A DNA stretch of 64,000 nt from an uncultured Candidatus Saccharibacteria bacterium (GTDB taxonomy: Bacteria; Patescibacteriota; Minisyncoccia; Phycocordibacterales; UBA9973): assembly GCA_964450735.1 (NCBI GenBank), contig CAYVDC010000001.1, positions 5,577-69,576 on the forward strand. Reading direction: 5' to 3'. Positions within the stretch are counted from its first letter, which is position 1. Each line of letters begins with the position of its first letter. The notes under the pieces were generated by a model. It ran no database searches. It worked only from the letters and a program-made list of their open reading frames with translations, and had not been told where the DNA came from. Positions 1 through 64,000 of this stretch are shown here, piece by piece. The position numbers were made by a program, and so were the translations under genes.

Positions 1-633
1 ACGAATAGGGTCAATTAATAAACCAATACCAGCACCTTCTTTAGAAGCACTTGCAATGTTATTAATAGTTTCTTGTATCCCTTCTTTGGAGTCCATCAAC
101 AAATGTGTCAAATTACAAGAGATATAAGATGCTCTATCCGTTCCTACATTTGTTAAAATTGGTGTTGCTACACTAATTCTTTTAGCTTTTAATTCTTCTG
201 AAAATTCCTTCCTTTCTTCTTCATCTTTTCCTAAGAAATTAGCCACTCTATCATACATCATAGAGGGAAGTTCTATTGGATTACCCGCATCGTCTCTCTT
301 GCTATAACTTCTCAAAAATGTGACAGCACCAAAAAAGTCATATTTTAAATCAACTTCTTCCGGAACTACTCCAATTCCTTTTCCTTGTCTTGTTAATAAA
401 ATTCTTGCCCCAAGAACACTATAATCAGGATGTTCTGTCATTAAATCTGCGCATTTAAAAGCAATTATTTCATCAATATTAGTGGTGTCCATTCCATCTG
501 AAATGGAAGGTATCACTTTTTGAAAAACATAATCAGGATTGGTTTTTAAATCTTTTGATTGTGCTTTTATTCTATTTAAGATTTTATTAGGCATGAATGG
601 TTGCAATGAACCATCGTTTTTTAATATTTTCAT
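1..633 (-). CDS. nrdA: Ribonucleotide reductase class I large subunit (NrdA), N-terminal 211 aa; gene continues beyond window start
   Basis: ATG at 633-631 (complement). Translation MKILKNDGSLQPFMPNKIL... is ATP-cone-like. It also contains the ...CNLTHLL... and ...EGAGIGLLIDPIR motifs typical of class I RNR alpha. It starts 10 nt after the nrdB stop. The frame is open to position 1. Confidence 0.8.
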   Translation of the reverse strand, partial: MKILKNDGSLQPFMPNKILNRIKAQSKDLKTNPDYVFQKVIPSISDGMDTTNIDEIIAFKCADLMTEHPDYSVLGARILLTRQGKGIGVVPEEVDLKYDFFGAVTFLRSYSKRDDAGNPIELPSMMYDRVANFLGKDEEERKEFSEELKAKRISVATPILTNVGTDRASYISCNLTHLLMDSKEGIQETINNIASASKEGAGIGLLIDPIR

Positions 634-643
634 TTATTTTTTA

Positions 644-1594
644 TTAAAAATCTTCTAAAAAAATGTTTTCATTTTCACTTGGAATTTCTATCCTTGTGTA
701 TTCCCCCACTCTATTTTCAAAGAAATTATTCTTTCTTTTTAATGCAATTCTATTCATGTAGTCTAATGGATTAGAAACATTGAATTTAGGAGGAACATTG
801 TAATTAATAAGAATACTATCTGTGATATATTGAACAAACTGTATCATATCTTCTTTAGTAAGTCCTTCCAAGCCATCAGGCATACTTTCTTCTACAAAAG
901 TTTTCTCCACTTCGTAACATCCCAACACTATCTCTTCTAATTCTTCATTTGAAAGTTTATATTCCTCTTGTAAATAATTATTATAAAGATGGAGTCCGAA
1001 TTCATAATGAAGATTTTCATCTCCCATAATTAATTCATTGGCTGTACAAAGTCCTAACATTTTATTTCTACTTCTAAAATAGAATATTCCTGCAAATGTT
1101 GAGGAAAAACTAAGACCTTCCACCAATGAAAATGCTACCAATCTATGTGCAAATGATTGGTGTCCTATCCATTTTAAAGCCCATTCTGCTTTCTTTTTCA
1201 CTGTTTCTATCTCAGAGATAGCATTAAACATCTTTAATTGTTCTCCCCTATCTTTTATATAGGTGTCAATTAAAATTGAATATTGATTACTATGTACTTG
1301 TTCAATAAATGTTTGATGACCATAGAAATATTGTGCTTCCAATATATCCACTTCATTTAGAAAATTAACAGCTAAATTTTCTAACACCAACCCATCACTT
1401 ATAGTGAAAAATGCCAACAAATTCTTCAAATATTCCTGCTCTAAAACAGGAAGTTCGTTGAATCTATCGGCACTTAAATCATTTTCTTCCACCACCCATG
1501 TTTGGGCTTCTGCTTTTTTATAAAAACTCCATAAATCCCCATGTGTAATTGGGAAAATACTCCATCTTTTTTCAATATCATTACTTTTGAGCAT
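644..1594 (-). CDS. nrdB: Ribonucleotide reductase class I small subunit (R2)
   Basis: 316-aa ORF. The WSIFPITHGDLWSFYKKAEAQTWVVEE N-terminus and iron-ligand/tyrosyl-radical-region motifs (EGL.FS.FA.IFYFRSR, GDENLHYEF) are typical of NrdB/NrdF. Confidence 0.85.
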   Translation of the reverse strand: MLKSNDIEKRWSIFPITHGDLWSFYKKAEAQTWVVEENDLSADRFNELPVLEQEYLKNLLAFFTISDGLVLENLAVNFLNEVDILEAQYFYGHQTFIEQVHSNQYSILIDTYIKDRGEQLKMFNAISEIETVKKKAEWALKWIGHQSFAHRLVAFSLVEGLSFSSTFAGIFYFRSRNKMLGLCTANELIMGDENLHYEFGLHLYNNYLQEEYKLSNEELEEIVLGCYEVEKTFVEESMPDGLEGLTKEDMIQFVQYITDSILINYNVPPKFNVSNPLDYMNRIALKRKNNFFENRVGEYTRIEIPSENENIFLEDF

Positions 1595-1871
1595 ATTCTC
1601 CTGTATAAAGTCTTATAAATTCTTCATGTGTTTTAATAATTCTCCATTCTTCTTCTAAACAATAGCTATTTTTTATTTGGACAAATAGTGAAGTGTCTTT
1701 TCTATTTAATAAAAATTTGTCACCAAATTTACTTTCAAATCTATGAATGTATTTTTTATCATCAAAATTGACAGATTTTCCAAGAAAAATAACTATCCAA
1801 AATATTATTTCCTTGAACATAGCTAAAAAACAAAGGAAATTGGAACATTCATATATCCTGATTTTTTCCAA
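1581..1871 (-). CDS. hypothetical protein (96 aa)
   Basis: ORF on the dominant coding strand. No recognisable motif. Overlaps the nrdB start by 14 nt. Confidence 0.3.
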   Translation of the reverse strand: MEKIRIYECSNFLCFLAMFKEIIFWIVIFLGKSVNFDDKKYIHRFESKFGDKFLLNRKDTSLFVQIKNSYCLEEEWRIIKTHEEFIRLYTGEYAQK

Positions 1872-2077
1872 TTTTTTCCATAATAAGCCTCCATTGCTGC
1901 TTTATAATGAGCAATAGCCACTCTTAATTCGTTTTTTTCTTCCTTTGATTTTTTATACACTTCAAACGAAAGATGATTGGCACGAGGATTTTGAACTTCT
2001 CGTTGAATTGTTTGTTGATTATACCAACGTCTGTTAGCATCTTCTCTATCTGTAACAGTCACTAATTCTAACACCAT
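1823..2077 (-). CDS. hypothetical protein (84 aa)
   Basis: ORF on the dominant strand. Overlaps the previous ORF by 49 nt, so one of the two starts is probably internal. Confidence 0.3.
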   Translation of the reverse strand: MVLELVTVTDREDANRRWYNQQTIQREVQNPRANHLSFEVYKKSKEEKNELRVAIAHYKAAMEAYYGKNWKKSGYMNVPISFVF

Positions 2078-2103
2078 AGTTAATTTTGTTTATTTGTTTT
2101 TTT

Positions 2104-2160
2104 GTGGTAGCCGACGGAATCGAACCGCCAATGTTTCTAATGTAACTGATTTACAGTCAG
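2104..2160 (-). tRNA. tRNA 3'-half fragment (pseudo-tRNA). It has an anticodon arm with a GUA (Tyr-type) loop, a T-arm GGCGG-TTCGATT-CCGTC, and an acceptor 3' strand GGCTACC-A. No matching 5' acceptor strand or D-arm was found.
   Basis: The minus strand reads ...GCTGA CTGTAAA TCAGT ...GGCGGTTCGATTCCGTCGGCTACCA. This includes a canonical T-loop and a 7-nt anticodon loop with U33. The complementary 5' acceptor strand GGTAGCC is absent within 200 nt on either side. Confidence 0.4.
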
Positions 2161-2182
2161 CCTCCTTCACCGTTCAAAAAAT

Positions 2183-2596
2183 CTAAGAAAAATTATGTAT
2201 CTTAGTCTTTTCTTCTTGTTTCAACCAACCACTACTTTTTAGTACGTCGTTGCCGAGTCTGTCATCCATAGTTAGGTTGTCCACAAGCGTAAATTCGGAC
2301 AAACGTTGCCCTATGTTATCATTATATATTCTAATTCCCTCTCTTTCAATATTAATTGCTGCGTTTAAGTCACGGTCAATAACGTTTTCACATTCCTCAC
2401 AAATAAATTCTCTATCCTTTAATGTTAAATTGCCATTCTTCCATCCACATTGGCAACAAGTTTTTGACGATGGAAACCATCTGCCAACAAATATTAACTC
2501 TCTACCATACCACTTTGATTTATATTCCAATTGTCTCCTCATTTCATATAACCCAAGTTCCTGAATAGACTTAGCTAATTTATGGTTCTTCATCAT
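2183..2596 (-). pseudogene. tnpB: IS200/IS605-family TnpB (OrfB), C-terminal fragment carrying the zinc finger and RuvC-III region
   Basis: Contains ...WFPSSKTCCQCGWKNGNLTLKDREFICEECENVIDRDLNAAINI.... The CxxC...CxxC finger followed by the DRDxNAAxNI motif is the hallmark TnpB C-terminus. The N-terminal two thirds of the protein are missing from this ORF. Confidence 0.7.
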
Positions 2597-3444
2597 TCCA
2601 CTAACATATTTTTATCCCAATCATTTTTGAATTTGTTGTATTTGATATTTGTGATTGTTTCTAATTCATTTTTTAATATAATTTTAAGGTTATATCCAAT
2701 TTCAATAAACAATCCGCATTTTTTCTTGGATTTATCAGAAAACATTCCTTTTATTTCAACCCATTGATTATCTTTTATTAAATAGAAATCGGGGGTATAT
2801 CTTAATCCGTTTAATAATTTTATAGTCTTATATTCATATTCCCATTCAATTAAATTATTTGTTAAATATTGAGCATACATAACTTCAAAACCACTTCTCA
2901 TTTTAATAAAAACACCATTTTTGTAAACTCCCCATTTTCTAGTTGAACACATTTTAGTGCTGTTATTTAAACCTATTCGACTACCAGTGATACTAACCAT
3001 TTCTTTTTGATAACACCCACAACTTTTAACTTTACCAGATACTAAATCAGCGTAATAATTTCTTTTAATATTACCACAGTCACATTTTGTTATATAGTAA
3101 TAACCCCCATTCTTATCATTCTGTTCAATATTTACAATGGTCAATCTATTAAATTTCTCACCAATCTTTGAATTTGCTGTTTTTGTATGTTTTTTATTTA
3201 AATTTCCAATACCAACTGAACATCCACACCCAATAATTTTACCGCTAGTTAAAACACTACCTCTAATTATTTTCTCATTACCACAATCACATTTACATAA
3301 ATATTCTTTTCCGTGATTCCCTGTGTGATTTAATTTAACTACTGTCAATTTTCCAAATTTAATACCAGTCAAGTCTTTTCCTTTACTCCCGCCAATTTTA
3401 TTACTCATATTGTTATATATTTTATCTATATATAAATATAACAA
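2593..3444 (-). CDS. putative homing-type endonuclease with two N-terminal zinc-ribbon DNA-binding repeats and a C-terminal PD-(D/E)xK-like nuclease domain
   Basis: Two repeats of the form FGKLTVV...YLCKCDCGNEKII...SGKIIGCGC and FNRLTIV...ITKCDCGNIKR...SGKVKSCGC. C-terminal ...RYTPDFYL...QWVEIKG... resembles a PD-(D/E)xK motif. It sits exactly between the two TnpB fragments. Confidence 0.45.
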   Translation of the reverse strand: MLYLYIDKIYNNMSNKIGGSKGKDLTGIKFGKLTVVKLNHTGNHGKEYLCKCDCGNEKIIRGSVLTSGKIIGCGCSVGIGNLNKKHTKTANSKIGEKFNRLTIVNIEQNDKNGGYYYITKCDCGNIKRNYYADLVSGKVKSCGCYQKEMVSITGSRIGLNNSTKMCSTRKWGVYKNGVFIKMRSGFEVMYAQYLTNNLIEWEYEYKTIKLLNGLRYTPDFYLIKDNQWVEIKGMFSDKSKKKCGLFIEIGYNLKIILKNELETITNIKYNKFKNDWDKNMLVE

Positions 3445-3482
3445 TATTTAGTTTTTTCTAAAATAATAACTTGGTTTTTTAA

Positions 3483-3809
3483 TTATTTTTGTTCATTGTT
3501 TTTAGATTTAAACTTAGGAAACCCTTTATGCCGTTTAAAGAAGTTTTTATATGCTTGTTCTAAGTTAATAATAGATTGTTTCAAAACTTTAGTATTATGT
3601 TCTTTTAACCAAATGTATTCAGTTCTTAGATTACTATGAAAGAAATGACCTAAATCTGATAGCGATGTATTTTGTTTATTTGAATCATAACGTTGTTTTT
3701 TGTATGATAAACATTGATTAAAGACAAACCGATAAGACCCAAAAAGTGAGTTTATCTTATGTTTTTGCTTATCATTTAGATATAATCTTATCTTTATTGC
3801 TTTTAACAT
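3483..3809 (-). pseudogene. tnpB: IS200/IS605-family TnpB (OrfB), N-terminal fragment
   Basis: MLKAIKIRLYLNDKQKHKINSLFGSYRFVFNQCL...EYIWLKEHNTKVLKQSIINLEQAYKNFFKRHKGFPKFKSKNNEQK matches the conserved TnpB N-terminus (KxxKxRxYPxxxQ...FG..RFVxN...AxKNFF...GxPKFKSK). The ORF terminates after roughly 108 aa. Confidence 0.7.
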
Positions 3810-4057
3810 TATTTCTTAACTTATTTTTCTTTTTTTTCTACGTTCAACACTACGCTTATCATAGAGATAACCATAAATACTATCAATTATTAACACCAAA
3901 TCAGTTACCAAATCTTCTTGTTCACTTACATTATTTTTCTCAATATATATCATCTCAACCCCATATATATTAAACAAATTATATTGAAACTTTGTTAATC
4001 TATTTTTATCCTAATCTTACATCTTTCATATTTGTTTATTTATATTTTGAGCAATAA

Positions 4058-4131
4058 GTGGGACTCAAACTCATAGCCCCCGACTTGGAAGGACGGTGCG
4101 CTAACCAATTGCGCCATTATTGCTTATGTTC
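4058..4131 (-). tRNA. tRNA-Gly (anticodon UCC)-like, 74 nt, with a non-canonical T-arm
   Basis: Minus strand reads GCAATAA TG GCGC AATTGGTTA GCGC A CCGTC CTTCCAA GTCGG ... TTATTGC T. The 7-bp acceptor stem is perfect and the D-arm is textbook. The CUUCCAA anticodon loop is the same as T4 tRNA-Gly. The anticodon stem has one U-U mismatch. The 17 nt where the T-arm should be (ATGAG TTTGAGT CCCAC) do not pair canonically. Confidence 0.5.
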
Positions 4132-4361
4132 AAATTTTCTTTCTTCCAAATTTCTTTCATTTCTTCAAATGTTTTGTATTTATTTCGTTTTCTAAATGAA
4201 GAAGATTCAATAAAATCTGAATGATATTTCTCTAACAAATATAACACTTTTTTTTCAATTAATGAATAAACTTCATCTTTAAATTTAGTTGAAAATGTGG
4301 CATTTGGATAAGAGCCTATCATTTTCATCACATCTCTAACACCAAACTCATATCCGTCCAT
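4101..4361 (-). CDS. hypothetical protein (86 aa)
   Basis: ORF on the dominant strand. Its 3' end overlaps the tRNA-Gly-like gene by about 30 nt, so the true stop or gene status is uncertain. Confidence 0.35.
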   Translation of the reverse strand: MDGYEFGVRDVMKMIGSYPNATFSTKFKDEVYSLIEKKVLYLLEKYHSDFIESSSFRKRNKYKTFEEMKEIWKKENLNISNNGAIG

Positions 4362-4362
4362 A

Positions 4363-4569
4363 TTATTTTTTTAATTTTTCCACTTTAAAAAGAAGAGCGT
4401 TTAAACAAGCAACGTCCATTTCTATAAATTGCCCATATTCTTCACAATAACTTTCCATATCTTTGTCTAATTGATATAATTCCTTTTCGATTAATTCGAT
4501 AACATCTAAAATAGCTTCATTATATATTTCAGATTCTCTTACAAAAGGAAACTCTAATTGAACACCCAT
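4363..4569 (-). CDS. hypothetical protein (68 aa)
   Basis: Small ORF tightly packed with its neighbours on the minus strand. Confidence 0.3.
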   Translation of the reverse strand: MGVQLEFPFVRESEIYNEAILDVIELIEKELYQLDKDMESYCEEYGQFIEMDVACLNALLFKVEKLKK

Positions 4570-4573
4570 GTTG

Positions 4574-4807
4574 TTATAAATATTTTTTTAAAATGTTTAT
4601 CTTACGTCTTTTTAATGTGAATGAAGATTCATCATTTATCAAGTCATCTAATTCTTCTTCTGTACATTTCTCACAGAGCAGGTCTAATTCTTCATCGTTT
4701 ATTCGATAGGTTAATTTCATAGAATTATCTATCAAATGAAGAAATCCTCCCTTACTAACAAGTTTTAGGAATTCCTCTCCAAAATTTCTTCTCTCTATTC
4801 TGCTCAT
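4574..4807 (-). CDS. hypothetical protein (77 aa)
   Basis: Small ORF. Its start overlaps the next gene's stop by 4 nt, suggesting translational coupling. Confidence 0.3.
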   Translation of the reverse strand: MSRIERRNFGEEFLKLVSKGGFLHLIDNSMKLTYRINDEELDLLCEKCTEEELDDLINDESSFTLKRRKINILKKYL

Positions 4808-5196
4808 TGTTTATTCTCCTTCTCAAACCAAAAGAAATATTTTTTATATTCATCGTGAAATAGTAAATAGACATAAACATCTTCCATCTCGTCATACCAA
4901 ACATTTATAGCGTCCGCATCTCTTTTCATTGTAATATCAAATGATTTCATCAGGAGATTTCTTCCAAAATCATCTACACAGATTATCATTGAAAATTTAC
5001 AAACATTACAGCTATCTAAAAAATAAAAATGGGTGTAATGCTCATTTGATTTGTAAATCACTCTATGTGTTCCGTTTAAAACGGTGTCAATAGAATATTC
5101 AACATCATTTAATATTTTCTCTCTTTTTTGACCAATTCTTGATTGAGAATAACAAATCCCACATATAAAACATAATAAAAACATCAAAACTTTCAT
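4804..5196 (-). CDS. secreted or lipoprotein-like small protein (130 aa)
   Basis: N-terminal MKVLMFLLCFICGICYSQ looks like a signal peptide. Cys-rich. Confidence 0.4.
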   Translation of the reverse strand: MKVLMFLLCFICGICYSQSRIGQKREKILNDVEYSIDTVLNGTHRVIYKSNEHYTHFYFLDSCNVCKFSMIICVDDFGRNLLMKSFDITMKRDADAINVWYDEMEDVYVYLLFHDEYKKYFFWFEKENKQ

Positions 5197-5220
5197 AAAT
5201 GAACAGCCATTTGGCTGTGT

Positions 5221-5610
5221 TTAATTTGTTAAATAATAAACGACAGGAAGTTCCCCTTCTAAATACACCCTACAAATAACATCATTATCAATTATCCATA
5301 AATTTTCAGAAGGATAAGGCTTTTTATAAGAAGATTTCAATTTATTGAAAAATACCTTGAAAGATTCTTTGTCTTTAAAAATGAAAGAAACACAATCGCA
5401 TCTATCAGAAGTGTTTATGAAATAAATCGTGATGACATCTTCTGTTTCTGTTCTACAAAAAAAGACACTATCTTCATTTTTTGAAAATTTCATAGTAGAA
5501 TTTTCTTTTACAATATCTTTTCTATATTTTCCTAAATATTTAGGCTGTCCCCATCCAATTATTGAACATAATAGAAAAGAAATGAGGAATAGGTATTTTT
5601 TCATATCCAA
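5221..5610 (-). CDS. secreted small protein (129 aa)
   Basis: N-terminal MDMKKYLFLISFLLCSIIGWGQ looks like a signal peptide. Confidence 0.4.
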   Translation of the reverse strand: MDMKKYLFLISFLLCSIIGWGQPKYLGKYRKDIVKENSTMKFSKNEDSVFFCRTETEDVITIYFINTSDRCDCVSFIFKDKESFKVFFNKLKSSYKKPYPSENLWIIDNDVICRVYLEGELPVVYYLTN

Positions 5611-5831
5611 TTTTTTTCATTTAAAAATAACATAGACTCTTCAATTATCATTTTTCCAACTAAAATGCTGTATTTTTTATATTTTGATATTCCAAATGAT
5701 TCTGAATATCTATCAGATATTTCCTTATGGGAAAACATTTTATTTAAAACATCATTCTTGACCGAAGAGGCTAAGGGCTTCTTCAATTTCTCTCGTATCT
5801 TTTTTTGCATATCTTGTGAAAGAGAGTTCAT
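5601..5831 (-). CDS. hypothetical protein, probably starting at an internal Met
   Basis: Overlaps the upstream gene by 80 nt if the first Met is used. An internal Met would remove the overlap. Confidence 0.25.
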   Translation of the reverse strand: MNSLSQDMQKKIREKLKKPLASSVKNDVLNKMFSHKEISDRYSESFGISKYKKYSILVGKMIIEESMLFLNEKNWI

Positions 5832-6405
5832 TGAAATAAGATGGTTTTAATTTTTTTACTTCTGAAATAGCATCCATTAATAAATATGGTTTAAATTCAG
5901 GATGTCCATCAATTCCAACGTCCATAGACCTACCATTTATAAATCTATCTTCTCCCACAGACCTTAAACTTCCATGAAAATGGAGTCCATTCCTCCCACC
6001 TCTTCCTTTCCAATGTAACATAGGACAATGTGTACATGAAATTAAATATCCTCTGTAAGAAAAACTTAATTCATATTCTACATAGGTGAACATCACTTCT
6101 CTCACTATTCTTGGTTGGTCAAATTCTCCCATCACCAAATAAACATCTTTACAATTCAGTCTATCAAAGAATTCATGTGCATAAAACGCTCCTCCAAATG
6201 AAAAGTTACCTATGGATATAAGCGTATCTTCTTTTTTTACAACAGAATTAATTGAATTTACTAAAGCGGTGTCATGTTCATCTAAAGAATTATATTTTCT
6301 AAGGAAGGAACTTGGATGCCACTCACTTGTTGCTTCTACAATATTTCTTCTATGATAACACCAATCACCGCTTATGTAAATGTTTTTATGAGAAAGGTTA
6401 ATCAT
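5752..6405 (-). CDS. calcineurin-like metallophosphoesterase (small YfcE/Vps29-type)
   Basis: Motifs IYISGDWCYH (D-x-H/GD), GNFSFG, MGEFD, CTHCP and HFHGSL (GHxH) appear in the order expected for the metallophosphoesterase fold. Confidence 0.45.
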   Translation of the reverse strand: MINLSHKNIYISGDWCYHRRNIVEATSEWHPSSFLRKYNSLDEHDTALVNSINSVVKKEDTLISIGNFSFGGAFYAHEFFDRLNCKDVYLVMGEFDQPRIVREVMFTYVEYELSFSYRGYLISCTHCPMLHWKGRGGRNGLHFHGSLRSVGEDRFINGRSMDVGIDGHPEFKPYLLMDAISEVKKLKPSYFNELSFTRYAKKDTREIEEALSLFGQE

Positions 6406-6874
6406 TTACAAATTTAAGAACTTTTTGTAAATATTTCTTATCTTCTGCATATTTTTTTTGAATATATGCTAAATACTCTTTTTCAGTGAACTTTTCAATG
6501 TTCTTGTATTGCTGATAATAAGAATAATCTAAAACACTATCTTTCCAATGTCTGTATTTAGCATATCCTGTTTTTGTAAAATTTAAAGCAGTGGTGGGTC
6601 TTTTTCTTGGAACTTTCATTCCAAATAAATTATTATTTTCCCTGAACACCTTGCTTTTAAAACCATTTGTTTCGTGAAATGCTTGTGCATATACGATTTT
6701 TTGATTTGTTATTCCCAATTCTTTAATAAACTTTTTCAAATTTTCTTTAGAAAAAGATTCATCATTTATCACTTTAAGAGTGGTTTCAATTCTCTTGAAA
6801 ATGAAAGATGAATCTTTTTGAGCTAAGGAAGGTGTTGAAAAAAGTAATAGAATTGCTATTATTTTTCCATTCAT
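6398..6874 (-). CDS. secreted GH73-family N-acetylglucosaminidase (FlgJ/LytD-like peptidoglycan hydrolase)
   Basis: Signal peptide MNGKIIAILLLFSTPSLAQ. AQAFHETNGFKS...FRENNNLFGMKV matches the GH73 glucosaminidase core (A.A.LESGWG.S...NNLFGIK). Confidence 0.55.
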   Translation of the reverse strand: MNGKIIAILLLFSTPSLAQKDSSFIFKRIETTLKVINDESFSKENLKKFIKELGITNQKIVYAQAFHETNGFKSKVFRENNNLFGMKVPRKRPTTALNFTKTGYAKYRHWKDSVLDYSYYQQYKNIEKFTEKEYLAYIQKKYAEDKKYLQKVLKFVND

Positions 6875-6880
6875 AATTTG

Positions 6881-7156
6881 TTATTTATGAGCTTTTCGTG
6901 TTTCATATACTTCCCAAATAGCAGAACGCTCTTCTTTGTTGAATGGGGAAGACTCTAAAGCTCGTTTTAACGCCAATTTTCTACCAACTTCTTTCTCAAA
7001 ATTATCTCGTTTAGAACAGCGAGAAATTCCTGTTATCACCACATCTGTATCCATATTCTTAATAAAGGCAATGGTTTCCTGTTGTGATTTGTCAGCAGGG
7101 CGATTGTATCCGAATCCAATTCGGTAGGTTTGATTGTTTAAATTTACAGACTTCAT
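6881..7156 (-). CDS. hypothetical protein (91 aa)
   Basis: ORF on the dominant strand. No assignable motif. Confidence 0.35.
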   Translation of the reverse strand: MKSVNLNNQTYRIGFGYNRPADKSQQETIAFIKNMDTDVVITGISRCSKRDNFEKEVGRKLALKRALESSPFNKEERSAIWEVYETRKAHK

Positions 7157-7380
7157 TGTTATGTTTGGTTTAAATTGTTTTACAATCCAAAGAGCAGTGC
7201 TGTTATTTCAATGATAAGAGCATACCCTATTATTTTCTCAAAAATGTAATTCTTGTCATTTAAGAATAACACCAATTTTCTATATTAGTTTCCATTTTAG
7301 TTCTCATTTTTACATAACTATCTATTAAAACTTGTAAAAATTATATTTTATTGATATTTTACAAATTAAAATTAGAATAA

Positions 7381-8556
7381 TTATATTTTCACAAACTTTT
7401 TATAAGCATCATCGTAATTTTTTCTTCGCTTAGGTCTGTCTCCCCAAAGGTCAGAAAAACTTTCATCATCTTGATAAACTAAACATTCTTTTGATATATA
7501 AAACATTCTATCCATTGGAAAATTTACATAGAAATAATCTATTGTTGTAAAATCTTTCGGATTGTAGCTTAATAATTTATCAAAAAATACATTGTTTACC
7601 AAATAAGCATGTGCGCCATAAACTCCTCCTGTACATTCGTAAATGTTTTCTGTCACTTTTATACAATCGTTGTTTGGCTCTCCTCCTAAATACAATATGT
7701 CCCAATTTTGATTAGGAAGTTCCGATAATAGATTTTTAAACTTCTTTTCAAATCCTTCCATGAAAATACAATCATCTTCAAATATCAGAATATTGCTTAA
7801 ATTTTGCTTCTGAGCCTCTGAAATTATATTGTAATGTGAATATGCTCCTGCCACTTTAAAGTGCTGTCTTGGGTCTTTATTTTTCGTTATACCAAGCGTT
7901 TTAATGTCTTCTTCTGATAATACAGTGGCACTTATTCTTTCTATTGGAAATTGAAAATTGGATGTTTGTTTTTCAAAAGAAATTCTTCTATCGGTTCTTG
8001 TATCAACATTAATGTAAACAGCTTTTTCAATGTTAAATTTAATGTTTTTATTATGAACCCACACAGAATGTCCTTCTTTATAAAAATCATCTTCAAATCT
8101 TTCGTTTACAGCCCTCACTACTCCTTCCCAACAGGGGTCGTAATCATGTCCAGCCATCATCCCCCCATTTTTAAGTTTGGGATACCACAGTTCTATGTCT
8201 TTTTTTACATATTCGTAGGTGTGGTTGGCATCAATATAAATGAAATCAAAATAGTTATTTTCAAATAATGATGCTCCACTATGAGAATCTATTTTGAAAT
8301 AAGTAAATAAATGAGAAATTTGAGAAGTGTTTCGTATGAATTGAACAAAATCTTCTTCATTCTCCCATAAATCTATGGAATATATGTTTAATTTTTTATT
8401 TTGCTTTAAACTCTCAATAACCAAAAAGCTAATAGACTTCCCTCTATAAGTTCCTATTTCAATAACATTAGCCCCATCAGGAAGATTGGAAACAGTTTGT
8501 TTATAAAATTCTTCATAATCAAACCATCCTTCAAGTTTTTGGTAAAAATGATTCAT
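7381..8556 (-). CDS. bifunctional class I SAM-methyltransferase-like N-domain plus glycosyltransferase family 25 (LPS/LOS-type) C-domain
   Basis: N-terminal VIEIGTYRGKSISFL is Gly-rich SAM motif I-like. C-terminal KAVYINVDTRTDRRISFEKQ...GAYSHYNIISEAQ...ILIFEDDCIF... matches GT25 (YVINL.RR.DRR...GC..SH..I...ILEDD). Confidence 0.5.
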   Translation of the reverse strand: MNHFYQKLEGWFDYEEFYKQTVSNLPDGANVIEIGTYRGKSISFLVIESLKQNKKLNIYSIDLWENEEDFVQFIRNTSQISHLFTYFKIDSHSGASLFENNYFDFIYIDANHTYEYVKKDIELWYPKLKNGGMMAGHDYDPCWEGVVRAVNERFEDDFYKEGHSVWVHNKNIKFNIEKAVYINVDTRTDRRISFEKQTSNFQFPIERISATVLSEEDIKTLGITKNKDPRQHFKVAGAYSHYNIISEAQKQNLSNILIFEDDCIFMEGFEKKFKNLLSELPNQNWDILYLGGEPNNDCIKVTENIYECTGGVYGAHAYLVNNVFFDKLLSYNPKDFTTIDYFYVNFPMDRMFYISKECLVYQDDESFSDLWGDRPKRRKNYDDAYKKFVKI

Positions 8557-8748
8557 TTAGTCTAATAGCATTTCTTTTTTAGTTGACGTTTTTTCTTCCC
8601 AAAGTTTATTAGCCAATGATAGAACAGTTGATTTATCTCTATCAGAAAGCGTGTCATATCGACTGAATCCTTTGTAAAAGTTGTCAGGGGTTGATTTGAG
8701 AAACTTAACAGCTTCTTCAAATTCATTGTAATTAAATCTAATTATCAT
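8557..8748 (-). CDS. hypothetical protein (63 aa)
   Basis: Small ORF. Overlaps its neighbour by 4 nt. Confidence 0.3.
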   Translation of the reverse strand: MIIRFNYNEFEEAVKFLKSTPDNFYKGFSRYDTLSDRDKSTVLSLANKLWEEKTSTKKEMLLD

Positions 8749-9185
8749 ATTCTTTTAAGCGATTTTGTTAAAAACTTGATGTAAGCTATCATTATTTTTA
8801 TAAATGACTTTTTAATGAATAAGAATGTTTTTTTCTTCACTTCTTTGCTATGAGAAGGCTTATGTTCTTCATATAAGAGAAGTTTTTGTTTATACCTATC
8901 AATCTTTCCTTTATTACGTTTGTACATTTGGAAAAATTCATCTTTGTTATTATTCCCATCCCTAAATTTCCAAATAGAATCTGATAGGGTGGCAATCCAC
9001 TCTTTTTTATTATCATATTCCTTTACATCGGACATTTTCTTATGATTTTTGTAAAAATTAAGTTCCACAGAATCATAAGTGGGTTTTCTTTGAATAACAA
9101 GATTATAGGGTTCGTTATAGAGATTTATTTCTCTTTCCACTACATCCCCTAAAATCAAATTGTTTGCTTCTAATTGCTCAGTCAT
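8745..9185 (-). CDS. hypothetical protein (146 aa)
   Basis: ORF on the dominant strand. Confidence 0.35.
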   Translation of the reverse strand: MTEQLEANNLILGDVVEREINLYNEPYNLVIQRKPTYDSVELNFYKNHKKMSDVKEYDNKKEWIATLSDSIWKFRDGNNNKDEFFQMYKRNKGKIDRYKQKLLLYEEHKPSHSKEVKKKTFLFIKKSFIKIMIAYIKFLTKSLKRI

Positions 9186-9234
9186 AATCTTTATTGTTTA
9201 ATGAAATGCAAAACTAACGGAATAAAATTTAAAA

Positions 9235-9906
9235 TCAAAGATTAATTCCTAATTTTTCCATATTTCTTATAAGGTCTTCGCTTATTTCCATCACTTTAGC
9301 CTCAGAAAGTGCAGATTCTTTATTTAAAGACACAATATCTTTCAATTTTCTTTCCTCTAATAACTTTTCCTGCATATGATTGTACACATCTGACACTGTT
9401 AAAAAGTAACAATTATAACATTTAACACCTAAATTATGTATATCAATGTTATTATGATTGTCATCTTTATAATACAATAAAAGAGGAACTTTTAAATCAG
9501 ATGGTCTTCTATCTCCAAATCCACATTCATCACATTTTTCAATCAAAAATCCATGCCTAAATAAGAAATGTTTAAAATCATCATGTCCTAAATATTTATG
9601 TAACTTTCCTTCTTTGAAAAGTTCTATATGCTTATCTTCAACTTCATTGTATTTTAAACTTTTTAGTTTTAGGTTTTTCTTAACATAAACATTATTTGTT
9701 TTAAAAATAGAAAAATACTCAAACCATGTTTTACTACTGTTTGGTTTTTTAAATTCTTTTAAAATGTTTTTACATAAATTGGAAGTGATGTCTAATTTAA
9801 GAGCCACTTCTTCTATTGTAAGAGAATTAGAACAAACAAAGTTTATATCTTCTTCTGTAAAAACATTTTGATTATCTTTTTTTGACAGTTTCGTGTATGT
9901 CCGCAT
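9235..9906 (-). CDS. HNH-type homing endonuclease-like protein with an N-terminal HTH-like region
   Basis: C-terminal KCDECGFGDRRPSDLKVPLLLYYKDDNHNNIDIHNLGVKCYNCY contains a zinc-linked CxxC...DxNHxN..HNL...CxxC HNH signature. Confidence 0.45.
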   Translation of the reverse strand: MRTYTKLSKKDNQNVFTEEDINFVCSNSLTIEEVALKLDITSNLCKNILKEFKKPNSSKTWFEYFSIFKTNNVYVKKNLKLKSLKYNEVEDKHIELFKEGKLHKYLGHDDFKHFLFRHGFLIEKCDECGFGDRRPSDLKVPLLLYYKDDNHNNIDIHNLGVKCYNCYFLTVSDVYNHMQEKLLEERKLKDIVSLNKESALSEAKVMEISEDLIRNMEKLGINL

Positions 9907-10300
9907 TGTTTTTTATGAAAAACCATAATGTTTGTACATTTTCTAAATATACATCATTGTTGTTAACATCTTTAAGTGGAATTAAGTTTCCATTTTCGTC
10001 AATTCGACCAAAACAATAGAAATAAATTAAATCTTTCACTGTTTTATCAAATGAGAATTCTAATAAACTATCAACTAACTCATAAAATCTTTCTTCAATA
10101 GTGGAAAGGTCTATTCCAAAATCCCTATAAATTAAAGCAGTTCTGTTATCAACGATTTCTAATGTAGAAATTATTTTTTCAAATAACAACCTTTTTCTGT
10201 CTTCCTCTGTTATTTTCTTTCTACTTAATGATAGCTTAGACTTTGTTATCTTCTCTAAGCTGTTTTTTATATTTTCTATATTGTCGTCTGGGGATTTCAT
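9872..10300 (-). CDS. hypothetical protein (142 aa)
   Basis: ORF on the dominant strand. Confidence 0.35.
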   Translation of the reverse strand: MKSPDDNIENIKNSLEKITKSKLSLSRKKITEEDRKRLLFEKIISTLEIVDNRTALIYRDFGIDLSTIEERFYELVDSLLEFSFDKTVKDLIYFYCFGRIDENGNLIPLKDVNNNDVYLENVQTLWFFIKNNADIHETVKKR

Positions 10301-10598
10301 TAATTTTTCGTTTAACGTCTAATAAATTTTGGCATTTTTCAAAATCTTCAATATTTTCATAATAGGATATGGCACTATTTAATGCGTTTCCCCATTGTTC
10401 TCTGTCAATTTTAACACAATATCCCGAATGATTAATGTGAAAAAGATTGGCATAGTCTTTTTTAATAGAATTCTTTATTGAAGCATATACATTTTCATAT
10501 ATAGCTTTTAAAAACCAATCAGTTTTCTCTAAATTGGAAAGCATTTCCTCACTTGGAAACTGAATAAATAAATCAGGTATTTTCGGGGTGGTTGGCAA
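10236..10598 (-). CDS. hypothetical protein (120 aa)
   Basis: ORF on the dominant strand. Confidence 0.3.
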   Translation of the reverse strand: MPTTPKIPDLFIQFPSEEMLSNLEKTDWFLKAIYENVYASIKNSIKKDYANLFHINHSGYCVKIDREQWGNALNSAISYYENIEDFEKCQNLLDVKRKINEIPRRQYRKYKKQLREDNKV

Positions 10599-10941
10599 AG
10601 CTATCTTTGATTAGTTTTTCAAAATATACAAGTCTAATTAAATATCCCACAGTGTTTTCATAAGCAACGTCCCCATCAATATCCACTGATAGTCCCACCT
10701 TTCCTAAATTTTGATTTAATTGTAATTGAAGTTGGGTGGAAAGTTCTTCTGAAATAGGTTGTCCGTTCAATGGACTTAATTGGATACGAATTCCCTGCTT
10801 TGTGGGGTCTTCATTGGCATCAATTTTAAGTCTATACGGCACTCCATTATAAACTATCTTGCTCAGGCTCTCCTTTAGGATTGATTTCAGGTTCATTTTT
10901 TGATTTTTTAAACTTTTCAATAGTGGTGAAACCAAGACCAA
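10573..10941 (-). CDS. hypothetical protein (122 aa)
   Basis: ORF on the dominant strand. Confidence 0.3.
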   Translation of the reverse strand: MVLVSPLLKSLKNQKMNLKSILKESLSKIVYNGVPYRLKIDANEDPTKQGIRIQLSPLNGQPISEELSTQLQLQLNQNLGKVGLSVDIDGDVAYENTVGYLIRLVYFEKLIKDSFANHPENT

Positions 10942-11110
10942 TCAATACAATTGACAAAAGACCATCAAATATAAATACACTTATTTGATAATTAGTCAAT
11001 AAGTCTATAATAGAAATAACATCTATAACTAATAGAGTGGTGAGGGCGGCAAATCGCTTTGAAGAAATAGCACCTTTTGAACTAAATAGACTTATTAAAA
11101 ATGATTTCAC
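10847..11110 (-). CDS. small membrane protein (87 aa)
   Basis: Two hydrophobic segments (LTTLLVIDVISIIDLL and LLSIVLIGLGF). Confidence 0.3.
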   Translation of the reverse strand: MKSFLISLFSSKGAISSKRFAALTTLLVIDVISIIDLLTNYQISVFIFDGLLSIVLIGLGFTTIEKFKKSKNEPEINPKGEPEQDSL

Positions 11111-11134
11111 GACACTGTTTTCTTATAAATAGTG

Positions 11135-11629
11135 TCATTTATTCTTTTTAACAGTGTTAGACTTAACTAAATCAATTAATTCTTGTAAACAATAGTAAAC
11201 ATTAGAAAGTCCTGCTTTATCATCTAAAAGAACATTGTAATAAATCTTTCTTGGTTCTTTTTCATATTTCATCTTTTCAAAATATTCTAAAGCAATGGGA
11301 GAATTTTCATTTATTTTATCAAATGGAAGAGAGTGTTCTTTCCAAAACGATTTAACATGATTTTCATCTCTATTTGCCGTAAAAATAATAATATAAGCAT
11401 CTAAATATGTTTTACAATCTCGAACCAACCTCCTCACCATTTCATGTTCCCCGTCAGAGTGCCATTTTTCGATAGTGTCGTCGTGGTCAACTGCTATGAT
11501 GTAATGTGGATATTTTTTATATTCATCCACCATCCTATCCATCACCTTTTGAGGACGCATAAAATAGTCCAATTTACGTTGCTCCTTTATATGTTTTAAA
11601 TTAACTATTTCAAACGGTTTTATTATCAT
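11135..11629 (-). CDS. HAD-superfamily phosphatase-like protein
   Basis: IIAVDHDDTI resembles HAD motif I (DxDxT). NVLLDDKAG resembles motif IV (DD). Confidence 0.4.
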   Translation of the reverse strand: MIIKPFEIVNLKHIKEQRKLDYFMRPQKVMDRMVDEYKKYPHYIIAVDHDDTIEKWHSDGEHEMVRRLVRDCKTYLDAYIIIFTANRDENHVKSFWKEHSLPFDKINENSPIALEYFEKMKYEKEPRKIYYNVLLDDKAGLSNVYYCLQELIDLVKSNTVKKNK

Positions 11630-11870
11630 ATTTTGATATAGTTTTTACAATCCAATCAGAATATCCATCGGGGTTATATGGTTCTAAACCTGCTTCCACC
11701 ATTTCAAAAGTGTTAAATCCTTCTTTATAAGCATTTTTTAGTAAGATGTATAATGCCTGATAGCTTATATTAAATGATGTACTTTTTTCTTCTTCTCTTA
11801 TATTAGTCCCATTCATGTAAATATAAATTTCTATTTTCCACCCCACAATGTAATGCTTTTTCAATATCAC
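11610..11870 (-). CDS. hypothetical protein (86 aa)
   Basis: ORF on the dominant strand. Confidence 0.3.
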   Translation of the reverse strand: MILKKHYIVGWKIEIYIYMNGTNIREEEKSTSFNISYQALYILLKNAYKEGFNTFEMVEAGLEPYNPDGYSDWIVKTISKYDNKTV

Positions 11871-12048
11871 AATGATATATGATGGTTTCTTTTTCAGGAC
11901 TCACCATGCAAGTTATACCCATTAAAGCATTATAAAATTTATCCATATTAAGTCCTTCAAATTTAGAAATAATTTCATCTATTTCAGACCTAACAAATCC
12001 TTGTGGATATTTTGTTTTGAAATTATAAACTTCTTCGCGGATATTCAT
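11803..12048 (-). CDS. hypothetical protein (81 aa)
   Basis: ORF on the dominant strand. Confidence 0.3.
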   Translation of the reverse strand: MNIREEVYNFKTKYPQGFVRSEIDEIISKFEGLNMDKFYNALMGITCMVSPEKETIIYHCDIEKALHCGVENRNLYLHEWD

Positions 12049-12230
12049 TATATTTCTCTTAAAAATAATGTAAGAGCCTCATTCAAATCAGGACTATCAA
12101 CTTCGATTTCTCCATCGCCAACCAAATAATTTCCTGCATAGTAGAATATAGAGATTTCTTCTCCTAATTCTTTTACAATTTTTTCAATAAGTTGTTCTGT
12201 TGTCATTTTATTTTAATTTTTAAAAAGAAA

Positions 12231-12320
12231 ATTCCCCAAGTCTCAAATTTTCCATGCGCATTTCAGAGCCTGTTTACTCATTGAAGCGCATGATAGTTTC
12301 CACTTGGGCTTTCGATTGGG
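12231..12320 (-). repeat. 90-bp imperfect palindrome forming a three-segment hairpin. Paired segments are AATTCCCCAA/TTGGGGAATT, CCCAAGT/ACTTGGG and CATGCGC/GCGCATG. On the minus strand it is followed by TTCTTTTT, so it may act as a terminator or structured RNA.
   Basis: Inverted-repeat arms read directly from the sequence. It lies downstream of the methyltransferase gene that ends at 12467. Confidence 0.45.
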
Positions 12321-12466
12321 GAATTTATTCCGCAATAATTATATACTTTAAACCATTTTCCATTTCAATAAGTTCACCACTATTCATTATTTTGTCAAAA
12401 ATGTCAGGTTCTAATATCGAATAAAACCATTCTATTGTATTTTGAATTATAATCTGTTTCCCTGTT

Positions 12467-12985
12467 TTAGTCTCCATTTTCTGCCATCACCATAAAAGAA
12501 TTGTTTAAATCTATTCCACTGACAAATATATTTTTCCAATCTCTATCTACTAAATAATCTCTTAGAATTGTTGGGGATAGATGATGAATATGTTTCCTAT
12601 TATTCCAACATCTCCAATAAATTTGTGAATAATCAGGAAGATAGAGAAATAATACACCATTGTTTACTAATTTAGTTTTCCAATAATCCAACACTTCCAC
12701 CCAATCATCAATGTGTTCAATACAATGACTACTAAAAATATAATCAAATTGTCCTGATGGGAGATTTAGGGCATGTAATAAATGATTTTCTTCATCATAT
12801 TCATTAAATTCTAAATCAATTGGGATGGAAAAAGGAAAAGCCCAATGTCTATATTTACATCCAACATCAACTCCCCTTCCTTTACAAACATTTAATGCAA
12901 ATGGAATTGCAAATCGAGCCGCATTTCCTTCTGTTTGAAATTTCGGATATGAAGCTCCTTTATATTCTATAACATCAATAGGCAT
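12467..12985 (-). CDS. class I SAM-dependent methyltransferase
   Basis: GRGVDVGCKYRHW matches motif I (G.D.GCG). FDYIFSSHCIEHI is typical of the Methyltransf_11/23 type. Confidence 0.55.
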   Translation of the reverse strand: MPIDVIEYKGASYPKFQTEGNAARFAIPFALNVCKGRGVDVGCKYRHWAFPFSIPIDLEFNEYDEENHLLHALNLPSGQFDYIFSSHCIEHIDDWVEVLDYWKTKLVNNGVLFLYLPDYSQIYWRCWNNRKHIHHLSPTILRDYLVDRDWKNIFVSGIDLNNSFMVMAENGD

Positions 12986-12987
12986 TT

Positions 12988-13605
12988 CTATAAATTCAAA
13001 TAAAAGTTGTTTTGTGATTCTTGCTTTTCAATAGTTTTTATGTGATGAAAGAACATTGTTGGTGGAAGATAGGAATATGTTTTATAATTTGTCAATTTTT
13101 CATGCACTTTATTCATCCATTTTATCCCTTTTCCATTTTTAAATATTCTCCATTGATAATCTTCTCCATTAATGTTCCCAAATCCATCCATTTTCCATCC
13201 CCATTTTTTCAAATGTTCTTGTGTTATTCCTAACACTTTGTTCTTTCTTGGAATTGCAAATATATCAATAACATCGTTCACAATCAATACATTTTTGATA
13301 TATTTTAAAAACAATTCACATGGAATTTCATCAGCATCTATTTGCACTATATATTCTCCTATTGGTGAATAGTTAAATAGTTGATTTTTGAAATTAGCAA
13401 AATGATTATTCAATGGATACCCATAACTTCTAATAGGTGCTACTTCTTTAAACGAATTTATAACACTTTTTACTCCTTCTGTCACTTTAGAAGTGTCATA
13501 TTGGATGATGATTTCATCTTCTATTAATGTCGGAACAAGTGTTGTTAGAAGATTTTTCAATTCATCTTCTTCATCACAAGCTGTAATAAAATATGTTAGT
13601 TTCAT
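12988..13605 (-). CDS. glycosyltransferase family 2-like protein
   Basis: ITACDEEDELKNLL...IIIQYDTS...IVQIDADE matches the GT2 N-terminal pattern with a DxD-like IDADE. Confidence 0.45.
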   Translation of the reverse strand: MKLTYFITACDEEDELKNLLTTLVPTLIEDEIIIQYDTSKVTEGVKSVINSFKEVAPIRSYGYPLNNHFANFKNQLFNYSPIGEYIVQIDADEIPCELFLKYIKNVLIVNDVIDIFAIPRKNKVLGITQEHLKKWGWKMDGFGNINGEDYQWRIFKNGKGIKWMNKVHEKLTNYKTYSYLPPTMFFHHIKTIEKQESQNNFYLNL

Positions 13606-14042
13606 AGTTTATCCAATGAAAGTCCAATAGCAGAACAGGCTTCTTCAAAGAAATGATAGGGAAATAAAACAGATTTTTCAAAATTAGCCCTTCCATCTTC
13701 CTTTGGAGCTATTCTCCATTTACAATCATCTTTATTGCTTCCATCTAAGAACATAATAATATGTTTATTATCAAAAAAGAATGGAGACCAAAAGTTTCCT
13801 TCTTCATCTAAAATAGAAACATCTTTAAATAGTTCGGGAACTGCTTCTGAATCCATGTATTTTTCTGACAATAGTTTTCCATCAATTATTTTATTCATTG
13901 ATTTAACACATGTCAATCCACATGATTTACATATAGAACTATTTAATTCGTTAATAGTGGTGACTTCTTCCCCATTTCCACATGGACATTTTTCAACGGA
14001 AAGTGTATATTCGTTTTCTAATTCAAATTCTTTATCTTTCAT
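13602..14042 (-). CDS. hypothetical Cys-rich protein (146 aa)
   Basis: CPCG...CKSCGLTC cysteine cluster. Translationally coupled to the flanking glycosyltransferase genes. Confidence 0.35.
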   Translation of the reverse strand: MKDKEFELENEYTLSVEKCPCGNGEEVTTINELNSSICKSCGLTCVKSMNKIIDGKLLSEKYMDSEAVPELFKDVSILDEEGNFWSPFFFDNKHIIMFLDGSNKDDCKWRIAPKEDGRANFEKSVLFPYHFFEEACSAIGLSLDKL

Positions 14043-15328
14043 GGCATATTATAATCAAAATTGATAAAATCGGGAAGGACAATTTCTCTTTCGATTGGAA
14101 TAAATTCATCTATAATTTTTTCTAATTCATTTTTCATTTTTGAAAGAGAAAATTTATTAGAATGTATTTGTTGAAGTTTAGCTCCTTTCAAATGTCCTTT
14201 ATAGTCATCGAAAACTTCTTTCATCACTCTCGCCGCATCTTGATAATCAATAGTGAACCATGAAGATTCAGGAATTAACATATCTTTTACAACAGCACTT
14301 CCGTCAATCTTGTCAATTACTCCTCCGATTAAATTAACATATCTCTTATCCAAATAATCAAGATGTCCACTCCAATTTGAAACTACTATTGGCTTTCCTG
14401 CGGATGCCGTAAATTCTAAAATAGGTTTTCCAAACCCTTCTCCCTTAGTAAATGAAACAAAACTCTTCACTTTTCTATGATTGTAGAGTTCATTCATTTC
14501 TTCGTCTGATAATTCTCCATGAATCAAATAGATGTTAGGGAGTATTGATGCTGATACAGAGTTTCTGATAGAATTTATTTTATTTAAAATATCATCTCTA
14601 TCTAAAATTGACGTTGTTGCACCGCTTGTTTTCAATATTAATGCAGGACGATTAGTTGTTTTGTTTTTAAAAGTTTCCAAAAACACTTTAACTAACATTC
14701 CAACGTCTTTTCTATCATGTCCAATGTTTCCTTGAAGCCATGTTCCCACAAATAAAAAACAAAAATCTTCACTAATTTCTCTCATTGTCTCAGAGAGGTC
14801 TTGTGATTTATATTCTTTTATTGAATTTAATGGTTTGAAAATTTCTTCATTAAACCCTTCAAATAACACTTTTATCGGTTTAACCACTTCAATTGGTGTC
14901 ACAGACCCATCAGCTTCATTTCTTAATTCATATTTGGTGTCTAAAAATATCTTTTTAGTAAATTCAGAAGGAACTATAACCAAATCGGCTTTATTACATC
15001 CTTCAATCCAAGCAGATGGAGCTACTGTTGTTTCAATACCGGAAGTGAATAAAATGTTATATTCTCCCACAGGATTAAACTCATTTGGGATACCAACATG
15101 AATATAAACATCAGGTTTTTTAGAAAGAACATTTTCTCTTACATACTTTTTTACAACATCATCATCGGGGAGATAACCAAATTTAGTGTTCCCCCATTTT
15201 AAACTAATTAAATGTATATCCCAATCTTCATGTTTTAAATCTATGATGGATTTACAAATGTCATATGATTTCTTTCCATATCCTGAAAGTGTATCAAAAC
15301 ATGAAGTGATTACAGCATATTTTTTCAC
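14039..15328 (-). CDS. GT-B fold glycosyltransferase (GT4 / Glycos_transf_1-like)
   Basis: C-terminal TKGEGFGKPILEFTASAGKPIVVSNWSGHLDYL matches the E.FG...EA.A.G.PVI...GG motif of retaining GT4 enzymes. Confidence 0.55.
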   Translation of the reverse strand: MKKYAVITSCFDTLSGYGKKSYDICKSIIDLKHEDWDIHLISLKWGNTKFGYLPDDDVVKKYVRENVLSKKPDVYIHVGIPNEFNPVGEYNILFTSGIETTVAPSAWIEGCNKADLVIVPSEFTKKIFLDTKYELRNEADGSVTPIEVVKPIKVLFEGFNEEIFKPLNSIKEYKSQDLSETMREISEDFCFLFVGTWLQGNIGHDRKDVGMLVKVFLETFKNKTTNRPALILKTSGATTSILDRDDILNKINSIRNSVSASILPNIYLIHGELSDEEMNELYNHRKVKSFVSFTKGEGFGKPILEFTASAGKPIVVSNWSGHLDYLDKRYVNLIGGVIDKIDGSAVVKDMLIPESSWFTIDYQDAARVMKEVFDDYKGHLKGAKLQQIHSNKFSLSKMKNELEKIIDEFIPIEREIVLPDFINFDYNMP

Positions 15329-16758
15329 AATGAAATAGGGTGTTTTTGGTAATGTTTGTTTTGTAATTTCTTCACTTTTATAACATCGAATCTACTTCTT
15401 CTCTTAACAGATTGAATGGTGGCTTCTATTCCGTCAATAATACCATTAGCCATGTCCGTAGATTTCATTTTAGCCTCTTGTGAAATAGCCCAAGCTCTCC
15501 CCGCCAATCCACATTCTCTTCTTTCCTCTGATGGGAGTTGATATGTATTATATAGCTCATTAGCCACTTCTTGTGGGTCAACTCTATCATCAAAGATATA
15601 GGGAGTGGGTGGACTTCCTAATAGAGAAATGTTAGAAGGGAATATTGGGATAGCCCATTTTCCACATTTTTTATATTTTCCTCTATGATTGGTTTGAAAT
15701 GTTTCATTAAAATCAATCCAATTTCCTTTTTCATCTTCAAATCTCATTTGGTCTTGAATACCTCCTGTTACATTTCCCAAAATCATTCTACCTGCCATCA
15801 TAGATTCTGTCATCGACAGCCCCCATCCCTCATTAGAAGATATTAACATTGTCACATCAGCACAATTATATAGGAAATTCATCATGTCAATTCCATATTT
15901 TCCATCTGTAAAGAATACGTTGTATTTTTTTTCATCTCCAAACAACATATCTTTTACGGCAAACAAATCTGTTCCATTTACATCTATGGGGTCTGTGTGT
16001 AAAACAAGTCCCACTTTTTCAATTTCCTTATCAGAGAGTTTGTCACAAAATAATTTGAATGAAAGGAGAACGTCAGCAGGAGATTTTCGTCTAATATTAC
16101 GGGAATTCCATAAAGCAACAAAATCTAATTTCTTTCCACCAAATAAATTGTTTTTAAATTCTAAATATTCTTTAGTTTCAATCACAAGTGGATAAAACGC
16201 TTTATGATTGATTCCATGTGGAACAAATGAAGTGTATTTCTCACTTGCTTTATCTCCAAGAACTAATTTATTAATGTTATAGGTTTGTTTTGAAATAGCA
16301 ATAAGTCCGTCACATGATTCATAATAAGGCTTATTGTACATAGGAAGTGGCAGGTCATCCCAAATGTTATAATAAACAATGGGAATTTGAGTTCTAATAT
16401 CTCTTTCTACATTAAAAAGCCATCCATAATAACGTGGGTCTGTTATTATCATTAAAGCATCAGGTTTTTCTGTTTTTATGAGAAATTTAACTAAATCTTC
16501 ATCTCCATACCCATCAACACATATAGTATGAACCCAACTATCTTTTAAATTAGCCACTTCATTCACACTTGTTGACATATCAAATCTAACACCTTTATCG
16601 GGATGATTTTGCAGTCCACCAATACATATCCAATTATAAACATGAGCAGAGTTCACTATAATTTCTCTTGAAATAGTAGCCACTCCACTATGAGTTCTAA
16701 TATCATCACTAATGAGAAGAATTTTTCTTCTATTATCCCTTTCAATATATTTGTGCAT
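15325..16758 (-). CDS. GT-B fold glycosyltransferase (GT4-like)
   Basis: SSNEGWGLSMTESMMAGRMILGNVTGGIQDQM matches the EGFGL...EAMA.G.P.I....GG motif. The N-terminal half is Rossmann-like. Confidence 0.55.
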   Translation of the reverse strand: MHKYIERDNRRKILLISDDIRTHSGVATISREIIVNSAHVYNWICIGGLQNHPDKGVRFDMSTSVNEVANLKDSWVHTICVDGYGDEDLVKFLIKTEKPDALMIITDPRYYGWLFNVERDIRTQIPIVYYNIWDDLPLPMYNKPYYESCDGLIAISKQTYNINKLVLGDKASEKYTSFVPHGINHKAFYPLVIETKEYLEFKNNLFGGKKLDFVALWNSRNIRRKSPADVLLSFKLFCDKLSDKEIEKVGLVLHTDPIDVNGTDLFAVKDMLFGDEKKYNVFFTDGKYGIDMMNFLYNCADVTMLISSNEGWGLSMTESMMAGRMILGNVTGGIQDQMRFEDEKGNWIDFNETFQTNHRGKYKKCGKWAIPIFPSNISLLGSPPTPYIFDDRVDPQEVANELYNTYQLPSEERRECGLAGRAWAISQEAKMKSTDMANGIIDGIEATIQSVKRRSRFDVIKVKKLQNKHYQKHPISL

Positions 16759-16763
16759 AAATT

Positions 16764-16961
16764 TTAATATTGACTTCCTGATATTTTTAAATCCAAATGA
16801 GCCTCTATTTTTTTTCTAAATTCTTCATCGGTGATGTAAAGGTGCATGGCTCTATTTAACAGTTTTTGTTGACTGAAATCGCGCATAATAGCTAAATATT
16901 TAAAACTCTTATGCAGTTCTGTTAAAATATCAGTGGAAGTGAGTTTATTATTCTTATCCAT
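16764..16961 (-). CDS. hypothetical protein (65 aa)
   Basis: Small ORF on the dominant strand. Confidence 0.3.
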   Translation of the reverse strand: MDKNNKLTSTDILTELHKSFKYLAIMRDFSQQKLLNRAMHLYITDEEFRKKIEAHLDLKISGSQY

Positions 16962-17130
16962 ATATCTATATTTTCATATACATATATAGAATATACACAA
17001 AAAAATATATTATTTGTAAAAATAATATATTTTTCCGTCAATTTTACTCAAACAGCCATAAAATTCTTTCATTTCAATATAACATATTCCCATAGAAAAA
17101 ATCAAATAGTCTTTTTTATCAAATGAAGAA

Positions 17131-17487
17131 TTACTGATTATGTTCAATGTAATTAAGTTCTATAAATTTCTTTTGAATTACACCATTTTGATTTAATTCA
17201 TTTTCTGTCCAAAAATAATCATTTATTGTTAAATATTCGACAGCTTGTATGAATTTATTTGAAAAATCTTTTATATCACCAACAATATTTGTTGAAAATC
17301 TTTCAAATATAGAAACAAACGACAGTCCTTCTATTTCTGATTTTTTCTCTCGTGTTATATTGGTGGGAATTCTTGTTAGAAACTTAGCAAAGAAATTACA
17401 ATCATCTACTAAGTATCCATTATTTCTCCTTTCAGGATGTTTTTTATAAAATTCCAATGCTTGTGAAATGAATTCCTTTTCTGTCAT
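17131..17487 (-). CDS. hypothetical protein (118 aa)
   Basis: ORF on the dominant strand. Confidence 0.35.
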   Translation of the reverse strand: MTEKEFISQALEFYKKHPERRNNGYLVDDCNFFAKFLTRIPTNITREKKSEIEGLSFVSIFERFSTNIVGDIKDFSNKFIQAVEYLTINDYFWTENELNQNGVIQKKFIELNYIEHNQ

Positions 17488-17490
17488 TGG

Positions 17491-17826
17491 TTATTTCCAA
17501 AATTGTTCAAAATAATCACTTGGGTTCAAATTTCTCTTTTTGAGAATCAAATATTTATCTTCTTTCGTTAAAGAAAGTTCAGCAAATACATTTTTCTTTT
17601 CTAAAACGGCTGTTATAACACGTTCTGATAGTTCATCTACGACAGGAGTTTCCACAATTTCGGGGGTTTTATTAATTCCAATTTCGGCTTCAAAAGATGA
17701 TTTATAACATTTAATGGTGAGAATTATCCCATCATCTGTTATTTTTCCCTTTGTTATTTCTATTTTTTCAACACTTGCATCTTGCAATATGGTTGAAATT
17801 TGATTAAATAGTTCTGTATTGTTCAT
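17491..17826 (-). CDS. hypothetical protein (111 aa)
   Basis: ORF on the dominant strand. Confidence 0.35.
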   Translation of the reverse strand: MNNTELFNQISTILQDASVEKIEITKGKITDDGIILTIKCYKSSFEAEIGINKTPEIVETPVVDELSERVITAVLEKKNVFAELSLTKEDKYLILKKRNLNPSDYFEQFWK

Positions 17827-18062
17827 TTTATTACAACTTCTCCTTCTAAAAATCCATAATTAGAATGTTCTCTGAAATATTTAACATGCGTTAAAGTGTC
17901 TTCTGTCAACACCCACATGCTCGCATCTTTCCAAGTGATGTTTAAGAATTTTTCATTCTTATTCAAAACTATTTCTGTTTTTCCACCAAATAATTTTGTA
18001 CGTTTATTATCCGTACAACTAAATAAAAAAATTAAAAGGAGTATTAAAAATAATTTATTCAT
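17823..18062 (-). CDS. putative lipoprotein (79 aa)
   Basis: MNKLFLILLLIFLFSCTDNK is a signal peptide with a lipobox-like FSC. Confidence 0.35.
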   Translation of the reverse strand: MNKLFLILLLIFLFSCTDNKRTKLFGGKTEIVLNKNEKFLNITWKDASMWVLTEDTLTHVKYFREHSNYGFLEGEVVIK

Positions 18063-18353
18063 TTATTTTATGTTTTTTAATTTTTCTCCAAAAATTCCTC
18101 TCATTACAATTACATCGTCTCTTAAAACAATACAATGTAGTCCCAATTCATCATCTACACTGTCATTGCAAATGACACTCTGAACATTAATTCCCTTGTG
18201 GACAATGGATGGAATTGGAATTATATGTTTTCCTTTAAAAATGTCCAATTGCGAAAGTTCCTTTTCATACAATTTCAATAAACTATATGAAATCAGCATG
18301 TTTTCTCCACCATTTTTAATGATGAATCGTTTTAATTGCTCAATCATGCGCAA
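18063..18353 (-). CDS. hypothetical protein (96 aa)
   Basis: ORF on the dominant strand. Confidence 0.35.
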   Translation of the reverse strand: MRMIEQLKRFIIKNGGENMLISYSLLKLYEKELSQLDIFKGKHIIPIPSIVHKGINVQSVICNDSVDDELGLHCIVLRDDVIVMRGIFGEKLKNIK

Positions 18354-18388
18354 AATTAAATAGAATATTTGAATATTCCAAATTTTAT

Positions 18389-18859
18389 TTAAGAAATTTC
18401 TGTTGTTTCGTCGTCTTTAACAACATTTGTTTTCTTAATAGGAGCTTGTTTTCCTTTATTAAACTTATTTCTCTTCTTTGAAGGAGTAAAGAACATTGAC
18501 ATATCCGAAGTAACACTTCCCATTCTACTGTCTGGTGGGTTATATCCCGGACGCACCACTCTTTTCTTACGTTTAACAATACGAATATTTTTCATCATAT
18601 CCGTTCTATATAATCTCCATTCAGGAACTCTTCTTCTTTTACTCCATCCACCTACATGCCATCCCGCCACCACTTCATTTCCCGTTTCAATATGATGACC
18701 TAATGTGAATGGTTCTATGAATCTTTTATGGTATTTGTCATCGGGAGTTCCATCAATATTTTTATAAAAGAATTCAATAGCATCGCCATTTTCAATGGCT
18801 TGTTTTATTTTATCTCCATTAATGGATTCTGTAAGAAATTTGACTAAGGAAAGTTCCAA
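18389..18859 (-). CDS. hypothetical protein (156 aa) with a basic C-terminal half
   Basis: ORF on the dominant strand. KRRRVPEWR...KRKKRVV basic stretch. Confidence 0.35.
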   Translation of the reverse strand: MELSLVKFLTESINGDKIKQAIENGDAIEFFYKNIDGTPDDKYHKRFIEPFTLGHHIETGNEVVAGWHVGGWSKRRRVPEWRLYRTDMMKNIRIVKRKKRVVRPGYNPPDSRMGSVTSDMSMFFTPSKKRNKFNKGKQAPIKKTNVVKDDETTEIS

Positions 18860-18876
18860 TTTTTATTATAAATATT

Positions 18877-19623
18877 CTAAACAAGAACGATTCTCCAAAA
18901 ATCACTTGCTAAGTCTTTGTTTAATATAAATTCATATGGAAAATATCCATATCCTCCATCTCCCCATGATGTTCCCCAAGAATTTCTAAACTTAAATAGC
19001 TTTGTTTCATCATCATATCCCACTAAAGCTAAAGCATGTCCTCCTAAAAATTGCTCTGTTGGGTGGGGAATTGGAACTATTCCTGTCTTACTAACAACTT
19101 CTGATTCAAAACTCTCATACACCGAAACACCAATGGCTATACAATATTTTTGAGCTAAACATGACTTAATAGAAATAATGTCTTGATTAACGGATTCATA
19201 TTGTTTGACAGGATGTTGTTTAGCCTCTGTAATACATTTCCTACTTGGTGCTTTTGTAAATTTGTCAATGTTATAAGGGAGAAGTTCTTCTGAACAATAT
19301 CCATTCTTTCCAACACCTTTTATCACATCTCTAATAGTTGCGCCACTATCTTCTTTGATAGTTCCTTCTATTTTTCTAGCTTGGTAATATATCCAAAGTC
19401 TTGATGGGTGAAATTCTGTCAAACTTTCTATTTTACGTCTAACAGCAATTAAAGCGGCTGTTGCATGACTTGTGCATGACCCCAATGCTAATTGGTCGTA
19501 TATAGGAGGACAGAATTCAGTTAAATCAACTTTCTTTGGAAGGTCTTCTACATGAATTTGTGGAGAAAATTTGAAATCTCTTTCGTCTTTCTCTTGAAAT
19601 TTATAGTTGTATATTCTTTTCAT
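18877..19623 (-). CDS. papain-like (C1 family) cysteine peptidase
   Basis: QLALGSCTSHA (active-site Cys), GGHALALVGYDD (His) and NSWGTSWGDGGYGYF (Asn/Trp) appear in the canonical C1 order. Confidence 0.6.
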   Translation of the reverse strand: MKRIYNYKFQEKDERDFKFSPQIHVEDLPKKVDLTEFCPPIYDQLALGSCTSHATAALIAVRRKIESLTEFHPSRLWIYYQARKIEGTIKEDSGATIRDVIKGVGKNGYCSEELLPYNIDKFTKAPSRKCITEAKQHPVKQYESVNQDIISIKSCLAQKYCIAIGVSVYESFESEVVSKTGIVPIPHPTEQFLGGHALALVGYDDETKLFKFRNSWGTSWGDGGYGYFPYEFILNKDLASDFWRIVLV

Positions 19624-19681
19624 TTACCAAACTTTAATATAAATATTTAGTCTGGCTTCTCTTGTTTGATGATATTTTTCA

Positions 19682-20767
19682 TCAATTACTTAATGGAATT
19701 TTAATGAATGGATGGTGTTGATAATTAATTAGTTCAAAATCTGATATGTCATATTCAGAAATATCATCTACCTTCCTATTTTTCACTTTCAATATCGGAA
19801 GTTGATATAAAGGTTTGGTAAATTGAGTTTCAACATATGGAATTTGATTCTCATATACATGAACATCTCCCCCATCAAATATTAATTCATCAGGAATCAT
19901 GTTCACTTCTTTAGCAATGATTTCTAATAAAAGAGCGTACACCATCATATTAGTTGGAAGTCCAAGAGGAAGGTCTGTACTTCTCATATTAAACTTTAAA
20001 GAAAGAGCTTTAGTTGGAATATTAGCCCAATTCAATTCTTGCTCAATTTGTTCGTTTGAAACTCCCTCGTAATTTTGCCCTACATTGAACGATATTCCTC
20101 CCGATGATACAATCCTATGGAAATAATTAAATCGTTCGTTAAAAGTCAAATTTCGTGCGTTAAATTGGAAGTTTGTATGACATGGATTTAACACCATTTC
20201 ATTTAACCGAGAAACATCCCAATTATCCACTAAAATTCGCCTACTATTTGGATTGTTTTTTAATTCCTTAATAGCGTTAGCTATTTGGTCGATTTTGCCT
20301 TCCTCTGATGAAAAATTTCTCCATTGATAGGGATACAGTGGGCCGACATCTCCAAACTTTTTACAAAAAACATCGTCTGTTAAAACACGTTGTTCAAATT
20401 CTAAAAAAGTAAAACCCCTAACTTTATTTTCTTGAACATCTTCTATCAAATAATCATAATCAGGCTCTTCAAGTGTGTTTGTAAAATTCAAATAACTTTG
20501 ATAACAATCCCCAGTCCATATGTGACAATTGTTTTCTAAAAGAAATTTAATAGAGGTGTTTCCTTTTAAGAACCAAAGAAGTTCAACAACAGCATTATTA
20601 AAATTTATTTTTCTACTTGTTAGAATTGGGAATCCGTCTGACATTTTATGTCTTATTGTTCTTCCAAAAACACTTAATGTTTTCCCATTTCTCCCTTCTT
20701 TTTCATATCCATTATCTAAAACATCTTGTAAGATGCTTAAATATTGTTCTTCATAACTTTTATTCAT
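19682..20767 (-). CDS. thyA: thymidylate synthase family enzyme (ThyA/Td type; dUMP-specific Asn retained) with two insertions
   Basis: Near-identical blocks to E. coli ThyA: DGFPILTSRKINFNNAVVELLWFLKG, GKIDQI...LKNNPNSRRIL, LNPCHTNFQFN (catalytic Cys), and MRSTDLPLGLPTNMMVYALL (Arg/Asp and the dUMP-specifying Asn). A roughly 50-aa insertion follows IWTGD, as in the L. casei and T4 type. A second insertion of about 45 aa follows the PCH motif. Confidence 0.8.
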   Translation of the reverse strand: MNKSYEEQYLSILQDVLDNGYEKEGRNGKTLSVFGRTIRHKMSDGFPILTSRKINFNNAVVELLWFLKGNTSIKFLLENNCHIWTGDCYQSYLNFTNTLEEPDYDYLIEDVQENKVRGFTFLEFEQRVLTDDVFCKKFGDVGPLYPYQWRNFSSEEGKIDQIANAIKELKNNPNSRRILVDNWDVSRLNEMVLNPCHTNFQFNARNLTFNERFNYFHRIVSSGGISFNVGQNYEGVSNEQIEQELNWANIPTKALSLKFNMRSTDLPLGLPTNMMVYALLLEIIAKEVNMIPDELIFDGGDVHVYENQIPYVETQFTKPLYQLPILKVKNRKVDDISEYDISDFELINYQHHPFIKIPLSN

Positions 20768-20787
20768 AAAATTTTTCTTTATTGGTT

Positions 20788-21315
20788 TTAAAATGAATAA
20801 GATTCTTCTGTTGCAGGAATATATCGTCCTTCCACCTCTTTTATCAATCCAAACTTTCCATCTTTCACCCCATAAATCATTTTTTTAATTTTTGGTTGAA
20901 GAGGAAAAGAATAAAAAATGGTTGAATTTCCTTTATAAACTAATTCAATACAGGTGTCTTTTACAATTGTATCAATTAATTCCCATTTTATGAAATTATC
21001 TGTTGCTATTGTCACACTATTTCCACCATTTATTTTTAAAGAATTAGCATCAGATGTAAGATATGAAATCCCAGAGATTGTTCCACATCCTGTGAGCTGA
21101 ATAGTTCCTGTTTTTACTTCTTCTTTCTTTTCTTCTAATGGAATTGCCCATTTTTTAGCAAACCTTTCATCAGTGTCAATTTTCACTATAAAATTTTGAA
21201 ATGTCAAAGAAAGAGCCGAAGATAACATTCTCTCAAAGTCAGCATCTCCATCATAACGATTCAAATATTTTGAATAAGAAGCCTTGTAATCAATTTTTGT
21301 TGTTTTGTTTTTCAT
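20788..21315 (-). CDS. hypothetical protein (175 aa)
   Basis: ORF on the dominant strand, between thyA and the GMP-reductase-like gene. Confidence 0.35.
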   Translation of the reverse strand: MKNKTTKIDYKASYSKYLNRYDGDADFERMLSSALSLTFQNFIVKIDTDERFAKKWAIPLEEKKEEVKTGTIQLTGCGTISGISYLTSDANSLKINGGNSVTIATDNFIKWELIDTIVKDTCIELVYKGNSTIFYSFPLQPKIKKMIYGVKDGKFGLIKEVEGRYIPATEESYSF

Positions 21316-21318
21316 TGT

Positions 21319-21549
21319 TTATTGTAATTTAACTTTTTGTAAAAATTTAGATAGGAAGTCACATCTTTCATATTGTTCTGTTTCTTCATAGAACTTTATC
21401 ATTTTTTCTATTCTTGAAAATGAAGAACTATCAATTTTCTTTAGGTTTTTTAAATTAAAGAGGATGATGTAATATAAATTATATTCTTCTTCCAATGACA
21501 CTTTTCTATTTTCAATAGGTTTTTCTGCATAAGGAAATTGCAATTTCAT
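21319..21549 (-). CDS. hypothetical protein (76 aa)
   Basis: Small ORF. Confidence 0.3.
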   Translation of the reverse strand: MKLQFPYAEKPIENRKVSLEEEYNLYYIILFNLKNLKKIDSSSFSRIEKMIKFYEETEQYERCDFLSKFLQKVKLQ

Positions 21550-21582
21550 TATTTTATCCGATTATATTAATAATCAAAATCT

Positions 21583-21804
21583 TTATTTTTGTTTAATGTT
21601 AGGAGTTTTATGATAGGAATTAAAAAATCCATCAATAATACTTGAATATTGATTTGGATATTCCACTTCAAACATTCCATCCAAAGGATTGACATCTGTG
21701 ATGTTAAAACTGAATATTTTATTAGCTTGTTCAAATTTCCTTTTGATTTTATTGAAAATTTGTAATATTCGTGCTTTCTCTTCTAATTTGAATGATTTTT
21801 TCAT
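21583..21804 (-). CDS. hypothetical protein (73 aa)
   Basis: Small ORF. Confidence 0.3.
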   Translation of the reverse strand: MKKSFKLEEKARILQIFNKIKRKFEQANKIFSFNITDVNPLDGMFEVEYPNQYSSIIDGFFNSYHKTPNIKQK

Positions 21805-21810
21805 CTGAAT

Positions 21811-22758
21811 TTAATATAAATATCCATATTTCACTGAATTAAAACAGGATAGGGTAGTTCCTCCCCCATATGAAATTGAAGATTGTAAGTCTTCTTTCAT
21901 TTCTTCATATTTTTCTAAATAAGTCATGGGTGTATATTCGATTTCAATTCTTTTTCCTTCAATATTTCTATTATGTCCTTTGGTATATTCAGACGCAGAG
22001 CCATAATATATTTTTCTCATTCCTGTAACGGTGTTAATAGTTTCTGATGGGCTATCACTTAAAGAGGCAAACATTCCTCCCACCATCACCATTGTTGCTC
22101 CTGCCACTAATGCTTTAGGAATGTCTCCATTTTCTCTAATTCCTCCATCTGCTATAATGGGGAGAGTGCTTTGTTTTGAACATTCCAATACAGCATCAAA
22201 TTGTGGAAATCCAAATCCTGTTTTGTTATATGTAATGCAACTTTTTCCCATTGCTATTCCCACTTTAATAGCATTCACTCCACACTCAGTTAAATACTCA
22301 ACTCCTTCCTTAGTTGCTACATTTCCTGCTATAATAAATGCGTTATTAAATACATTTTTAATGTTATTTATTGTATTTTTAATTAACAATGAATGTCCAT
22401 GTGCAATGTCAATAGTGATACAATCTACATCATTTCCATTTTCTTTTATTCTCTTTAACATTTCAATATCTTCATCTTTTACTCCTATTGAAAGAGAAAT
22501 ATATTTGTTTTCATTTCTGAGAGAATAATCTTTCACCCAATTAATTATTTCCTCCTGAGAATAGAATCTATGAAGAATGTAAAAATAATTATTTTCAATA
22601 AGTTGTTCAGCTATATTAAAATCTATTACACATTTCATATTTGAAGGAATAATAGGGAGACCCCAACAGCGATTGGCAAAATAAACACTTGTTTCCGCTT
22701 CGCTTCTGGTGGTTAATGTTGAACATTTAGGAATTAAATAGATTCTGTTATAACTCAT
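21811..22758 (-). CDS. IMPDH/GMP-reductase family enzyme lacking a CBS domain (GuaC-like, 315 aa)
   Basis: CITIDIAHGHS, IIAGNVATKEGVEYL...NAIKVGIAMGKSCITYNKTGFGFPQFDAV (catalytic Cys loop) and IIADGGIR...GATMVMVGGMFA match the IMPDH/GMPR TIM barrel. The length and absent CBS domain favour a GMP-reductase-type enzyme. Confidence 0.65.
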   Translation of the reverse strand: MSYNRIYLIPKCSTLTTRSEAETSVYFANRCWGLPIIPSNMKCVIDFNIAEQLIENNYFYILHRFYSQEEIINWVKDYSLRNENKYISLSIGVKDEDIEMLKRIKENGNDVDCITIDIAHGHSLLIKNTINNIKNVFNNAFIIAGNVATKEGVEYLTECGVNAIKVGIAMGKSCITYNKTGFGFPQFDAVLECSKQSTLPIIADGGIRENGDIPKALVAGATMVMVGGMFASLSDSPSETINTVTGMRKIYYGSASEYTKGHNRNIEGKRIEIEYTPMTYLEKYEEMKEDLQSSISYGGGTTLSCFNSVKYGYLY

Positions 22759-23368
22759 TAGTTTTTTTGTTAGTTTTTCTTGTTTTTTTGAGTTCAGATA
22801 GTTTTTTAGCTTGTGCTTTTCTCCAATTTCTTACAGACATTAATGACTTATCCACTTTTTTATAAACATAATCAGCTATTCTTCTTCCTTTTTCATTTAA
22901 AACATATCTCTCTTTGTAAGCTGAATAGAATATACATTCAAGTAAATCATTGTCTGTTAAGAATTTAAAGAATCCTTCGTCTAAATAATTTTTAGTAGCT
23001 TGTCTTGAATTCTGAGTGATACAATAGTAATAATTTTTGTCTAATTTTAATTTTGTTATTGGAACTTCTTTCCAAATAGAGTTTAAAGATTGAAATTGTA
23101 GTTTAGATTTTGTATATGTTTTCTTTAAACTGTCTTTGTTTAAAATTCTATTGTTACATAACAATTTTTCTGAATAAATTAGTTCCTCTTCTTTTAAAGT
23201 TTTTAAAATATTTACTAATTTCTCATAACTTTCAGTCTGAGCAGCTACACTTTTGACAAAAAAACTAATTTTATTAGCTCTATGTTTAAAAACAATATCA
23301 GTCCATTCTGTTGGACTTATTTCTGTTGAAATATATGTTGGAACAAAATTATTAAATTCTTTTCTCAC
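22748..23368 (-). CDS. hypothetical protein (206 aa), first gene of the leftward block, GTG start
   Basis: ORF abuts the GC island at 23366. The start codon is GTG (complement of 23366-23368). The C-terminus is basic. Confidence 0.35.
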   Translation of the reverse strand: MRKEFNNFVPTYISTEISPTEWTDIVFKHRANKISFFVKSVAAQTESYEKLVNILKTLKEEELIYSEKLLCNNRILNKDSLKKTYTKSKLQFQSLNSIWKEVPITKLKLDKNYYYCITQNSRQATKNYLDEGFFKFLTDNDLLECIFYSAYKERYVLNEKGRRIADYVYKKVDKSLMSVRNWRKAQAKKLSELKKTRKTNKKTNEL

Positions 23369-23849
23369 GTGTGTGCGCGCATACGTGCGCGATATTAATT
23401 TAATATATTATTAAAAATAATATATTAGTTTTTATTTAAAAGTTAAATTATTTTATTTTAATTTATTTTTAATAAATTATATTTTCTTATTTTTATTTTA
23501 AAATGTTTTAAATGTTAAAAATATAATTTTAAATGTTTTATTTTAAATTTAAAATAATTATTTAGAAAATTTATATTAAAAATTTTCTATTATATATATT
23601 CTAATTAATTCTAATAATGATAAAACTACTAACGCGCCTGCGCGTGATGCGCCTACGTGCGCACGTATATGCGCGAGGATAAAATATTTAAAATAGAAAA
23701 CAAGAATTTTAACATTTTTTAACATATCTATTCAGATGAAACATTTTATACACAAATTTAACTAAATTTATTTGTTTTTCAAAGAAAATGTTATGAAATT
23801 TGAAAAATTATTTCACCCGCGTATGCGTACATGTACATGCGCGTGTATG
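23366..23849. promoter_or_regulatory. Candidate origin / divergent regulatory region. Three GC-rich palindromic islands with alternating purine-pyrimidine sequence (23366-23391, 23632-23675, 23817-23849) flank a roughly 240-bp near-pure A/T tract that contains repeated AAATGTTTTA units.
   Basis: Island 1 is CACGTGTGTGCGCGCATACGTGCGCG. Island 2 is ...TGCGCGTGATGCGCCTACGTGCGCACGTATATGCGCG. Island 3 is CCGCGTATGCGTACATGTACATGCGCGTGTATG. Perfect palindromes include CACGTG, TGCGCGCA, ACGTGCGCACGT and CATGTACATG. AAATGTTTTA occurs at 23501 and 23531. The region lies at the strand switch. Confidence 0.35.
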
Positions 23850-23917
23850 GAAAGGAAAATGGAGCAAAAGTTGAAACCTTAATAACAACCAAACACCAGA
23901 ATCGTTTTTAAGCCACC

Positions 23918-23999
23918 AAATTTGCCCTACAATCAATTATCTTTCTTTGAATGATAAAATATATGTCTTAGAATAGTTCGTCGATTGTAGGGCAAATTT
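23918..23999. repeat. Perfect 17-bp inverted repeat AAATTTGCCCTACAATC ... GATTGTAGGGCAAATTT with a 48-bp spacer, about 100 bp upstream of the first rightward gene
   Basis: Arms at 23918-23934 and 23983-23999 are exact reverse complements. Confidence 0.6.
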
Positions 24000-24095
24000 G
24001 AGGGGGTTTCTTAATTTTAAAATATTTTTTCAATATATTTGGAAAGTTTAATAATTTGTTCTACCTTTGCATAGAATTTAAAACCAACAGAAAAT

Positions 24096-24689
24096 ATGCT
24101 AAATGCTGACCAAATAAAAGACAATTTTTCCAATTATTGTCAATTGTTGGAAAAAATAACAGAACCGAGAAAATCAATTGTTCTCAAATACATTTTAGAA
24201 AATGCTGACAACATAGCCACTTCTCCTGCAAATACAGCCACTGAATATGGATATTGTTATTATGGGGGATATGTAGAGAGAACATTGAAAATTGTAGAAG
24301 TGGCTAAACATTTACATGCTATTTGGTCTAAATTTACACCCATTTCCTATTCAGGAAATGAATTGTTATTTTCAGCCATCTTATGTGAATTGGGAAAGGT
24401 GTTACATGGAAACACTCCTGTTTTTTCTGAAAATACAACTGAATGGGAAATCAAAAAAGGAATGATTTTCAAAAGAAATCAAGAAGTTCCTTTTATGAAG
24501 AATTCTGATAGAACATTGTTTAATTTGTCAAATTTAGGAATAACACTTTCTGAAAATGAATTTTATGCAATTAAACTATCTCAGGGGATGTATGAAGAAG
24601 AGAATAAATCCTATCTTCAATATTCCAATTTAAAAAATAAACAATTACATCACTTAATCCATCAGGCGAGTTTAATTTCAAACCAATGA
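24096..24689 (+). CDS. hypothetical protein (197 aa), first gene of the rightward structural block
   Basis: ORF on the dominant strand. Its size and position ahead of the gp5-like gene recall T4 gp53, but no motif supports this. Confidence 0.4.
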   Translation: MLNADQIKDNFSNYCQLLEKITEPRKSIVLKYILENADNIATSPANTATEYGYCYYGGYVERTLKIVEVAKHLHAIWSKFTPISYSGNELLFSAILCELGKVLHGNTPVFSENTTEWEIKKGMIFKRNQEVPFMKNSDRTLFNLSNLGITLSENEFYAIKLSQGMYEEENKSYLQYSNLKNKQLHHLIHQASLISNQ

Positions 24690-24955
24690 TTTACTCTTTG
24701 TTATTTTTAGGAATTGTTACACTTTCAGTGATATTGTTTTTTTCAATGAGAAAAATTAAACAATATGAAGAATATGTCATCCTATGGGAAGATAGAAGAG
24801 AGGTGATAAGAAAAATAATTATCAACAGCGAATTAAAACTAAAAGAAATTGATTACAAAGGTAGTTTTGAAGCTGATGATGAAGTGGGATATTTCTTTAC
24901 AATGTTAAAAGAAACACAAAAACTTTTAAATGATGTAGAAACAGAAATATTGTAA
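24686..24955 (+). CDS. small membrane protein (89 aa)
   Basis: N-terminal hydrophobic helix MIYSLLFLGIVTLSVILFF. Confidence 0.35.
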   Translation: MIYSLLFLGIVTLSVILFFSMRKIKQYEEYVILWEDRREVIRKIIINSELKLKEIDYKGSFEADDEVGYFFTMLKETQKLLNDVETEIL

Positions 24956-25012
24956 GATTTTGTTGGTCATAATGTTAATTAATAAAGGTTTTGGTTCTAC
25001 TGAAACCTTTAT

Positions 25013-25729
25013 TTGTTTTATATGCTTGGACAAAATTATAAAAGAAAACGTGTTGTCTATTTTACCAAAGAAACACAAGATGCAATTATTAGATATAATT
25101 CATCAGAAAGTCATGTGACTAAAAATGCTATTTATGAAAAATTTATTCATAATGTTTTTGATAAGTTAGTAGAAAACATTGTTCATAAATTCAAATTCTA
25201 TTATACAGATGTGGATTCGATGCGTCAGTTGAAACATGAGGTGATAATCCATTTGTATAACAATCTTCACTTGTACAATCCCTTAATGGGAAAAGCCTAT
25301 TCCTACTTTGGAACTGCGGCTAAACGATTTCTCATTCAATATAATGAGAAAAATCATAAACGACTTATTCAAAAGAGCGAACCTGCGGAAGTAGATGCAC
25401 TTGACCTTTCATATAGAAAATATGAATTGAATGAATATGAACAACATGAGAACTCAACAGACTATTTCACCGATTTATTCATTGAATATTTAGAAAGCAA
25501 TGATAGATACTTGTTTAAGGGAAAACCTGAAAGGCAAGTGGTCGATTCTTTCATTTCCATCTTAAAAGAAAGAAAGAATGTTGAGATATTCGATAGAAGG
25601 TCATTAAATGTGTATATTAAGTCTATTACAGATGTTTCTCAGCAGAAAATTAACGAAGTGTTTCTTTCCCTTAAAAAGTTATATTTATTATTGAGTAAGA
25701 AATACGATGAAACAGGAACTATTCACTAA
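25013..25729 (+). CDS. hypothetical protein; possible gp55-like late sigma factor (weak)
   Basis: N-terminal KETQDAIIRYNSSE... and ...YSYFGTAAKRFLIQ resemble sigma-70 region 2-like segments of T4 gp55. Similarity judged by eye only. Confidence 0.3.
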   Translation: MFYMLGQNYKRKRVVYFTKETQDAIIRYNSSESHVTKNAIYEKFIHNVFDKLVENIVHKFKFYYTDVDSMRQLKHEVIIHLYNNLHLYNPLMGKAYSYFGTAAKRFLIQYNEKNHKRLIQKSEPAEVDALDLSYRKYELNEYEQHENSTDYFTDLFIEYLESNDRYLFKGKPERQVVDSFISILKERKNVEIFDRRSLNVYIKSITDVSQQKINEVFLSLKKLYLLLSKKYDETGTIH

Positions 25730-25734
25730 AACAT

Positions 25735-26082
25735 ATGAAATCAAAAAGTGCTTTAGACGAAAGAATATTTAAAAACACTAAATATGCAGATTTAACAGAG
25801 GAAATCTACAATGAATATAAGGAAAAGAAAGAGATGATAGATGATGTCATCAGTCAAATTGTTCCGTTCATTGCTGAGAAATCAGATGCTATTCATTTTA
25901 CACCCATTATTAAAGCATATATTGATGCAGGTGCTAAAAACTCTTCAAATATGATAACGATGATGGGAATATTACAGAAAGTGTTGGCTAAAGAAGCAGG
26001 AGACTCTGATAAAGAAATGGGTGGATTGGAGAAAGAACTTTCTGAATTGTTGAAAAATAGTAAAAATATAAAACTCCCTTAA
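25735..26082 (+). CDS. hypothetical protein (115 aa)
   Basis: ORF on the dominant strand. Confidence 0.4.
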   Translation: MKSKSALDERIFKNTKYADLTEEIYNEYKEKKEMIDDVISQIVPFIAEKSDAIHFTPIIKAYIDAGAKNSSNMITMMGILQKVLAKEAGDSDKEMGGLEKELSELLKNSKNIKLP

Positions 26083-27638
26083 TGAAATCATATTTAGGAG
26101 AATCAACGTTTCTTCCATCAGAATTAACAAAATCAGTTTCCTTTCAAATAGCAAGGGTGGAAGATGTTATTTTAAATGATTCTCATAAAGAATATGAAAA
26201 ATTAGGAAAAGAACATTCGATTGGTGTAATAAAATATCAACTTATTAATGAGGATAAGACAACAAATGTTAATTCATTATCAATTGCCTATCCACTTCTC
26301 CCATTTTTAAAACATTACCCAATTAAATATGAAACTGTTTTTATTGTTTACGGACTTCCATCAGCTAAAACAGATAGTAAAAATTCATACAGTTCAACTT
26401 ATTACATCACAGATGTAAATTTATTTAACAATCCACAACTCAATCAACTATTCTTCTCTCAGGAGGAAAAGAAAGAGTGGGAAATGAAAAATGTTAATTT
26501 CACTCCATTACAACCCAAAGAAGGGGATTTTATATTAGAGGGAAGATGGGGAAATTCAATACGAATGGGGAATGATGGAAAGGGAAATTCACTCACCATC
26601 ATTAATAATAGAACTAATGAAAGTGGAAATGGATTTGTAAATGAAAACTTTGAAAAAGATTCATTTATGTTAATTTCAAATAAAATATCTATTCCCATTA
26701 TTCCGGCATATACGAGATTAAAATCATTTGATGTAGAATTAGTTGTAAATAAAACATCAGAAACAATAAATAAGAATAATGCTCCATCCTCTGATAGTAA
26801 AATAACAAATGATGAAACAAAATTATCTTCTTCTGAATATACACCCATTGAAAATAGTCCAACAGGGTCTGTTAAACAAGAAGTTTTTAAAAGAGAAGAA
26901 TTTTCAGAAAGTGAAGAAAGTGTTTTAGAAGTAATTACCCCCATTTCATATATTGATTTCTTGGGGAGATTGGAGAATACATCTATGGAAGTGATTGAAG
27001 GGAGACTGCCACCACAAGTGAAGCCTATTAAAATAAACAGTTCAACACTCACCTCTCCTTATGTTGGAGCAGTGGATGTAGCTATTCCTATGCAGATAAG
27101 AGCGTTATTGGATACAATAGCTTATTGTGAAGGAACATTAGGACAGAGTAAAAATGGGTATGATATTATTGTTGGATTCGGGAGAAATAGAGCATTAATT
27201 GTTTCTGATTGGAACGTTAATTATACAGGAGGACATCCGACATTAAAATTAAAAGATGGTGCTTATTTCAAAGGAAGTGATGGGGTGACATATAAATTAC
27301 AATCTTCTGCAAGTGGACGTTATCAATTTATTAAAGGAACATGGGACTTATATAAACCATCAACAGAATTCAATAAGAAAAATCAAGACTTAGCTTGTGA
27401 TGCTATTCTAAGAAGAGATGTTTTCAAAAACTATCCTTTATATTATCAATTTCTTCACAAGTATATCAACGATGATAATCATATTACACCTGTAATTAGT
27501 CAATTATCAAGACAATGGGACTGTTTTCCAAAATACCCTGACAAGAACATCAGTTATTATTCCCATAAGACAAGATTTTCAATGAAAGATGTGAGAGACA
27601 TCTATAACAAATGTTACGGATTTTACACTAATCAATGA
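26082..27638 (+). CDS. baseplate hub/cell-puncturing protein with a lysozyme-like domain (T4 gp5-like)
   Basis: C-terminal ...IAYCEGTLGQSKNGYDIIVGFG... resembles the T4-lysozyme E...D...T-I-G-x-G catalytic motif. The size and position ahead of the gp25/gp6 homologues fit. Confidence 0.45.
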   Translation: MKSYLGESTFLPSELTKSVSFQIARVEDVILNDSHKEYEKLGKEHSIGVIKYQLINEDKTTNVNSLSIAYPLLPFLKHYPIKYETVFIVYGLPSAKTDSKNSYSSTYYITDVNLFNNPQLNQLFFSQEEKKEWEMKNVNFTPLQPKEGDFILEGRWGNSIRMGNDGKGNSLTIINNRTNESGNGFVNENFEKDSFMLISNKISIPIIPAYTRLKSFDVELVVNKTSETINKNNAPSSDSKITNDETKLSSSEYTPIENSPTGSVKQEVFKREEFSESEESVLEVITPISYIDFLGRLENTSMEVIEGRLPPQVKPIKINSSTLTSPYVGAVDVAIPMQIRALLDTIAYCEGTLGQSKNGYDIIVGFGRNRALIVSDWNVNYTGGHPTLKLKDGAYFKGSDGVTYKLQSSASGRYQFIKGTWDLYKPSTEFNKKNQDLACDAILRRDVFKNYPLYYQFLHKYINDDNHITPVISQLSRQWDCFPKYPDKNISYYSHKTRFSMKDVRDIYNKCYGFYTNQ

Positions 27639-28069
27639 GCTATAAACCACAGGATGTAAATTCATATACAGGGAGACAAATCGTTTTAAATTCAGGGAGA
27701 CTTGTTTTTAATTCGGGGGAAGATTCTGTTTTAGTTTTTGCAGATAAGTCTATTCTATTAGCCTCTAATGGAAGCGTTAATATAGATGCCGAAAATCATT
27801 TCATTGTAAACACCCCAAAGATTTATTTAGGAGTGGAAGCTAAGAATGAAAAAGAACCAATTCTCTTGGGGGATAGCACCTATCAGTTATTAAAGAATTT
27901 ATTAAAGAAACTCTCAACATTCACAGATAAACTTTCCAATGTAAAGGCAACTCCAATGGGAACGCCCATATTAGAGCTAAATATCGCTTCTACGCAATTA
28001 AAAGTTTCAGTGGATAGTTTACTCAAAGATGTGGAGAAAATCAAATCTAAGCGAAATTACACGGTATGA
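27635..28069 (+). CDS. beta-helix-like spike protein (gp5 C-terminal domain or gp5.4-like)
   Basis: Repetitive VLNSGRLVFNSGEDSVLVFADKSILLASNGSVNIDAENHFIV pattern typical of a beta-helix. Confidence 0.35.
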   Translation: MSYKPQDVNSYTGRQIVLNSGRLVFNSGEDSVLVFADKSILLASNGSVNIDAENHFIVNTPKIYLGVEAKNEKEPILLGDSTYQLLKNLLKKLSTFTDKLSNVKATPMGTPILELNIASTQLKVSVDSLLKDVEKIKSKRNYTV

Positions 28070-28719
28070 TAGAGAAGATTGGGGGACTATTATCTACACT
28101 TCTGAAAAATATATTCAAAAATATATCTTCTATCAATAATTCTATTGAAAAAGGAGAAGATGTGAATAGAATCCTACCCCTTATCAATAAAACAAAATCA
28201 GACATTGAATTTTTGAAAGGATTTGTAGAAAGGATTTCTGCTTTAATTTCTTCTTTGAGTAAAGTGTTGAGTTTATTTAGCATACTTCCCTTACCAACAG
28301 CCCCATTTCCAATTACAGTGGGACTAATAATGAAATTATCGAGCAAATTGATAGAATTGAAGAAAATAATTGATTCAATTGCTCAAATGTTAAAAATGGC
28401 ATTGTCTTTATTAAGTGAAATTGATATACAAATGGCAAATATTGAAAAAAATGTTTCTCATTTAATAATCAATTCAGAAGAAAACGTTTCTCCCACCAAT
28501 AATGATGATAAATTCGCAGTGATAAAGGGAATGACCTATAATGGATATGTATTTGATGTTGTAGAAGATGTCAGCAAAGTGGAAGGAGCTAAAAAGAGAT
28601 ATGCTGTTGCTTATGACCAAACTATGAATGTAAAATACAAAACCACCTCATCTTATACATTAAGTCCTGATGTTTTAATCGAAGAATTAAAACTAAAGAT
28701 AGATAACAACAATTTGTAA
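28066..28719 (+). CDS. hypothetical structural protein (217 aa)
   Basis: ORF on the dominant strand. Coiled-coil-like. Confidence 0.4.
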   Translation: MIEKIGGLLSTLLKNIFKNISSINNSIEKGEDVNRILPLINKTKSDIEFLKGFVERISALISSLSKVLSLFSILPLPTAPFPITVGLIMKLSSKLIELKKIIDSIAQMLKMALSLLSEIDIQMANIEKNVSHLIINSEENVSPTNNDDKFAVIKGMTYNGYVFDVVEDVSKVEGAKKRYAVAYDQTMNVKYKTTSSYTLSPDVLIEELKLKIDNNNL

Positions 28720-28731
28720 ATATTTATAATT

Positions 28732-29064
28732 ATGAAGACGCATGAATTAACTCAAATTATCGAAGAGAGCGTAAAAAAAGCTGTCAGAGATGAACTGAAA
28801 AGTTTGTTAGTAGAACTTTTGGTTAAAAATCAAAATGGATTAGTTGAAAATAAACAACCAATGTTTAATGTAAACGCACGTCAAAATCAAGAGGTTGATA
28901 AGACACAAGTGAGTCAATTTAGACAAAGTATGCTTTCCGAATTCGGAAGTATTGGAAATGTAAATGTTCCACCTGTCAATGAGAATGCTTCTGTTGCTAA
29001 TTTATTCAAAGATGTAGCAGGAAGAATGAAACAAGAAGACTTTATCAATTTTAGAAAAGGGTGA
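28732..29064 (+). CDS. hypothetical protein (110 aa)
   Basis: ORF on the dominant strand. Confidence 0.4.
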   Translation: MKTHELTQIIEESVKKAVRDELKSLLVELLVKNQNGLVENKQPMFNVNARQNQEVDKTQVSQFRQSMLSEFGSIGNVNVPPVNENASVANLFKDVAGRMKQEDFINFRKG

Positions 29065-29447
29065 GATTTGTAAACAGCGACATCACCCAATTCAACAGAA
29101 AGTTGGGATATGGAATTTCACTTCCTTTTAATTCAGAAGGAGTGTTCACTTCTACATTTTCTGCAAGAGAGCAAGTGAGATATAATTTAATCAACTACAT
29201 CCTTACCAATCATGGAGAGAGATATATGAACGTTGGTTATGGAGCAAATCTCTCTTATTATTTATTTGAACAACAAAGTGAAGAAAATGATGGGATTGAA
29301 AAGACGTTACAAGAAGCCCTAAACACCCATTTTTCAGATGTCATCACCACAAACGTAGCAATGAATAGAGATGGAGCAGGATATGTTATAAAAATAAAAT
29401 ACAAATATCGCTCAGAACGAGAAGATACACTTGAAATTACAATTTAA
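29061..29447 (+). CDS. baseplate wedge protein (T4 gp25 / GPW family-like)
   Basis: 128 aa. Lies immediately upstream of the gp6-like gene, as in many T4-like genomes. Its length matches gp25 (132 aa). Confidence 0.45.
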   Translation: MRFVNSDITQFNRKLGYGISLPFNSEGVFTSTFSAREQVRYNLINYILTNHGERYMNVGYGANLSYYLFEQQSEENDGIEKTLQEALNTHFSDVITTNVAMNRDGAGYVIKIKYKYRSEREDTLEITI

Positions 29448-31264
29448 TGGAAACAGACATTCAATATATCAATAAAACATACGATGATTATAAGAAATCT
29501 CTAAAGGATTTAACCAAAACCTATTTTCCAAACACTTATAATGATTTTACGGAAGATAGTATTGGACTTATATTCATGGAACAGGCTGCTATGGTGGCAG
29601 ATGTATTGAGTTTCTATCAAGACACCCAAATTCAAGAGAATTTTCTTTTATATGCTAAAGAAAAGAAGAATTTATATGCAATTGCTTATCAATTGGGATA
29701 TAAACCGAAAATAACATTTCCATCAACAGTGGAGATAGATGTTTTTCAACAAATTCCTTCTAAAATCATCAGTGGGTCATCTTTTCCCGATTATGATTAT
29801 GCTTTATATATTGCACCTGAAACAGTTTTACATTCAATTTCAACAGGAAAATCATTCTTAATTCAAGAATCTATTGATTTTTCATATTCTTCCTCTTTCA
29901 ATCCCACCACAATACAAGTATATACTAAGAATGTTTCCACTTCTCAACCGGAATACTATCTTCTGTCCAAAAAAGCCACTGCTATTTCAGCAGAAATAAA
30001 ATCCACTTCTTATTCAATAGGAGAACGTCAAAAGTTTCTTAATATTGAGATAAATGACAGTGAAATCATTGGTATTTTAGATGTTTATGATAGCGATGGA
30101 AATAAATGGTGGGAAGTGGATTATTTAGCACAAGATAGTGTCTTTGAAGACCTAAAATCGGACATTTCAGAAGCTGAATATATTCTTAAAATAAAGAAAG
30201 TGAATAGACGGTTTACAAGTAGATTCACCGAAGATAATAAATTAGTATTAGAATTTGGTTCAGGAACTTCTGATTTTGCTGATGAAGAAATTGTTCCTAA
30301 TTCGGATAATGTGGGTATAGGACTGTTAGATAGTAAGAGTAAATTGAATTATTCTTATGATAGTTTAAATTTCTTATTTACTAATAGCTACGGACTCTCT
30401 CCGAAGAACACCACATTGACAATAAGATATTTAGTTGGAGGTGGATTTGATTCAAATGTTCCTTCAAATGATATTTCAAACATATCAAGTGTTGTGGTGA
30501 CACCTAAATCTAATTTGAATAGTGGTATTGCTACATTTGTAAGAAATTCATTAGCTGTTAATAATGCTTCTTCATCTAAAGGAGGGAGAGATGGAGAAAC
30601 TGTTGAAGAAATTAGACTAAATGCTCTTTCTAATTTCAATGGACAGTCGAGAGTGGTGACTAAGAATGACTATCTTATCAGAGCTTTAAGTCTTCCACCT
30701 AAATATGGAGGAATAGCAAAGGCGTATGTGAACAATGAACCAATATTTCAAAGTGAATTTGATAATTCTATATCAAATGTTTCTCTTTATCTATTGGGAT
30801 ATGATATAGATAAGAAAATTACGAATGTAAGCGAGCTTACAAAGAAAAACGTTAAAACATATTTAAGTCAATATAGAATGATAACAGATAGCATCAATAT
30901 TAAAGATGCTTATTATGTTAATTTCACCGTTGACTTTGATATTATAGTGCTTCCCACTTATAATAACAAAGAAGTGTTACTTAAAGCTATTGATGCTATT
31001 AAGGAATTCTTTAATATTGATGGGTGGCAAATCAATCAACCAATTATTTTAAGTGAATTGTATAATAAAATATCCACCGTTAAAGGAGTACAATCAATTA
31101 TTAAAGTGGATTTGAAAAACGTGAGTGGTGGAGATTATTCTCCATATTCATATGACTTAACAAGTGCAAAACGAAACAATATCATCTATCCATCCATAGA
31201 CCCATCAATATTTGAAATCAGATTTCCTGATAATGATATAAAGGGTAGGATAATAACCTATTAA
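29447..31264 (+). CDS. baseplate wedge protein (T4 gp6 / Baseplate_J-like)
   Basis: 605 aa. N-terminal ...IGLIFMEQAAMVADVLSFYQDTQIQENFLLYAKEK... matches the Baseplate_J family. Confidence 0.55.
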   Translation: METDIQYINKTYDDYKKSLKDLTKTYFPNTYNDFTEDSIGLIFMEQAAMVADVLSFYQDTQIQENFLLYAKEKKNLYAIAYQLGYKPKITFPSTVEIDVFQQIPSKIISGSSFPDYDYALYIAPETVLHSISTGKSFLIQESIDFSYSSSFNPTTIQVYTKNVSTSQPEYYLLSKKATAISAEIKSTSYSIGERQKFLNIEINDSEIIGILDVYDSDGNKWWEVDYLAQDSVFEDLKSDISEAEYILKIKKVNRRFTSRFTEDNKLVLEFGSGTSDFADEEIVPNSDNVGIGLLDSKSKLNYSYDSLNFLFTNSYGLSPKNTTLTIRYLVGGGFDSNVPSNDISNISSVVVTPKSNLNSGIATFVRNSLAVNNASSSKGGRDGETVEEIRLNALSNFNGQSRVVTKNDYLIRALSLPPKYGGIAKAYVNNEPIFQSEFDNSISNVSLYLLGYDIDKKITNVSELTKKNVKTYLSQYRMITDSINIKDAYYVNFTVDFDIIVLPTYNNKEVLLKAIDAIKEFFNIDGWQINQPIILSELYNKISTVKGVQSIIKVDLKNVSGGDYSPYSYDLTSAKRNNIIYPSIDPSIFEIRFPDNDIKGRIITY

Positions 31265-31268
31265 TAAC

Positions 31269-31745
31269 ATGAGAGAAGTAGGAAAATGGTGTACATATGC
31301 AGAGACATATAAATCACAAACAGCGTCGAGAAAAGGAATTGATAATGAACCTAATGACGTTCAATTCGCCTCTATTTTAAAAACATATAAAGCTATATAT
31401 GAACCAATTTGTAATGCTTTCAAAAGGAAACTTCCTATTAGTTCGTTTTTTAGATGCAAAAAGCTAAATACAGCCATTGGTGGGGCTAAAACGAGTCAAC
31501 ATATGTTAGGAGAGGCTATTGATATTGATTGTGACAGTGTTACAGGAACAACCAATAAACAATTATTTAATTGGGTGTTAAAAAATTTAGACTTTGACCA
31601 ATTGATTTTAGAAGCTCCTGATAAAAATAATAATCCTTCATGGGTTCATATTTCTTATAAGTCGAAAGAAGCTAATAGACACCAAGTGTTAAGGATGGTG
31701 AGACATAATGGAGTTTCCACGTATCAAAATATTACTTCTTGGTAA
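31269..31745 (+). CDS. endolysin, L-alanyl-D-glutamate peptidase (peptidase M15 family)
   Basis: SQHMLGEAIDID is the SxHxxGxAxD zinc-ligand motif of M15/VanY peptidases. A downstream WVH motif is also present. Confidence 0.65.
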   Translation: MREVGKWCTYAETYKSQTASRKGIDNEPNDVQFASILKTYKAIYEPICNAFKRKLPISSFFRCKKLNTAIGGAKTSQHMLGEAIDIDCDSVTGTTNKQLFNWVLKNLDFDQLILEAPDKNNNPSWVHISYKSKEANRHQVLRMVRHNGVSTYQNITSW

Positions 31746-32034
31746 TATTTATATAAAATTCTTAAAAATGAACAATATTAACAAAGAAATGCGTAAAATG
31801 ATTAGTGGATATACTCATTTCGCATTGAGAAAAGCAGATAATAAAATAATGAATGGGTGGGATTATAAGGGAATAGATGCAGATGAATTAACATATGATA
31901 AAAAACATTATTTCATTTTTGATTTGAATGACATGGATATTCCTGTAAAAGATGTAAAAATAGTTGGAAAGAAATTTCTCATTAGAAATGGAATCGACCC
32001 CTTAGACATTAACAATTGGTTTAAGTTTGAATAA
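31708..32034 (+). CDS. hypothetical protein (108 aa)
   Basis: ORF on the dominant strand. Confidence 0.35.
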   Translation: MEFPRIKILLLGNIYIKFLKMNNINKEMRKMISGYTHFALRKADNKIMNGWDYKGIDADELTYDKKHYFIFDLNDMDIPVKDVKIVGKKFLIRNGIDPLDINNWFKFE

Positions 32035-32053
32035 ATTTGTTTATAATATCTGC

Positions 32054-32066
32054 TATTTATATAAAA
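32054..32066 (+). promoter_or_regulatory. Late-promoter-like motif TATTTATATAAAA. Related copies occur at 38394-38407, 52286-52300, 54687-54699, 58658-58673 and 62461-62482.
   Basis: A recurrent AT motif 8-30 bp upstream of rightward structural genes (110 bp upstream for the 62461 copy). It resembles the T4 late -10 element TATAAATA. Confidence 0.4.
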
Positions 32067-32075
32067 TGCTTTTAG

Positions 32076-33092
32076 ATGGCAGTTATTTCAATATTCCCCA
32101 ACAAAGACACTACAATATATTCATATGACAGCACTCTTAATACAGGAGTGGATGAATTATTAGAATTAAAAGTTCTAACTAACAGCTATACAGGGATAAG
32201 CAGAGCGTTGATTTCATTTTCAACACAAGATATTACAAATGTTTATTCTTCCTATCTATCAGGTTCTACTTATGATGTTTTCCTTAAATTATATGAATGT
32301 AATTCAAGAGAACTACCTGAAAATTACACAATTGATGTAAAAGTCCCATCTCATACTTGGGAAATGGGACTTGGAACGTATGCTTATTATCCATCAACTA
32401 CATCTTCCGCTAATTGGGACACCTATTCAGCTTCTTTGTATTGGTCAGGTAGTTATTATATATCTTCTCCCGCTTATAGTCAATCTTTCGGATATTACGA
32501 TAGTAAAGACTTAAATCTTTCAGTAAAAGATATTTTTTCCTATCATCTATCTACTTCTAACACAGGATATTTGTTAAAATTCTCAAATGTCGAAGAAAGT
32601 GCTTCATTAAATTCAACACTTCGATTCTTTTCAAGAGATACAAATACAATTTATTCTCCTAAATTAGAATGTAAATTTGATGATGCAAATTATTCACCTG
32701 CCGTTTCTTCAAGTTATTTAAGTTCAGCTAATAGTAGAATAAGTTTGAAAAATAATAAAGATAGATTTTATATTGACAATAAAGTGAGAATAAATGTCTA
32801 TGGAGGTGATTTATACCCCATAAGAACATTTACTACAAGCTCTTTATATAACGTTCATAAATATCTCCCAAGTAGTTCATATTATAAATTGAGAGATGTG
32901 AAAGCAGACCTCACAATAATTGATTTTGATACCACTTACACTAAACTTTCAGCAGATGGAACATGTAATTATTTTCATCTCTACACTCATAACTTAGAAC
33001 CTAATAGATATTATGAATTACAAGTGAGAAGTGATATAAGTGGCAGTGCTTTATTCTCAGATAAACATATATTCTATTTAGAAAATAAATGA
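32076..33092 (+). CDS. baseplate or fibre structural protein (338 aa), Ser/Tyr-rich
   Basis: ORF in the baseplate cluster. Low-complexity S/Y/N-rich composition. Confidence 0.4.
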   Translation: MAVISIFPNKDTTIYSYDSTLNTGVDELLELKVLTNSYTGISRALISFSTQDITNVYSSYLSGSTYDVFLKLYECNSRELPENYTIDVKVPSHTWEMGLGTYAYYPSTTSSANWDTYSASLYWSGSYYISSPAYSQSFGYYDSKDLNLSVKDIFSYHLSTSNTGYLLKFSNVEESASLNSTLRFFSRDTNTIYSPKLECKFDDANYSPAVSSSYLSSANSRISLKNNKDRFYIDNKVRINVYGGDLYPIRTFTTSSLYNVHKYLPSSSYYKLRDVKADLTIIDFDTTYTKLSADGTCNYFHLYTHNLEPNRYYELQVRSDISGSALFSDKHIFYLENK

Positions 33093-33415
33093 TAGTTTCG
33101 CTCAACCTAAATTCAACCACTTTTGGAAAACAAACATTCCAAGATGTTGTAGATGACAAGTTTTCTCAATTCACACAACCTGTTGTTGTTAAGGAAGAAG
33201 TGTCATTAGAGGAATTTTTCAAAATATTTGATGATGTTTTTTACAACATTCCGAAATATGGAGAAACTAATTCACATCAATTCATTTTTAACAAAGTGAG
33301 TGAGTATTTAGGAGTTCAAAAATCTGACATAAGTGATTTATTAGAAGAAGTAACCACACTTAAAACACAATTAGTAGATAGTTTTAAAGATATTGAAGAA
33401 TTATCCCTTAAATGA
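33089..33415 (+). CDS. hypothetical protein (108 aa)
   Basis: ORF on the dominant strand. Confidence 0.35.
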   Translation: MIVSLNLNSTTFGKQTFQDVVDDKFSQFTQPVVVKEEVSLEEFFKIFDDVFYNIPKYGETNSHQFIFNKVSEYLGVQKSDISDLLEEVTTLKTQLVDSFKDIEELSLK

Positions 33416-36400
33416 AAATAATAAACTTACATAATATAGAACTTGTTCCAAGAATAAACAAAAAGGATTCAAGTTTATTAACTAATAAGTCTGTCTATAA
33501 GAAATTTGGAACAGGGGATGATTTCGCCGAATTGCATTTCTTCACAAAAGATAGTGTTTATGTAAACAGTAATTATAATTACACTTCTTACACTCCAAAT
33601 AAAGAATTGGAAGTGAAGGAAGATGGATTTATTCAATCAATAGATGTTGATTTAGAAAAAGATTGCATAGATAATGGACTTACCAATGGTAGTTTTGTTC
33701 TCTATTATTCATTCTTTAGACATATTTTTAGTAAAATATCAGATGAATTTTTCATTAATACTATTTCTTCTGATAGAACAGAACTGGTTCTTAAAACTAT
33801 AAAACTTTCAGAATCTTCTGTTGCAGAAGTGTTGGATAAGTTGATTTATGATATAAATTCTCAATCATACATCAACAATTTTGTTTTAAATTTTGGAAAA
33901 AATAGAATATATTTAATTACTAATTTCTTTTACAGAATTACAGAAGATGGATTTGAGTTATGTGTAAAATTATATGCTCCTCTTTCTTCTGATGTAGATG
34001 TAAAATCGACATGTAGCTTTTTAGAGGAAATATCTGATTCAAACAAGTTCACCATTGAATTATTTGATGAAATTGAACCCATTCGGGGCATTTCCCTTAG
34101 AGGGGCTAATTTTGATTTAGAGGTGGATGATAAAATATCTATCACCACTGATTATAAGAACAGAAATACACTCATTTCTAATTCATATACAAGTAGTTTA
34201 TACGCTTACATCAATGATAGTTCTATTGATTTAAGTATTGATTATAGTAGCTTTTCTAATTTTATCAATTTCAGTTCAGCTAAACAAAGAATAAATGGTT
34301 TTTTATACAAATTAGAACTTCTCGAATCTTTAGAATCAAATTTATATTACATCAATAATATTTCATCAAGTGTTGCTTATATAAGTGATAATAAACAAGT
34401 GATTGATGAAAAAATAGAAAATATTAAAAATGGATTTGACCATTATGAAAGATTTTTATATAATGAAAGTAGTTCATATTCATTTCCAAAACAATCTAAC
34501 GGAAAGCCATTTTCACTCTCTGCTTCCATTTCAACCACTTGGATTGGTTCTGATATTGAAATAGATGCTAATTATGGAGGAATCATCCTTTCAGCCTCTC
34601 TCTATGATGGAGATAATAGAGGTGGATTGGTATATTCAACCCCCGAATACATTAGAATAGATAGTAGAAATAATGGATATGATGTCTTTATTAACATGAT
34701 AGCCCATCATTTTGATAACTTATGGGTGTATATAAAAGACACGACATCATTATATCAAGGATTTAACAATTATCGAAAAGGAATATCTTCTGATTTAGTT
34801 GTTAAAATGCTTTCTTCTTTTGGAATTAAGTTATATGATGTTAGAGATGACTACGATTTAGTTTCTTCTATTATCGAAACAGATTTAAGTGGAACGAAGG
34901 AATATCCATACACCATTACCAATAATGACCATTTAACAAGAGATATTCTTAAAAAAGAAATATATAAAAGGCTATATCACAATCTCCCCATTCTATTAAA
35001 ATCAAAAGGGTCATATTATGGTACTAAATTGTTATTAAACATATTTGGTATTCCTGATACGATGTTGAGAATATTTGAATATGGGTATTATGATAAAGAT
35101 AATACGACATTAGAAGATAAAAGAAACGTTTTCAATTATGCCCTTCAAATAAGTGGGTCTAATAGAGTGTATTCTAATTTCATTACATCTTCTATTTCAA
35201 GTTTTAGTTCATTTGAATTTAGATTTAAAGAAAGTGATAGTGGAAGTGGAAATTTAGTTACATTTTCTCCAAGTGGAAGCGAAACAGGCAGTTTATCTAT
35301 TCAATATTCCAACCAAACAGGAAGCTATTCAACTGTTACATTCAAATTGAGTGGCAGTTCAAGTAGTTTGAGCGATATTCCAATACATCAAGATAAATGG
35401 TTTAATTTTTTAATTAATAGAAGCACTACCGGTTCAATTCTCACTCATAATTTCTACATTGGTTGGAGGGACGAGTATGACGTTCCTGTTATTAAATCAG
35501 CATCACTCTCAATCACTTCTTCGTATAATTGGGTGAGAAGTAGATATGTATTTGGGCAAACAGGAAGCCTTTCTTCTCCTAATGGAAAGATACAAGAGGT
35601 GAGACTTTGGAGTGAATTACTAAATACATCTTCATTAAAAAATCATATACTAAATCCTCTCTCAATAAGAGGAAATTATACATCTTCATATGATAATGTT
35701 CTTAAAAGAAATTATTTAGGAACAAATGTTTATAAGTACAATCATTATTTAACAAGTTCGATGGATAATTTGAACTTTGTTAGCTATTCAAATGATTATA
35801 ATTATGCTTATAATTACGAAACCATCTATTTAGATAGTCCGAGTGTTGCTGGATTTAAAGTGAATACCACTAAAATAAGTATTGATTCTTCTTCTATTGA
35901 GGACGGAGTGCTTTCTGCTTATATTCCAACAACTAAAAAAGAAGAAATTTGGACAAAATATAATTATAACACTTATCAAATTGGACTTTCACCTTCCGAT
36001 GAAATAGACTTTGATATTATTTCTAAATTGGGATATTTTAATGTAGAAGATATTATTGGCAATCCTGCTTATTATTATTCATCAAGCTATGATGAATTGA
36101 GAGTGGTGTCTAATAACTATTTTGATGAATATATTTCAAAATACAATTACCAAGACTATATTAGAATATTAAAATGGTTTAATAATTCTTTATTTAAAAC
36201 ATTAAAAGACTTTTCTGTTGCTAAATCCACATTAAGTGTTGGATTTATTCAAAAACCACATATTCTTGAAAGAATAAAAATGAATAATGCTTATGTTTCA
36301 TTTGCTCAAAGTGGAATATATAGCATTAATTTAGGGAGAACATTATTTCAATATAACAGCAGTTCTCTCTATTCAAAACTTTCAACTAATAAAGTGGAAG

Positions 36401-38388
36401 CATTTAATGGAAAAATAACGGGGAGTGCTTTACTAATGGGAAAAGAATTTAATATGTTAAATTCCAACCCATATTTAAACACCATTTCACCAAATTACAA
36501 ATTATTCCCTCATAGTAGATGGGACGTATTGCAAAATAATTTCAGAAATAATAGACTTTCTTATTTTAGAACCAATCAAGAAGTGGTGGGAGGAGTTACA
36601 TTAAGTTCTTCTGCACAAATTGATGACTATATTGAATATAATACTTCTTCTAAGAGAGGACGTTATGATGGGTGTAAATTAACAATCAAAACATTAAATG
36701 AATTTACTGTTGATGACGTTTCTTATGGAAAAATCCCTGCTATAAAATCAAATGTTAATAGAGTGGGAGTGTTTACAGAGGTGACGAAGAATGTTCTTCT
36801 CCCCGAACTATCTGAAATTCATGTTAAATGTTTAGTTGATAAGAACGGAACTATCACTTCATTAAATTCAAGAAATAAGAATTGGTTTGAAGTTCAAAAT
36901 ACATTTAAAGACGGAGACAATTTAATTGTTTCATTATTTGATAATCAAAAATATGGAAATCAAAAGAATGTAGATGGTACAAAACCCATTTACAATTCAG
37001 GATATAGATATGCTCCATCATTATATTTTTCAGATGAAGATAGAATTTTAACATTTAATATCAATTCAGCTAAAAATCAAAATAAAACTGTTCAAGAAGC
37101 TAATAATTTCTTTTGGGCTTATGAACCCAAAGCAAGAGATATTAGTAAAAAAGCTGTTTTATATGACCTCTATCCAAGTGTTAAATTAGATGATGGAGGA
37201 AATTATGTAGTGGGAAGTGAGTTAACAAAAGCATTTAGCACCTTCACTATTCCATCAACAGGACAATATACGTTTAATTGCACACTTTCTCTTAAAATAA
37301 GACTTAAAAAGAGAGATAGTTTTGCTAAATATACATTGGCTATTTATAAAAATTCTCCATTAGACACTGCTAACTTGTTACAATCTGAAACATTGGAGTT
37401 TGTTAATAAAAGTACCACCAATTATTTAGATTTTATAACAACTAATATGAATAGTAGTGGATGGAACTATTTATTTAGTTCATATTGGGGACTGAATGAA
37501 AATGCTTCTGTCCAAATCCCATTAAATATTTCTGCTGTTTGGACTAAAAAACAAACAGGAGTGGATGTCGTTGGTTCTTGGACTATTTTCACCAATCAAT
37601 ATGGATATGACACTCCTAAAGTGTATGAAGTGAACGGAAATTACAGAGATGTCATTGGATATGATTCCACAAAAACATTAGATTTTAGACTTCCATTCGA
37701 TGCCACCACCAATATTAATTACAACTTAGGGAGTGATTTTAAAAAAGGAGAGAAAGTCTATTTCATCCTTTCAGAAGAAGGACTTAGTGAAACTGAAATA
37801 AACGCTGTTCAAATTACGAATGGGGAAGTGAATGTTAATATCAACAGTAAGATATTAGACCCTGAAACAAAAAATTTGATAAAATCTATGAGTGGGAATT
37901 CTATTGTTATCAATGGAAATCTTTCATATCATTCTCTTATTGAAAGTTTATTTAATCCTGATAGTTCCACTTTATATAAAAAGTATGGAGATGTTGATGT
38001 TAATTTTTCTTTACAAGTGGGGGACTATATAAGATTTTTTAATAAAAATACAAATGAATATAATGTTCATCAAATAACAAGTGTAACGAAAGCAACAGGA
38101 GTGAGTGCTTATATTGATTTATATTTTCCTGAAATCACTTTAGGTGTCACCCCTGCATTATTGGATAGTTTGACACCTGATAGTTATTTAGAAGTGCTGT
38201 TTTACAGGAAGGTTCAAGATGAAACCACTGTGATGTTGAATTATAATATCAAAGATGTGAACACTTCTTATGGAATATTAATTCCACATAACATTTCAGA
38301 AGAAACGATGAATAATATTGACGTGATAATAAAAGAACTTAAAACTAAATTAATCAACGAAAACAATATTAACATAACACCAAATTAA
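33412..38388 (+). CDS. very large baseplate/fibre structural protein (1658 aa; gp7-position)
   Basis: Uninterrupted 4.9-kb ORF downstream of the gp6-like gene. N/S/Y-rich composition. Confidence 0.5.
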   Translation: MKIINLHNIELVPRINKKDSSLLTNKSVYKKFGTGDDFAELHFFTKDSVYVNSNYNYTSYTPNKELEVKEDGFIQSIDVDLEKDCIDNGLTNGSFVLYYSFFRHIFSKISDEFFINTISSDRTELVLKTIKLSESSVAEVLDKLIYDINSQSYINNFVLNFGKNRIYLITNFFYRITEDGFELCVKLYAPLSSDVDVKSTCSFLEEISDSNKFTIELFDEIEPIRGISLRGANFDLEVDDKISITTDYKNRNTLISNSYTSSLYAYINDSSIDLSIDYSSFSNFINFSSAKQRINGFLYKLELLESLESNLYYINNISSSVAYISDNKQVIDEKIENIKNGFDHYERFLYNESSSYSFPKQSNGKPFSLSASISTTWIGSDIEIDANYGGIILSASLYDGDNRGGLVYSTPEYIRIDSRNNGYDVFINMIAHHFDNLWVYIKDTTSLYQGFNNYRKGISSDLVVKMLSSFGIKLYDVRDDYDLVSSIIETDLSGTKEYPYTITNNDHLTRDILKKEIYKRLYHNLPILLKSKGSYYGTKLLLNIFGIPDTMLRIFEYGYYDKDNTTLEDKRNVFNYALQISGSNRVYSNFITSSISSFSSFEFRFKESDSGSGNLVTFSPSGSETGSLSIQYSNQTGSYSTVTFKLSGSSSSLSDIPIHQDKWFNFLINRSTTGSILTHNFYIGWRDEYDVPVIKSASLSITSSYNWVRSRYVFGQTGSLSSPNGKIQEVRLWSELLNTSSLKNHILNPLSIRGNYTSSYDNVLKRNYLGTNVYKYNHYLTSSMDNLNFVSYSNDYNYAYNYETIYLDSPSVAGFKVNTTKISIDSSSIEDGVLSAYIPTTKKEEIWTKYNYNTYQIGLSPSDEIDFDIISKLGYFNVEDIIGNPAYYYSSSYDELRVVSNNYFDEYISKYNYQDYIRILKWFNNSLFKTLKDFSVAKSTLSVGFIQKPHILERIKMNNAYVSFAQSGIYSINLGRTLFQYNSSSLYSKLSTNKVEAFNGKITGSALLMGKEFNMLNSNPYLNTISPNYKLFPHSRWDVLQNNFRNNRLSYFRTNQEVVGGVTLSSSAQIDDYIEYNTSSKRGRYDGCKLTIKTLNEFTVDDVSYGKIPAIKSNVNRVGVFTEVTKNVLLPELSEIHVKCLVDKNGTITSLNSRNKNWFEVQNTFKDGDNLIVSLFDNQKYGNQKNVDGTKPIYNSGYRYAPSLYFSDEDRILTFNINSAKNQNKTVQEANNFFWAYEPKARDISKKAVLYDLYPSVKLDDGGNYVVGSELTKAFSTFTIPSTGQYTFNCTLSLKIRLKKRDSFAKYTLAIYKNSPLDTANLLQSETLEFVNKSTTNYLDFITTNMNSSGWNYLFSSYWGLNENASVQIPLNISAVWTKKQTGVDVVGSWTIFTNQYGYDTPKVYEVNGNYRDVIGYDSTKTLDFRLPFDATTNINYNLGSDFKKGEKVYFILSEEGLSETEINAVQITNGEVNVNINSKILDPETKNLIKSMSGNSIVINGNLSYHSLIESLFNPDSSTLYKKYGDVDVNFSLQVGDYIRFFNKNTNEYNVHQITSVTKATGVSAYIDLYFPEITLGVTPALLDSLTPDSYLEVLFYRKVQDETTVMLNYNIKDVNTSYGILIPHNISEETMNNIDVIIKELKTKLINENNINITPN

Positions 38389-38417
38389 TTTCTATATTTA
38401 TATAAAAACTAAACATC

Positions 38418-39071
38418 GTGAGCTATTTAAGTAATACAGTAATAACAGTGGATGCTATTTTGACTAAAAAAGGCAGAGAACTGTTAGCCAAAAATGATGG
38501 AAGTTTCAAAATTACACAAGTTGCATTTGGTGATGATGAAATAGACTACACTTTGTACAATCCATCACACCCAAAAGGTTCTGCTTTTTATGGAGAGGCA
38601 ATAGAAAACACTCCTATTTTAGAAGCATTTCCTGACGAGACTCAATTATTGAAATCTAAATTGGTGACACTTCCTCGCGGAACATCTAAACTTCCTGTGG
38701 TGTCTATTGGATATAATTCAATCAATTTAAAACAAGGTGCGTCTCTCACCATCACACCGCAAACGTTAAATTATCTAAATGCCACTTCTACTTATGAACC
38801 AAATGGATATGCTGTTACAGTGAGTGATAGTAGATTCCTTTCAATATTTAAAGGAGTGGGAGTTGTTGGAAATCAAACAACAACAGATGTTATTTCTACA
38901 ACAACAGGAACTAATTTATCTAAAACAGAAATAGGAACATCTTTCACGCTAACAGGAACAACGTTAGATACACTTTTTGGAAGTTTAACAAGTATTGTTA
39001 CAAATATAACAGTTGTTGGAAGAGATAGTGGAGCAAGAATTACCATTCCATTAACAATTACTAAAAAATAA
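38418..39071 (+). CDS. structural protein (217 aa), GTG start
   Basis: ORF preceded by a late-promoter-like motif. Thr/Ser-rich. Confidence 0.4.
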   Translation: MSYLSNTVITVDAILTKKGRELLAKNDGSFKITQVAFGDDEIDYTLYNPSHPKGSAFYGEAIENTPILEAFPDETQLLKSKLVTLPRGTSKLPVVSIGYNSINLKQGASLTITPQTLNYLNATSTYEPNGYAVTVSDSRFLSIFKGVGVVGNQTTTDVISTTTGTNLSKTEIGTSFTLTGTTLDTLFGSLTSIVTNITVVGRDSGARITIPLTITKK

Positions 39072-39075
39072 AAAC

Positions 39076-40080
39076 GTGAGTTACTTAAAATTAACAGAAA
39101 AGGATTCAGTTGTCAGTTCAGAAAAAGTAGTGAGACCTGCTTGGTATGGCGAAACCACCACACTTTCAACGTTCTACACTCCTAATTTGAATGAATCTAA
39201 TTACTATATCAACGTATATAAAGAATCACCAATAGCTAACCCATATACGCAACCACAATTTTCAGTTACTTATGGACATGTTTCGGGGAGTGGGTCTATT
39301 GGCTATTTACAAGATAATACTTATTATACAAGAATAATCTATGGACAATATCGTTCACTTATTCTTCAAAATGAAAATTCTTTATTTGATTTTGGTGGAA
39401 GTAGTGGTTCAAGTGATGATATTTTAGTTTTAAGTGTCGCTCGTAATTGTTTCAAAGAATCTTTAAAACCTTCTGGGTTTAATATTAAATTGAAAAACGG
39501 TTCAACTGTTTTAAATTTAACAGATAATTCAAAAGACCTTTCTTCTCCAAAATATTTAGCTTCCAATCGTTATTATGATATTGTAAGTGGAAGTGATGGA
39601 AATATGGCTTTTGGACAAGCTATTTTGAACACAAGTAGGGGTAGTTATGGATTTTTCTTTCCTGATTTGGGAACTATTGTTTTTAATCCAAGAGCATTAT
39701 CTTTAACAAGTGGAAGTAAAGGAGTGGGACTTAGTATTGCAAGCGGAACTACAACCAATTCAGATAATAACGCTAAACGTTTATATGATTTGATAGTTTC
39801 GGGGCAATCCTTCAAACTTTCATCAGAAGAAACTGTCACTTCTCGCTATTTTTTCATTACAGCACCAAGTTCAGAATTCAATTACACCACTAATCCATCT
39901 GTTATAGATGATAATGGAAATTTGATTTATAGTACATTAGTTGACAGCCCCGAAACATTCATCACCACCATTGGTCTTTACAATGATAGTAATGAATTAT
40001 TAGGAGTTGCCAAATTATCCTCGCCAATAAAAAAGAATTTTATTCAACAATTATTATTTACAGTTAAATTAAGTTGGTAA
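39076..40080 (+). CDS. baseplate structural protein (334 aa). Its C-terminal module is duplicated in the 49482-49790 ORF.
   Basis: C-terminal ...ETFITTIGLYNDSNELLGVAKLSSPI... is repeated almost verbatim in the ORF at 49482-49790. The size equals T4 gp8, but this is a positional guess. Confidence 0.4.
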   Translation: MSYLKLTEKDSVVSSEKVVRPAWYGETTTLSTFYTPNLNESNYYINVYKESPIANPYTQPQFSVTYGHVSGSGSIGYLQDNTYYTRIIYGQYRSLILQNENSLFDFGGSSGSSDDILVLSVARNCFKESLKPSGFNIKLKNGSTVLNLTDNSKDLSSPKYLASNRYYDIVSGSDGNMAFGQAILNTSRGSYGFFFPDLGTIVFNPRALSLTSGSKGVGLSIASGTTTNSDNNAKRLYDLIVSGQSFKLSSEETVTSRYFFITAPSSEFNYTTNPSVIDDNGNLIYSTLVDSPETFITTIGLYNDSNELLGVAKLSSPIKKNFIQQLLFTVKLSW

Positions 40081-40081
40081 C

Positions 40082-43000
40082 TTGTCAGTTTATAAAAGAT
40101 TACACAAATCGGATGTCATCACATCCCCATATGAAGCCAATAAACTTTTCAATCTTTCCTATAACACTTTTAGCAGAATATGTTCAAATGTAAGTGGGAG
40201 TGATGATGGTGTAAAAATTTATGTAGGAACTAAACTAACAGGGAGTTTCACTCCCGATTTAGAGCCAACAAGCGAGGGGGAATATCAAAGACTTATTTAT
40301 GACAGTATCAATCATCTTTATTATCAACAATATAATGAAGAATTAGATAATGATATAAATAAACAATCTTTATATTATGTTTCTTCTTCTCAATTTAGAG
40401 CCACTTCTTCATATTTTGATTATAATAACAATGACAGGATTGTAAAATACTTTCCCACTGCATCTTATTCTACTATTCGTGTTATTTCGATTCCTAAAAA
40501 TCTTTATGGAAATGAAATAGTTCCTACCAATTTTGTTCTATCATCATCTGCTTATGATGTAATTGATGATGGATATGGAAATTTAATAGATACAAACACA
40601 GATGAATATATTGGAAATATATTTTATAAACAGGGGATAGCCGTTATCACTAATGAATTATATCAATGTATGTTTCCAATTCCACCTGTTGCGGTGGCAA
40701 ATGCATTTAGATTTAATGAATTAACATCGAATAAAGTATTCAACCTTCTAAGTAATGATGTTACTTATTGTGGAGCAACAGTAAATACTTCTTCAATTGA
40801 ATTTTTTGAAACAAGTAGTGGATTTGTTTATTCAACAACAGGTTCAAATTTCTTATTTTTGAATTCTTCTGTTGGAAATTATTCATCAAGTTATTTCTTT
40901 AAAGATAGTAATGGACTTTGTAGCAATCCATCAAAAATAAACATTGAAGTATATAGAGATTGTGATTTTTCTGTAAATGTTACACAAATAGCATATACAG
41001 GAAGCACTTCACCATGTACTTCTACTGTGTGTGATATAGATTTTGTAAAACTCCCTGTAAGTAGTTCATGTACTTCCACATTATATCCAATAGATTTTTC
41101 TGCTAACGTTGCTTTATTAACGTCAAGTAGGGCTAATGGAATACATGATTTCATGCTTACATTCAATGCTACTGAAAATGCAACATGGAGTATAAGTAAA
41201 AATGGAGGAGCGACGTACACTACATTGTTAAGTGGAAGTTCTATCATTTCAGGTAGTACAAGTTTATTAGCAACAAGTAGTAGTTTCAAAAATGATTTTT
41301 CATTTTTATTAAGAGCTACAAATGCAAGTAGTTCTTTTGTGGAATATCATTTTGAAATAAACCCATTATTAACAAATAGTTATACATTTACACAAAAGAA
41401 GAAGTATGACTATTATAGCGTTCCTTCCGCAAGTTGTTACCCAAATATATATAAAGTGCTAAGTAGTGGATGTAACATTTCATCATCAACTTACACTTAT
41501 ACGGGAGAGATGTCAGGAGTGGCATTGACAGAGAATAGACTTGCTGTGATTGGTTGTAGGGGAAGTATAAAGGTGACAGCCACCACTACTTGTTGCGGAA
41601 CGTGTGAAAAAATAATTTATTTTAATGGGGACTGTTATGGAAATTCATTATGTAAAGCTGATGAATTAAAATTAGAAGTTTTTCCAACAAACACCCCTAA
41701 TAATTATTTAGTTTTCGCTAATTTTGAGAATGGATACCTTTCCGCTTATTCAAATTGGAGTACAAGTGGCAGTGGAATAAGTATAACAAGCGATAATGAC
41801 GGATTATGGGTAGAAGTAACAATAGCAAGTGGTAGTGCAGACACTTATTTGACATTTAATTGTTCAACTTGGTGTGAAAATCTTTCAAAAACAGTGAGAT
41901 TTAGCTATAATCCGCTTACAACCACAACAACGCTTCCCATATCAACAACAACTTCCACCACATCAGACCCAAATCATGCTGTTGAAGGAGTGGTGGTTTT
42001 ATACGCCGATTTAGAACTTACAAAAGATGCGGAAACAACTTCTCCTTACAGTGGACAAACAATAAGAGTGAATCTTTCTGTATTTAACAGAGGCCCAGCA
42101 GCAGCCACAAGTGTTGTGGTGAAAGATGAACTTCCAACAGGAATGACATATGTTTCTGCTATTTCAAGTGGAACAAATCTAATTTCAGGGTCTGTAATAG
42201 GAAATATTCCCATCATCTATCCCAACCAATATGATACAATTTCATTCTATGCTTCAATAAGTGGAAGCGTTGGCGAGGAAATTTGTAATTTTGCACAAAT
42301 AATGTCCGCAAATGAAATTGATACAGATTCTACACATGGTTCTGTTGATGATGCGGATGATGAAGCATATTTATGTTTAAGAGTGATAGGTACAACCACC
42401 ACTTCAACAACAACATCTACAACGATAAGTGGAAGTGGTGGAACGACAACAACGACAACAACATTAGCGCCTTGTGCCCCAATAATAAGACCATATCCCT
42501 ATACAAATTATATTTGTGACTGTGGATTACAATTCTTTTCAACGGGATACCCAAAAGGTAGAATAATAGTGAATGCTATTAATCAATTAACAGGAACATT
42601 TGAAGGACTTGAATATTCTTTCAGTGGAGATTTTGATGAAAATTACGATGATGAAAATATGAGCGAATGTTTAGCGGACGGTTTATATACTGTTTGGGTG
42701 AGAGTGAAAGATAGACCTGATTGTAAATCATCTATCACCGTTCAAGTTAATTGCAGCCCCCAATCAGAAAATGCAGGAACTACCACTACTACATTGTTTA
42801 ACAGTGGAAGTTGGGCATTTTTGGACTCAGTGTGTGTAGATGTTTCTTCTGCCACCACTACGTCTGCTAACAGTTTAGAATTCACTTATCAAACTGGATG
42901 TAACAATGCAGGTTTATTTGTTGCAGTAACAAGTGTGACGGGGGCATCTGGTCAAGTTCAATATAGTATTGATGGGGGAGCTTATCAAGGAAATTCATTA

Positions 43001-44671
43001 TTTTCAAGTCTTTCTGATGGAACTCACACCATCACTATTAAAGATGGAGCAGGAAATACTAAAAGTAAGTCATTCACAAGAGGATGTGGAAGCAATCAAA
43101 CCACCACTACCACCACTGCTACTCCTGGAACTGTTACCACCACCACTAATTTGAATTCAAACATTTTAGAACCTCTAACGCTTAATTATTCGTTAGAATC
43201 TAATTATAACAGTTCATACAATCCAATAGCTAAATTTGGAACATTTACAACCAATGGACAGCCATTTATTTGGGACGTTGGTTATAATACGTTAGGATAT
43301 ACTTACGGAAGCAGTGGATTAAATGTCACTACAATTGGATTTACACATGCTACCAATAGAAGTGCAGGAAGTATAACAGGAATATTAACACGGGATAAAT
43401 TAGCATTGGAGGTAAATGCTGATGCTGATGTATTTAGTCAAACAGATGTTAATTACAGACGAGATTTCACATCTTCTTGTGTGGGATATGATGAATCCTC
43501 TGGGAATGCTTTCTATAATGATGACACTGCTATTTCAAGTCATTTGAATTACATGAATGGAGTGGATGTTGATATTATGTCTTTTGATGTTGAATTAGTC
43601 AATTTAAGAGAATCAAGAGATGCGATTATTCAGAAAAGAAATTGTTTACAAGGAGGAAAATATAAAACTTCTGAAAATGGTGGAACAACTCTTCCATATA
43701 AAAATTGGACAGATGAAATGTTCTATCAACAATATTTGAAAGCATATGCTGATTATTGGGTGAGATTTATTAATATATTGAAATCTAAAAATGCCACTCC
43801 TGCAACAGCTAAAATGAGTTGGTATGGAACAGGTGCTAATCAATCTTATGCAAGTTATCCATATAGCGATGAATCAGCAGGACTCACCACAACACCTGCT
43901 CCACAATGGAATATTTATGGAAATGCAGGATATAGAGTGAGAGATGCTATCACTTATCAAGGAGCAGGTCAAATATATTGTGGAGAACCTTATGGAATAA
44001 GCGATAGTACAATGTTAGCAAGTATGCTTTCTAATTATGAAACACAAAGGAAAGCGGATGGTGTTTCTTCATGGAAAAGAAGTATCACTCACATTAAACC
44101 ATTCAGAGAAAATTACACAGCAGGAAATGCAGATGGAGTGACACCTTGTACAAACTGTGCATGGGCTTCTTCTACAAAACAAATTTCACAAGGAACTGTA
44201 TTTATTCCATTCTTCACAGGAAATGGTGCTTGGATATGGGGAACATACGGAAGGGCTGAGTTTGGTCAATCTATTGACCACATGGTAGCAGCAAGGAAAA
44301 TTTGTTCTTATATCAATCCAATTATTGATGGAAATGAATCATATATAATTCCTGAAATTTCTTTAGATGGTGTTAGATGGTGGGGAAATTCAAATGATTG
44401 GAATGCTGCAACTGATATAAGCAATCCTGATAGATATACAGCTTGGACTATTATTCAAAATAGTAGTTTGAGAAAAGAATTCCCATTAGTAAGAGCTATT
44501 AAAAATGGAAATTCAATAGCTATTTGTGCTACAAGAATTAATGGATTGGAAAATGGAACTATTTCTTTTCAAATAAGAATTCCAAAATCAAATGGAACAT
44601 ATTATGTTGAAAGAATCACCTTAACAGGAAGAGAATGGTTTATTGGTAGAGTTTGGAACATAAACGCATAA
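40082..44671 (+). CDS. giant tail fibre / receptor-binding protein (1529 aa) with a DUF11-like domain, Thr-rich linkers, SprB-type repeats and a C-terminal putative glycoside hydrolase-like domain
   Basis: N-terminal ...GNIFYKQGIAVITNE... is fibre-anchor-like. LELTKDAETTSPYSGQTIRVNLSVFNRGPAAATSVVVKDELPTGMTYV is DUF11-like. TTTT linker runs. Cys-capped modules such as LSDGTHTITIKDGAGNTKSKSFTRGC. Confidence 0.55.
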   Translation: MSVYKRLHKSDVITSPYEANKLFNLSYNTFSRICSNVSGSDDGVKIYVGTKLTGSFTPDLEPTSEGEYQRLIYDSINHLYYQQYNEELDNDINKQSLYYVSSSQFRATSSYFDYNNNDRIVKYFPTASYSTIRVISIPKNLYGNEIVPTNFVLSSSAYDVIDDGYGNLIDTNTDEYIGNIFYKQGIAVITNELYQCMFPIPPVAVANAFRFNELTSNKVFNLLSNDVTYCGATVNTSSIEFFETSSGFVYSTTGSNFLFLNSSVGNYSSSYFFKDSNGLCSNPSKINIEVYRDCDFSVNVTQIAYTGSTSPCTSTVCDIDFVKLPVSSSCTSTLYPIDFSANVALLTSSRANGIHDFMLTFNATENATWSISKNGGATYTTLLSGSSIISGSTSLLATSSSFKNDFSFLLRATNASSSFVEYHFEINPLLTNSYTFTQKKKYDYYSVPSASCYPNIYKVLSSGCNISSSTYTYTGEMSGVALTENRLAVIGCRGSIKVTATTTCCGTCEKIIYFNGDCYGNSLCKADELKLEVFPTNTPNNYLVFANFENGYLSAYSNWSTSGSGISITSDNDGLWVEVTIASGSADTYLTFNCSTWCENLSKTVRFSYNPLTTTTTLPISTTTSTTSDPNHAVEGVVVLYADLELTKDAETTSPYSGQTIRVNLSVFNRGPAAATSVVVKDELPTGMTYVSAISSGTNLISGSVIGNIPIIYPNQYDTISFYASISGSVGEEICNFAQIMSANEIDTDSTHGSVDDADDEAYLCLRVIGTTTTSTTTSTTISGSGGTTTTTTTLAPCAPIIRPYPYTNYICDCGLQFFSTGYPKGRIIVNAINQLTGTFEGLEYSFSGDFDENYDDENMSECLADGLYTVWVRVKDRPDCKSSITVQVNCSPQSENAGTTTTTLFNSGSWAFLDSVCVDVSSATTTSANSLEFTYQTGCNNAGLFVAVTSVTGASGQVQYSIDGGAYQGNSLFSSLSDGTHTITIKDGAGNTKSKSFTRGCGSNQTTTTTTATPGTVTTTTNLNSNILEPLTLNYSLESNYNSSYNPIAKFGTFTTNGQPFIWDVGYNTLGYTYGSSGLNVTTIGFTHATNRSAGSITGILTRDKLALEVNADADVFSQTDVNYRRDFTSSCVGYDESSGNAFYNDDTAISSHLNYMNGVDVDIMSFDVELVNLRESRDAIIQKRNCLQGGKYKTSENGGTTLPYKNWTDEMFYQQYLKAYADYWVRFINILKSKNATPATAKMSWYGTGANQSYASYPYSDESAGLTTTPAPQWNIYGNAGYRVRDAITYQGAGQIYCGEPYGISDSTMLASMLSNYETQRKADGVSSWKRSITHIKPFRENYTAGNADGVTPCTNCAWASSTKQISQGTVFIPFFTGNGAWIWGTYGRAEFGQSIDHMVAARKICSYINPIIDGNESYIIPEISLDGVRWWGNSNDWNAATDISNPDRYTAWTIIQNSSLRKEFPLVRAIKNGNSIAICATRINGLENGTISFQIRIPKSNGTYYVERITLTGREWFIGRVWNINA

Positions 44672-44682
44672 TTTAAGAAACA

Positions 44683-46989
44683 GTGAGTGTTAAAAAATAT
44701 ATAAGAGTTAGGAATGAACAAGGATTTGATAGATTTTACGAATGTAGTAGTAATCTCCTATCTGATTCTTCATGTTTTAATGAATTCAAAGCATCCCAAA
44801 CCCCCACTTTATTAACACTTCTTCCGAATGGAGTGGCAGTGGCATGTCCACAACTCACCACTACATCAACAAGCACGACATCTACGACAAGTACGTCCAC
44901 CACTACAACACAACCATACACAGGAAGTTCAACAAGTACGACATCTACGACAACAGCCGCATATACGGGCAGCAGTACGTCCACTACGACATCAACAAGC
45001 ACTTCTACAAGTACAACCACAACACTTATTCCATTAGATTTTGATTTTAAAACAGATTGTAATGATAATACGGGGCTTGCTGTGATTATTACAGTGGTAA
45101 CAGGTAGTTATAATGGAGTGCAGTATAGAATGGATGGGGGTGCTTTTCAAAGTAATCCATTATTTGTTGGATTGGCTGATGGGACTCACACCATTACAGT
45201 GGTGGATGGATTGGGAAGAATAAAAGATAAAACATTCACTCGTACTTGTGCAATCACCACATCAACAAGCACTTCTACAAGTTCAACAAGTACATCAACA
45301 AGTAGTACATCTACGAGTACAACCTTAACGTCCACTACTTCTACAACGTCAACAAGTACAACCACGACACTCCCATATACAGGAAGTTCAACAAGTACAT
45401 CAACGTCAACAAGTACGAGTACAAGTACGTCAACAAGCACTTCCACCACCACAAGACCCCCCGTTACACTTCCTTCAAGTTCAAATAACTTGATTGGAAT
45501 GTCAAACGTAGATGTAGTGTCAAAAGGAGCAGATAATATATTAATTTACATGATTCAAGAATCCACCACTCCTGTTTCTTTAGCAGGAAATGGTCAAATC
45601 ATGTCTATTAATGGAGAAGATGGTGGAACAAGATTTATAAATGGAACAACAATTCCCACTGTATATGGAGTCGCAGGTTATTCCCCATCCATAGCACCAT
45701 ATGATTTCAGAAGATTTGGTTTTAATTTAGCAAGAATTAGAACTGAAAATTCAGGAAGCATTGATGTTAAATGGAAAGTGTATGGTAAGGTGTTAGACCC
45801 AACGGGATATAATAATTTTTGGATGGTGACGAACCTATTCAGAGATGTTTTAATGACTACAAGAGATTGTAATGCTGTTGAATGTAATGGGATGGATTGG
45901 AATAGAAATCCATCCTATTCAGGTACACCTTCTTATTACCCCGAAGCACTTGGAGCAGGTTCTTATTATTGTAATTCAACAGATTCATTTGTTTATTTAG
46001 GATATTTGAGATATACCTATAATAGCATTACATTTGCAGAAAACTTCACATTTACTCCAGACGCATCTGTTATTCAAAATACATTGAATCAAGAATCAGT
46101 TTCAACAATGAATTTCTGTAATTTTGATTCAACTCAATTTGAAGCAGATGATAGTGAAAAAGTAAGAAAAACATTTATTCACACAGGGGGTAATTCCACC
46201 ATATTTTATAAATTTGATTCCACTTTAGCCTCTAATTTTCAAGTGATAAGTGATAGTGGTAACATCCTATCACAAACAACTTGTGTAAGTGGAACTCATT
46301 ATGGATATTTCAATGTGTCAAATGGAGATGCTATCACATTATATGTAAATGGAGCATGTTCAACACCAAATACAAGTTGGACATTGGATATGGGATGTTG
46401 TGATATTACAGCGATAATGAATGTAACATCTGATTGTACAGAAACACATGGAAAAGTTTGTATTAAAGCATCTTCTACACTTATTCCTTCAAGTAAATTT
46501 GAATATTTAGTAGATGGAGTTGTTCAAACTTCATTAGGTTCATGTGCAGGAGGAGTATTAGTTGATGCTTTATTAGGAACACGTTCTATTTCTGTTAGAC
46601 ATAAAGAAATTACAACATGTGCTAAAACAGAAATAAAAATTGTAAACTGTGTAGCTGAAAATAACATCACAACATCTACAACAACAGCTTCTCCATCCTC
46701 ATGTTCTGTTAGCTTTTCGGAAGCAAGACATGACACGGATTTAACATGTAATTCTTTACAAGGATATTTATATGTACATGTGGATTCAAGTAATACAAGT
46801 GGATTGATTCAATTTAGAGTGTTAGTTGGTAGTGCTGCCGTGATAGATTGGACTACTCCTCAATTAGAAGATGAAGCATTGTTTTTATTAAATCATGGAA
46901 CTTATAGAGTTCAAGTGAGAGATGCAAATGAAACTTCTTGTACAGCAACCGTAAATAATGTAGTTTTAAGTTATACTAATTGTGTTTAA
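44683..46989 (+). CDS. tail fibre protein (768 aa) with long S/T repeat linkers and SprB-type repeat modules
   Basis: LADGTHTITVVDGLGRIKDKTFTRTC and LNHGTYRVQVRDANETSCTATV match the SprB-repeat signature G-T-Y-x-V-x-V-x-D-x-N-x-C. Tandem PYTGSSTSTSTS repeats. Confidence 0.55.
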   Translation: MSVKKYIRVRNEQGFDRFYECSSNLLSDSSCFNEFKASQTPTLLTLLPNGVAVACPQLTTTSTSTTSTTSTSTTTTQPYTGSSTSTTSTTTAAYTGSSTSTTTSTSTSTSTTTTLIPLDFDFKTDCNDNTGLAVIITVVTGSYNGVQYRMDGGAFQSNPLFVGLADGTHTITVVDGLGRIKDKTFTRTCAITTSTSTSTSSTSTSTSSTSTSTTLTSTTSTTSTSTTTTLPYTGSSTSTSTSTSTSTSTSTSTSTTTRPPVTLPSSSNNLIGMSNVDVVSKGADNILIYMIQESTTPVSLAGNGQIMSINGEDGGTRFINGTTIPTVYGVAGYSPSIAPYDFRRFGFNLARIRTENSGSIDVKWKVYGKVLDPTGYNNFWMVTNLFRDVLMTTRDCNAVECNGMDWNRNPSYSGTPSYYPEALGAGSYYCNSTDSFVYLGYLRYTYNSITFAENFTFTPDASVIQNTLNQESVSTMNFCNFDSTQFEADDSEKVRKTFIHTGGNSTIFYKFDSTLASNFQVISDSGNILSQTTCVSGTHYGYFNVSNGDAITLYVNGACSTPNTSWTLDMGCCDITAIMNVTSDCTETHGKVCIKASSTLIPSSKFEYLVDGVVQTSLGSCAGGVLVDALLGTRSISVRHKEITTCAKTEIKIVNCVAENNITTSTTTASPSSCSVSFSEARHDTDLTCNSLQGYLYVHVDSSNTSGLIQFRVLVGSAAVIDWTTPQLEDEALFLLNHGTYRVQVRDANETSCTATVNNVVLSYTNCV

Positions 46990-47700
46990 ATGCCTTATAA
47001 ATTTAGAATAGCAGATAGTGGTAGTAGCAATGTCAATTATTATAACATTTATTTAGATGATTATAATAATAAATTAGCTTCAAATGTTCTTCTCCCCTAT
47101 GATGTGGTGGTGAATGATTGGAAGCCAAGTTTTCTATTTATTGTTGAGAATAATATGTTCACTTGTGGTGCTGTTAAGAATATTTTGATTAACAATCTCA
47201 CTACAACTACAAGCACTCAACCTGTTTTAACATTAACAACCAATTCTTATACACCACCAAGTACATCTACCACTACACTCCCTGCAACAACAACAAATCC
47301 ACCAACAACAACACAAACAACCCCATCGCCGTCAACCACAACTTCAACGAGTTCTACAACAAGTTCTACAACACAAGCACCAAATGTAAATGTTTATTTA
47401 ACAGCACATTTTGACGATGATGCAGGACTTATTGTAATAGATGCCTATTTAAGAAATAATAATGGAACTCCATATATCAGTTTAATAGATTTTTATATAG
47501 AAGGAACTCTTTATTATAGAAATTCTATTGGAGGATTTACATCTTCAACACCATTTTCATTATATATACCCATTGGATATTCTACCAATCACACAGTGTT
47601 TGCCATAGCTAATGTTGAATCATTAGAATATGCGTGTATAAGTTCTGTGACACCAAGTAGCAGTGGGGGAACTACATTCACAATTATATCATCATGTTAA
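46990..47700 (+). CDS. fibre-associated protein (236 aa) with a Thr/Pro-rich linker
   Basis: TTTSTQPVLTLTTNSYTPPSTSTTTLPATTTNPPTTTQTTPSPSTTTSTSSTTSSTTQ linker between two globular segments. Confidence 0.4.
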   Translation: MPYKFRIADSGSSNVNYYNIYLDDYNNKLASNVLLPYDVVVNDWKPSFLFIVENNMFTCGAVKNILINNLTTTTSTQPVLTLTTNSYTPPSTSTTTLPATTTNPPTTTQTTPSPSTTTSTSSTTSSTTQAPNVNVYLTAHFDDDAGLIVIDAYLRNNNGTPYISLIDFYIEGTLYYRNSIGGFTSSTPFSLYIPIGYSTNHTVFAIANVESLEYACISSVTPSSSGGTTFTIISSC

Positions 47701-47701
47701 T

Positions 47702-49495
47702 ATGTTATACCTTTCAGCACAACCCGACAATGACTATTTTTTATGGCAACTCCAAGTGCAATTCAATAATTTTGAAAGAATGGGAATTCCCCTTTCAAAT
47801 GTTTATGCGTTAGTTGCTCATAGAGGAGAAGAATCTACTCCACAATTTATACAATATGCAAATGAAACAAAAGCTAATATTCTTTTTTATAAGGATGAAA
47901 TTCCTGATAGAAAATATATTCCTGCTATTCGTCCCCACATTATAAAACAATTTTTTAAAGCCCATCCCGAATTAGTAGATGAATATTTCTTCTACCATGA
48001 TAGTGATATATTATTTACAAAACTTCCTAATTGGGAGGAATTGATGGATGGAAATTGGAAGGTGAGTGATACGATTGGATATATTGGATATGAATACATC
48101 ATAGAAAAAGGAACTAATGTTCTTTTAGATATGTGTGATATTATTAAAATACCACCAAAAGTGGTAAGAAATAATCAAAAGTTTTCAGGGGGATGTCAAT
48201 ATCTATTAACAGGAACGAATAGTGAATTTTGGGATAAAGTGGAAAAGGATTGTGAAGCTATTTATACATCACTAAGAGATAGAGTGGAAGAATATGGAAT
48301 TAGTTGGAGTAGAAGTTCAGGAAGACCTCCAAGTGAATATCATCCTATACAAGAATGGTGTAGTGATATGTGGTGCGTTTTATGGAACGCGTGGCTTAAA
48401 GGATATAGAACAGATGTCGTAAAAGATTTGTCATTTTCATGGGCTACTAACACGATAGATGAACTTTCCAACCACAATATATTTCATAATGCAGGTGTGG
48501 TGGATGAACAAAAAGGTCATTTATTTTTTAAAGGAGATTATATTACAAGACTTCCCTATCACTTTGATTTAAGTTTTGTTGACAGAAATTATTGTAGCTA
48601 CTTCTACGTTCAAGAAATAGAGGACACTAAAATCAATTTGGGGCTTTCTCCTGCACGCAAAGTGAAGAAGGATAGAAACTATACCAACCCCAAAGTTAGT
48701 TGCGTGATGACCACATATGGACGTTTTAACACGGTGGAAAGAAGCATTGGGTTTTGGAGAAAACAAGATTATAAAAATAAGGAACTTATTATACTAAATA
48801 CAGCCCCCACTCCGTTAACACTTTCAGTAGAGTTGGAGGATTGTGGAATAAAAATTATTAACCAATCCTGTCAAACGGGAACTAATATTCCATATTCTAA
48901 TGTTGGGAAAATAAGAGAGGATGCTTTGCGCTACGCAACAGGTGATATTTATATATGTTGGGATGATGATGATATGTTTCTTCCCTTTCATATAAAATAT
49001 GGTGTTAAACATCTATTGGAATGTAAAAAAGATGCTTGGATGCCCAAAAGAAGCATTTTTACAGGGAATGGTGGAGACAGCTTTATGTATGCACAAAACG
49101 CATTTGAAGCCTCTGTTTTAGTTTGGATAGATGCTATTTGGAGATATGGATTTTTATATGAAAATGGAAGTGAACATTTATCATGGAGACGTGGATTGGT
49201 GGACGATGACCAATTGGATGAAAATTTTGATGTCAATCCATTAGAATCATATGTCTATATTTGGGGAGAAAAAGAATCGAGCCATAAACAATCAGGAGAT
49301 ATAGATAATCCAAATAATTTTGAAAATCATAAATCAAATTCAACTGATTTTGGTAATCGTCATTTAGGAATATACGATGAAAGAAAATTGGAAGAATGGT
49401 ATATGAAAATTGTTGATTTTGTTGGACATGCTTATTTAAACAAACATATTCAACCTTATTTAAAATATAACACCGTATATAGTGATAATTCATAG
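47702..49495 (+). CDS. two-domain glycosyltransferase with a GT2-like C-terminal domain. The probable start is Met at 47702 rather than the listed 47663.
   Basis: KVSCVMTTYGRFNTVERSIGFWRKQDYKNKELIILN is GT2 motif-like. YICWDDDDMF is DxD-like. The N-domain has YHDSDILF, also DxD-like. The upstream gene ends at 47700. Confidence 0.5.
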   Translation: MLYLSAQPDNDYFLWQLQVQFNNFERMGIPLSNVYALVAHRGEESTPQFIQYANETKANILFYKDEIPDRKYIPAIRPHIIKQFFKAHPELVDEYFFYHDSDILFTKLPNWEELMDGNWKVSDTIGYIGYEYIIEKGTNVLLDMCDIIKIPPKVVRNNQKFSGGCQYLLTGTNSEFWDKVEKDCEAIYTSLRDRVEEYGISWSRSSGRPPSEYHPIQEWCSDMWCVLWNAWLKGYRTDVVKDLSFSWATNTIDELSNHNIFHNAGVVDEQKGHLFFKGDYITRLPYHFDLSFVDRNYCSYFYVQEIEDTKINLGLSPARKVKKDRNYTNPKVSCVMTTYGRFNTVERSIGFWRKQDYKNKELIILNTAPTPLTLSVELEDCGIKIINQSCQTGTNIPYSNVGKIREDALRYATGDIYICWDDDDMFLPFHIKYGVKHLLECKKDAWMPKRSIFTGNGGDSFMYAQNAFEASVLVWIDAIWRYGFLYENGSEHLSWRRGLVDDDQLDENFDVNPLESYVYIWGEKESSHKQSGDIDNPNNFENHKSNSTDFGNRHLGIYDERKLEEWYMKIVDFVGHAYLNKHIQPYLKYNTVYSDNS

Positions 49496-49790
49496 TGGAA
49501 GTTTTGGTATTTCGTTTTTGAATAGGCATGTTATTTATGAGAACATCATTAAAATAACTGTTAAAGAGAAAGATTTTAATATTTCTTACAATAGGAGTTT
49601 ATTACAAGATTCTTCTAATTTAAGTGGAAGTGTTAAACCATTTGTGACAGGGAGTGACTTCGTTCCCTATGCCACCACCATTGGAATTTATAATGACAAT
49701 CAGGATTTATTAATGGTGGCTAAACTTTCTCAACCAATCCCCATGTCTAATTACACGGATATGAATTTTTTGATTAAATTTGATAATTAA
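49482..49790 (+). CDS. truncated paralogue of the C-terminal module of the 39076-40080 protein (102 aa)
   Basis: ...VPYATTIGIYNDNQDLLMVAKLSQPIP... parallels ...ETFITTIGLYNDSNELLGVAKLSSPI... in the 39076-40080 protein. Confidence 0.3.
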   Translation: MIIHSGSFGISFLNRHVIYENIIKITVKEKDFNISYNRSLLQDSSNLSGSVKPFVTGSDFVPYATTIGIYNDNQDLLMVAKLSQPIPMSNYTDMNFLIKFDN

Positions 49791-49795
49791 GTTTT

Positions 49796-50734
49796 ATGAA
49801 TATTGAACTCCTTTCTTTAATAGAATCTGTATTAGGAAATGGAGATAGAAAAGCAAGGGAAAACTATGCTTTCTATTGTCCAAATTGTAAACATCATAAT
49901 AAGAAATTAGAAATTGATTTACACACTGATAGCTATTTACAAAATAAATGGGGATGTTGGGTGTGTGGATTTAAAGGAAGAACTGTTAGAGCATTATTTA
50001 GAGTGCTTAGAGTTCCCATTGAAAAAATGGAAAAACTAAATTCTCTAATTAGGTATAAATCTGATGGAGAAGAGCATAGAGAAGAAGTGATTTCATACCC
50101 CCCTTCTTTTAAATTCATCAAAGACTATAATAATCTAAGAGGATTTGAAAGACTCTTTGCCAAAACTGCTATACGTTATTTAGAAAAGAGAAATGTTGTT
50201 TTTGATGATATTGTAAAATATAACATAGGAATATGTACAGAAGGAAAGTTTAAAAATAGAATTATATTTCCCTCTTACGATGGAGATGGAGTATTGAATT
50301 ATTTTACAGGAAGAATTGTAGTTGAAAAAGGACTTCCTCCTTACACCTTCCCCGAATCTAATAAGAATTTAATTCCATATGAGTCTCATATTAATTTTAG
50401 TGAACCTGTTGTTTTATGTGAAGGAGTTTTCGATGCAATAGCCATTAGAAATAATGCTATTCCATTATTGGGAAAATTCGTTAGTGAAACTTTACATGAA
50501 GCACTTGTCAATAAATCAAATGATATTTATATATGTATGGACAAGGATGCTATGAGAGAGGCGTTACATTTAGGAATGGAATATAAATCTTATGGAAAAA
50601 ATGTTTATGTTGTTGAACTTCCCGAAAAAGACCCATCAGAAATGGGATGGGAAGAAGTGAATAAATTAATAAGAAAAACACCAATTCTTTCAGATAGGAA
50701 AATATTGGAAATGAAATTCAAATATAATATTTAA
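49796..50734 (+). CDS. DnaG-type DNA primase (T4 gp61-like): zinc-binding domain plus TOPRIM
   Basis: CPNCKHHNKKLEIDL...WGCWVCGFKG forms a zinc ribbon. VVLCEGVFDAIAI is the TOPRIM glutamate motif. YICMDKDAMREA is DxD-like. Confidence 0.55.
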   Translation: MNIELLSLIESVLGNGDRKARENYAFYCPNCKHHNKKLEIDLHTDSYLQNKWGCWVCGFKGRTVRALFRVLRVPIEKMEKLNSLIRYKSDGEEHREEVISYPPSFKFIKDYNNLRGFERLFAKTAIRYLEKRNVVFDDIVKYNIGICTEGKFKNRIIFPSYDGDGVLNYFTGRIVVEKGLPPYTFPESNKNLIPYESHINFSEPVVLCEGVFDAIAIRNNAIPLLGKFVSETLHEALVNKSNDIYICMDKDAMREALHLGMEYKSYGKNVYVVELPEKDPSEMGWEEVNKLIRKTPILSDRKILEMKFKYNI

Positions 50735-51720
50735 TGAAATCGTTATACGGAATTGTAACTAATTTGTTGGTTGAAAATGAATATGAATTAAATAATTTAT
50801 ATGAAAATCAAGATAAAAACATCATCAATGAATTTATCAAATTCTGTAAACAAGAAATTGGATTCCAAACCCATCCCATTGTAACATTTACTAAGAAAAA
50901 AGAAAATACTAAAACATTAGGACATAACGATTTATCAAATAACAAAATAATGGTTTATATACAAGATAGATTGATGGCTGATGTAATGAGAACATTGGCA
51001 CATGAGTTTGTTCATACAAAACAAAAAGATTTGAATGTATTGAATGTTAATAGTGGAAATGATGGAAGTGAACATGAAAACGAAGCTAATTCTAAAGCAG
51101 GGGAGATATTAAGAAAATTTGGAAAAAAATTTCCTGAAATATATTCTCAAAAGTTTCCTGTAAATGCTTATAAAAACACTTATTTTGATAATAAAATATT
51201 AAAAGAATCTGACGGAGTGTATGAATATGGGTGTTTAATGTTAAAATTAAACATTGATAATTGGAAAGATGTTATTGGAAAGATAAGTGATGATGATTTA
51301 TATATGAGTGAAGAAAATGGTGGATATGGAAAAGAGAAAACTCCTCACATCACCATTTTATATGGATTTCTTCCCACAACAAATTATAATGATGTTGAAA
51401 AAGTTCTTTCTAAATTAAAAAAGCCCATAAATGTTACATTAGATAAACTCTCTTTATTTAAAAATGAAGAATTTGATGTATTGAAATATGATGTAAGTGG
51501 AAGGATATTACATTCATTAAATAAATTATTTTCAGAGAAATTTGAGAATGAAAATAAATTTACAGAATATGTTCCTCATTGTACAGTGGCATATATTATA
51601 AAAGGACAGGGTGGTAAATATATCAAACCAATTTCTCCTTTTAAAGCATCTTGTGATGAATTTATATATTCCTTTCCTAATGGAGAAAAGAAAACATTTA
51701 GAATAAATAACAATGTCTGA
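50734..51720 (+). CDS. fusion protein: N-terminal HExxH metallopeptidase-like domain plus C-terminal 2H phosphoesterase domain (LigT/Acb1-like)
   Basis: LAHEFVHTKQ is an HExxH motif. The C-terminal half has two H-x-T-hydrophobic motifs, KTPHITILYG and YVPHCTVAYI, about 90 aa apart, which is the 2H-family signature. Confidence 0.5.
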   Translation: MKSLYGIVTNLLVENEYELNNLYENQDKNIINEFIKFCKQEIGFQTHPIVTFTKKKENTKTLGHNDLSNNKIMVYIQDRLMADVMRTLAHEFVHTKQKDLNVLNVNSGNDGSEHENEANSKAGEILRKFGKKFPEIYSQKFPVNAYKNTYFDNKILKESDGVYEYGCLMLKLNIDNWKDVIGKISDDDLYMSEENGGYGKEKTPHITILYGFLPTTNYNDVEKVLSKLKKPINVTLDKLSLFKNEEFDVLKYDVSGRILHSLNKLFSEKFENENKFTEYVPHCTVAYIIKGQGGKYIKPISPFKASCDEFIYSFPNGEKKTFRINNNV

Positions 51721-52285
51721 ATCATATTTAAAAAAAGAAATAAATAATGCTGACTTACAAAGGGTTCGCAATTTAATTACAAAACAATTCACGAATGGAA
51801 CTCAAATTCAAGGTGGATATGTAAAGAAATCTATTCCGAGAAATGAGGGGGATATTTGGGCAGAGAATAATAAGAAATTCACCATTAAAAATGGAATAAA
51901 AATAAACATCACTTCAACAGATGATGTTAGAGCTTCTGTTATAGTTCCATTATTTTGTCCTAAATGTTCTTCTATAATGAAACATGAGAACGATAAGAAG
52001 ATGTATGGTATTTATGGACATTGTTTTTCATGTCAAATTAAAGAAGAAACGGAAATGAAGATAAATGGAACATATGTTGAATTTGAAAAAAGTAAATTGA
52101 GACAAAATCTAATTTCAATTGCTGATGAAATAGAAGAAGAGTTGGTGGATATGGTGCATAATCCCATTTCTTCTTATGTAACAGAAGCAGGAGATAGCGA
52201 GAATTGGGTTGGGGATGTTAATAACGAAGAAGCCATAGCTAAAGTGAAAGAAATAGCTAAAAAGCTCAGAAATGTTAAATTCTAA
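51713..52285 (+). CDS. zinc-ribbon protein (190 aa)
   Basis: CPKCSS...(20)...HCFSC forms a zinc ribbon. Confidence 0.4.
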   Translation: MSESYLKKEINNADLQRVRNLITKQFTNGTQIQGGYVKKSIPRNEGDIWAENNKKFTIKNGIKINITSTDDVRASVIVPLFCPKCSSIMKHENDKKMYGIYGHCFSCQIKEETEMKINGTYVEFEKSKLRQNLISIADEIEEELVDMVHNPISSYVTEAGDSENWVGDVNNEEAIAKVKEIAKKLRNVKF

Positions 52286-52305
52286 TATTTATATAAAAAA
52301 GAAGA

Positions 52306-52851
52306 ATGAAGAATAAACAATTAGTTAAAGAATACTTGAAAAAAATAGCCACCAAAATAATTAAAGAGAATGTGGATGGAAATATACAAGATGAATTAGA
52401 TTCATTGAATAAAGCCAATGGCTATGGTGTTGATAATGAAATTGGACGATTTAACATTGTTCTTCACCCACAAGAAAATAGCATAGCAGAAGAATTAATG
52501 TTAGAAACAGATTTATTTGAATTTGTTAAGAAAATAACAGGAGGAGAATTGAAATTGGAACAAGTGGCAGGATTTTATAAGAAACCCACCACTGCTCAAC
52601 GTAAATCTGAAAAGATATTAAAAGAATATAGCAAAACTCTTTTAGAAACAAGAAAAACTCAAATCAAAGAACTTCAACGTAGAAAAGAATATTTAGAAAA
52701 TAGACTAAAAGCTACTAATAAATTTTATAAAAATCAACCATTGGATGAAACTGTTAAAGTTAAAGTGGGAAAAATGCAAGAGGGAATTTCTTTCATTGAT
52801 GGGAAGATAAATGAAATAACAAAGAAAATTGAAGCATCCAAATCTAAGTAA
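52306..52851 (+). CDS. coiled-coil protein (181 aa); weak candidate small terminase subunit
   Basis: Lys/Glu-rich heptad-like sequence. Preceded by a late-promoter-like motif. Confidence 0.35.
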   Translation: MKNKQLVKEYLKKIATKIIKENVDGNIQDELDSLNKANGYGVDNEIGRFNIVLHPQENSIAEELMLETDLFEFVKKITGGELKLEQVAGFYKKPTTAQRKSEKILKEYSKTLLETRKTQIKELQRRKEYLENRLKATNKFYKNQPLDETVKVKVGKMQEGISFIDGKINEITKKIEASKSK

Positions 52852-53374
52852 AATATTATTGGAAGAAATAGGAAATGCTTTAGAAAAGAAAGCTCCCCCT
52901 ATTTTAATGAGATATGACCTCATTTTAAACAAAGTTCCTTCTTTAAAAAAGGGAATTGAATTAATTTTAACAAAAAGTTTTAGGTTTTTTGTTAAAGATG
53001 TATTAATTTTGTCCCCTAAACCAACAACTTTCAGGGTTGTTCTCAATAATGGTTTTACATTTCAAATGTCCTATCAAGGAAAAGGTAATTTTATGGCTAA
53101 AATATCAGGAAAGAAATATCTTTTAGACACTGCCACAGGAGTTACCCAAGCATCACAAGCGGTTTCTGATTTATTATCAATGGGAAGTAAACCTCTCCCT
53201 GCGGCAGAGTCAATAGATAAAACTGATTCAACAGATTCAAGTTTTTCTTCTTCTGATGGAGGTGGTAGTATGGGTGGAAATGATGAAAATCTCCCTACAT
53301 TTGAACCAATAGATAATGAACCTGAAATATCAGATGAAGAATTCGATTCGTTAGAAAAAGACGACGAAGAATAA
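52829..53374 (+). CDS. protein with an acidic Ser/Asp-rich C-terminal tail (181 aa)
   Basis: C-terminal ...SSDGGGSMGGNDENLPTFEPIDNEPEISDEEFDSLEKDDEE. Confidence 0.4.
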   Translation: MKHPNLSKILLEEIGNALEKKAPPILMRYDLILNKVPSLKKGIELILTKSFRFFVKDVLILSPKPTTFRVVLNNGFTFQMSYQGKGNFMAKISGKKYLLDTATGVTQASQAVSDLLSMGSKPLPAAESIDKTDSTDSSFSSSDGGGSMGGNDENLPTFEPIDNEPEISDEEFDSLEKDDEE

Positions 53375-53396
53375 AACAACAATCTAAATTTATATT

Positions 53397-54683
53397 ATGC
53401 CAAAGATTAAAGAATTCATTCAGTTTTTTATTGCTGAGGGAAAGGGGGAAAATTCATGGAATGAATTAGCTCGTCGATTTTCCTTTGAAAATGGAGAAAA
53501 ATTGAGAACTTATGTTCGACATAATTCTAATAAATTTTCAAAAATTATTTCAGAAGAAGAACCTGCTCCTAATTATGATAAAATCTACTATAAAGGTGAT
53601 AGTTGTTCAATTGAAAAGAAAATATTAAGGGATATTAGGAATGAATCTGAACTAATTGAAGCCTGTAATATTGATACTGATAAATGGCTTGTTTCAAGTT
53701 GGAAATGTTCATCTTGGGAATCCCCCTCAAAGGATGGAGAGAGCAAAAGACTTTATGCTGTTAGTGTAGAATTAAAGAAAAAAGACGCTTCTTCATTAGA
53801 ATACTATTTTTCATCTCTTTCTGAAAGACTTTGCTCCACAATTCCTCCCATCTATATAAAAAGAAAAGTTGATAACGAAAAATCTTTATTTTTATACACT
53901 TCTGATAAACATATTGGAGCATTAACAAAAAAATCAAGCATATATAAGAATGATTATACGGCTGAAATATTTAGAAATAGATTATTGAGTTTATTGGATG
54001 AAATTCAATATCAATTTGAACTATATGGACGCTTTGACACTATTCATTTTGTAGATTTAGGAGATGCTTTAGACGGATTTAATGCTAAAACCACAAGAGG
54101 CGGACATACACTTCCACAAAATCTCTCAAATGAAGAACAATTTGATGTATTTGTTAATGTTCATAAAGAATTCTTCGATTCTTTAGTGAAAATGGATGTT
54201 ACAAATAATATTAAATATTTAGCAACGTATAAGGATAACCATTCGGGCAGTTTTTCTTATTTTGCCAATAGAGCTTTACAAATATATCTCAATCATTGCT
54301 ATCCTGATATTGAAACTATAATTTTAGATAAATTTATAGAACACTATTACTATGGAAAGCATTGTTTTCTATTTACACATGGAAAAGATGAAGAAGATAT
54401 GAAACATGGCTTCCCCTTTCATCTTACAGATAAAGTGGAAAACTATATCAATGATTATATTAATTATTTTAATATAAAAGCTGATGCCATCCACGTTATT
54501 AAAGGAGATTTACATAGAAGCGCATCGGAAGAAGCTCGTAGATTTAGATATAAGAACGTAATGTCTGTTTATGGAGGCAGTAAATGGATACATACCAATT
54601 TCGGAACATGCAAAGCAGGGATAAATTTCGATATTGTATGGAAAAATGAAGGAAGAGTGTTGGAACAGAAAATAACATTTTAA
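53397..54683 (+). CDS. calcineurin-like metallophosphoesterase domain protein (428 aa)
   Basis: Ordered motifs LYTSDKHIG (DxH), HFVDLGDALDG (GD), YKDNHSG (GNHE-like), LFTHGKD and VIKGDLHRS. Confidence 0.4.
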   Translation: MPKIKEFIQFFIAEGKGENSWNELARRFSFENGEKLRTYVRHNSNKFSKIISEEEPAPNYDKIYYKGDSCSIEKKILRDIRNESELIEACNIDTDKWLVSSWKCSSWESPSKDGESKRLYAVSVELKKKDASSLEYYFSSLSERLCSTIPPIYIKRKVDNEKSLFLYTSDKHIGALTKKSSIYKNDYTAEIFRNRLLSLLDEIQYQFELYGRFDTIHFVDLGDALDGFNAKTTRGGHTLPQNLSNEEQFDVFVNVHKEFFDSLVKMDVTNNIKYLATYKDNHSGSFSYFANRALQIYLNHCYPDIETIILDKFIEHYYYGKHCFLFTHGKDEEDMKHGFPFHLTDKVENYINDYINYFNIKADAIHVIKGDLHRSASEEARRFRYKNVMSVYGGSKWIHTNFGTCKAGINFDIVWKNEGRVLEQKITF

Positions 54684-54709
54684 CTTATATTTATATGAAA
54701 CAAAAAGAA

Positions 54710-54880
54710 CATGAGTAAGGATGTAATTTTAGGAGTAATTCGCCATTTTCTCACCATCGCAGGTGGTGTATTGGTGACAAAGGGTAATTTAGACGTGACA
54801 GATGCAGATACATTGGTTGGAGCAGTGATAGCCATTGTAAGTGTTGTTTGGTCAATCGTTTCTAAGAAAAAAGCTGTGTA
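54710..54880 (+). CDS. small membrane protein (56 aa), holin-like
   Basis: MSKDVILGVIRHFLTIAGGVLVTKGNLDVTDADTLVGAVIAIVSVVWSIVSKKKAV has two hydrophobic helices and a charged C-terminus. Too short to appear in the ORF track. A late-promoter-like motif lies just upstream. Confidence 0.3.
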
Positions 54881-54903
54881 AATCAATAGCTTTTCCCATT
54901 TAA

Positions 54904-54936
54904 AAACGCAACTCATTAGCTTGGGTTGCGTTTTTT
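54904..54936 (+). terminator. Rho-independent terminator: stem AAACGCAAC/GTTGCGTTT, 12-nt loop, then TTTTTT
   Basis: Stem arms at 54904-54912 and 54925-54933 read from the sequence. The U-tract runs 54931-54936. Confidence 0.5.
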
Positions 54937-54987
54937 GCGTTATACCCATGTAGTTTGTAAGAATTTTGATATTTATTAATAAAGAGC

Positions 54988-55164
54988 ATGAGAAATCCAA
55001 AGATAGAACTACTTATCGTTAAAGAATATTTGAAAAAACTAAACGAAGACGTGAGTGCTATTAGTCAAAGTGAAAAAAATGCTAAAAGAGTAGAGATTCA
55101 GGCTTCAATTAAAGCGGCACAAGAGAGAATTAAAACTTTACAAGCACAATTGAGGACATTATAA
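54988..55164 (+). CDS. small coiled-coil protein (58 aa) immediately upstream of the large terminase gene
   Basis: MRNPKIELLIVKEYLKKLNEDVSAISQSEKNAKRVEIQASIKAAQERIKTLQAQLRTL. Below the ORF-track size cutoff. Confidence 0.3.
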   Translation: MRNPKIELLIVKEYLKKLNEDVSAISQSEKNAKRVEIQASIKAAQERIKTLQAQLRTL

Positions 55165-55170
55165 TCCTTT

Positions 55171-56856
55171 ATGAATTATACAAAAGAAGAACTTAAAAAG
55201 ATAGCATTAGAAGAATATGCTAAGTGTGCAAATGATTTAATTTATTTTGCAAAGAAATACGTTTATATAAAACACCCCACAAGAGGTAGAATTTTATTCA
55301 ATCTATATCCATTTCAAGAGCAAGTAATTAGAGACCTCTATTTACATGATAAGACAATCATACTAAAAGCAAGACAATTAGGTATTTCCACACTTCTTTC
55401 TGCTTATGCTGTTTGGTTAATGACATTTAAGGAAGACCAAAACATTGTTGTACTTGCCAGTAAGTTAAAAGTTGCTCAGGAAATCATGGATAAGGTGAAA
55501 GTGATGTATTATAGCCTTCCTACATTTCTAAGAGGAACAAATCCTCCCGATAAAGACAATACACAGACTTTACAAATTAAAAATGGTTCAAGAATTAGTG
55601 CATTTTCAGCAAATAGCGATGAAGGTCGTTCACAAGCAGCATCCGTTGTTATAATTGATGAATTTGCATTTATTCAAAGAGCAGAAGACCTTTGGACATC
55701 TGTTTTCCCAACTATTTCAACAGGTGGTAAAGCAATTCTATTGTCAACTCCTGCGGGAATGGGTGGGACTTTCCATAGACTGTGGACACAAGCAGAAACA
55801 GGAGAAAATGCCTTCTTTCCGATTAAATTAAAATGGGATGTTCACCCTGAACGTGACCAGTCTTGGAGAGATGAACAAGAAAAGGCAATGGGTAAGAGGA
55901 AAGCGGAACAGGAGAACGATTGTGACTTCTTAGCTTCTGGTGACACTGTTTTTGACACAGAAACTCTTGTTCATTACAATTCTCTCATCACAGAACCCAT
56001 TGAAAAGAGAGGACAAATGAGAGATTTTTGGATATGGAAATATCCTGACTTTGGAAGAACATATTCTATCATTGTGGACACCGCAAGAGGAGATAGTGCC
56101 GATTATTCATCAATTTCAGTTTACGATTCAGAGGAAATGGAGCTTGTTGCCGAGTTTAAAGGTAATTTAGACACGCCTGTATTGGCAACATTAGCGGTTG
56201 CCGTTGCCACAGAGTATAATCAAGGACTTCTCATCGTTGAAAACACAGGAATTGGATGGGCTACTGTTCAAAAAGTGGAAGAATTGGGATATATTAACAC
56301 TTATAAGTCATTAAAGAGTTCCACCACCCTTTCTGTTGAACAATATATGGCTAAACAGATGAATAGTGATAACTATGTGAATGGATTTTCAAATAATGTA
56401 GGAACAAGACCATTAATCATCAATAAATTGATAGAATTTATTAGTAATAGACTTATAAAGAACCCTTCTAAGAGATTTCACGATGAATTGAAATCATTTA
56501 TATGGAATAATGGAAAAGCAGCAGCTTCTGAGGGGGGAAATGATGATTTAATCATTCCTTGTGCTATTTTTTGTTATTTAAGAGAGAATTTTCTCACTTA
56601 TAACAAAGTTGCTGAAAGTTTTTATAGAGCAAGTGTCTCTGGTATCAAATCAGGGAGAGATTATTATAATATAATGCCTGATGGTGATTTTTTCAATCAA
56701 CATTACAGTTCCACATTTCAACAACACAACCTTCTCCCTGATTATAGAGAAATTGACAACGCAATGTATAGTGGAAAGCAAAATGATGCGTTTAGACAAT
56801 GGAATATGAAATATGGGAATAATTACATTAATTTCGATTGGTTGATAGAAAAATAA
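55171..56856 (+). CDS. terminase large subunit (T4 gp17-like)
   Basis: Walker A IILKARQLGISTLLSAY (compare gp17 SRQLGKT). Walker B VVIIDEFAF. The C-terminal nuclease region has conserved acidic residues. 561 aa. Confidence 0.85.
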   Translation: MNYTKEELKKIALEEYAKCANDLIYFAKKYVYIKHPTRGRILFNLYPFQEQVIRDLYLHDKTIILKARQLGISTLLSAYAVWLMTFKEDQNIVVLASKLKVAQEIMDKVKVMYYSLPTFLRGTNPPDKDNTQTLQIKNGSRISAFSANSDEGRSQAASVVIIDEFAFIQRAEDLWTSVFPTISTGGKAILLSTPAGMGGTFHRLWTQAETGENAFFPIKLKWDVHPERDQSWRDEQEKAMGKRKAEQENDCDFLASGDTVFDTETLVHYNSLITEPIEKRGQMRDFWIWKYPDFGRTYSIIVDTARGDSADYSSISVYDSEEMELVAEFKGNLDTPVLATLAVAVATEYNQGLLIVENTGIGWATVQKVEELGYINTYKSLKSSTTLSVEQYMAKQMNSDNYVNGFSNNVGTRPLIINKLIEFISNRLIKNPSKRFHDELKSFIWNNGKAAASEGGNDDLIIPCAIFCYLRENFLTYNKVAESFYRASVSGIKSGRDYYNIMPDGDFFNQHYSSTFQQHNLLPDYREIDNAMYSGKQNDAFRQWNMKYGNNYINFDWLIEK

Positions 56857-56859
56857 CAC

Positions 56860-58653
56860 ATGAAACAAATAGATAATTCTGTTTTTGGACGATTAAAACG
56901 TTTATTTTCTAAAGATGTCATAGTGAGGAACATCGGAGGGAATAAATTGAAGATAATGGACATTTCCCAAATCCAAAGAGATGGGGAATTGGCTTCTAAC
57001 AGCCTAATAGACCGTTCTAACAGGCTTTACACCTCTAAACCATATGAATTCTCCATCCCATCTAATCAATCGTTACAAGCGGTAAAAACACAACTGTACG
57101 CTGATTATGAAATGATGGACACAGATGCTATTATTGCTTCTGCATTGAATATTGTGGCAGATGAATCAACATTAAAGAATGATTTTGGTGAAGTGTTGAA
57201 AATTAAGTCAGATGATGAAGATATTAAGCTAATTTTGACTAATTTGTTCTATGATGTCCTCAATATTGAGTTTAATTTGTGGGGATGGATAAGAAATATG
57301 TGTAAATATGGAGATTCCTTCTTATTTATCAAAATAACAGAGAAATTTGGCATTACAAACGTGATTCCCCTTTCTGCTTATGATATGTTTCGCTTAGAAG
57401 ACCCCGAAACAGGAGAAACTAAGTTCCAATTGTTAGAAAACAGCCCATTTTCTAATACAGGAGGGGTGAGAAGGGAGTTTGATAACTATGAAATAGCCCA
57501 TTTCAGACTGATTGGTAACAGTAATTTCCTTCCTCATGGATGTTCTTACATAGAAGCAGCAAGAAAGACGTATAAAATGTTAATGTTGGTGGAAGATGCC
57601 GCTTTATTACATAGAATTGTTCGTTCTGCTGACAAAAGAGCCTTTTTTATCAATGTTGGGAACATTCCTCCTAATGAAGTGGACACATTCATGGAAAAAG
57701 TGATTTCCACTGTCAAAAAAGCCCCATATCAAGACCCAATCACAGGAGATTACAATTTGAAGTATAATATGATGAATCTTCTTGAAGATTTTTATATTCC
57801 TGTGCGTGGAAATGATGCAAATACACGAATTGAATCAGTTTCAGGGCTTAATTACTCAGGAATGGAGGATGTTGAGTATTATAAGAACAAATTATTTGCA
57901 GCATTAAACATTCCTAAAGCATATTTTGGAGAAGTGGAAGATTTGAATGGAAAATCAACTATTTCTCAATTAGATATTCGTTTTTGTAGAACAATTCAAC
58001 GTATTCAGAAGATAGTTCTTTCAGAATTGAATAGAATTGCTGTGATTCACTTATATGCACAAGGATATACAGATAATAATGTCTTAAACTTTGAATTAGA
58101 GCTTTCTTCACCTTCAATTATTGAGCAACAAGAGAAAATAGCCATTTGGAAAGATAAAGTGGACTTAGCTTCTCAAATGATGGACACTAAACTCTTACCA
58201 ACTGATTGGATTTATCATAATATATTCAACATGAGTGAAGATGAATATGATGAATTAAGAGATTTGGTTATAGAAGATAATAAACGATTCTTTAGACTTA
58301 ATCAGATTGAAACAGAAGGAAATGACCCTGTTGAAACAGGAGATTCTTATGGAACGCCACATGATTTAGCCACCATCTATAAAAATAATGCTTCTGCACC
58401 ACAAGATTTGCCTGATGGATTTGATGAAAACCCTGTTGGACGACCTCCTAAACATGTTTCGGTCTATGGAACAGATGCAAGTTCATTTGGGCGTGACCCA
58501 TTAGGAAAGAAAGAATTAAATCCTAATAGAGTGGACTATTCTATGAATCAAAATAGAAAAGTGAGTGCCTATCAGCTTGAAAATGTGGAAAAAACACTAT
58601 TAACTGAATCATTTTCCAAATTAAAAATATTTGATGAAGAATTATTGGATTAA
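56860..58653 (+). CDS. portal protein (T4 gp20-like)
   Basis: 597-aa ORF directly after terL, as in T4-like genomes. ...FYIPVRGNDANTRIESVSGLNYSGMEDVEYYKNKLFAALNIPKAYFG... fits the conserved gp20 core. Confidence 0.65.
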   Translation: MKQIDNSVFGRLKRLFSKDVIVRNIGGNKLKIMDISQIQRDGELASNSLIDRSNRLYTSKPYEFSIPSNQSLQAVKTQLYADYEMMDTDAIIASALNIVADESTLKNDFGEVLKIKSDDEDIKLILTNLFYDVLNIEFNLWGWIRNMCKYGDSFLFIKITEKFGITNVIPLSAYDMFRLEDPETGETKFQLLENSPFSNTGGVRREFDNYEIAHFRLIGNSNFLPHGCSYIEAARKTYKMLMLVEDAALLHRIVRSADKRAFFINVGNIPPNEVDTFMEKVISTVKKAPYQDPITGDYNLKYNMMNLLEDFYIPVRGNDANTRIESVSGLNYSGMEDVEYYKNKLFAALNIPKAYFGEVEDLNGKSTISQLDIRFCRTIQRIQKIVLSELNRIAVIHLYAQGYTDNNVLNFELELSSPSIIEQQEKIAIWKDKVDLASQMMDTKLLPTDWIYHNIFNMSEDEYDELRDLVIEDNKRFFRLNQIETEGNDPVETGDSYGTPHDLATIYKNNASAPQDLPDGFDENPVGRPPKHVSVYGTDASSFGRDPLGKKELNPNRVDYSMNQNRKVSAYQLENVEKTLLTESFSKLKIFDEELLD

Positions 58654-58667
58654 AACGATATTTATAC

Positions 58668-58686
58668 AAAAAGACTTAATCTTTTT
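58668..58686 (+). terminator. A/T hairpin AAAAAGA-CTTAA-TCTTTTT followed by TT; weak intrinsic terminator after the portal gene. It overlaps a late-promoter-like motif.
   Basis: Perfect 7-bp stem read from the sequence. Confidence 0.3.
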
Positions 58687-58690
58687 TTAA

Positions 58691-59545
58691 ATGAAATTGA
58701 AACATTCTAAAATAAAAAACACGGGCATATTATTTGAATTGCTGACACGTCAAATCACTTCTGATATTATATCTGGAAAGAGCCAACCCGTAGCTATGAA
58801 TCTTTTGAAAAAGTATTTTCATAATACGGAGATAGCAAAAGAATACACGCTCTATAAGTCTTTAACTAATAAGGGAAATAGTCCATTAACAGAATCAAAA
58901 GCTGATAAGTTTATTGATACAGCTATTGATTTATATTCCAATATCAATAGGGAAAAACTGCGTAGAGAAAAGTATAATTTGATTAAAGAAATAAAGAATA
59001 ATTATAATATTGATACCTTTTTAAAAGCAAGAGTGGATAATTATAAATTATACGCTTCTGCTTTCAGTTTATTTGAACATAAATGTAATCCATCCGTTGT
59101 CAATCCTGAATTTGTTCTTAACAATAGATATGTTCTTTTAGAATTCTTGACAAGTGACACCACTCCTGTCGAAAATGCTATTTTAAATGAATATAATTCT
59201 AAATCAAAGGGAGAAAGAGGATTGATATTTAAAATATTGGTTGATAAATTCAATAGCAAATATTCAAAAGACCTTTCTGATGAACAACAATTGGTATTGA
59301 AAGAATATATTTCATCCATTTCCAATCTTCCTGCATTAAAAGATTTTGTTAGTGCTAAAACGATGGAAGTGAAGAAATATTTGAAATATCAAGCGAAAGT
59401 GATAGAAGACACTTCTACTAAAATCAAATTAACAGAAGTGATAAGTCACATTCCTGTTATAGATAAGAATTACATATTAAAAGATGGAGATGTTTTACAA
59501 CTTCTTCAATTATTGGAACTTAAAACGGAATTAGAAGCATTATGA
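58691..59545 (+). CDS. head assembly/prohead core candidate protein (284 aa)
   Basis: Lies between the portal and protease genes (the gp67/gp68 position in T4). Confidence 0.35.
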   Translation: MKLKHSKIKNTGILFELLTRQITSDIISGKSQPVAMNLLKKYFHNTEIAKEYTLYKSLTNKGNSPLTESKADKFIDTAIDLYSNINREKLRREKYNLIKEIKNNYNIDTFLKARVDNYKLYASAFSLFEHKCNPSVVNPEFVLNNRYVLLEFLTSDTTPVENAILNEYNSKSKGERGLIFKILVDKFNSKYSKDLSDEQQLVLKEYISSISNLPALKDFVSAKTMEVKKYLKYQAKVIEDTSTKIKLTEVISHIPVIDKNYILKDGDVLQLLQLLELKTELEAL

Positions 59546-59916
59546 CAACCAATTTAGGAGGAAGTACATTCTCAGGTGGTTCAGGAGAACAACATTTCGG
59601 AGGAAACAAGAAAATGTTAGTGAAAAAGAAACTAAAAGAAATAATTCAGAAAGAAATAGCTTCTCGTAAATCTATTAATGAGGCTTCTTATAAAGAATTT
59701 AAGAAGAACGAAGGAAGTCCTAAACAAAAAATAGGAACAGCTATTAAAGAAATTAAAAGACAAATTACAGAAGTGGAAAAACGAATTTCCCATTGTATCA
59801 AATTGAAAGAGGAGATGGGAGTGAACACTTATTGGAATTCTACATCAAAATATCTTTCAAACCTTTCAGAAAAACTAAATCGCTTATCAATTAATATTAA
59901 AAATCTTTCAGCATGA
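59542..59916 (+). CDS. prohead core candidate (124 aa). Its N-terminus copies the predicted mature N-arm of the major capsid protein.
   Basis: MTTNLGGSTFSGGSGEQHFGG parallels major capsid protein residues ...SITTNLGGSTFTAGSGEQWAG.... The rest is Lys/Glu-rich. Confidence 0.4.
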   Translation: MTTNLGGSTFSGGSGEQHFGGNKKMLVKKKLKEIIQKEIASRKSINEASYKEFKKNEGSPKQKIGTAIKEIKRQITEVEKRISHCIKLKEEMGVNTYWNSTSKYLSNLSEKLNRLSINIKNLSA

Positions 59917-60299
59917 CAATTAAGGAACTCTATAAACAATGTTGTGGGGAACAAATATCAAAACGTAAATTTTTAAATGAATGTTTACGCAATAATTCTG
60001 TAAATGGATTTCTCTCCCCAATGAATTCCTTTGAAGATGTTGTTAAAATATTGAAAAATAAAGGAATTATCTCTGAATGTGAATGTGAAAAGCAAGAAGA
60101 ACCAATAGATGAATATCATGTAGAAGATAATCCATATAAAGATGGGTCTTATCCATTTATTGTGATATTAAAAGTGGTGATAAATGCAGAAGATGAAGAA
60201 GAAGCTAAACAAAAAGGAGAAGACCTTTGTAATAGCATTTATGGAAGTGAAGATGTTAAAGCCACTGTAATTAAAACGTTAGGAGGAAATAAGATATGA
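59913..60299 (+). CDS. hypothetical head-module protein (128 aa)
   Basis: ORF translationally coupled within the head gene block. Confidence 0.35.
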   Translation: MTIKELYKQCCGEQISKRKFLNECLRNNSVNGFLSPMNSFEDVVKILKNKGIISECECEKQEEPIDEYHVEDNPYKDGSYPFIVILKVVINAEDEEEAKQKGEDLCNSIYGSEDVKATVIKTLGGNKI

Positions 60300-60877
60300 T
60301 GTTAGTTGATTTTATTGGGTATTTGAATCTCACCCCTGCTCAAATTAATGAGTCTATAATGAAAAATAATGGACTTTTAGTGGTAGAAGGTGTCATTCAA
60401 CGTGCAAATGCTAAAAATGGCAATGGACGGGTTTATCCAAAGATGATATTAGAAAGAGAAGTGACTAAATATCAAGATTTAATTACTAATAATAATGCTT
60501 TAGGATGTTTAGACCATTATGACACACAAATTGTAGAATTAAAGAACGCTTCGCATAAAATAACTAAATTATGGTGGGAAGGTGATGATTTATGTGGTAG
60601 AATGGAGATTCTTTCCACTCCATATGGAAATATTGCCAAAGAATTGTTCTTAAATAAAGTGAATGTAGGTATTTCTTCGAGGGGAACGGGTAGTGTGAAG
60701 AATATAGGGGAAGTAATAGAGGTTCAAGATGATTTTGAATTGGTATGTTGGGACTTAGTATCAGTCCCGTCAACTAAAGGAGCGTATTTGAACATGATAA
60801 GTGAAGGAATCTCTCCTCAAAACACCAAATATAATAAAATTAACAACATTGTCAACGACATTCTAACTAATTATTAG
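60296..60877 (+). CDS. prohead core protease (T4 gp21-like)
   Basis: ...NGNGRVYPKMILEREVTKYQDLI...LGCLDHYD... resembles the gp21 family N-terminal region. Position is immediately before the scaffold and capsid genes. Confidence 0.55.
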   Translation: MMLVDFIGYLNLTPAQINESIMKNNGLLVVEGVIQRANAKNGNGRVYPKMILEREVTKYQDLITNNNALGCLDHYDTQIVELKNASHKITKLWWEGDDLCGRMEILSTPYGNIAKELFLNKVNVGISSRGTGSVKNIGEVIEVQDDFELVCWDLVSVPSTKGAYLNMISEGISPQNTKYNKINNIVNDILTNY

Positions 60878-62028
60878 TGGATAAAATAAAAGGAGGACTT
60901 GCTGATAATGTCCCTGATGGGAAATTTAATTTAGTTTCATTGTTAAAAGGAATTAAAGTGGAAATGGAACACACTTCTGATAAGGAAGTGGCTAAGGAAA
61001 TAGCAAAAGACCACCTTTCAGAAGACCCATTATATTATCAGAAGTTAAAATCCCTCAATTTAGAAAGTATTTTAAAAGAAGCATCTCCATTTTCAGAATT
61101 CATAGGAAAAGAACTATCTGATGAATATGAAATAACAGGAATAAAAACAGATGAAGATGGAAATATAAAGATTTCTCTTTATAATCTATATTCAGGAAAA
61201 AATCAAGACTATATAGAATATAATAGAGAAGAAAAGAAGTTTTATATTAATCAATTGGGAACTCGGTTATCAATTCCCGATGAATACCATTCATTTAATA
61301 TCCAAAGTCATAATTTATTAAATGCTATTATTTCAAAAAGCACTCCTAAAATTGAAAAATTAAATAATAGCGCTGACACTTCTTCTTATAGAGGATATTT
61401 GAAACACATTCCCTCCGATGCTGTAACTTATTACAGAATATTTCCAAAAGATAGTCATTTAGAAAATAAAATCAAGCTACAATTTCGTAAATTGAAAAGA
61501 ATAGCAGAAAAGAATAAATGGAACTTAGAAAGAGAAGTGATTCATACTAAAAAACACGACTTTCTTATTCATTTTAAGAAAGGAGACGAAAGTTTAAGGT
61601 ATATTCCATTCGTAGAAGATAAAACGGGAGAGGGACAAAACGATTTCACCACTGTTCATAGAATATTTTACAATGAAAGATGGTGGGAATTTAACGATGT
61701 TGATAAATGCTTTGGAATGGCTGAGTATATCCTTTCAGGAAAGGAAAAGAAAGAAAATGTAAATAATAAAAATGAAGATATAATAAAATCTCTTCTTAGA
61801 ATAGTAAAAGACCATTTGAAAAAAGACGGAGATGTGAAATCATTATATAACATAGCCGTAAGAGCAACAGAAGAAGGGGATGAAACAAGTGTAGCAGGAT
61901 TGGTGAAAACCATTTCAAATAAATTGTTACAAAAAGAAGATGTTAAAATAGAAATTCCCAAAAAGAAAAAATCAGAGATAGTTTATATTGAAAAAATTGT
62001 TCAATTTTTATTAAATAAAGATAAATGA
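60877..62028 (+). CDS. prohead core/scaffold-associated protein (383 aa)
   Basis: Lys/Glu-rich coiled-coil segments. Lies between the protease and the acidic scaffold. Confidence 0.35.
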   Translation: MDKIKGGLADNVPDGKFNLVSLLKGIKVEMEHTSDKEVAKEIAKDHLSEDPLYYQKLKSLNLESILKEASPFSEFIGKELSDEYEITGIKTDEDGNIKISLYNLYSGKNQDYIEYNREEKKFYINQLGTRLSIPDEYHSFNIQSHNLLNAIISKSTPKIEKLNNSADTSSYRGYLKHIPSDAVTYYRIFPKDSHLENKIKLQFRKLKRIAEKNKWNLEREVIHTKKHDFLIHFKKGDESLRYIPFVEDKTGEGQNDFTTVHRIFYNERWWEFNDVDKCFGMAEYILSGKEKKENVNNKNEDIIKSLLRIVKDHLKKDGDVKSLYNIAVRATEEGDETSVAGLVKTISNKLLQKEDVKIEIPKKKKSEIVYIEKIVQFLLNKDK

Positions 62029-62426
62029 AATTATTTGAAATATTTCTATTAGAAGATAGAATAGAATATCTGAAGAATAAATACGTAGTTGATGGAAAAT
62101 TGACAACAGAGCAATTTAATAATATTGTACAATCAGACCCTACAAAAAATAAAATTTATGTTCAATGGCTTCTCAATAAATTAAATAAAGAAAATCCTCC
62201 AAGATTTTTTGAAGATTTATATAAAATAAAAGAATATTTAGACATATTCGACAGACTTAAAAATAAATTTAAAGAAAAAGATATTAATGAATATTCATTT
62301 GAAGAATTTAAGAATGATGCTATTAGAATTAAAAATGAGAGTGGAGATTTAGAATTTAAAGATGATGGTGGTTCAAAAGACCCTAATCAACTTTCCCTTT
62401 TTGAAATATTAAAAAAACTTTCATAA
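62025..62426 (+). CDS. hypothetical head-module protein (133 aa)
   Basis: ORF on the dominant strand. Confidence 0.35.
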   Translation: MKLFEIFLLEDRIEYLKNKYVVDGKLTTEQFNNIVQSDPTKNKIYVQWLLNKLNKENPPRFFEDLYKIKEYLDIFDRLKNKFKEKDINEYSFEEFKNDAIRIKNESGDLEFKDDGGSKDPNQLSLFEILKKLS

Positions 62427-62592
62427 AAATATTTTTAATATTTCCTAATATTTTTTAATTTATTTATATTTATATGTGAAACTTAATTCTTAGTTTCATT
62501 CTTCTAAGCAATTCCCCGAAATATTGCTTCAAATAATTTAAAATACTCATTATACTTCCATTAAGTATAGTTCCATAATTAAAATAAGGAAA

Positions 62593-63522
62593 ATGTCAAA
62601 GACAAAAACATTGTTAGAACAAGCTATTGCTGACGCAAATGACTTGAAAACACTCGCATTGGAAAATGCAAAACGCACAATTAACGAATCCGTAGATTCA
62701 AATTTAAAATCCATGATTGATTTAAAACTTCAAGAAATGGAAGACGAAGATGTTTCTTATGAAGATGATGAAGACATCAACGTTGATGAAATTCTAAAAG
62801 AATTGGAAGACGAAGAAGAAACAGAGGAAACAGAAGAAACAAGTCCCGAAGAAGATATTGAACCCGATGGAGACGTTGATTTAGAAAAAGAAGTGGGCAG
62901 TATGACAGCAGATGATTTGAAAGCCTTGATAGCAGATGTCATTTCAGAACTAATTCCAACAGGAACAGCAGGTGTAGAAGATAGTGTTGATTTAGACACT
63001 CCATCCAACGATGAAATGGGTATTTCGACAGACGGAGACTCACAAGAAGACGAGGATGAATTAGATTTGGATGAATTGTTAGCTGAATTAGATGGAGAAG
63101 ATGAAAGAAATTATTCCAATCTTCAACAAGAATTGAATGAAGCTAAAAAAGCAATAGGAAAATATCAAGAAGCAATCAAAGAAGTGAAATTGTTCAATGC
63201 TAAACTCTTGTATTTGAATAAAATCCTGAGTGAATATACACTTCCTTCTAATGTTAAAATGAAATTAGCTGAAAAGCTGGACGGAGTAACAAGCAGAGAA
63301 TCTGCAAAGATGATTTACGAATCATTTAAAATTTCGATGAGTTCTAAAAAACCATCATTAACCAAAAAACCAATTAACGAATCTCTCAAAAAATCAATTG
63401 CATCTAATGTAAAACCAAACCTTTTACATGAAAATGGTAAAACTCAAACCAATAAGCAAATTATTGATGCGGGAACTATCAATCGTATGCAAATTTTAGC
63501 AGGGATAAAAAAACCTAACTAA
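62593..63522 (+). CDS. major prohead scaffold protein (T4 gp22-like), highly acidic
   Basis: Asp/Glu runs (EDEDVSYEDDEDINVDEILKELEDEEETEETEETSPEEDIE...). Coiled-coil. Immediately upstream of the capsid gene. Confidence 0.45.
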   Translation: MSKTKTLLEQAIADANDLKTLALENAKRTINESVDSNLKSMIDLKLQEMEDEDVSYEDDEDINVDEILKELEDEEETEETEETSPEEDIEPDGDVDLEKEVGSMTADDLKALIADVISELIPTGTAGVEDSVDLDTPSNDEMGISTDGDSQEDEDELDLDELLAELDGEDERNYSNLQQELNEAKKAIGKYQEAIKEVKLFNAKLLYLNKILSEYTLPSNVKMKLAEKLDGVTSRESAKMIYESFKISMSSKKPSLTKKPINESLKKSIASNVKPNLLHENGKTQTNKQIIDAGTINRMQILAGIKKPN

Positions 63523-63528
63523 GAAAAA

Positions 63529-64000
63529 TGGTAAATTTAAAAAACTTTATTACAGAAACTGAGCAAAAAATTCAAGCCATTTCGGAACAGGCTTCTAATT
63601 ATGCTCAAAATTGGGAGAAAACAGGCTTGCTTGAAGGGTTGAAGTCACAAGACAAACTCAACATTGCAACATTGTTGGAGAACCAAATGAAAAACATCAT
63701 CACGGAATCTATTACGACCAATTTGGGTGGTTCTACATTCACGGCGGGTAGTGGTGAACAATGGGCGGGGATTGCTCTTCCAATGGTGAGAAAAATCTTT
63801 GCTGAAACTATTTCAATTAAAGAAATGGTGAGTGTTCAACCAATGCAACTTCCAACAGGTCTTATTTTCTATCTTGATTTTAAATATGGCACTACTAAAA
63901 CTCCATTTGCCACCACTGACAGTGTTTATGGTGTGACAGATACAGAAGATGTAGATGCTTCGGGTGGATTGTATGGTGTTGGTCGTTATACATATTCAAT
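63529..64000 (+). CDS. major capsid protein (T4 gp23-like), N-terminal 157 aa; continues beyond window end
   Basis: ...TTNLGGSTFTAGSGEQWAGIALPMVRKIFAETISIKEMVSVQPMQLPTGLIFYLDFKYG parallels gp23 ...MGMVRRAIPNLIAFDICGVQPMNSPTGQVFALRAVYG. A candidate protease site I-T-E|S lies before the TTNLGG segment. Confidence 0.8.

What the first reader, a model, noticed from the sequence alone, without database searches (positions are those of the whole stretch)
2104..4131. tRNA locus colonised by mobile DNA: split IS605-type TnpB, an inserted endonuclease with tandem zinc ribbons and a PD-(D/E)xK domain, a tRNA 3' fragment and an aberrant tRNA-Gly
The N-terminal 108 aa (3483-3809) and C-terminal 137 aa (2183-2596) of a TnpB are co-oriented. 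They are separated by an 852-bp ORF encoding a different nuclease architecture. That ORF exactly replaces the RuvC-I/II core, so tnpB is a pseudogene captured by a second selfish element. TnpB in a T4-like phage is itself notable. Directly downstream lies the 3' half of a tRNA (Tyr GUA-type anticodon arm plus T-arm plus acceptor 3' strand) with no 5' half. Upstream is a tRNA-Gly(UCC)-like gene that has perfect acceptor, D and anticodon arms but an unpaired T-arm region. This mirrors the T4 tRNA cluster, which hosts the segB homing endonuclease. It also suggests that IS insertion and deletion truncated an ancestral tRNA-Tyr.
Basis: seen in the sequence. Interest (0 to 1): 0.55.

Follow-up and report, generated by a model that had tools for sequence, protein, structure and literature searches.

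The report
Homing endonuclease inside a dead transposon
A decayed IS607 jumping gene sits in a phage tRNA-Tyr gene, and its tnpB gene was invaded by a nuclease gene from a widespread, apparently undescribed family that always inserts at one exact spot in tnpB.

Summary
The sequence features are real, but several labels need correcting. The element is IS607-type (serine-recombinase TnpA tail at 3825-4007), not IS605-type. Its right end (…ACGG, 2170) abuts a 65-nt tRNA-Tyr 3' remnant (2105-2169), at the position of the D-loop GG of intact homologues. The 271-aa ORF (2593-3408) has two zinc-ribbon modules and a T7-endonuclease-I-type nuclease domain.

This ORF does not simply replace the TnpB core. 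About nine tnpB codons (~270-278) survive just upstream of it (3456-3482). It therefore lies at a fixed site, directly after the RuvC-II Glu-Asp codons. A separate deletion removed codons 109-~265.

In 22 of 27 loci carrying homologues, the nuclease gene sits at this same tnpB site:
- four are clean insertions;
- one is in the opposite orientation;
- the flanking tnpB pieces are up to 100% identical to uninterrupted tnpB genes;
- nearly identical nuclease genes sit beside tnpB pieces only 75% identical, with conversion-like tracts.

This is the footprint of a free-standing homing endonuclease specialised on tnpB. Cleavage itself is inferred, not shown. I found no report of it. The window copy is a fossil of the transposon carrying an intact invader.

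The parts
4050..4123 (-). tRNA-Gly(UCC). Complete, but the T stem has two A.C mismatches and the anticodon stem has one U.U pair.
   Evidence: ARAGORN; Rfam tRNA 51.6 bits against a gathering score of 29. The relative's homologue in L368 has a perfect T stem, GTGGG/CCCAC. In sister genomes L371/L373 this gene is cut after GTCGGGGG by a second IS607.
4008..4049 (-). Spacer holding the left deletion boundary. The transposon's left end, about 140 TnpA codons and the first ~19 nt of tRNA-Tyr are missing here.
   Evidence: The translation shows stops before the DKNRLTKFQYN homology begins. tblastn with intact TnpA starts at residue 141.
3816..4007 (-). C-terminal remnant (~65 codons plus stop) of an IS607 serine-recombinase transposase, TnpA.
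   Evidence: NF033518 transpos_IS607 positions 142-186 of 187, E=1.7e-6; phrog_6620 transposase. 57% identity to residues 141-205 of the intact 216-aa TnpA of L162. That TnpA has MerR/HTH_17 plus Resolvase domains.
3483..3809 (-). tnpB N-terminal fragment, codons 1-108 plus a stop.
   Evidence: HTH_OrfB_IS605 E=2e-15. 77% aa identity to residues 1-108 of intact 420-aa TnpB genes.
3456..3482 (-). Surviving tnpB codons ~270-278 (LKNQVIILE). This is the left side of the nuclease gene's insertion site and ends at the RuvC-II Glu codon.
   Evidence: Reading of the junction. 19 of 21 nt are identical to the corresponding stretch of L324, where the N part is continuous.
3409..3455 (-). 5' leader of the nuclease cassette, with the conserved motif TATATTTATA.
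   Evidence: Related motifs (ATTTTCTA..TATATTTAT) precede the start codon in L324, L334, L332 and L355.
2593..3408 (-). Putative free-standing homing endonuclease gene, 271 aa: two zinc-ribbon modules plus a T7-endonuclease-I-type PD-(D/E)xK domain. The ORF is intact.
   Evidence: Identical to P0001. Invariant Cys clusters and E175, D207 and K220 in 32 homologues, with E or D at 218. A family profile matches T7 endonuclease I (PDB 1M0D) at E=1.2e-7, with the catalytic residues aligned. AF2 mean pLDDT is 84.8, and the top Foldseek hit is T7 endo I. dN/dS within the family is 0.11-0.56.
2183..2605 (-). tnpB C-terminal fragment, codons 281-420 (zinc finger plus RuvC-III). It can be read from ATG 2596, which overlaps the nuclease gene's stop codon. 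Its 3' part carries the conserved guide-RNA scaffold region.
   Evidence: Cas12f1-like_TNB E=2.5e-23. 88.6% aa and 89.6% nt identity to intact L162 tnpB. The 3'-terminal stretch is conserved across six elements and Lak phage.
2170..2182 (-). Right end of the IS607 element, ...TTTTTTGAACGG.
   Evidence: Six related elements share ...TTG(A)ACGG(T) and diverge immediately afterwards. IS607 elements end in GG/CGG (PMC13565253).
2105..2169 (-). tRNA-Tyr(GUA) 3' remnant, from about position 20 to the discriminator base. It occupies the place where the TnpB guide would be transcribed.
   Evidence: Rfam tRNA partial hit of 21.9 bits. It aligns with intact tRNA-Tyr of L368 and L339 from TGAAGG onwards. 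The D-loop GG of the intact genes coincides with the terminal GG of the right end.

Best explanation
The locus records three layers of selfish DNA.

1. An IS607-family transposon (serine-recombinase tnpA plus the RNA-guided nuclease gene tnpB) integrated at the GG of the D loop of a phage tRNA-Tyr gene. The last 65 nt of the tRNA now abut its right end.

2. The tnpB gene was invaded by a free-standing homing endonuclease gene. The encoded protein has tandem zinc-ribbon DNA-binding modules and a T7-endonuclease-I-type PD-(D/E)xK domain. The gene landed at the site this family always uses: between the RuvC-II ...L-E-D(-L) codons and the N-V-x-G-M-M-K-N codons.

3. The disabled transposon then decayed. 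The left end, about 140 TnpA codons and the tRNA 5' part were deleted. tnpB codons 109-~265 were also deleted.

Inferred mechanism of the invader: the zinc-ribbon modules (plus an extra HTH in some members) read the highly conserved tnpB DNA around the RuvC-II motif. The nuclease domain cuts uninterrupted tnpB copies. Repair from a copy carrying the gene pastes the gene in, together with about 100 bp of each flank. Insertion splits the target, so the carrier is immune. Because tnpB is multicopy and itself mobile, the invader gets many targets and a free ride.

What is shown: the anatomy, the fixed site, presence/absence among near-identical tnpB alleles, both orientations, discordant histories with conversion-like tracts, and conserved catalytic residues. 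What is inferred: DNA cleavage, its specificity, and homing by repair.
For: IS607 identity and ends:
-, plus PMC13565253.
- tRNA-Tyr homology, and the D-loop GG coinciding with the right-end GG.

Fixed site:
- tblastn with an intact 420-aa TnpB places the downstream fragment at residues 279-288 in the window, L081, L324, L325, L330, L332 and L334.
- The same holds in 15 further distinct metagenome loci. In all, 22 of 27 distinct loci show this junction.
- Clean insertions with both halves present: L324, where 830 nt are inserted and 9 nt or fewer replaced relative to intact L164; L334, L347 and L348.
- Same site in the opposite orientation: L355.
- The window keeps codons ~270-278 upstream of the gene.

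Independent invasions:
- The flanking tnpB pieces are 100%, 99%, 95%, 93% and 91% identical to uninterrupted tnpB genes. The pairs are L325/L239, L352/L318, L359/L313, window/L162 and L324/L164.

Mobility:
- The L352 and L356 nuclease genes are 99% identical (dS 0.02). Their tnpB pieces are only 75% identical (dS 0.75).
- Identity is ~100% across the gene, ~140 nt upstream and ~100 nt downstream, then falls to ~60%.

Other support:
- The target DNA is strongly conserved in 169 intact tnpB genes.
- Nuclease domain and catalytic residues.
- More distant relatives behave like ordinary phage homing genes. One splits a probable terminase gene, though the upstream ORF's terminase hits are below Pfam's cut-off.
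- The zinc-ribbon module is shared with a PHROG family annotated as phage HNH endonuclease, and partial homologues carry HNH or AP2 Pfam domains.
- No group I intron or any other Rfam family occurs in 1500-4800.
Against: - No biochemical evidence of cleavage or specificity exists for any member.
- T7 endonuclease I itself is a structure-specific junction resolvase, not a sequence-specific enzyme.
- The window protein alone scores below Pfam's cut-off for Phage_endo_I: 24.2 against 29.1 bits.
- In every locus examined the tnpB C-terminal fragment ORF is intact through RuvC-III. This could mean selection for a function rather than mere recency.
- Upstream tnpB parts are lost with similar breakpoints (~codon 105-108) in the window, L330 and L364. 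I have no explanation for this.
- The window's N fragment is 75-79% nt identical to the L162 clade and its C fragment 87-90%. This could reflect recombination or unequal decay, and I cannot tell which.
- The order of events in the window is inferred only.
- The literature search covers only open-access papers and preprints.
Confidence: 0.78

Rival explanations
1. One-off capture: an unrelated phage nuclease gene landed by illegitimate recombination in an already dead tnpB and happened to replace its catalytic core. There is no site specificity.
For: In the window the RuvC-I/II core is indeed missing, and the foreign ORF lies between the two tnpB fragments.
Against: The same junction, to within a codon or two, recurs in 22 of 27 loci. 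These loci carry tnpB genes as little as 32% identical to each other. They are partnered with serine recombinases or with Y1 transposases, and the gene occurs in both orientations. The window still holds tnpB codons ~270-278 next to the gene.
Confidence: 0.04
2. Functional module rather than parasite: the nuclease and the always-intact TnpB C-terminal mini-protein (zinc finger plus RuvC-III) work together, perhaps with the guide-RNA region. Alternatively, in clean insertions, the two TnpB pieces reassemble into an active RNA-guided nuclease (a gene in pieces).
For: The C fragment ORF is intact in all 26 C fragments examined, some from duplicate contigs, and keeps its Cys and DRD motifs. Its start codons (the conserved Met-Met) overlap or closely follow the nuclease gene's stop codon, which allows coupled translation. 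dN/dS of the C fragments is 0.06-0.49.
Against: - The opposite-orientation case, L355, rules out an obligatory operon.
- The C fragments diverged long before the nearly identical nuclease genes arrived (dS 0.5-0.75 against 0.01-0.02). Their low dN/dS therefore mostly reflects their earlier life inside intact tnpB.
- The N part, with RuvC-I and RuvC-II, is absent in most loci, including the window. No RuvC active site can form there.
Confidence: 0.12
3. The nuclease gene is carried by a self-splicing intron or an intein, so that TnpB is still made intact.
For: Many homing endonuclease genes live in group I introns or inteins. IS607 and IS605 elements are known to associate with group I introns as IStrons (PMC13565253).
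Against: - No Rfam intron family matches 1500-4800, even at E up to 1.
- Only 0-110 nt flank the ORF inside the insertion.
- The reading frames differ and stop codons intervene.
- In the window about 157 tnpB codons are missing in any case.
Confidence: 0.03
4. Assembly or sequencing artefact: a chimeric contig or frameshift errors produce an apparent split gene.
For: The source is a metagenome-type assembly.
Against: An independent assembly from another sample is 100% identical over 6,077 nt. Further short contigs from other samples carry the same junctions. The inserted ORF is a well-populated protein family.
Confidence: 0.01

Closest known systems
Free-standing homing endonuclease genes of T4-like phages (seg and mob genes; 'intronless homing'), including the mobE insertion that splits nrdA in phage Aeh1. 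The Aeh1 case is cited from my own knowledge; the general concept is in PMC13565253.
   Same: - A nuclease gene with no intron or intein sits at a fixed position in or beside a conserved gene.
- It is present or absent among close relatives.
- Flanking DNA is co-converted.
- A host gene is split into two ORFs.
   Different: - The target is not a host or phage housekeeping gene but another selfish gene, tnpB.
- The catalytic domain is T7-endonuclease-I-type PD-(D/E)xK, not GIY-YIG or HNH.
- The targets are multicopy and themselves mobile.
T7 endonuclease I (gene 3 product; PDB 1M0D, 2PFJ; Pfam PF05367)
   Same: The catalytic core aligns (RSGxE ... YTPDF ... E/D-x-K-G), with all four catalytic residues conserved. 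The profile E-value is 1.2e-7 and it is the top Foldseek hit.
   Different: T7 endo I is a small, structure-specific Holliday-junction resolvase with no zinc-ribbon modules. Here the domain is fused to two or three zinc ribbons, sometimes with an HTH. It also sits at a sequence-defined site. Whether it forms the domain-swapped dimer is unknown.
PD-(D/E)xK homing endonucleases I-Ssp6803I and I-Bth0305I (I-Bth0305I: PMC3239194, listed; not read in detail)
   Same: A restriction-enzyme-like fold recruited for homing.
   Different: Both are intron-encoded and have other targets (tRNA-fMet and recA). I-Bth0305I is Vsr-like. No sequence similarity to either was detected here.
IS607-family insertion sequences with TnpB and its guide RNA (PMC13565253)
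   Same: - A serine-recombinase TnpA tail followed by tnpB.
- A right end ending in CGG.
- Integration downstream of GG.
- An intact relative (L162) with a 216-aa TnpA and a 420-aa TnpB.
   Different: The window copy lacks its left end, most of TnpA and the TnpB catalytic core. No Rfam guide-RNA family (e.g. RAGATH-18) was matched.
IStrons (a group I intron fused to IS605 or IS607)
   Same: Nested selfish elements that involve tnpB-carrying transposons.
   Different: In IStrons the partners cooperate, and disruption of TnpB alone has not been observed (PMC13565253). Here a protein-only nuclease gene disrupts tnpB itself.

Membership tests
IS607 family insertion sequence | Serine-recombinase transposase (MerR-type HTH plus resolvase domain) upstream of tnpB | tested here: inconclusive
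   Only the last ~65 residues survive. They match NF033518 positions 142-186 of 187 (E=1.7e-6, far below the full-length cut-off) and are 57% identical to TnpA of the intact relative L162. That TnpA has MerR/HTH_17 plus Resolvase domains. The catalytic part is deleted.
IS607 family insertion sequence | Ends terminate in GG/CGG, integration is downstream of a GG, and there are no end hairpins | tested here: met
   The right end...GAACGG, is shared by six elements, after which the flanks diverge. The GG coincides with the D-loop GG of intact tRNA-Tyr. The left end is deleted, so only one end could be tested. The rule is taken from PMC13565253.
IS607 family insertion sequence | TnpB with an intact RuvC triad and its guide RNA | tested here: not met
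   Codons 109-~265 are deleted, the gene is split, and RuvC-I is gone. The 3' scaffold region is conserved at DNA level, but no Rfam family matched. The locus is a remnant, not a working member.
   There is no Y1_Tnp match in the locus. The upstream remnant is from a serine recombinase. Some relatives of the nuclease gene do sit in Y1-type elements, namely L081 and L325.
Free-standing homing endonuclease gene | A fixed insertion site in a conserved target gene | tested here: met
   22 of 27 loci have the junction between the LED(L) and NVxGMM codons of tnpB. The target DNA is highly conserved in 169 intact genes.
Free-standing homing endonuclease gene | Presence/absence among closely related target alleles, and a history independent of the flanks | tested here: met
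   The flanks are 91-100% identical to uninterrupted tnpB genes. Nuclease genes 99% identical sit beside flanks only 75% identical, with conversion-like tracts. One case is in the opposite orientation.
Free-standing homing endonuclease gene | The encoded enzyme cleaves the allele that lacks the gene, at or near the insertion site | not testable with these tools
   This needs an in vitro cleavage assay or an in vivo homing assay.
T7 endonuclease I-like nucleases (PF05367) | Sequence match and the catalytic E...D...E-x-K residues | tested here: met
   The family profile matches 1M0D at E=1.2e-7, with RSGxE, YTPDF and ExKG aligned. E175, D207 and K220 are invariant, with E or D at 218. The window protein alone is below the Pfam cut-off at 24.2 against 29.1 bits. 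A relative passes at 32.2 bits.
T7 endonuclease I-like nucleases (PF05367) | Domain-swapped dimer that resolves four-way junctions | not testable with these tools
   Only a monomer model was made.
tRNA-Tyr gene | A complete cloverleaf with a GUA anticodon | tested here: not met
   Only about positions 20-76 are present. ARAGORN makes no call, and Rfam gives a partial hit of 21.9 bits, below the cut-off of 29. Homology to intact tRNA-Tyr genes shows it is a truncated gene.
tRNA-Gly gene | A cloverleaf detected by two methods | tested here: met
   ARAGORN calls it and Rfam gives 51.6 bits. The T stem is weakened by two G-to-A changes relative to L368. Whether it functions is unknown.

The most novel reading that the evidence does not exclude
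The insertion site may be chosen so that tnpB survives as a gene in pieces. In clean insertions, the N piece (residues 1-279: WED, REC, RuvC-I/II) and the C piece (280-end: zinc finger, RuvC-III) would reassemble into an active RNA-guided nuclease. The C piece would be translated from the conserved Met-Met codons, coupled to the nuclease gene's stop codon. A protein-guided and an RNA-guided homing nuclease would then coexist in one transposon. The site would also be a natural split point for engineering two-part TnpB.
Probability: 0.15. Interest if true: 0.8.

Novelty: new variant of a known kind. Interest (0 to 1): 0.62.

Why it matters
TnpB is the ancestor of Cas12. It is now understood as an RNA-guided homing nuclease that keeps its transposon in place. 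This locus, and the family behind it, show that tnpB is itself the specific prey of a protein-guided homing nuclease, which is a parasite of a parasite.

If confirmed, this would do four things:
- It would add an unrecognised force that inactivates and reshuffles tnpB genes in phages and bacteria.
- It would explain a class of orphan 'TNB-only' ORFs and 'hypothetical' neighbours in annotations.
- It would supply a new modular nuclease architecture (zinc-ribbon repeats plus a T7-endo-I core) with a long, conserved and predictable target.
- It would point to a naturally tolerated split site in TnpB.

For the window itself the message is modest. The transposon is dead, and only the invading gene and one flawed tRNA gene look intact.

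Tried and rejected
- **Close phage relatives.** I searched INPHARED and IMG/VR, using NrdB. Nothing was closer than 66% aa, and there were no tRNAs near nrdB in 50 loci, so this gave no comparison.
- **Exact-match searches.** The tRNA 3' end as a DNA pattern and the 137-aa ORF as an exact protein found nothing. A looser tRNA pattern and a search with the 84-aa neighbour did work.
- **53-aa ORF.** tblastn against phages found nothing. Profile searches were needed.
- **tRNA fragment folding.** Folding it alone gave no signal (z=0.16). That is expected for a truncated tRNA and says nothing either way.
- **D-loop reading.** I considered that the tRNA homology extends into a D loop, as in Rfam's alignment. 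I rejected this because GAACGG is the conserved transposon end.
- **Intron or intein carriage.** Rejected (and the junction reading).
- **Defence-system role for the nuclease.** Rejected: PADLOC gave only a marginal 14-bit hit.
- **Alternative genetic code.** The Lak phage tnpB looks split under table 11. I attribute that to TAG recoding in Lak phages, from my own knowledge and not tested here. The window has ORFs of more than 1,500 aa under table 11, so recoding does not apply.
- **IS607 guide-RNA family.** Rfam gave no match to RAGATH-18 or any other guide-RNA family.
- **Literature.** Four full-text searches found no description of a protein homing endonuclease inside tnpB (a fifth query was rejected for its syntax). 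A 2026 review of the field does not mention one.
Full report
**Context.** The window comes from a large, low-GC tailed phage. It encodes a terminase, a portal protein, baseplate wedge proteins, ribonucleotide reductase and thymidylate synthase. The source contig is about 185 kb. All features of the finding lie on the minus strand, between an 86-aa ORF (4101-4361) and an 84-aa ORF (1823-2077).

**Checking the observation.** ORF listing and profile searches confirm three ORFs:
- A 108-aa TnpB N-terminus at 3483-3809. It matches HTH_OrfB_IS605 at E=2e-15 and phrog_506 positions 6-111 of 403.
- A 137-aa TnpB C-terminus at 2183-2596. It matches Cas12f1-like_TNB at E=2.5e-23 and phrog_506 positions 279-372.
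- A foreign ORF in between.

ARAGORN and Rfam find one tRNA in the whole window, tRNA-Gly(UCC) at 4050-4123, scoring 51.6 bits. Rfam also gives a sub-threshold partial tRNA hit at 2113-2178 with anticodon GUA. Independent assemblies from other samples contain the same arrangement at 100% identity. It is therefore not an assembly artefact.

**The transposon is IS607-type.** The 53-aa ORF at 3816-3977 matches the last 45 positions of NCBIfam's IS607 transposase model (E=1.7e-6). A viral contig, L162, carries an intact relative. Its 216-aa TnpA has MerR/HTH_17 and Resolvase domains, and a 420-aa TnpB follows directly. The window aligns to residues 141-205 of that TnpA, and to residues 1-108 and 281-420 of that TnpB. 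Relatives L163, L242 and L164 also have uninterrupted tnpB genes.

Six related elements share the terminal sequence ...TTG(A)ACGG(T) and diverge immediately after it. That places the right end at window 2170. IS607 elements end in GG/CGG and integrate downstream of GG (PMC13565253).

**The tRNA-Tyr remnant.** The 65 nt after the right end (2169 down to 2105) align with intact phage tRNA-Tyr genes. The match includes an unusual variable region, ACATTAGAAACA (L339). The tRNA-Tyr of the related phage L368 also aligns. In those genes the D-loop GG falls exactly where the transposon's terminal GG sits. The element therefore integrated at G18-G19, and the remnant starts at about position 20. The GAACGG that Rfam read as a D loop is transposon sequence.

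The tRNA's first ~19 nt, the transposon's left end and about 140 TnpA codons are gone. The boundary lies in the 42 nt between the TnpA remnant and tRNA-Gly. The remnant occupies the position from which a TnpB guide would be transcribed. With TnpB dead, this has no consequence.

**tRNA-Gly.** Its T stem is ATGAG/CCCAC, with two A.C mismatches. The homologue in L368 has GTGGG/CCCAC, so the window gene carries two G-to-A changes. The unusual T loop and a U.U pair in the anticodon stem are shared with the homologue. The gene passes both detectors, and its function is untested. In sister genomes it is destroyed (see below), which suggests it is dispensable.

**The inserted gene.** The gene starts at ATG 3408 and encodes 271 aa, identical to database protein P0001. 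An alignment of 32 full-length homologues shows two invariant CxCxC...CGC zinc-ribbon modules. It also shows an invariant nuclease signature: RSGxE, YTPDF and a K-G pair, with Glu or Asp two residues before the Lys.

A profile of this alignment matches T7 endonuclease I structures at E=1.2e-7, with the catalytic Glu, Asp, Glu and Lys aligned. The AlphaFold model has mean pLDDT 84.8, and its best Foldseek hit is T7 endo I, followed by other PD-(D/E)xK nucleases. The zinc-ribbon part matches a PHROG family annotated as phage HNH endonuclease, and some partial homologues carry HNH or AP2 Pfam domains. The architecture is thus the modular kind typical of homing endonucleases. Sources label these proteins 'hypothetical' or give them no name.

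**The key result: a fixed site in tnpB.** I fetched the genomic context of homologues by exact-protein lookups and by a metagenome scan. I then located tnpB pieces with tblastn. In 22 of 27 distinct loci, a tnpB fragment starting at residue 279-288 (L162 numbering) lies directly beside the nuclease gene.

The partner elements are diverse. Some have IS607 serine recombinases (L332). Some have Y1 transposases on the opposite strand (L081, L325, L352 and others). One is in a Clostridium botulinum contig (L330).

- Four loci are clean insertions with the upstream tnpB part ending at residue 278-282: L324, L334, L347 and L348.
- Against intact L164, L324 has 830 nt inserted and at most 9 nt replaced.
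- At nucleotide level, the cassette lies between ...TTG GAA GAT (TTG) and AAT GTN ANN GGN ATG ATG AAR AAY. This is immediately after the RuvC-II catalytic Glu codon.
- In L355 the cassette occupies the same site in the opposite orientation.

**What this means for the window.** Directly upstream of the cassette leader, the window retains TTA AAA AAC CAA GTT ATT ATT TTA GAA (3456-3482). These are tnpB codons ~270-278, and 19 of 21 nt are identical to L324. The gene is therefore at the canonical site. The missing core, codons 109-~265, is a separate internal deletion that also left a stop codon after codon 108.

**Evidence that the gene moves.**
- The tnpB pieces next to the nuclease genes are scattered among uninterrupted tnpB lineages. 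Their best uninterrupted relatives are 100% (L325/L239), 99% (L352/L318), 95% (L359/L313), 93% (window/L162) and 91% (L324/L164) identical over ~95 residues.
- The L352 and L356 nuclease genes are 99% identical (dS 0.02), while their adjacent tnpB pieces are 75% identical (dS 0.75).
- A sliding comparison shows ~100% identity across the gene, ~140 nt upstream and ~100 nt downstream, then ~60%. That is the pattern left by homing with co-conversion.
- The nuclease genes are under purifying selection, with dN/dS 0.11-0.56.
- The uninterrupted target sequence is highly conserved at DNA level in 169 tnpB genes, as expected for a homing target.
- More distant relatives behave like ordinary phage homing genes. 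One splits a probable terminase gene (its terminase hits are below Pfam's cut-off), others are free-standing, and one is fused to the first 23 residues of a TnpB.

**Most likely history of the window locus.**
1. IS607 integrated into tRNA-Tyr.
2. The nuclease gene invaded tnpB at its standard site.
3. The disabled transposon decayed.

The order of these events is inferred. The window's C fragment is 87-90% nt identical to the L162 clade, its N fragment only 75-79%, and its TnpA tail 56-63% aa. Within that clade the N and C parts are about equally conserved. This asymmetry fits either recombination accompanying homing or faster decay of the dead left part. I cannot decide between them.

**Population and relatives.** Two other assemblies of the same phage, L371 and L373, have flanks 97-100% identical to the window. 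They carry a different, intact IS607 in place of window 2311-4075, with a 206-aa TnpA and a 406-aa TnpB. Its left end follows GTCGGGGG in the tRNA-Gly variable loop. Its right end...GATAACGG, joins ATAGGG|CAACG in the old tnpB tail. Because the old tail and the tRNA-Tyr remnant persist there at 100% identity, the window form is the older one. A second IS607 insertion with an adjacent deletion removed the nuclease gene.

More distant relatives, L367 and L368, lack the whole 2-kb segment. The homologues of the 86-aa and 84-aa ORFs are adjacent there. L368 keeps intact tRNA-Tyr, tRNA-Gly and tRNA-Met genes elsewhere. How the tRNA genes reached this position in the window's phage is unresolved.

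**Open points.**
- Cleavage and specificity are not demonstrated.
- The tnpB C fragment ORF is intact in every locus. The discordant dS values suggest recent invasions as the simple explanation. A role for the fragment, or reassembly of a two-piece TnpB in clean insertions, is not excluded.
- Upstream deletions with similar breakpoints (codon ~105-108) in the window, L330 and L364 are unexplained.

**Novelty.** Full-text searches and a 2026 review of TnpB as a homing nuclease gave no report of a protein homing endonuclease targeting tnpB. I rate the family as a new variant of a known kind: free-standing homing endonuclease genes. The window locus itself is a decayed example.

Noticed in passing
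L371 1640-3800 and L373 (same phage, other samples); corresponds to window 2311-4075: A second, different and intact IS607 (TnpA 206 aa, TnpB 406 aa) replaces the whole tRNA-Gly 3' part, old transposon remnant and nuclease gene. Its left end follows GTCGGGGG of tRNA-Gly. Its right end, ...GATAACGG, joins AGGG|CAACG inside the old tnpB tail. Both junctions are at G runs, so this phage locus is a repeated IS607 target.
   Followed up: partly
L367 5756-6242; L368 2461-2947 and 7953-8540: Related phages (74-82% nt) have the 86-aa and 84-aa ORF homologues directly adjacent, with no tRNA or transposon between them. L368 carries intact tRNA-Tyr, tRNA-Gly and tRNA-Met about 5 kb away on the other strand, in the order Tyr-Gly. 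The window has Gly-[IS]-Tyr. How the tRNA genes moved is unexplained.
   Followed up: partly
L368 8180-8455 (minus strand): A ~280-nt G+C-rich stretch that looks structured lies between tRNA-Tyr and tRNA-Gly in an otherwise AT-rich phage. It could be a non-coding RNA.
   Followed up: no
L242 1840-4150: An IS607 relative carries about 2.3 kb of extra DNA, with a 517-aa and a 200-aa ORF, between its tnpA and its intact tnpB. This may be passenger genes inside the transposon.
   Followed up: no
L366 1059-3942: A one-zinc-ribbon relative of the nuclease (33% identity; passes the Pfam Phage_endo_I cut-off) sits between two ORFs that look like the two halves of a terminase large subunit. The upstream ORF's terminase hits are below Pfam's cut-off, and the downstream ORF has no Pfam hit.
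   Followed up: partly
window 3483-3500; L330 1-80; L364 1824-2144: Three loci with unrelated tnpB lineages keep only about the first 105-108 codons of tnpB upstream of the nuclease gene. The breakpoint lies near the FPKFK motif each time. The recurrence is unexplained.
   Followed up: no
window 3409-3455; L324 437-472; L334 790-815; L332 2965-3000; L355 720-770: A conserved AT-rich motif (ATTTTCTA..TATATTTAT) lies 5-30 nt before the nuclease start codon, in cassettes whose proteins are only ~50% identical. It may be a promoter or a regulatory site.
   Followed up: no
L334 1866-1937; L348 1005-1090: A conserved ~100-nt segment with a small hairpin (ATCATTT..AAATGAT) lies between the nuclease stop codon and the tnpB C fragment in one subgroup. 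It is absent from the window.
   Followed up: no
L161 2963-4225 (Prevotella phage Lak-A1): The Lak megaphage tnpB (65% nt identity to the window fragments) reads as two ORFs under table 11. From my own knowledge, Lak phages recode TAG, so this is probably not a true split. A suppressor-type tRNA (anticodon UUA) lies nearby.
   Followed up: no
L081 3-101: A stretch 97% identical at protein level to the last 33 residues of the L162-type TnpB lies at the start of a contig. The same contig carries a Y1-type element with the nuclease gene about 4 kb away. It looks like a second transposon remnant.
   Followed up: no
window 3578-3608 (+): A weak Rfam hit to CRISPR-DR65 (28.3 bits against a gathering score of 43, E=0.073) lies inside the tnpB N fragment. 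It is most likely chance.
   Followed up: no

Follow-up and report, generated by a model that had tools for sequence, protein, structure and literature searches.

A conserved, phage-restricted operon of predicted glycosyltransferases in T4-like phages and its possible targets

Introduction

A compact cluster of predicted glycosyltransferase (GT) genes in a phage genome raises the question of what its products glycosylate. In the window, that is, the entire 64,000-nucleotide stretch analysed, five co-directional genes at 12467-16758 on the minus strand, overlapping or abutting one another, specify, besides a small methyltransferase and a Zn-ribbon protein, three glycosyltransferases: a GT-A enzyme and two GT4 paralogs (Table 1). 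An earlier note on this DNA correctly recognized a multi-enzyme glycosylation cluster and listed three possible targets, DNA, the host envelope and virion proteins, between which sequence alone is still insufficient to decide. Comparative analysis indicates that the cluster is one copy of a conserved, phage-restricted operon with a predicted role in glycosylation, and that this operon is shared by aquatic T4-like phages, hundreds of them uncultured and a few in culture. As to its target, we tentatively favor, at somewhat less than even confidence, the autonomous glycosylation of phage proteins, most probably virion proteins.

Table 1. Features of the operon and of related or neighboring loci in the window.
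Feature	Coordinates	Strand	Description
nrdB	644-1594		
MTase-GT25 fusion	7381-8556	-	391 aa; Methyltransf_24 (aa 32-139) and GT25 (aa 182-290)
Structured element	12215-12335	-	stable, then U-run; terminator-like 3' border of operon
Small ORF	12325-12477	-	50 aa; overlaps methyltransferase stop by 11 nt; coding status uncertain
Methyltransferase-like protein	12467-12985	-	172 aa; class I; lineage-variable accessory
GT-A (GT2) glycosyltransferase	12988-13605	-	205 aa; GmaR/SunS-like; core member
Zn-ribbon protein	13602-14042	-	146 aa, acidic; conserved core member
GT4b	14039-15328	-	429 aa; GT-B paralog of GT4a; GTG start overlaps GT4a stop
GT4a	15325-16758	-	477 aa; retaining-type GT-B (GT4) glycosyltransferase; most conserved core enzyme
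RHH-like protein	16764-16961	-	65 aa, basic; first gene of conserved operon; putative DNA-binding regulator
Upstream intergenic region	16962-17130	-	169 bp, AT-rich; presumed promoter region
ThyA	19682-20767		5e-79
GMP-reductase-like gene	21811-22758		NCBIfam PRK05458, 1e-101, slightly below cutoff
Dual GT-A protein	47663-49495	+	610 aa; phrog_4417-type N-domain (HDSDI invariant) and GT2 C-domain; late fibre block

Organization of the operon

All five reading frames were recovered on the minus strand where the earlier note had placed them, and its description of contiguous, translationally coupled genes is reasonable given the 4-nt overlaps (GTGA, ATGA and ATGA) and the gaps of 5 and 2 nt at the junctions. 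The conserved operon begins one gene earlier than first noted, with an RHH-like ORF that lies directly upstream of GT4 in 78 of 84 related loci and also occurs in divergent MAG loci. The order is the small RHH-like protein, two paralogous retaining GT-B (GT4) enzymes, the Zn-ribbon protein and a GmaR/SunS-like GT-A enzyme, with lineage-specific sugar-tailoring genes added downstream. The RHH-like protein matches the Arc-like repressor family phrog_3180 (1.3e-4) and Pfam Antitox_RHH (0.024); its family shows a strand-helix-helix conservation pattern and a median pI of 8.85, and a profile search returned no solved relative.

In the putative promoter region upstream, motif analysis found no late-type TATTTATAYAAAA motif, and sigma-70-like consensus matches occur at chance level only. 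The structured element at the opposite border (MFE -33.1 kcal/mol; z = -3.25 against shuffles) is followed by UUUUCUUUUU and matched no Rfam family, while the adjoining small ORF is gene-called on identical contigs, with no homologs found in other loci. The surroundings are as previously described: nrdAB (nrdA being cut by the left edge of the window), a ThyA-family gene and a GMP-reductase-like gene are all present.

Core proteins

GT4a matches Pfam Glycos_transf_1 (2.2e-6, above the gathering score) and phrog_2170 (2.5e-10), and has at least 8000 homologs or protein clusters, the best at about 55% identity. Its EX7E motif (E310/E318) is invariant and its N-terminal (acceptor) domain is highly conserved; the AF2 model has a pLDDT of 88.5, and Foldseek placed chlorovirus B736L first (8.8e-15), followed by generic GT4/GT5 enzymes. 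GT4b, found in 81 of the 84 related loci, shares a BLAST cluster with GT4a, matches the same two families (8.8e-5 and 7e-20, respectively) and has an invariant EX7E motif (E297/E305). Its profile likewise found B736L as the best PDB match (1e-4). The nearest solved or predicted relatives of the two GT4 enzymes are B736L and other giant-virus glycosyltransferases.

The Pfam GT2 match of the GT-A enzyme is weak when the protein is taken alone (E=0.039). A family profile of 31 sequences, searched against the PDB, retrieved the GT domain of GmaR best and over its full length (3.2e-14), with SunS (2.7e-8), GalT1 (4e-7), a ThuS-like protein (1.4e-6) and TarP (4e-6) among further matches. D90-A-D92-E93 and V167-H168 are invariant in this family, and the gene occurs in 48-53 related loci. 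The Zn-ribbon protein, which clustering places in 56 loci, combines an N-terminal CPxCG...CxxCG with a conserved W/P-rich C-domain. It had no Pfam, PHROG or NCBIfam match and only zinc-ribbon noise against the PDB; an exhaustive search yielded only 19 representatives, all but two of them stand-alone. It is possibly an adaptor or acceptor-recognition subunit.

Accessory genes and sugar enzymes outside the operon

The methyltransferase-like protein (Methyltransf_23, E=4e-10) is probably a sugar O-methyltransferase. Its motif I is atypical (G-x-D-x-G-C), a form kept in its two homologs, and the gene is not part of the core, being found in 2-3 loci; homologs right after the GT-A gene are limited to Mel-JY01 and one Bacteroidales MAG contig. 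In relatives the same slot is filled by TylF, FkbM, Methyltransf_14/23/24 or NDP-sugar enzymes. The content of this downstream set is hypervariable, the 249 ORFs from 34 loci falling into 108 clusters (median pairwise Jaccard 0.08), and, including in the immuto annotation, rich in genes for deoxy/amino-sugar synthesis and sugar methylation. Where the window copy has one small methyltransferase, relatives append NDP-sugar dehydratases, epimerases, aminotransferases, extra glycosyltransferases and C-/O-methyltransferases, a composition that matches giant-virus and surface-glycan clusters.

Two further enzymes lie apart from the operon. The bifunctional methyltransferase-GT25 proposed earlier is borne out by Pfam (Methyltransf_24, 2.9e-20; GT25, 5.6e-9); soluble, with a pI of 5.3 and related ORFs in only four related loci, it is an additional glycan-tailoring enzyme. 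The protein in the late fibre block matches phrog_4417 (4.4e-67, aa 14-323) and GT2 (1.4e-8, aa 346-469), has an AF2 pLDDT of 91, and resembles in Foldseek the dual-GT-A polymerases K4CP (2.4e-13), LARGE1, PmHS2 and CHSY3, albeit with low TM scores. Its ORF overlaps the one before it in the fibre block, and late expression is probable; stand-alone phrog_4417 homologs sit in head modules of Gram-positive siphophages, and extra multidomain GT/MT enzymes lie in the late structural blocks of both the window and Mel-JY01. The four glycosyltransferases originally counted are present, but because this protein is a dual GT-A enzyme the window holds six GT domains in total.

Distribution

At least 599 IMG/VR contigs carry the operon, as do three cultured phages, Flavobacterium phage immuto, Microcystis phage Mel-JY01 and Rhodothermus phage RM378. 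Far from being unusual for a T4-like phage, as the earlier note had supposed, it is very common in aquatic T4-like and far-T4 phages. The core is shared by phages whose hosts belong to unrelated phyla (Flavobacterium, Microcystis, Rhodothermus and diverse MAG bins), and the family is nearly absent from cellular genomes: a search of 185,579 species genomes gave only 13 hits, each on a MAG contig. Clear homology to host capsule or O-antigen pathways, which had been named as an argument against DNA modification, was not seen for the core, which is itself essentially absent from cells.

Candidate acceptors

Under the favored reading, soluble cytoplasmic enzymes would take nucleotide sugars from the host, or phage-made ones in relatives, and assemble a short glycan directly on an acceptor that the phage itself encodes, with virion proteins the most probable choice. 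The three conserved glycosyltransferases would make a conserved inner part; the outer part, often methylated, would differ between lineages, and the MTase-GT25 fusion and the dual GT-A protein could add further residues. No TM segment is present in any of the proteins, and the enzymes are soluble and range from acidic to neutral. Retention of the core across unrelated host phyla, together with the highly conserved acceptor domain of GT4a, argues for a host-independent, phage-intrinsic acceptor. Moreover, GmaR is a flagellin O-GlcNAc transferase, and the nearest solved relatives of the GT-A enzyme (GmaR, SunS, ThuS-like and GalT1) are cytoplasmic enzymes with protein or peptide acceptors. Also in favor of this reading are the near-absence of the family from cellular genomes, the giant-virus relatives of the GT4 enzymes, the composition of the hypervariable accessory set and the GT/MT enzymes in late structural blocks.

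Several observations count against virion proteins, however. The operon sits in the leftward early/nucleotide-metabolism block, without the late-type motif that stands upstream of structural genes, and in relatives it lies within the replication module, where its neighbors are a PD-(D/E)XK nuclease (in 81 of the 84 loci) and the clamp loader. The GT2 relatives of GmaR also take in teichoic-acid and polysaccharide enzymes, chlorovirus B736L has no known acceptor, and there is no BLAST-level homology to the glycosyltransferases of Che8, Corndog and Myrna. The generic GT4 neighbors of the operon enzymes are, in addition, those reported for the DNA arabinosyltransferases of RB69 and DLP3 (BshA, MshA and sucrose-phosphate synthase).

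The early position would suit remodelling of a host-envelope or lipid-linked glycan, which we consider unlikely but the strongest competitor. Soluble glycosyltransferases would here work at the membrane, their substrates being undecaprenyl-phosphate-linked intermediates, LPS/LOS cores or the glycan of host general O-glycosylation, and the infected cell would display a phage-specified glycan, leading to superinfection exclusion or sparing progeny from adsorption to debris. LPS and O-antigen synthesis typically involves the families GT4, GT2 and GT25, the accessory NDP-sugar pathways (GDP-mannose dehydratase, RmlD, DegT, PglD-like) are characteristic of O-antigen/capsule loci, the dual GT-A protein resembles the capsule polymerases K4CP and PmHS2, and an envelope-type interpretation has been proposed for the GT clusters of pelagimyophages. 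Nevertheless, the operon lacks an initiating phosphoglycosyltransferase, a flippase, a polymerase and TM proteins of any kind, and no integrase or temperate features appear among the best 25 of 33 families matched in the window. The virtual absence of the family from cellular genomes also weighs against it, as does conservation of core and acceptor domain among phages whose hosts (Bacteroidota, Cyanobacteria and Rhodothermota) have different envelopes.

Improbable, in our judgement, is sugar hypermodification of DNA, in which the glycosyltransferases would act on phage DNA after replication and would have two DNA-directed partners, the RHH-like protein and the PD-(D/E)XK nuclease linked to the operon. 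The operon does lie among nucleotide-metabolism and replication genes, its linkage to the basic nuclease and the basic RHH-like protein holds to about 40% GT identity, and in relatives DUF1599 ('nucleotide modification associated domain 1') or DUF3310 proteins stand just upstream. Phages are known to have recruited DNA glycosyltransferases from GT-A and GT-B enzymes of the LPS and teichoic-acid types, and the top structural matches of such DNA glycosyltransferases (BshA, MshA, sucrose-phosphate synthase and TarP) overlap those of the operon enzymes. The T-even-style scheme first put forward, fed by the nearby ThyA-family enzyme, fares poorly: no pathway to a hydroxylated base came to light. 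The ThyA of both the window and immuto has the canonical L143, D169 and N177, which separate dTMP synthases from hydroxymethyl-/hydroxy-pyrimidine synthases, and the complete genome of Mel-JY01 has the GT module without ThyA-family, 7-deazaguanine or Que/DpdA genes. TET/JBP and C5-methyltransferase families are likewise missing from the best 25 of 33 families in the window and the best 25 of 64 upstream in relatives, although a published survey found 65% of GT contigs to lack an adjacent ThyS or 5mYOX gene. Furthermore, immuto has its own complete, separate 7-deazaguanine system, T4 alpha/beta-GT is absent from the best 50 PDB matches, and an annotated 'DNA alpha-GT' appears in the viral library at rank 36 only. 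The operon glycosyltransferases are acidic, and the window copy has moved away from the nuclease. Finally, the accessories make methylated deoxy/amino sugars, which to our knowledge have not been reported on DNA.

Slightly less probable still is a free or small-molecule glycoconjugate made in the infected cell and unrelated to virions, DNA or envelope. The product could be a glycolipid, a glycoside resembling a compatible solute, a polysaccharide for storage or export, or a glycosylated host protein. Small-molecule glycosides or glycolipids are indeed what the nearest characterized GT4 enzymes (BshA, MshA, TreT, sucrose-phosphate synthase and monoglucosyl-DAG synthase) make, and the dual GT-A protein resembles disaccharide-repeat polymerases, but these matches are all weak and generic to the fold, with NCBIfam scores far below cutoffs, and a metabolic product is hard to square with hypervariable tailoring genes and strict phage restriction.

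Comparison with known systems

Glycosylation of virions by phage glycosyltransferases has precedent. The autonomous glycosylation of phage proteins proposed here would resemble that of mycobacteriophage capsids and tail tubes, as well as the autonomous glycosylation of chlorovirus and mimivirus particles.

Organization and genomic setting of the operon

The window is a segment of a T4-like myovirus with a GC content of about 29-30%, encoding a gp20 portal, a gp21-type protease, gp25, a gp6-like wedge protein and a T4-type terminase, and its direction of transcription flips near 24 kb. The five contiguous ORFs described in the earlier note are all present on the minus strand with the same boundaries. 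The junctions comprise 4-nt overlaps (GTGA, ATGA and ATGA) and gaps of 5 and 2 nt, which makes the cluster a single compact unit, probably translationally coupled as had been proposed. Pfam and PHROG scans bear out the methyltransferase (Methyltransf_23), both GT4s (Glycos_transf_1/phrog_2170) and, outside the operon, the fusion of Methyltransf_24 with GT25. The GT2 assignment was weak on the single sequence (E=0.039) and became firm with a 31-member family profile, and the protein noted as Cys-rich consists of an N-terminal zinc ribbon and a conserved C-domain matching no known family. The nucleotide-metabolism context is likewise as described, with nrdB, an nrdA cut at the window edge, a ThyA-family gene and a GMP-reductase-like gene. 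None of the module proteins has a specific NCBIfam family.

Features of the glycosyltransferase region and related genes, in window positions
Feature	Position	Strand	Remarks
nrdB	644-1594
RuvC/HNH-type protein	2593-3444	-	283 aa; likely TnpB/IS605-type carrier
MTase-GT25 fusion	7381-8556	-	outside operon
HAD-type protein	11135-11629	-	DHDDT motif I
Structured element	12215-12335	-	121 nt; MFE about -33 kcal/mol, z = -3.25; U-run at end; between GT operon and next gene
ORF across structured element	12254-12424	+	probably spurious
Small methyltransferase	12467-12985	-	accessory
GT-A enzyme	12988-13605	-	205 aa
Zn-ribbon protein	13602-14042	-
GT4b	14039-15328	-	E297/E305
GT4a	15325-16758	-	E310/E318
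RHH-like protein	16764-16961	-
AT-rich spacer			169 bp; upstream bound of operon
WYL-like ORF	18389-18859	-	156 aa; 5.9e-4, below cutoff
Papain-family cysteine protease	18877-19623	-	Peptidase_C1, 1.7e-14
ThyA	19682-20767	-
GMP-reductase-like	21811-22758
Fibre-like ORF	40082-44671	+	1529 aa; DUF11 repeat domain, 2.5e-15
Dual-GT-A protein	47663-49495	+	610 aa; phrog_4417 (4e-67) + GT2; ends tail-fibre block
ORF	53397-54683		excluded as carrier of TnpB/IS605-type matches

No Rfam family was found between 11000 and 24500, the structured element downstream of the operon included, and scans for sigma-70 promoters and for terminators returned chance levels only. Beyond this element lies the HAD-type protein, assigned to phrog_1238 (labelled 'phosphoheptose isomerase'), whose homologs in Bacillus, crAss-like and Lak phages are inconsistently annotated as phosphatase, hydrolase or PNK and in crAss-like phages adjoin a ribose-phosphate pyrophosphokinase. 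It was rejected as a counterpart of the sugar-phosphate phosphatase of RB69 and DLP3, having no PDB relative and only these inconsistently annotated homologs. The leftward block also contains a papain-family cysteine protease and an ORF with a weak WYL-domain match. Elsewhere in the window, a TnpB/IS605-type protein is indicated by matches to Cas12f1-like_TNB (2.5e-23) and HTH_OrfB_IS605 (2.1e-15) in one ORF each, for which we infer the RuvC/HNH-type protein as the likely carrier from its PHROG matches.

Conservation and distribution

Near-identical DNA is absent among GenBank phages, and the orthologues of GT4a detected by tblastn are those of immuto (53% identity), Mel-JY01 (40%), an uncultured huge phage (34%) and RM378 (30%). 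The family is very large, with at least 8000 protein clusters at 90% identity, the best of which are all about 53-57% identical to GT4a, and it occurs on at least 599 IMG/VR contigs; a protein identical to GT4a is found on contigs of up to 184.7 kb. The view that such a cluster is unusual for a T4-like phage thus gives way to that of a very widespread operon.

ORFs from 84 related loci were clustered in order to assess how the operon is conserved. GT4a occurs in all 84 loci, GT4b in 81 and the 65-aa RHH-like ORF in 78, while the Zn-ribbon protein was found in 56 of those long enough and the GT-A enzyme in 48-53. The small methyltransferase of the window is shared by only two or three loci, including Mel-JY01 and a Bacteroidales MAG contig, and always directly follows the GT-A gene. 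The 6 kb downstream of the core are hypervariable (249 ORFs from 34 loci fall into 108 clusters, with a median pairwise Jaccard index of 0.08) and encode mostly NDP-sugar 4,6-dehydratases, epimerases, reductases, DegT aminotransferases, extra GT2 and GT10 enzymes, and sugar C- and O-methyltransferases. The core order, with a PD-(D/E)XK nuclease ahead of it, is kept down to 39-49% GT4a identity. Relatives were present in only 13 of 185,579 species genomes, all of them on MAG contigs in phage gene order, and the core is therefore phage-restricted. The operon is thus defined as RHH-like, GT4, GT4, Zn-ribbon and GT-A genes, sharply conserved and followed by a hypervariable tailoring region.

The nuclease, a basic protein of the PDDEXK_1 type, lies directly upstream of the RHH-GT operon in 81 loci (7822-8763 in L001, one of the related loci, and its equivalents elsewhere), and in these relatives a small DUF1599- or DUF3310-type protein and a clamp loader precede it. 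The immuto nuclease gave no useful match in a profile search against the PDB. The 64-kb window lacks this nuclease; the linkage is therefore not obligatory.

Folds and motifs of the core enzymes

The AF2 model of GT4a (pLDDT 88.5) has GT-B topology, and its two Rossmann folds are combined with the C-terminal EX7E motif of GT4-type enzymes, which is invariant in both paralogs. Foldseek matches to GT4/GT5 structures reach E-values of about 1e-15. GT4b scores below the Pfam gathering threshold yet clusters with GT4a. By sequence profile and by Foldseek, the best solved relative of both enzymes is B736L of chlorovirus NY-2A (4e-8, 1e-4 and 8.8e-15), followed by generic retaining GT4, GT5 and GT20 enzymes; since B736L has no known acceptor, no function can be transferred from it. 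Neighbours in a viral structure library are giant-virus GTs, uncharacterised phage GTs, a 484-aa entry, which on length alone we take to be the RM378 orthologue, and a 533-aa entry that is probably chloroviral.

The GT-A family best matches the catalytic domain of GmaR in the PDB (3.2e-14), residues 3-202 of the query aligning to 11-190 of the chain, which amounts to its full length. This alignment takes in the DxD region, in which D90-A-D92-E93 is invariant, as well as the R-I-x-K-N...V-H-E region, and weaker matches include SunS (2.7e-8), ThuS-type enzymes, GalT1, TarP and polysaccharide synthases. Phage sequences saturated the matches in a profile search aimed at cellular relatives of the enzyme. 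The protein carries no extra domain; one might be provided by the neighbouring Zn-ribbon protein, but neither a fusion nor any other link turned up. An exhaustive search of 1.84 billion representatives for Zn-ribbon fusions gave a weak PAS-repeat match only. This sole non-phage-like match, to three PAS repeats of a histidine kinase (E=2.6e-6), may reflect a PAS-like fold in the sequence or chance. Profile searches against the PDB gave no useful match for the Zn-ribbon and RHH-like proteins. The module proteins contain no transmembrane segment (maximum 19-residue hydropathy below 1.3 for all); the enzymes and the Zn-ribbon protein range from acidic to neutral, and the RHH-like protein and the nuclease of the relatives are basic.

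Glycosyltransferases in the late region and a candidate late motif

A further glycosyltransferase, absent from the earlier note, overlaps the last ORF of the fibre block. Its N-domain has an invariant HDSDI and its C-domain the consensus WDDDD; a DxD motif is thus present in both GT-A domains of the single chain, as in dual-GT-A polymerases. The AF2 model (pLDDT 91) aligns end to end with K4CP, LARGE1 and PmHS2 in Foldseek, over 620-720 columns for K4CP and LARGE1; TM scores are low (about 0.26), and the domain arrangement therefore differs. With this protein added, the count for the window is six GT domains, alongside two domains of methyltransferase type. As a stand-alone protein of about 290 aa, phrog_4417 occurs in the head-morphogenesis modules of Enterococcus VPE25-like, Lacticaseibacillus and Clostridium siphophages (5001-5873 in L092 and 5001-5879 in L093, two of the loci compared), and its fusion partners in other proteins are GT2, GT7C, GT6, FkbM/Methyltransf_24 or radical-SAM domains, suggesting that a GT family with ties to virion genes has gone unrecognised. 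The structural block of Mel-JY01 (L110) encodes a 1226-aa 'FkbM methyltransferase' with a GT4b-like domain (4750-8430) and a 639-aa cytidylyltransferase-like protein (11243-13162), both adjoining a 'structural protein' and placed just ahead of the terminase.

The motif TATTTATAYAAAA has 10 matches in the window against 3.2 expected, a number reached in 0 of 100 shuffles, with sites at 31746, 32054, 38395, 52286, 54688, 58659 and 62214 on the plus strand and at 19633 and 21810 on the minus strand. Nine matches share the strand of the local genes; most are found 8-25 nt ahead of a start codon, chiefly within the structural block, and we regard the motif as a candidate late promoter or leader element; one such site (19633-19645) precedes the cysteine protease. 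The T4 late promoter TATAAATA was rejected, being enriched solely as its reverse complement within a different motif.

Possible targets of glycosylation

Published genome papers merely list three roles for phage GT clusters, acting on DNA, on the host surface or on the virion. Tentatively, and short of an even chance, we prefer the last: the operon may glycosylate phage proteins, most probably those of the virion. This role is favoured as the best fit to a conserved phage-intrinsic acceptor with a lineage-variable glycan periphery. The operon unites three GTs with a methyltransferase, and the cassettes of its relatives add dehydratases, aminotransferases and C-/O-methyltransferases; soluble virus GTs clustered with sugar methyltransferases and/or NDP-sugar genes are the mark of virus-encoded glycosylation cassettes. 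Soluble cytoplasmic enzymes, a GmaR-like GT-A and GT4s resembling those of chloroviruses and giant viruses would all be in keeping with this role, as would the additional multidomain GT/MT enzymes within the late structural blocks of the window and Mel-JY01 and the stand-alone phrog_4417 homologs in head modules of Gram-positive siphophages. Glycosylation in mycobacteriophages and giant viruses may serve as precedent. Against virion glycosylation speaks the absence of the candidate late motif TATTTATAYAAAA upstream of the operon.

Remodelling of the host envelope, the published guess for pelagimyophage GT clusters, is in our judgement rather unlikely here. LPS and O-antigen loci typically contain such GT families and accessory sugar pathways, but the operon has no membrane component, the GT4a acceptor domain and the rest of the core are conserved in phages of different host phyla, and cellular homologs are virtually nil. 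Close homology to host capsule or O-antigen loci, which the earlier note had named among the grounds for doubting DNA modification, was not found, the few relatives in species genomes all keeping phage order. No integrase or membrane-transport family, as expected of temperate traits or of GtrABC- or Wzx/Wzy-type membrane parts, was among the best 25 of 33 families in the window. Lacking membrane parts and host homologs, the operon does not qualify as a seroconversion system of either type.

Glycosylation of phage DNA appears improbable. It would agree with the position of the operon among replication and nucleotide-metabolism genes, with the conserved association with the PD-(D/E)XK nuclease, the RHH-like protein and DUF1599/DUF3310 proteins, and with the generic structural neighbours that known DNA GTs share with the operon enzymes. 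A hydroxyl acceptor was sought as a ThyA homolog with N177D, L143D/E or D169N, or as a C5-MTase together with a TET/JBP dioxygenase; L143D/E correlates with hydroxymethyl products and D169N marks 5-hydroxy-dCMP synthases at the diagnostic positions (Lee et al., 2026). ThyA was rejected as a hydroxymethylase or hydroxylase, since the window and immuto enzymes keep L143, D169 and N177 and are canonical at the other active-site residues too, and the complete genome of Mel-JY01 carries the module with no ThyA-family gene. Neither TET/JBP nor C5-MTase was among the best 25 of 33 families in the 81 window ORFs, or, for 12 divergent loci, among the best 25 of 64 families in the 148 ORFs that lie ahead of the module. 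By tblastn the enzymes show no relationship to the GTs of RB69, DLP3, RL38J1 or any T-even phage, and the nuclease is missing beside the window copy. The hypermodification envisaged in the earlier note, in its T-even form, is thus not supported, neither an acceptor-generating enzyme nor a related GT having been found. Pyle et al. report no neighbouring ThyS or 5mYOX gene for the majority of GT contigs, which leaves some room for a DNA role even so. Highly improbable is a particular variant, in which the operon would attach sugars to the DNA backbone, to a canonical base or to one that an unrecognised enzyme produces, independently of known acceptor-generating enzymes (ThyA-type, TET/JBP), the RHH-like protein targeting the enzymes to DNA and the nuclease destroying unmodified DNA; if true, it would represent a new and environmentally very widespread modification class with complex methylated deoxy/amino-sugar glycans.

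The window ThyA has the known L. casei/S. aureus-type insert and a second insert of about 50 aa (residues ~205-254) between the catalytic Cys strand and the R166 region, at the same place as an insert in the 423-aa immuto enzyme. Eukaryotic queuosine glycosyltransferases are GT4/GT2 enzymes. Immuto (NC_055915.1, 18607-37015) encodes a complete 7-deazaguanine DNA-modification set (FolE, QueD, QueE, QueC, QueF and DpdA), and QueF lies near the module in two further loci, L006 and L022. A tie between the GT module and this modification was rejected as an account of the module in general: the window and the complete Mel-JY01 genome have no such genes, the immuto pathway is separate, and the module is therefore independent of it.

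Some other product of the operon altogether is very doubtful.

Implications for environmental phages

GT clusters are among the commonest unexplained gene sets of large aquatic phages, and the question of their role is now pinned to one specific operon, found in three cultured phage-host systems and on no fewer than 599 viral contigs. If virions are glycosylated by it, autonomous glycosylation, so far reported for giant viruses and a few actinobacteriophages, would be widespread in environmental bacteriophages, with a bearing on host recognition, particle stability, grazing and the reading of 'auxiliary metabolic' sugar genes in viromes, and the hypervariable tailoring region would parallel, on the phage side, the diversity of O-antigens. 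Should DNA or the host envelope prove to be the target, the definition of the operon still names the genes to delete or express.

Comparison with known systems

By analogy, the operon would work like known virus-encoded glycosylation cassettes, with no detectable homology to the proven mycobacteriophage enzymes. Mycobacteriophage GTs (Che8 gp110, Corndog gp38, Myrna) decorate capsid and tail-tube proteins and set a precedent for virion glycosylation, but these cassettes belong to another phage group and another host envelope. GT4a and the GT-A enzyme have no mycobacteriophage match by tblastn, and homology to GTs proven on virions (Che8 gp110, Corndog gp38, PBCV-1 A064R) was not found, the chlorovirus relative being B736L/A546L. 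The methyltransferase domain was rejected as a bridge to Che8-type cassettes, as its match, Boilgate gp84, is isolated and outside any GT cassette, and its Synechococcus phage matches, uncharacterised small ORFs, were set aside as well.

Giant viruses (PBCV-1 A064R, A546L/B736L; mimivirus fibril clusters) likewise cluster soluble GTs with methyltransferases and NDP-sugar enzymes, and multidomain GT-GT or GT-MTase proteins occur in them and in these phages alike. They differ in sequence (about 18% identity) and in their eukaryotic algal or amoebal hosts. GmaR, the Listeria flagellin O-GlcNAc transferase, and the glycocin S-glycosyltransferases SunS/ThuS match the phage GT-A enzyme in their catalytic domain; the phage protein is this bare domain, whereas GmaR and SunS add C-terminal substrate-binding/TPR regions, and non-protein GT2s (TarP, chondroitin synthase and others) match the family more weakly than GmaR. 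DNA glycosylation systems (T4 alpha/beta-GT on 5hmC; RB69/DLP3 arabinosyl-5hoC; RL38J1; MT/5mYOX-dependent systems) resemble the operon in having several GT-B/GT-A enzymes near nucleotide-metabolism genes, with BshA, MshA, sucrose-phosphate synthase and TarP as common structural neighbours, but their defining base-hydroxylating step is missing here, and the operon enzymes bear no particular likeness to known DNA GTs.

The closest systems are those of immuto (gp182-gp169, Immutovirus) and Mel-JY01, whose orthologues keep the gene order of the window (small RHH-like ORF, GT4, GT4, Zn-ribbon, GT2), and RM378, in which the GT4a orthologue (p013) precedes a 425-aa ORF with the length of a paralog (p014); similarity search confirms the orthologue, and p014 would be the partner by its size and position. 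Mel-JY01 has in common with the window a GMP-reductase-like gene close by and, at 50% identity, the small methyltransferase. Where the window appends one methyltransferase, immuto has aminotransferases, an acetyltransferase, an epimerase and further GTs, and the operon of the relatives, unlike that of the window, adjoins the PD-(D/E)XK nuclease. No literature on DNA modification or glycoproteins was found for immuto, RM378 or Mel-JY01. What was known before are their annotated, never characterised clusters; what is new is a defined and very widespread operon to which all three belong.

Follow-up and report, generated by a model that had tools for sequence, protein, structure and literature searches.

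The window analysed in this work, a stretch of DNA of 64,000 nucleotides, is part of a T4-like myovirus. It contains genes for a baseplate wedge protein, the large terminase, a T4-type portal, a prohead protease, a primase, and an exonuclease, and just past its right edge the same contig, a 97-kb Logan assembly, carries the gp23 capsid protein, gp13, and PhoH. By the large terminase (TerL), the closest cultured relatives are Flavobacterium phage immuto (46% identity) and Microcystis phage Mel-JY01 (41%). The phage is uncultured, and a search for near-identical DNA with the 15 kb around the gene studied here gave no match among 50,697 phage records. The host group is likely Flavobacteriia-like, with the 46% TerL identity as the only guide to it. 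The gene in question is predicted to encode a GMP reductase (GMPR) and lies within a leftward string of genes; the features referred to in the text are the following, in window coordinates.

644-1594, minus strand: small subunit of ribonucleotide reductase (RNR), 20 kb from the GMPR gene
19682-20767, minus strand: thymidylate synthase ThyA, 361 aa, of the long Gram-positive type, additionally carrying an insert at residues 205-254 (~50 aa)
20788-21804, minus strand: three small open reading frames of 73, 76, and 175 aa that separate GMPR from ThyA; the related contig L001 has the first two as well
21811-22758, minus strand: predicted GMP reductase gene, 315 aa, type-2 (GuaC-like), without CBS domain (from open reading frame, HMMs, tree, and structural model)
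21952-21969, minus strand: RNIEGK segment, in which Glu267 (21958-21960) aligns with Glu289 of Escherichia coli GuaC and the Arg with its Arg286
22210-22248, minus strand: catalytic loop GKSCITYNKTGFG in the translation, with Cys174 at 22237-22239 and Thr176 at 22231-22233
22748-23368, minus strand: ORF206, 206 aa, upstream of GMPR, with 75% identity to its counterpart in L001
23369-24095, no strand: divergent intergenic region, with the ORF206-GMPR-ThyA string leading off to the left and other genes to the right

The GMPR open reading frame starts with an ATG codon, and the Pfam model of the IMPDH/GMPR family (PF00478) covers residues 2-260 of its product without interruption, at 186.6 bits against a gathering cut-off of 25.6 (E = 8.4e-55). 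Aligned with E. coli GuaB, the protein misses the CBS/Bateman insert of ~120 residues. A previous sequence-only reading of this DNA had described a 315-aa IMPDH/GMPR barrel with a catalytic Cys loop and no CBS domain, and the open reading frame, the loop, Pfam, and the GuaB alignment all agree with that description.

Regarding the type of enzyme, the top NCBIfam model was NF003966 (GMP reductase; 340.1 bits, E = 1.4e-101) and the second TIGR01306 (type-2 GMP reductase; 298.7 bits), with 186 and 161 bits for the type-1 GuaC models and 154.6 bits for the IMPDH model TIGR01302, whose cut-off is 481.5. The two type-2 models outscored the remaining ones by a wide margin, despite scores below their equivalog cut-offs (344 for NF003966, a near miss, and 465.65 for TIGR01306); being 4 bits short of the former, the protein narrowly fails automatic naming by NCBI's rule. 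Among solved structures, Bacillus anthracis GuaC (1ypf/2a1y) is nearest in sequence, with an end-to-end alignment (E = 5.8e-79); this match and the one to NF003966 are far beyond chance. An AlphaFold2 model built from an alignment (pLDDT 91, pTM 0.91) and compared to the PDB with Foldseek gave 2a1y and 1ypf as best matches (E = 3e-32, TM 0.85–0.92), above CBS-deleted IMPDHs and human GMPR2.

The residues expected for the chemistry are also in place. In a MAFFT alignment that includes GuaC and GuaB of E. coli, Cys174, Thr176, and Glu267 pair with Cys186, Thr188, and Glu289 of GuaC, and Asp204 with Asp219. Mutation of these three catalytic residues in E. coli GuaC abolished the complementation of a guaC mutant (PMC2525682). 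What distinguishes IMPDH is a flap whose Arg-Tyr dyad activates water (PMC2525682). Both the window protein and GuaC have a deletion at the GuaB segment containing this flap, KGSSDRYFQSDNAAD (...SSDRYFQ...). Cys174, Thr176, Glu267, Asp204 (the ribose-binding Asp of the DGG motif), YYGSAS, and RNIEGK are invariant in 16 homologues with 48–74% identity. The sequence of the catalytic loop is GIAMGKSC, against GIGPG(S/K)xC in most of the family, while close phage relatives have GISMGASC, GIANGKAC, or GIANGKSC and other type-2-like sequences GIGQG or GIGGG. Since type-2-like sequences vary at the same loop positions, we do not read a functional change into GIAMGKSC.

A neighbour-joining tree of 54 sequences (100 bootstraps) was built with IMPDH as outgroup, cellular GMPRs of both types, GMPRs of cultured phages, IMG/VR loci, and metagenomic sequences. 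The window protein falls among the type-2 GMPRs (98% bootstrap) and, within that clade, in a mainly viral/metagenomic subclade with 73% support. In a scan of genome contigs its best cellular matches were Bacillota GuaC (43–46% identity), with the flavobacterial type-1 enzymes reaching only ~34%. A bacterial GMPR from the same sample (P0008), located on a contig of 43% GC, is 50% identical. IMPDH was rejected as an identity on the score given above and the missing CBS pair and flap dyad. The previous assignment to GMP reductase and not IMPDH has thus held, family HMMs, catalytic residues, missing CBS domain and flap, phylogeny, and fold model being in agreement; both the placement relative to GuaC and IMPDH and the residues that tell them apart (catalytic Cys/Thr/Glu present, IMPDH Arg-Tyr flap missing) fall on the GMPR side. 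At sequence level, then, the window protein is a type-2 (Bacillota GuaC-like) GMP reductase, with presumptive substrate and cofactor.

The leftward string runs from the divergent intergenic region through ORF206, GMPR, and the three small open reading frames to ThyA, which is situated ~1 kb downstream of GMPR; a papain-like peptidase is also found in the string. The stop codon of ORF206, a protein with no Pfam, PHROG, or PADLOC match, overlaps the GMPR start by 11 nt (ATGAGTTATAA), which makes co-transcription and translational coupling of the two probable. The intergenic region is presumably the promoter region of the GMPR operon. Its sequence is very AT-rich apart from three GC-rich islands, in which purines and pyrimidines alternate. 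A sigma-70 promoter scan gave 44 matches against 34 expected, which is uninformative in DNA this rich in AT. In ThyA, the catalytic Cys of the PCH motif and the Asn that specifies dUMP (GLPTN) are both kept, and the protein aligns with the long form of ThyA from Gram-positives; a hydroxymethylase identity was rejected on these grounds.

The sequence-only reading had located GMPR among genes of dNTP synthesis. This is true of ThyA, nearby and on the same strand, but much less so of RNR, whose small subunit is 20 kb away (its large subunit lies just left of window position 1, both in the source contig and in the sibling contig L121). The order ORF206, GMPR, small open reading frames, ThyA is kept in contigs L001 (GMPR 74% identical) and L002 (53%), and in L003 (52%) a gene for ThyX is found ~1.5 kb downstream of GMPR, at the place that ThyA has in the relatives. 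GMPR and ThyA are genuinely linked, and contigs of related phages keep the linkage. With 31% GC and a GC3 of 20%, the GMPR gene equals other phage genes, within a window of 30.4% GC, and this shared base composition indicates that it is not a recent import. Host contamination or a recent transfer was ruled out by the phage-like composition together with the synteny.

How widespread these genes are among viruses depends on where one looks. A tblastn search of the 50,697 phage records retrieved ~10 distinct phage species with GMPR. The carriers found were Bacillus phage G, Thermus phages phiYS40, TMA, YS40_Isch, and T72, Caulobacter phage Cr30, Xanthomonas phages XacN1 and Xoo-sp13, Stenotrophomonas phages RAS14 and CM1, Microcystis phage Mel-JY01, the crAss-like phage cr108_1, and several huge metagenomic phages. 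Many of the remaining matches were short unannotated "phage" records resembling host DNA. The window protein is also matched by PHROG 9582 ("dehydrogenase") at 3e-85. Within IMG/VR, 26 contigs have type-2-like relatives and at least 588 a type-1-like GMPR. The earlier view of an uncommon phage function is therefore right for cultured phages but not for viral metagenomes.

Giant haptophyte viruses encode a GMP reductase too (PMC11953307), and a survey of pelagimyophages described it as specific to one ecotype, from deep waters (PMC7029224). In our literature search, viral GMPRs came up only as annotations made in passing (PMC7029224, PMC11953307); we found no experimental work on any of them, and nothing on the function of the gene in Cr30 or phiYS40. 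Phage GMPRs have already been annotated (phage G gp120, Cr30, XacN1, Xoo-sp13, phiYS40/TMA, RAS14, pelagimyophages), and the finding is less unusual than the sequence-only reading implied.

The distribution over viral lineages is patchy. Most phages, including most of the T4-like ones, are devoid of GMPR, and among pelagimyophages a single ecotype carries it (PMC7029224). Such a pattern would suit a horizontally acquired passenger gene of little or no benefit, or a mere stand-in for a host enzyme that infection has shut off, unconnected with base composition. However, the catalytic and binding residues are all kept in relatives down to ~50% identity, the position of the gene has been maintained while the GMPRs diverged to 74 and 53% identity, and the codon composition is fully ameliorated. 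Invariant residues, conserved position, and ameliorated composition together point to long-term purifying selection in the phage lineage, and a neutral passenger is hard to square with them. We regard a gene of this kind as an unlikely explanation.

A different clue comes from the genes that accompany GMPR elsewhere. Thymidylate synthase is found near GMPR in several separate phage lineages, and it may be of either of the two unrelated types (ThyA or ThyX). Thus, phiYS40 has ThyX, dUTPase, and thymidine kinase (TK) within 6 kb of GMPR, in cr108_1 the ThyX gene is directly upstream and overlaps the GMPR start, and in the group of L017, L018, and L024 ThyX is within 10 kb. As a general rule this linkage was rejected, since it is present in only 3 of the best 80 type-1-like viral loci.

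Regarding base composition, the 28 type-2 viral loci have a median GC of 31% (range 24–44%) and the best 80 type-1-like viral loci 19–44%, none being above 45%, a trend that may be inflated because the homologues were retrieved by similarity to proteins of AT-rich genomes and because aquatic viromes tend to AT-richness in any case. Each of the cultured carriers has a lower GC content than its host: at the sampled loci it was 33% for phiYS40, 38% for Cr30, 50% for XacN1, 30% for G, and 36% for Mel-JY01, and the respective hosts have ~69, 67, 65, 38, and 43%. Staphylococcus aureus infected with an AT-rich kayvirus shows induction of its own guaC and purA (PMC9241854). It is the proximity of thymidylate synthase, the AT-rich carriers, and this induction of guaC and purA that lead us to favor a role in the balance of DNA precursors.

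The most likely explanation, to which we assign a probability of roughly 0.6, is that the gene encodes a functional NADPH-dependent type-2 GMPR, expressed in one operon with ThyA, that would act as an auxiliary salvage enzyme directing nucleotides toward the precursors of A+T-rich DNA. Among the three purposes put forward by the sequence-only reading (a non-canonical purine in DNA, rebalancing of pools in an AT-rich system, and draining of guanine-nucleotide signals), the rebalancing of pools fits best and is plausible. According to the known chemistry of the family (PMC2525682, PMC9790621), Cys174 would attack C2 of GMP, and a proton relay of Thr176 and Glu267 would help ammonia to leave, giving the covalent intermediate E-XMP*, which NADPH would reduce to IMP. 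With GMPR expressed from the leftward operon together with ThyA, guanine ribonucleotides coming from host RNA and nucleotide pools could be returned to the IMP hub, and from there reach AMP and finally dATP via the host PurA and PurB, kinases, and the phage RNR. ThyA would at the same time pull pyrimidines toward dTTP, so that the two enzymes together might match the supply of precursors to a genome of 70% A+T.

The route to dATP needs PurA and PurB, which were not found in the phage sequence examined. As the likely host group is itself AT-rich, the imbalance between phage and host DNA may be small, and the argument would then lean on the host RNA, richer in GC.

The same enzyme could instead lower GMP, GDP, and GTP, acting on (p)ppGpp or GTP sensing and in this way reprogramming the host or blunting a defence that depends on guanine nucleotides. 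The evidence on the enzyme itself is identical for draining and for rebalancing the pool. The level of GTP is a known regulatory signal in Bacillota, and GMPR is the second gene of an operon that departs from a divergent promoter region, with small open reading frames for neighbours of the sort typical of host-takeover regions. Against this, PADLOC detected no defence or anti-defence family in GMPR or its neighbours, and the repeated co-location with thymidylate synthase, dihydrofolate reductase (DHFR), TK, and RNR suggests the supply of DNA precursors, not signalling. GMPR acts on GMP alone, so a drain on GTP would require flux back through GMP. We consider this role improbable.

Far less probable still is a function in making a non-canonical purine for phage DNA, or at the deoxynucleotide level, where dGMP from degraded host DNA would be converted to dIMP and on to dAMP. 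In its favor one could cite the nearby genes of dNTP synthesis, a substrate specificity that is not certain from sequence, and, in the leftward region (7381-8556 and 14039-16758), two GT1-like glycosyltransferases and a methyltransferase-GT25 fusion that could in principle modify DNA; however, glycosyltransferase clusters of related aquatic myophages have been read as surface-polysaccharide genes (PMC7029224). Asp204 (DGG) and the motifs of the GMP site match ordinary ribonucleotide GMPRs. To our knowledge, GMPR is not part of the 7-deazaguanine or 2-aminoadenine pathways, and we know of no phage with deoxyinosine-substituted DNA. None of FolE, QueC, QueD, QueE, DpdA, or PurZ/MazZ/DatZ was found in the ~70 window open reading frames scanned (Pfam/PHROGs) or in the Pfam labels of its flanks, which together cover all but ~18 kb of the 97-kb source contig. 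With ordinary GMP-site motifs and no Que/DpdA/PurZ-type genes in the frames and labels scanned, the proposal of a role in making a non-canonical purine has no support.

Coming back to the rebalancing of purine pools, a broader version of it can be put forward, tentatively and with more doubt than conviction. GMPR and an interchangeable ThyA or ThyX could form a recurrent "A+T supply" pair, turning G and C/U nucleotides into dATP and dTTP, and the resulting bias might enable, and help to drive, the descent of phage GC below that of the host. In a more radical variant, the phage GMPR may accept dGMP too. The recurring pairing of GMPR with thymidylate synthase in AT-rich phages is only mildly new, and the GMPR of the window, taken alone, is one further auxiliary gene of nucleotide metabolism in a phage. 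It serves as an example for a general question, namely how phages whose base composition is unlike the nucleotide supply adjust their purine pools. The pyrimidine side of it (dCMP deaminase, ThyA/ThyX) is well studied, whereas for the purine side in phages, with GMPR, we found no test in the literature.

Compared with known systems, the window protein shares with IMPDH (GuaB) the (beta/alpha)8 barrel and the Cys-Thr-Glu core but neither the CBS/Bateman pair nor the Arg-Tyr flap. The type-1 GMPRs (Cr30, XacN1, Xoo-sp13, RAS14/CM1, E. coli GuaC, and human GMPR2) belong to the same reaction family, with the same Cys, Thr, and Glu, and those of phages are likewise auxiliary genes, carried by phages with a lower GC content than their hosts; they differ in being only 27–32% identical to the window protein, in forming a clade of their own, and in the greater length of their C-terminus and loop. 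Much closer is gp120 of phage G ("guanosine 5'-monophosphate oxidoreductase"), a type-2 GMPR 47% identical over 98% of the length, in a locus with ThyA and DHFR 2 kb downstream and RNR upstream, and with ~30% GC as in the window phage. Nevertheless, phage G is a jumbo Bacillus phage and the window phage a T4-like one related to Flavobacterium phage immuto, and in the tree gp120 groups with the host enzymes of Bacillota, while the window protein is in a separate viral/metagenomic subclade. The GuaC of B. anthracis and other Bacillota has in common with it a length of ~320 aa, the absence of CBS, the Cys-x-Thr loop, the Glu, DGG, Y(F/Y)GSAS, and DLQSSISY, although the identity is only ~42–47%, the loop is GIGPGKVC in place of GIAMGKSC, and the insertion of two residues (GG) after TGFG is missing in the window protein. 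Unlike Bacillota GuaC, the window protein is a phage product, and the sequences nearest to it come mostly from viruses or metagenomes.

The phage of the window and its near-identical sibling, represented by contig L121, differ at a TnpB-like region, both flanks of which are 99–100% identical in the two contigs. The features at this spot are:

2183–4123, minus strand, TnpB-like region (counterpart at 7462–9283 of L121)
2183–2596, minus strand, Cas12f1-like TNB domain of the TnpB-like region
2593–3444, minus strand, ORF with HNH and endonuclease-I-like parts
3483–3809, minus strand, HTH_OrfB_IS605 piece of the TnpB-like region
4049–4123, tRNA-Gly(TCC)

At the same place L121 has instead an intact IS607-like pair, made up of a 206-aa serine resolvase and a 406-aa TnpB, and the segment replaced between the two contigs (window 2311–4070) has an end falling within tRNA-Gly(TCC). 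Judging from this sequence comparison, two phages that are otherwise nearly identical are polymorphic here for a mobile element (window 2311–4070 versus the L121 pair). The ORF with HNH and endonuclease-I-like parts has TnpB-like pieces on either side. Adjoining the TnpB-like remnant, the stretch GGTAGCCGACGGAATCGAACCGCC (2106–2129) corresponds, in reverse complement, to the T-arm and acceptor 3' end of a tRNA; ARAGORN called no tRNA at these positions, and the stretch could be either a piece of a tRNA or an atypical one.

L121 also covers the RNR large-subunit region (10962–15294), which lies immediately to the left of the window. An 811-aa ORF (ATP-cone, lgN, and lgC) is succeeded there by one of 423 aa that has no Pfam match, and then by one of 201 aa that matches Ribonuc_red_lgC again. 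The large subunit appears to be split in this contig, and the three-ORF layout suggests an intervening mobile ORF or an intein-like disruption.

The operon that carries the GMP reductase (GMPR) gene ends in thymidylate synthase, with two further genes just downstream:

19682–20767, minus strand, ThyA, 361 aa
18877–19623, minus strand, papain-family (C1) cysteine peptidase
18389–18859, minus strand, weak WYL-domain protein

ThyA has the insert of ~50 aa typical of the Lactobacillus casei and Staphylococcus aureus enzymes and a second one of similar length (~50 aa, residues about 205–254), directly after the catalytic-Cys strand, for which no counterpart was found in solved thymidylate synthases. 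The papain-family peptidase is unusual in a phage nucleotide-metabolism region.

Upstream of the operon, the extremely AT-rich divergent intergenic region holds three GC-rich islands in which purines and pyrimidines alternate almost perfectly (e.g., CACGTGTGTGCGCGCATACGTGCGCGA):

23366–23392, alternating GC-rich island
23628–23666, alternating GC-rich island
about 23815–23850, alternating GC-rich island

Two of them came from a GC-rich-window scan of the 64 kb, which found no strongly alternating ones among its other islands, and the third from inspection of the sequence by eye. Possible roles for the islands are as regulatory elements, as part of an origin, or as Z-DNA-prone elements.

Both GMPR types have homologues on giant-virus-like contigs (L117/L118, on a 495 kb TARA contig, and GVMAG loci such as L007, L123, and L127); these homologues adjoin ORFs of ~1980 aa without Pfam match and also occur in the "GVMAG" bins of IMG/VR. 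Phages are therefore not the only viruses with a GMPR.

The leftward region that includes GMPR also contains a glycosyltransferase/methyltransferase cluster:

7381–8556, 12467–12985, and 14039–16758, minus strand, methyltransferase-GT25 fusion, small SAM methyltransferase, and two large GT1-like glycosyltransferases (compare locus L115, 6138–10156)

The two GT1-like genes are 81–83% conserved in the related phage contig L001, and candidate targets of the cluster are DNA or the cell surface. Like the phage of the window, Microcystis phage Mel-JY01 has glycosyltransferase and methyltransferase genes, located there directly downstream of GMPR.
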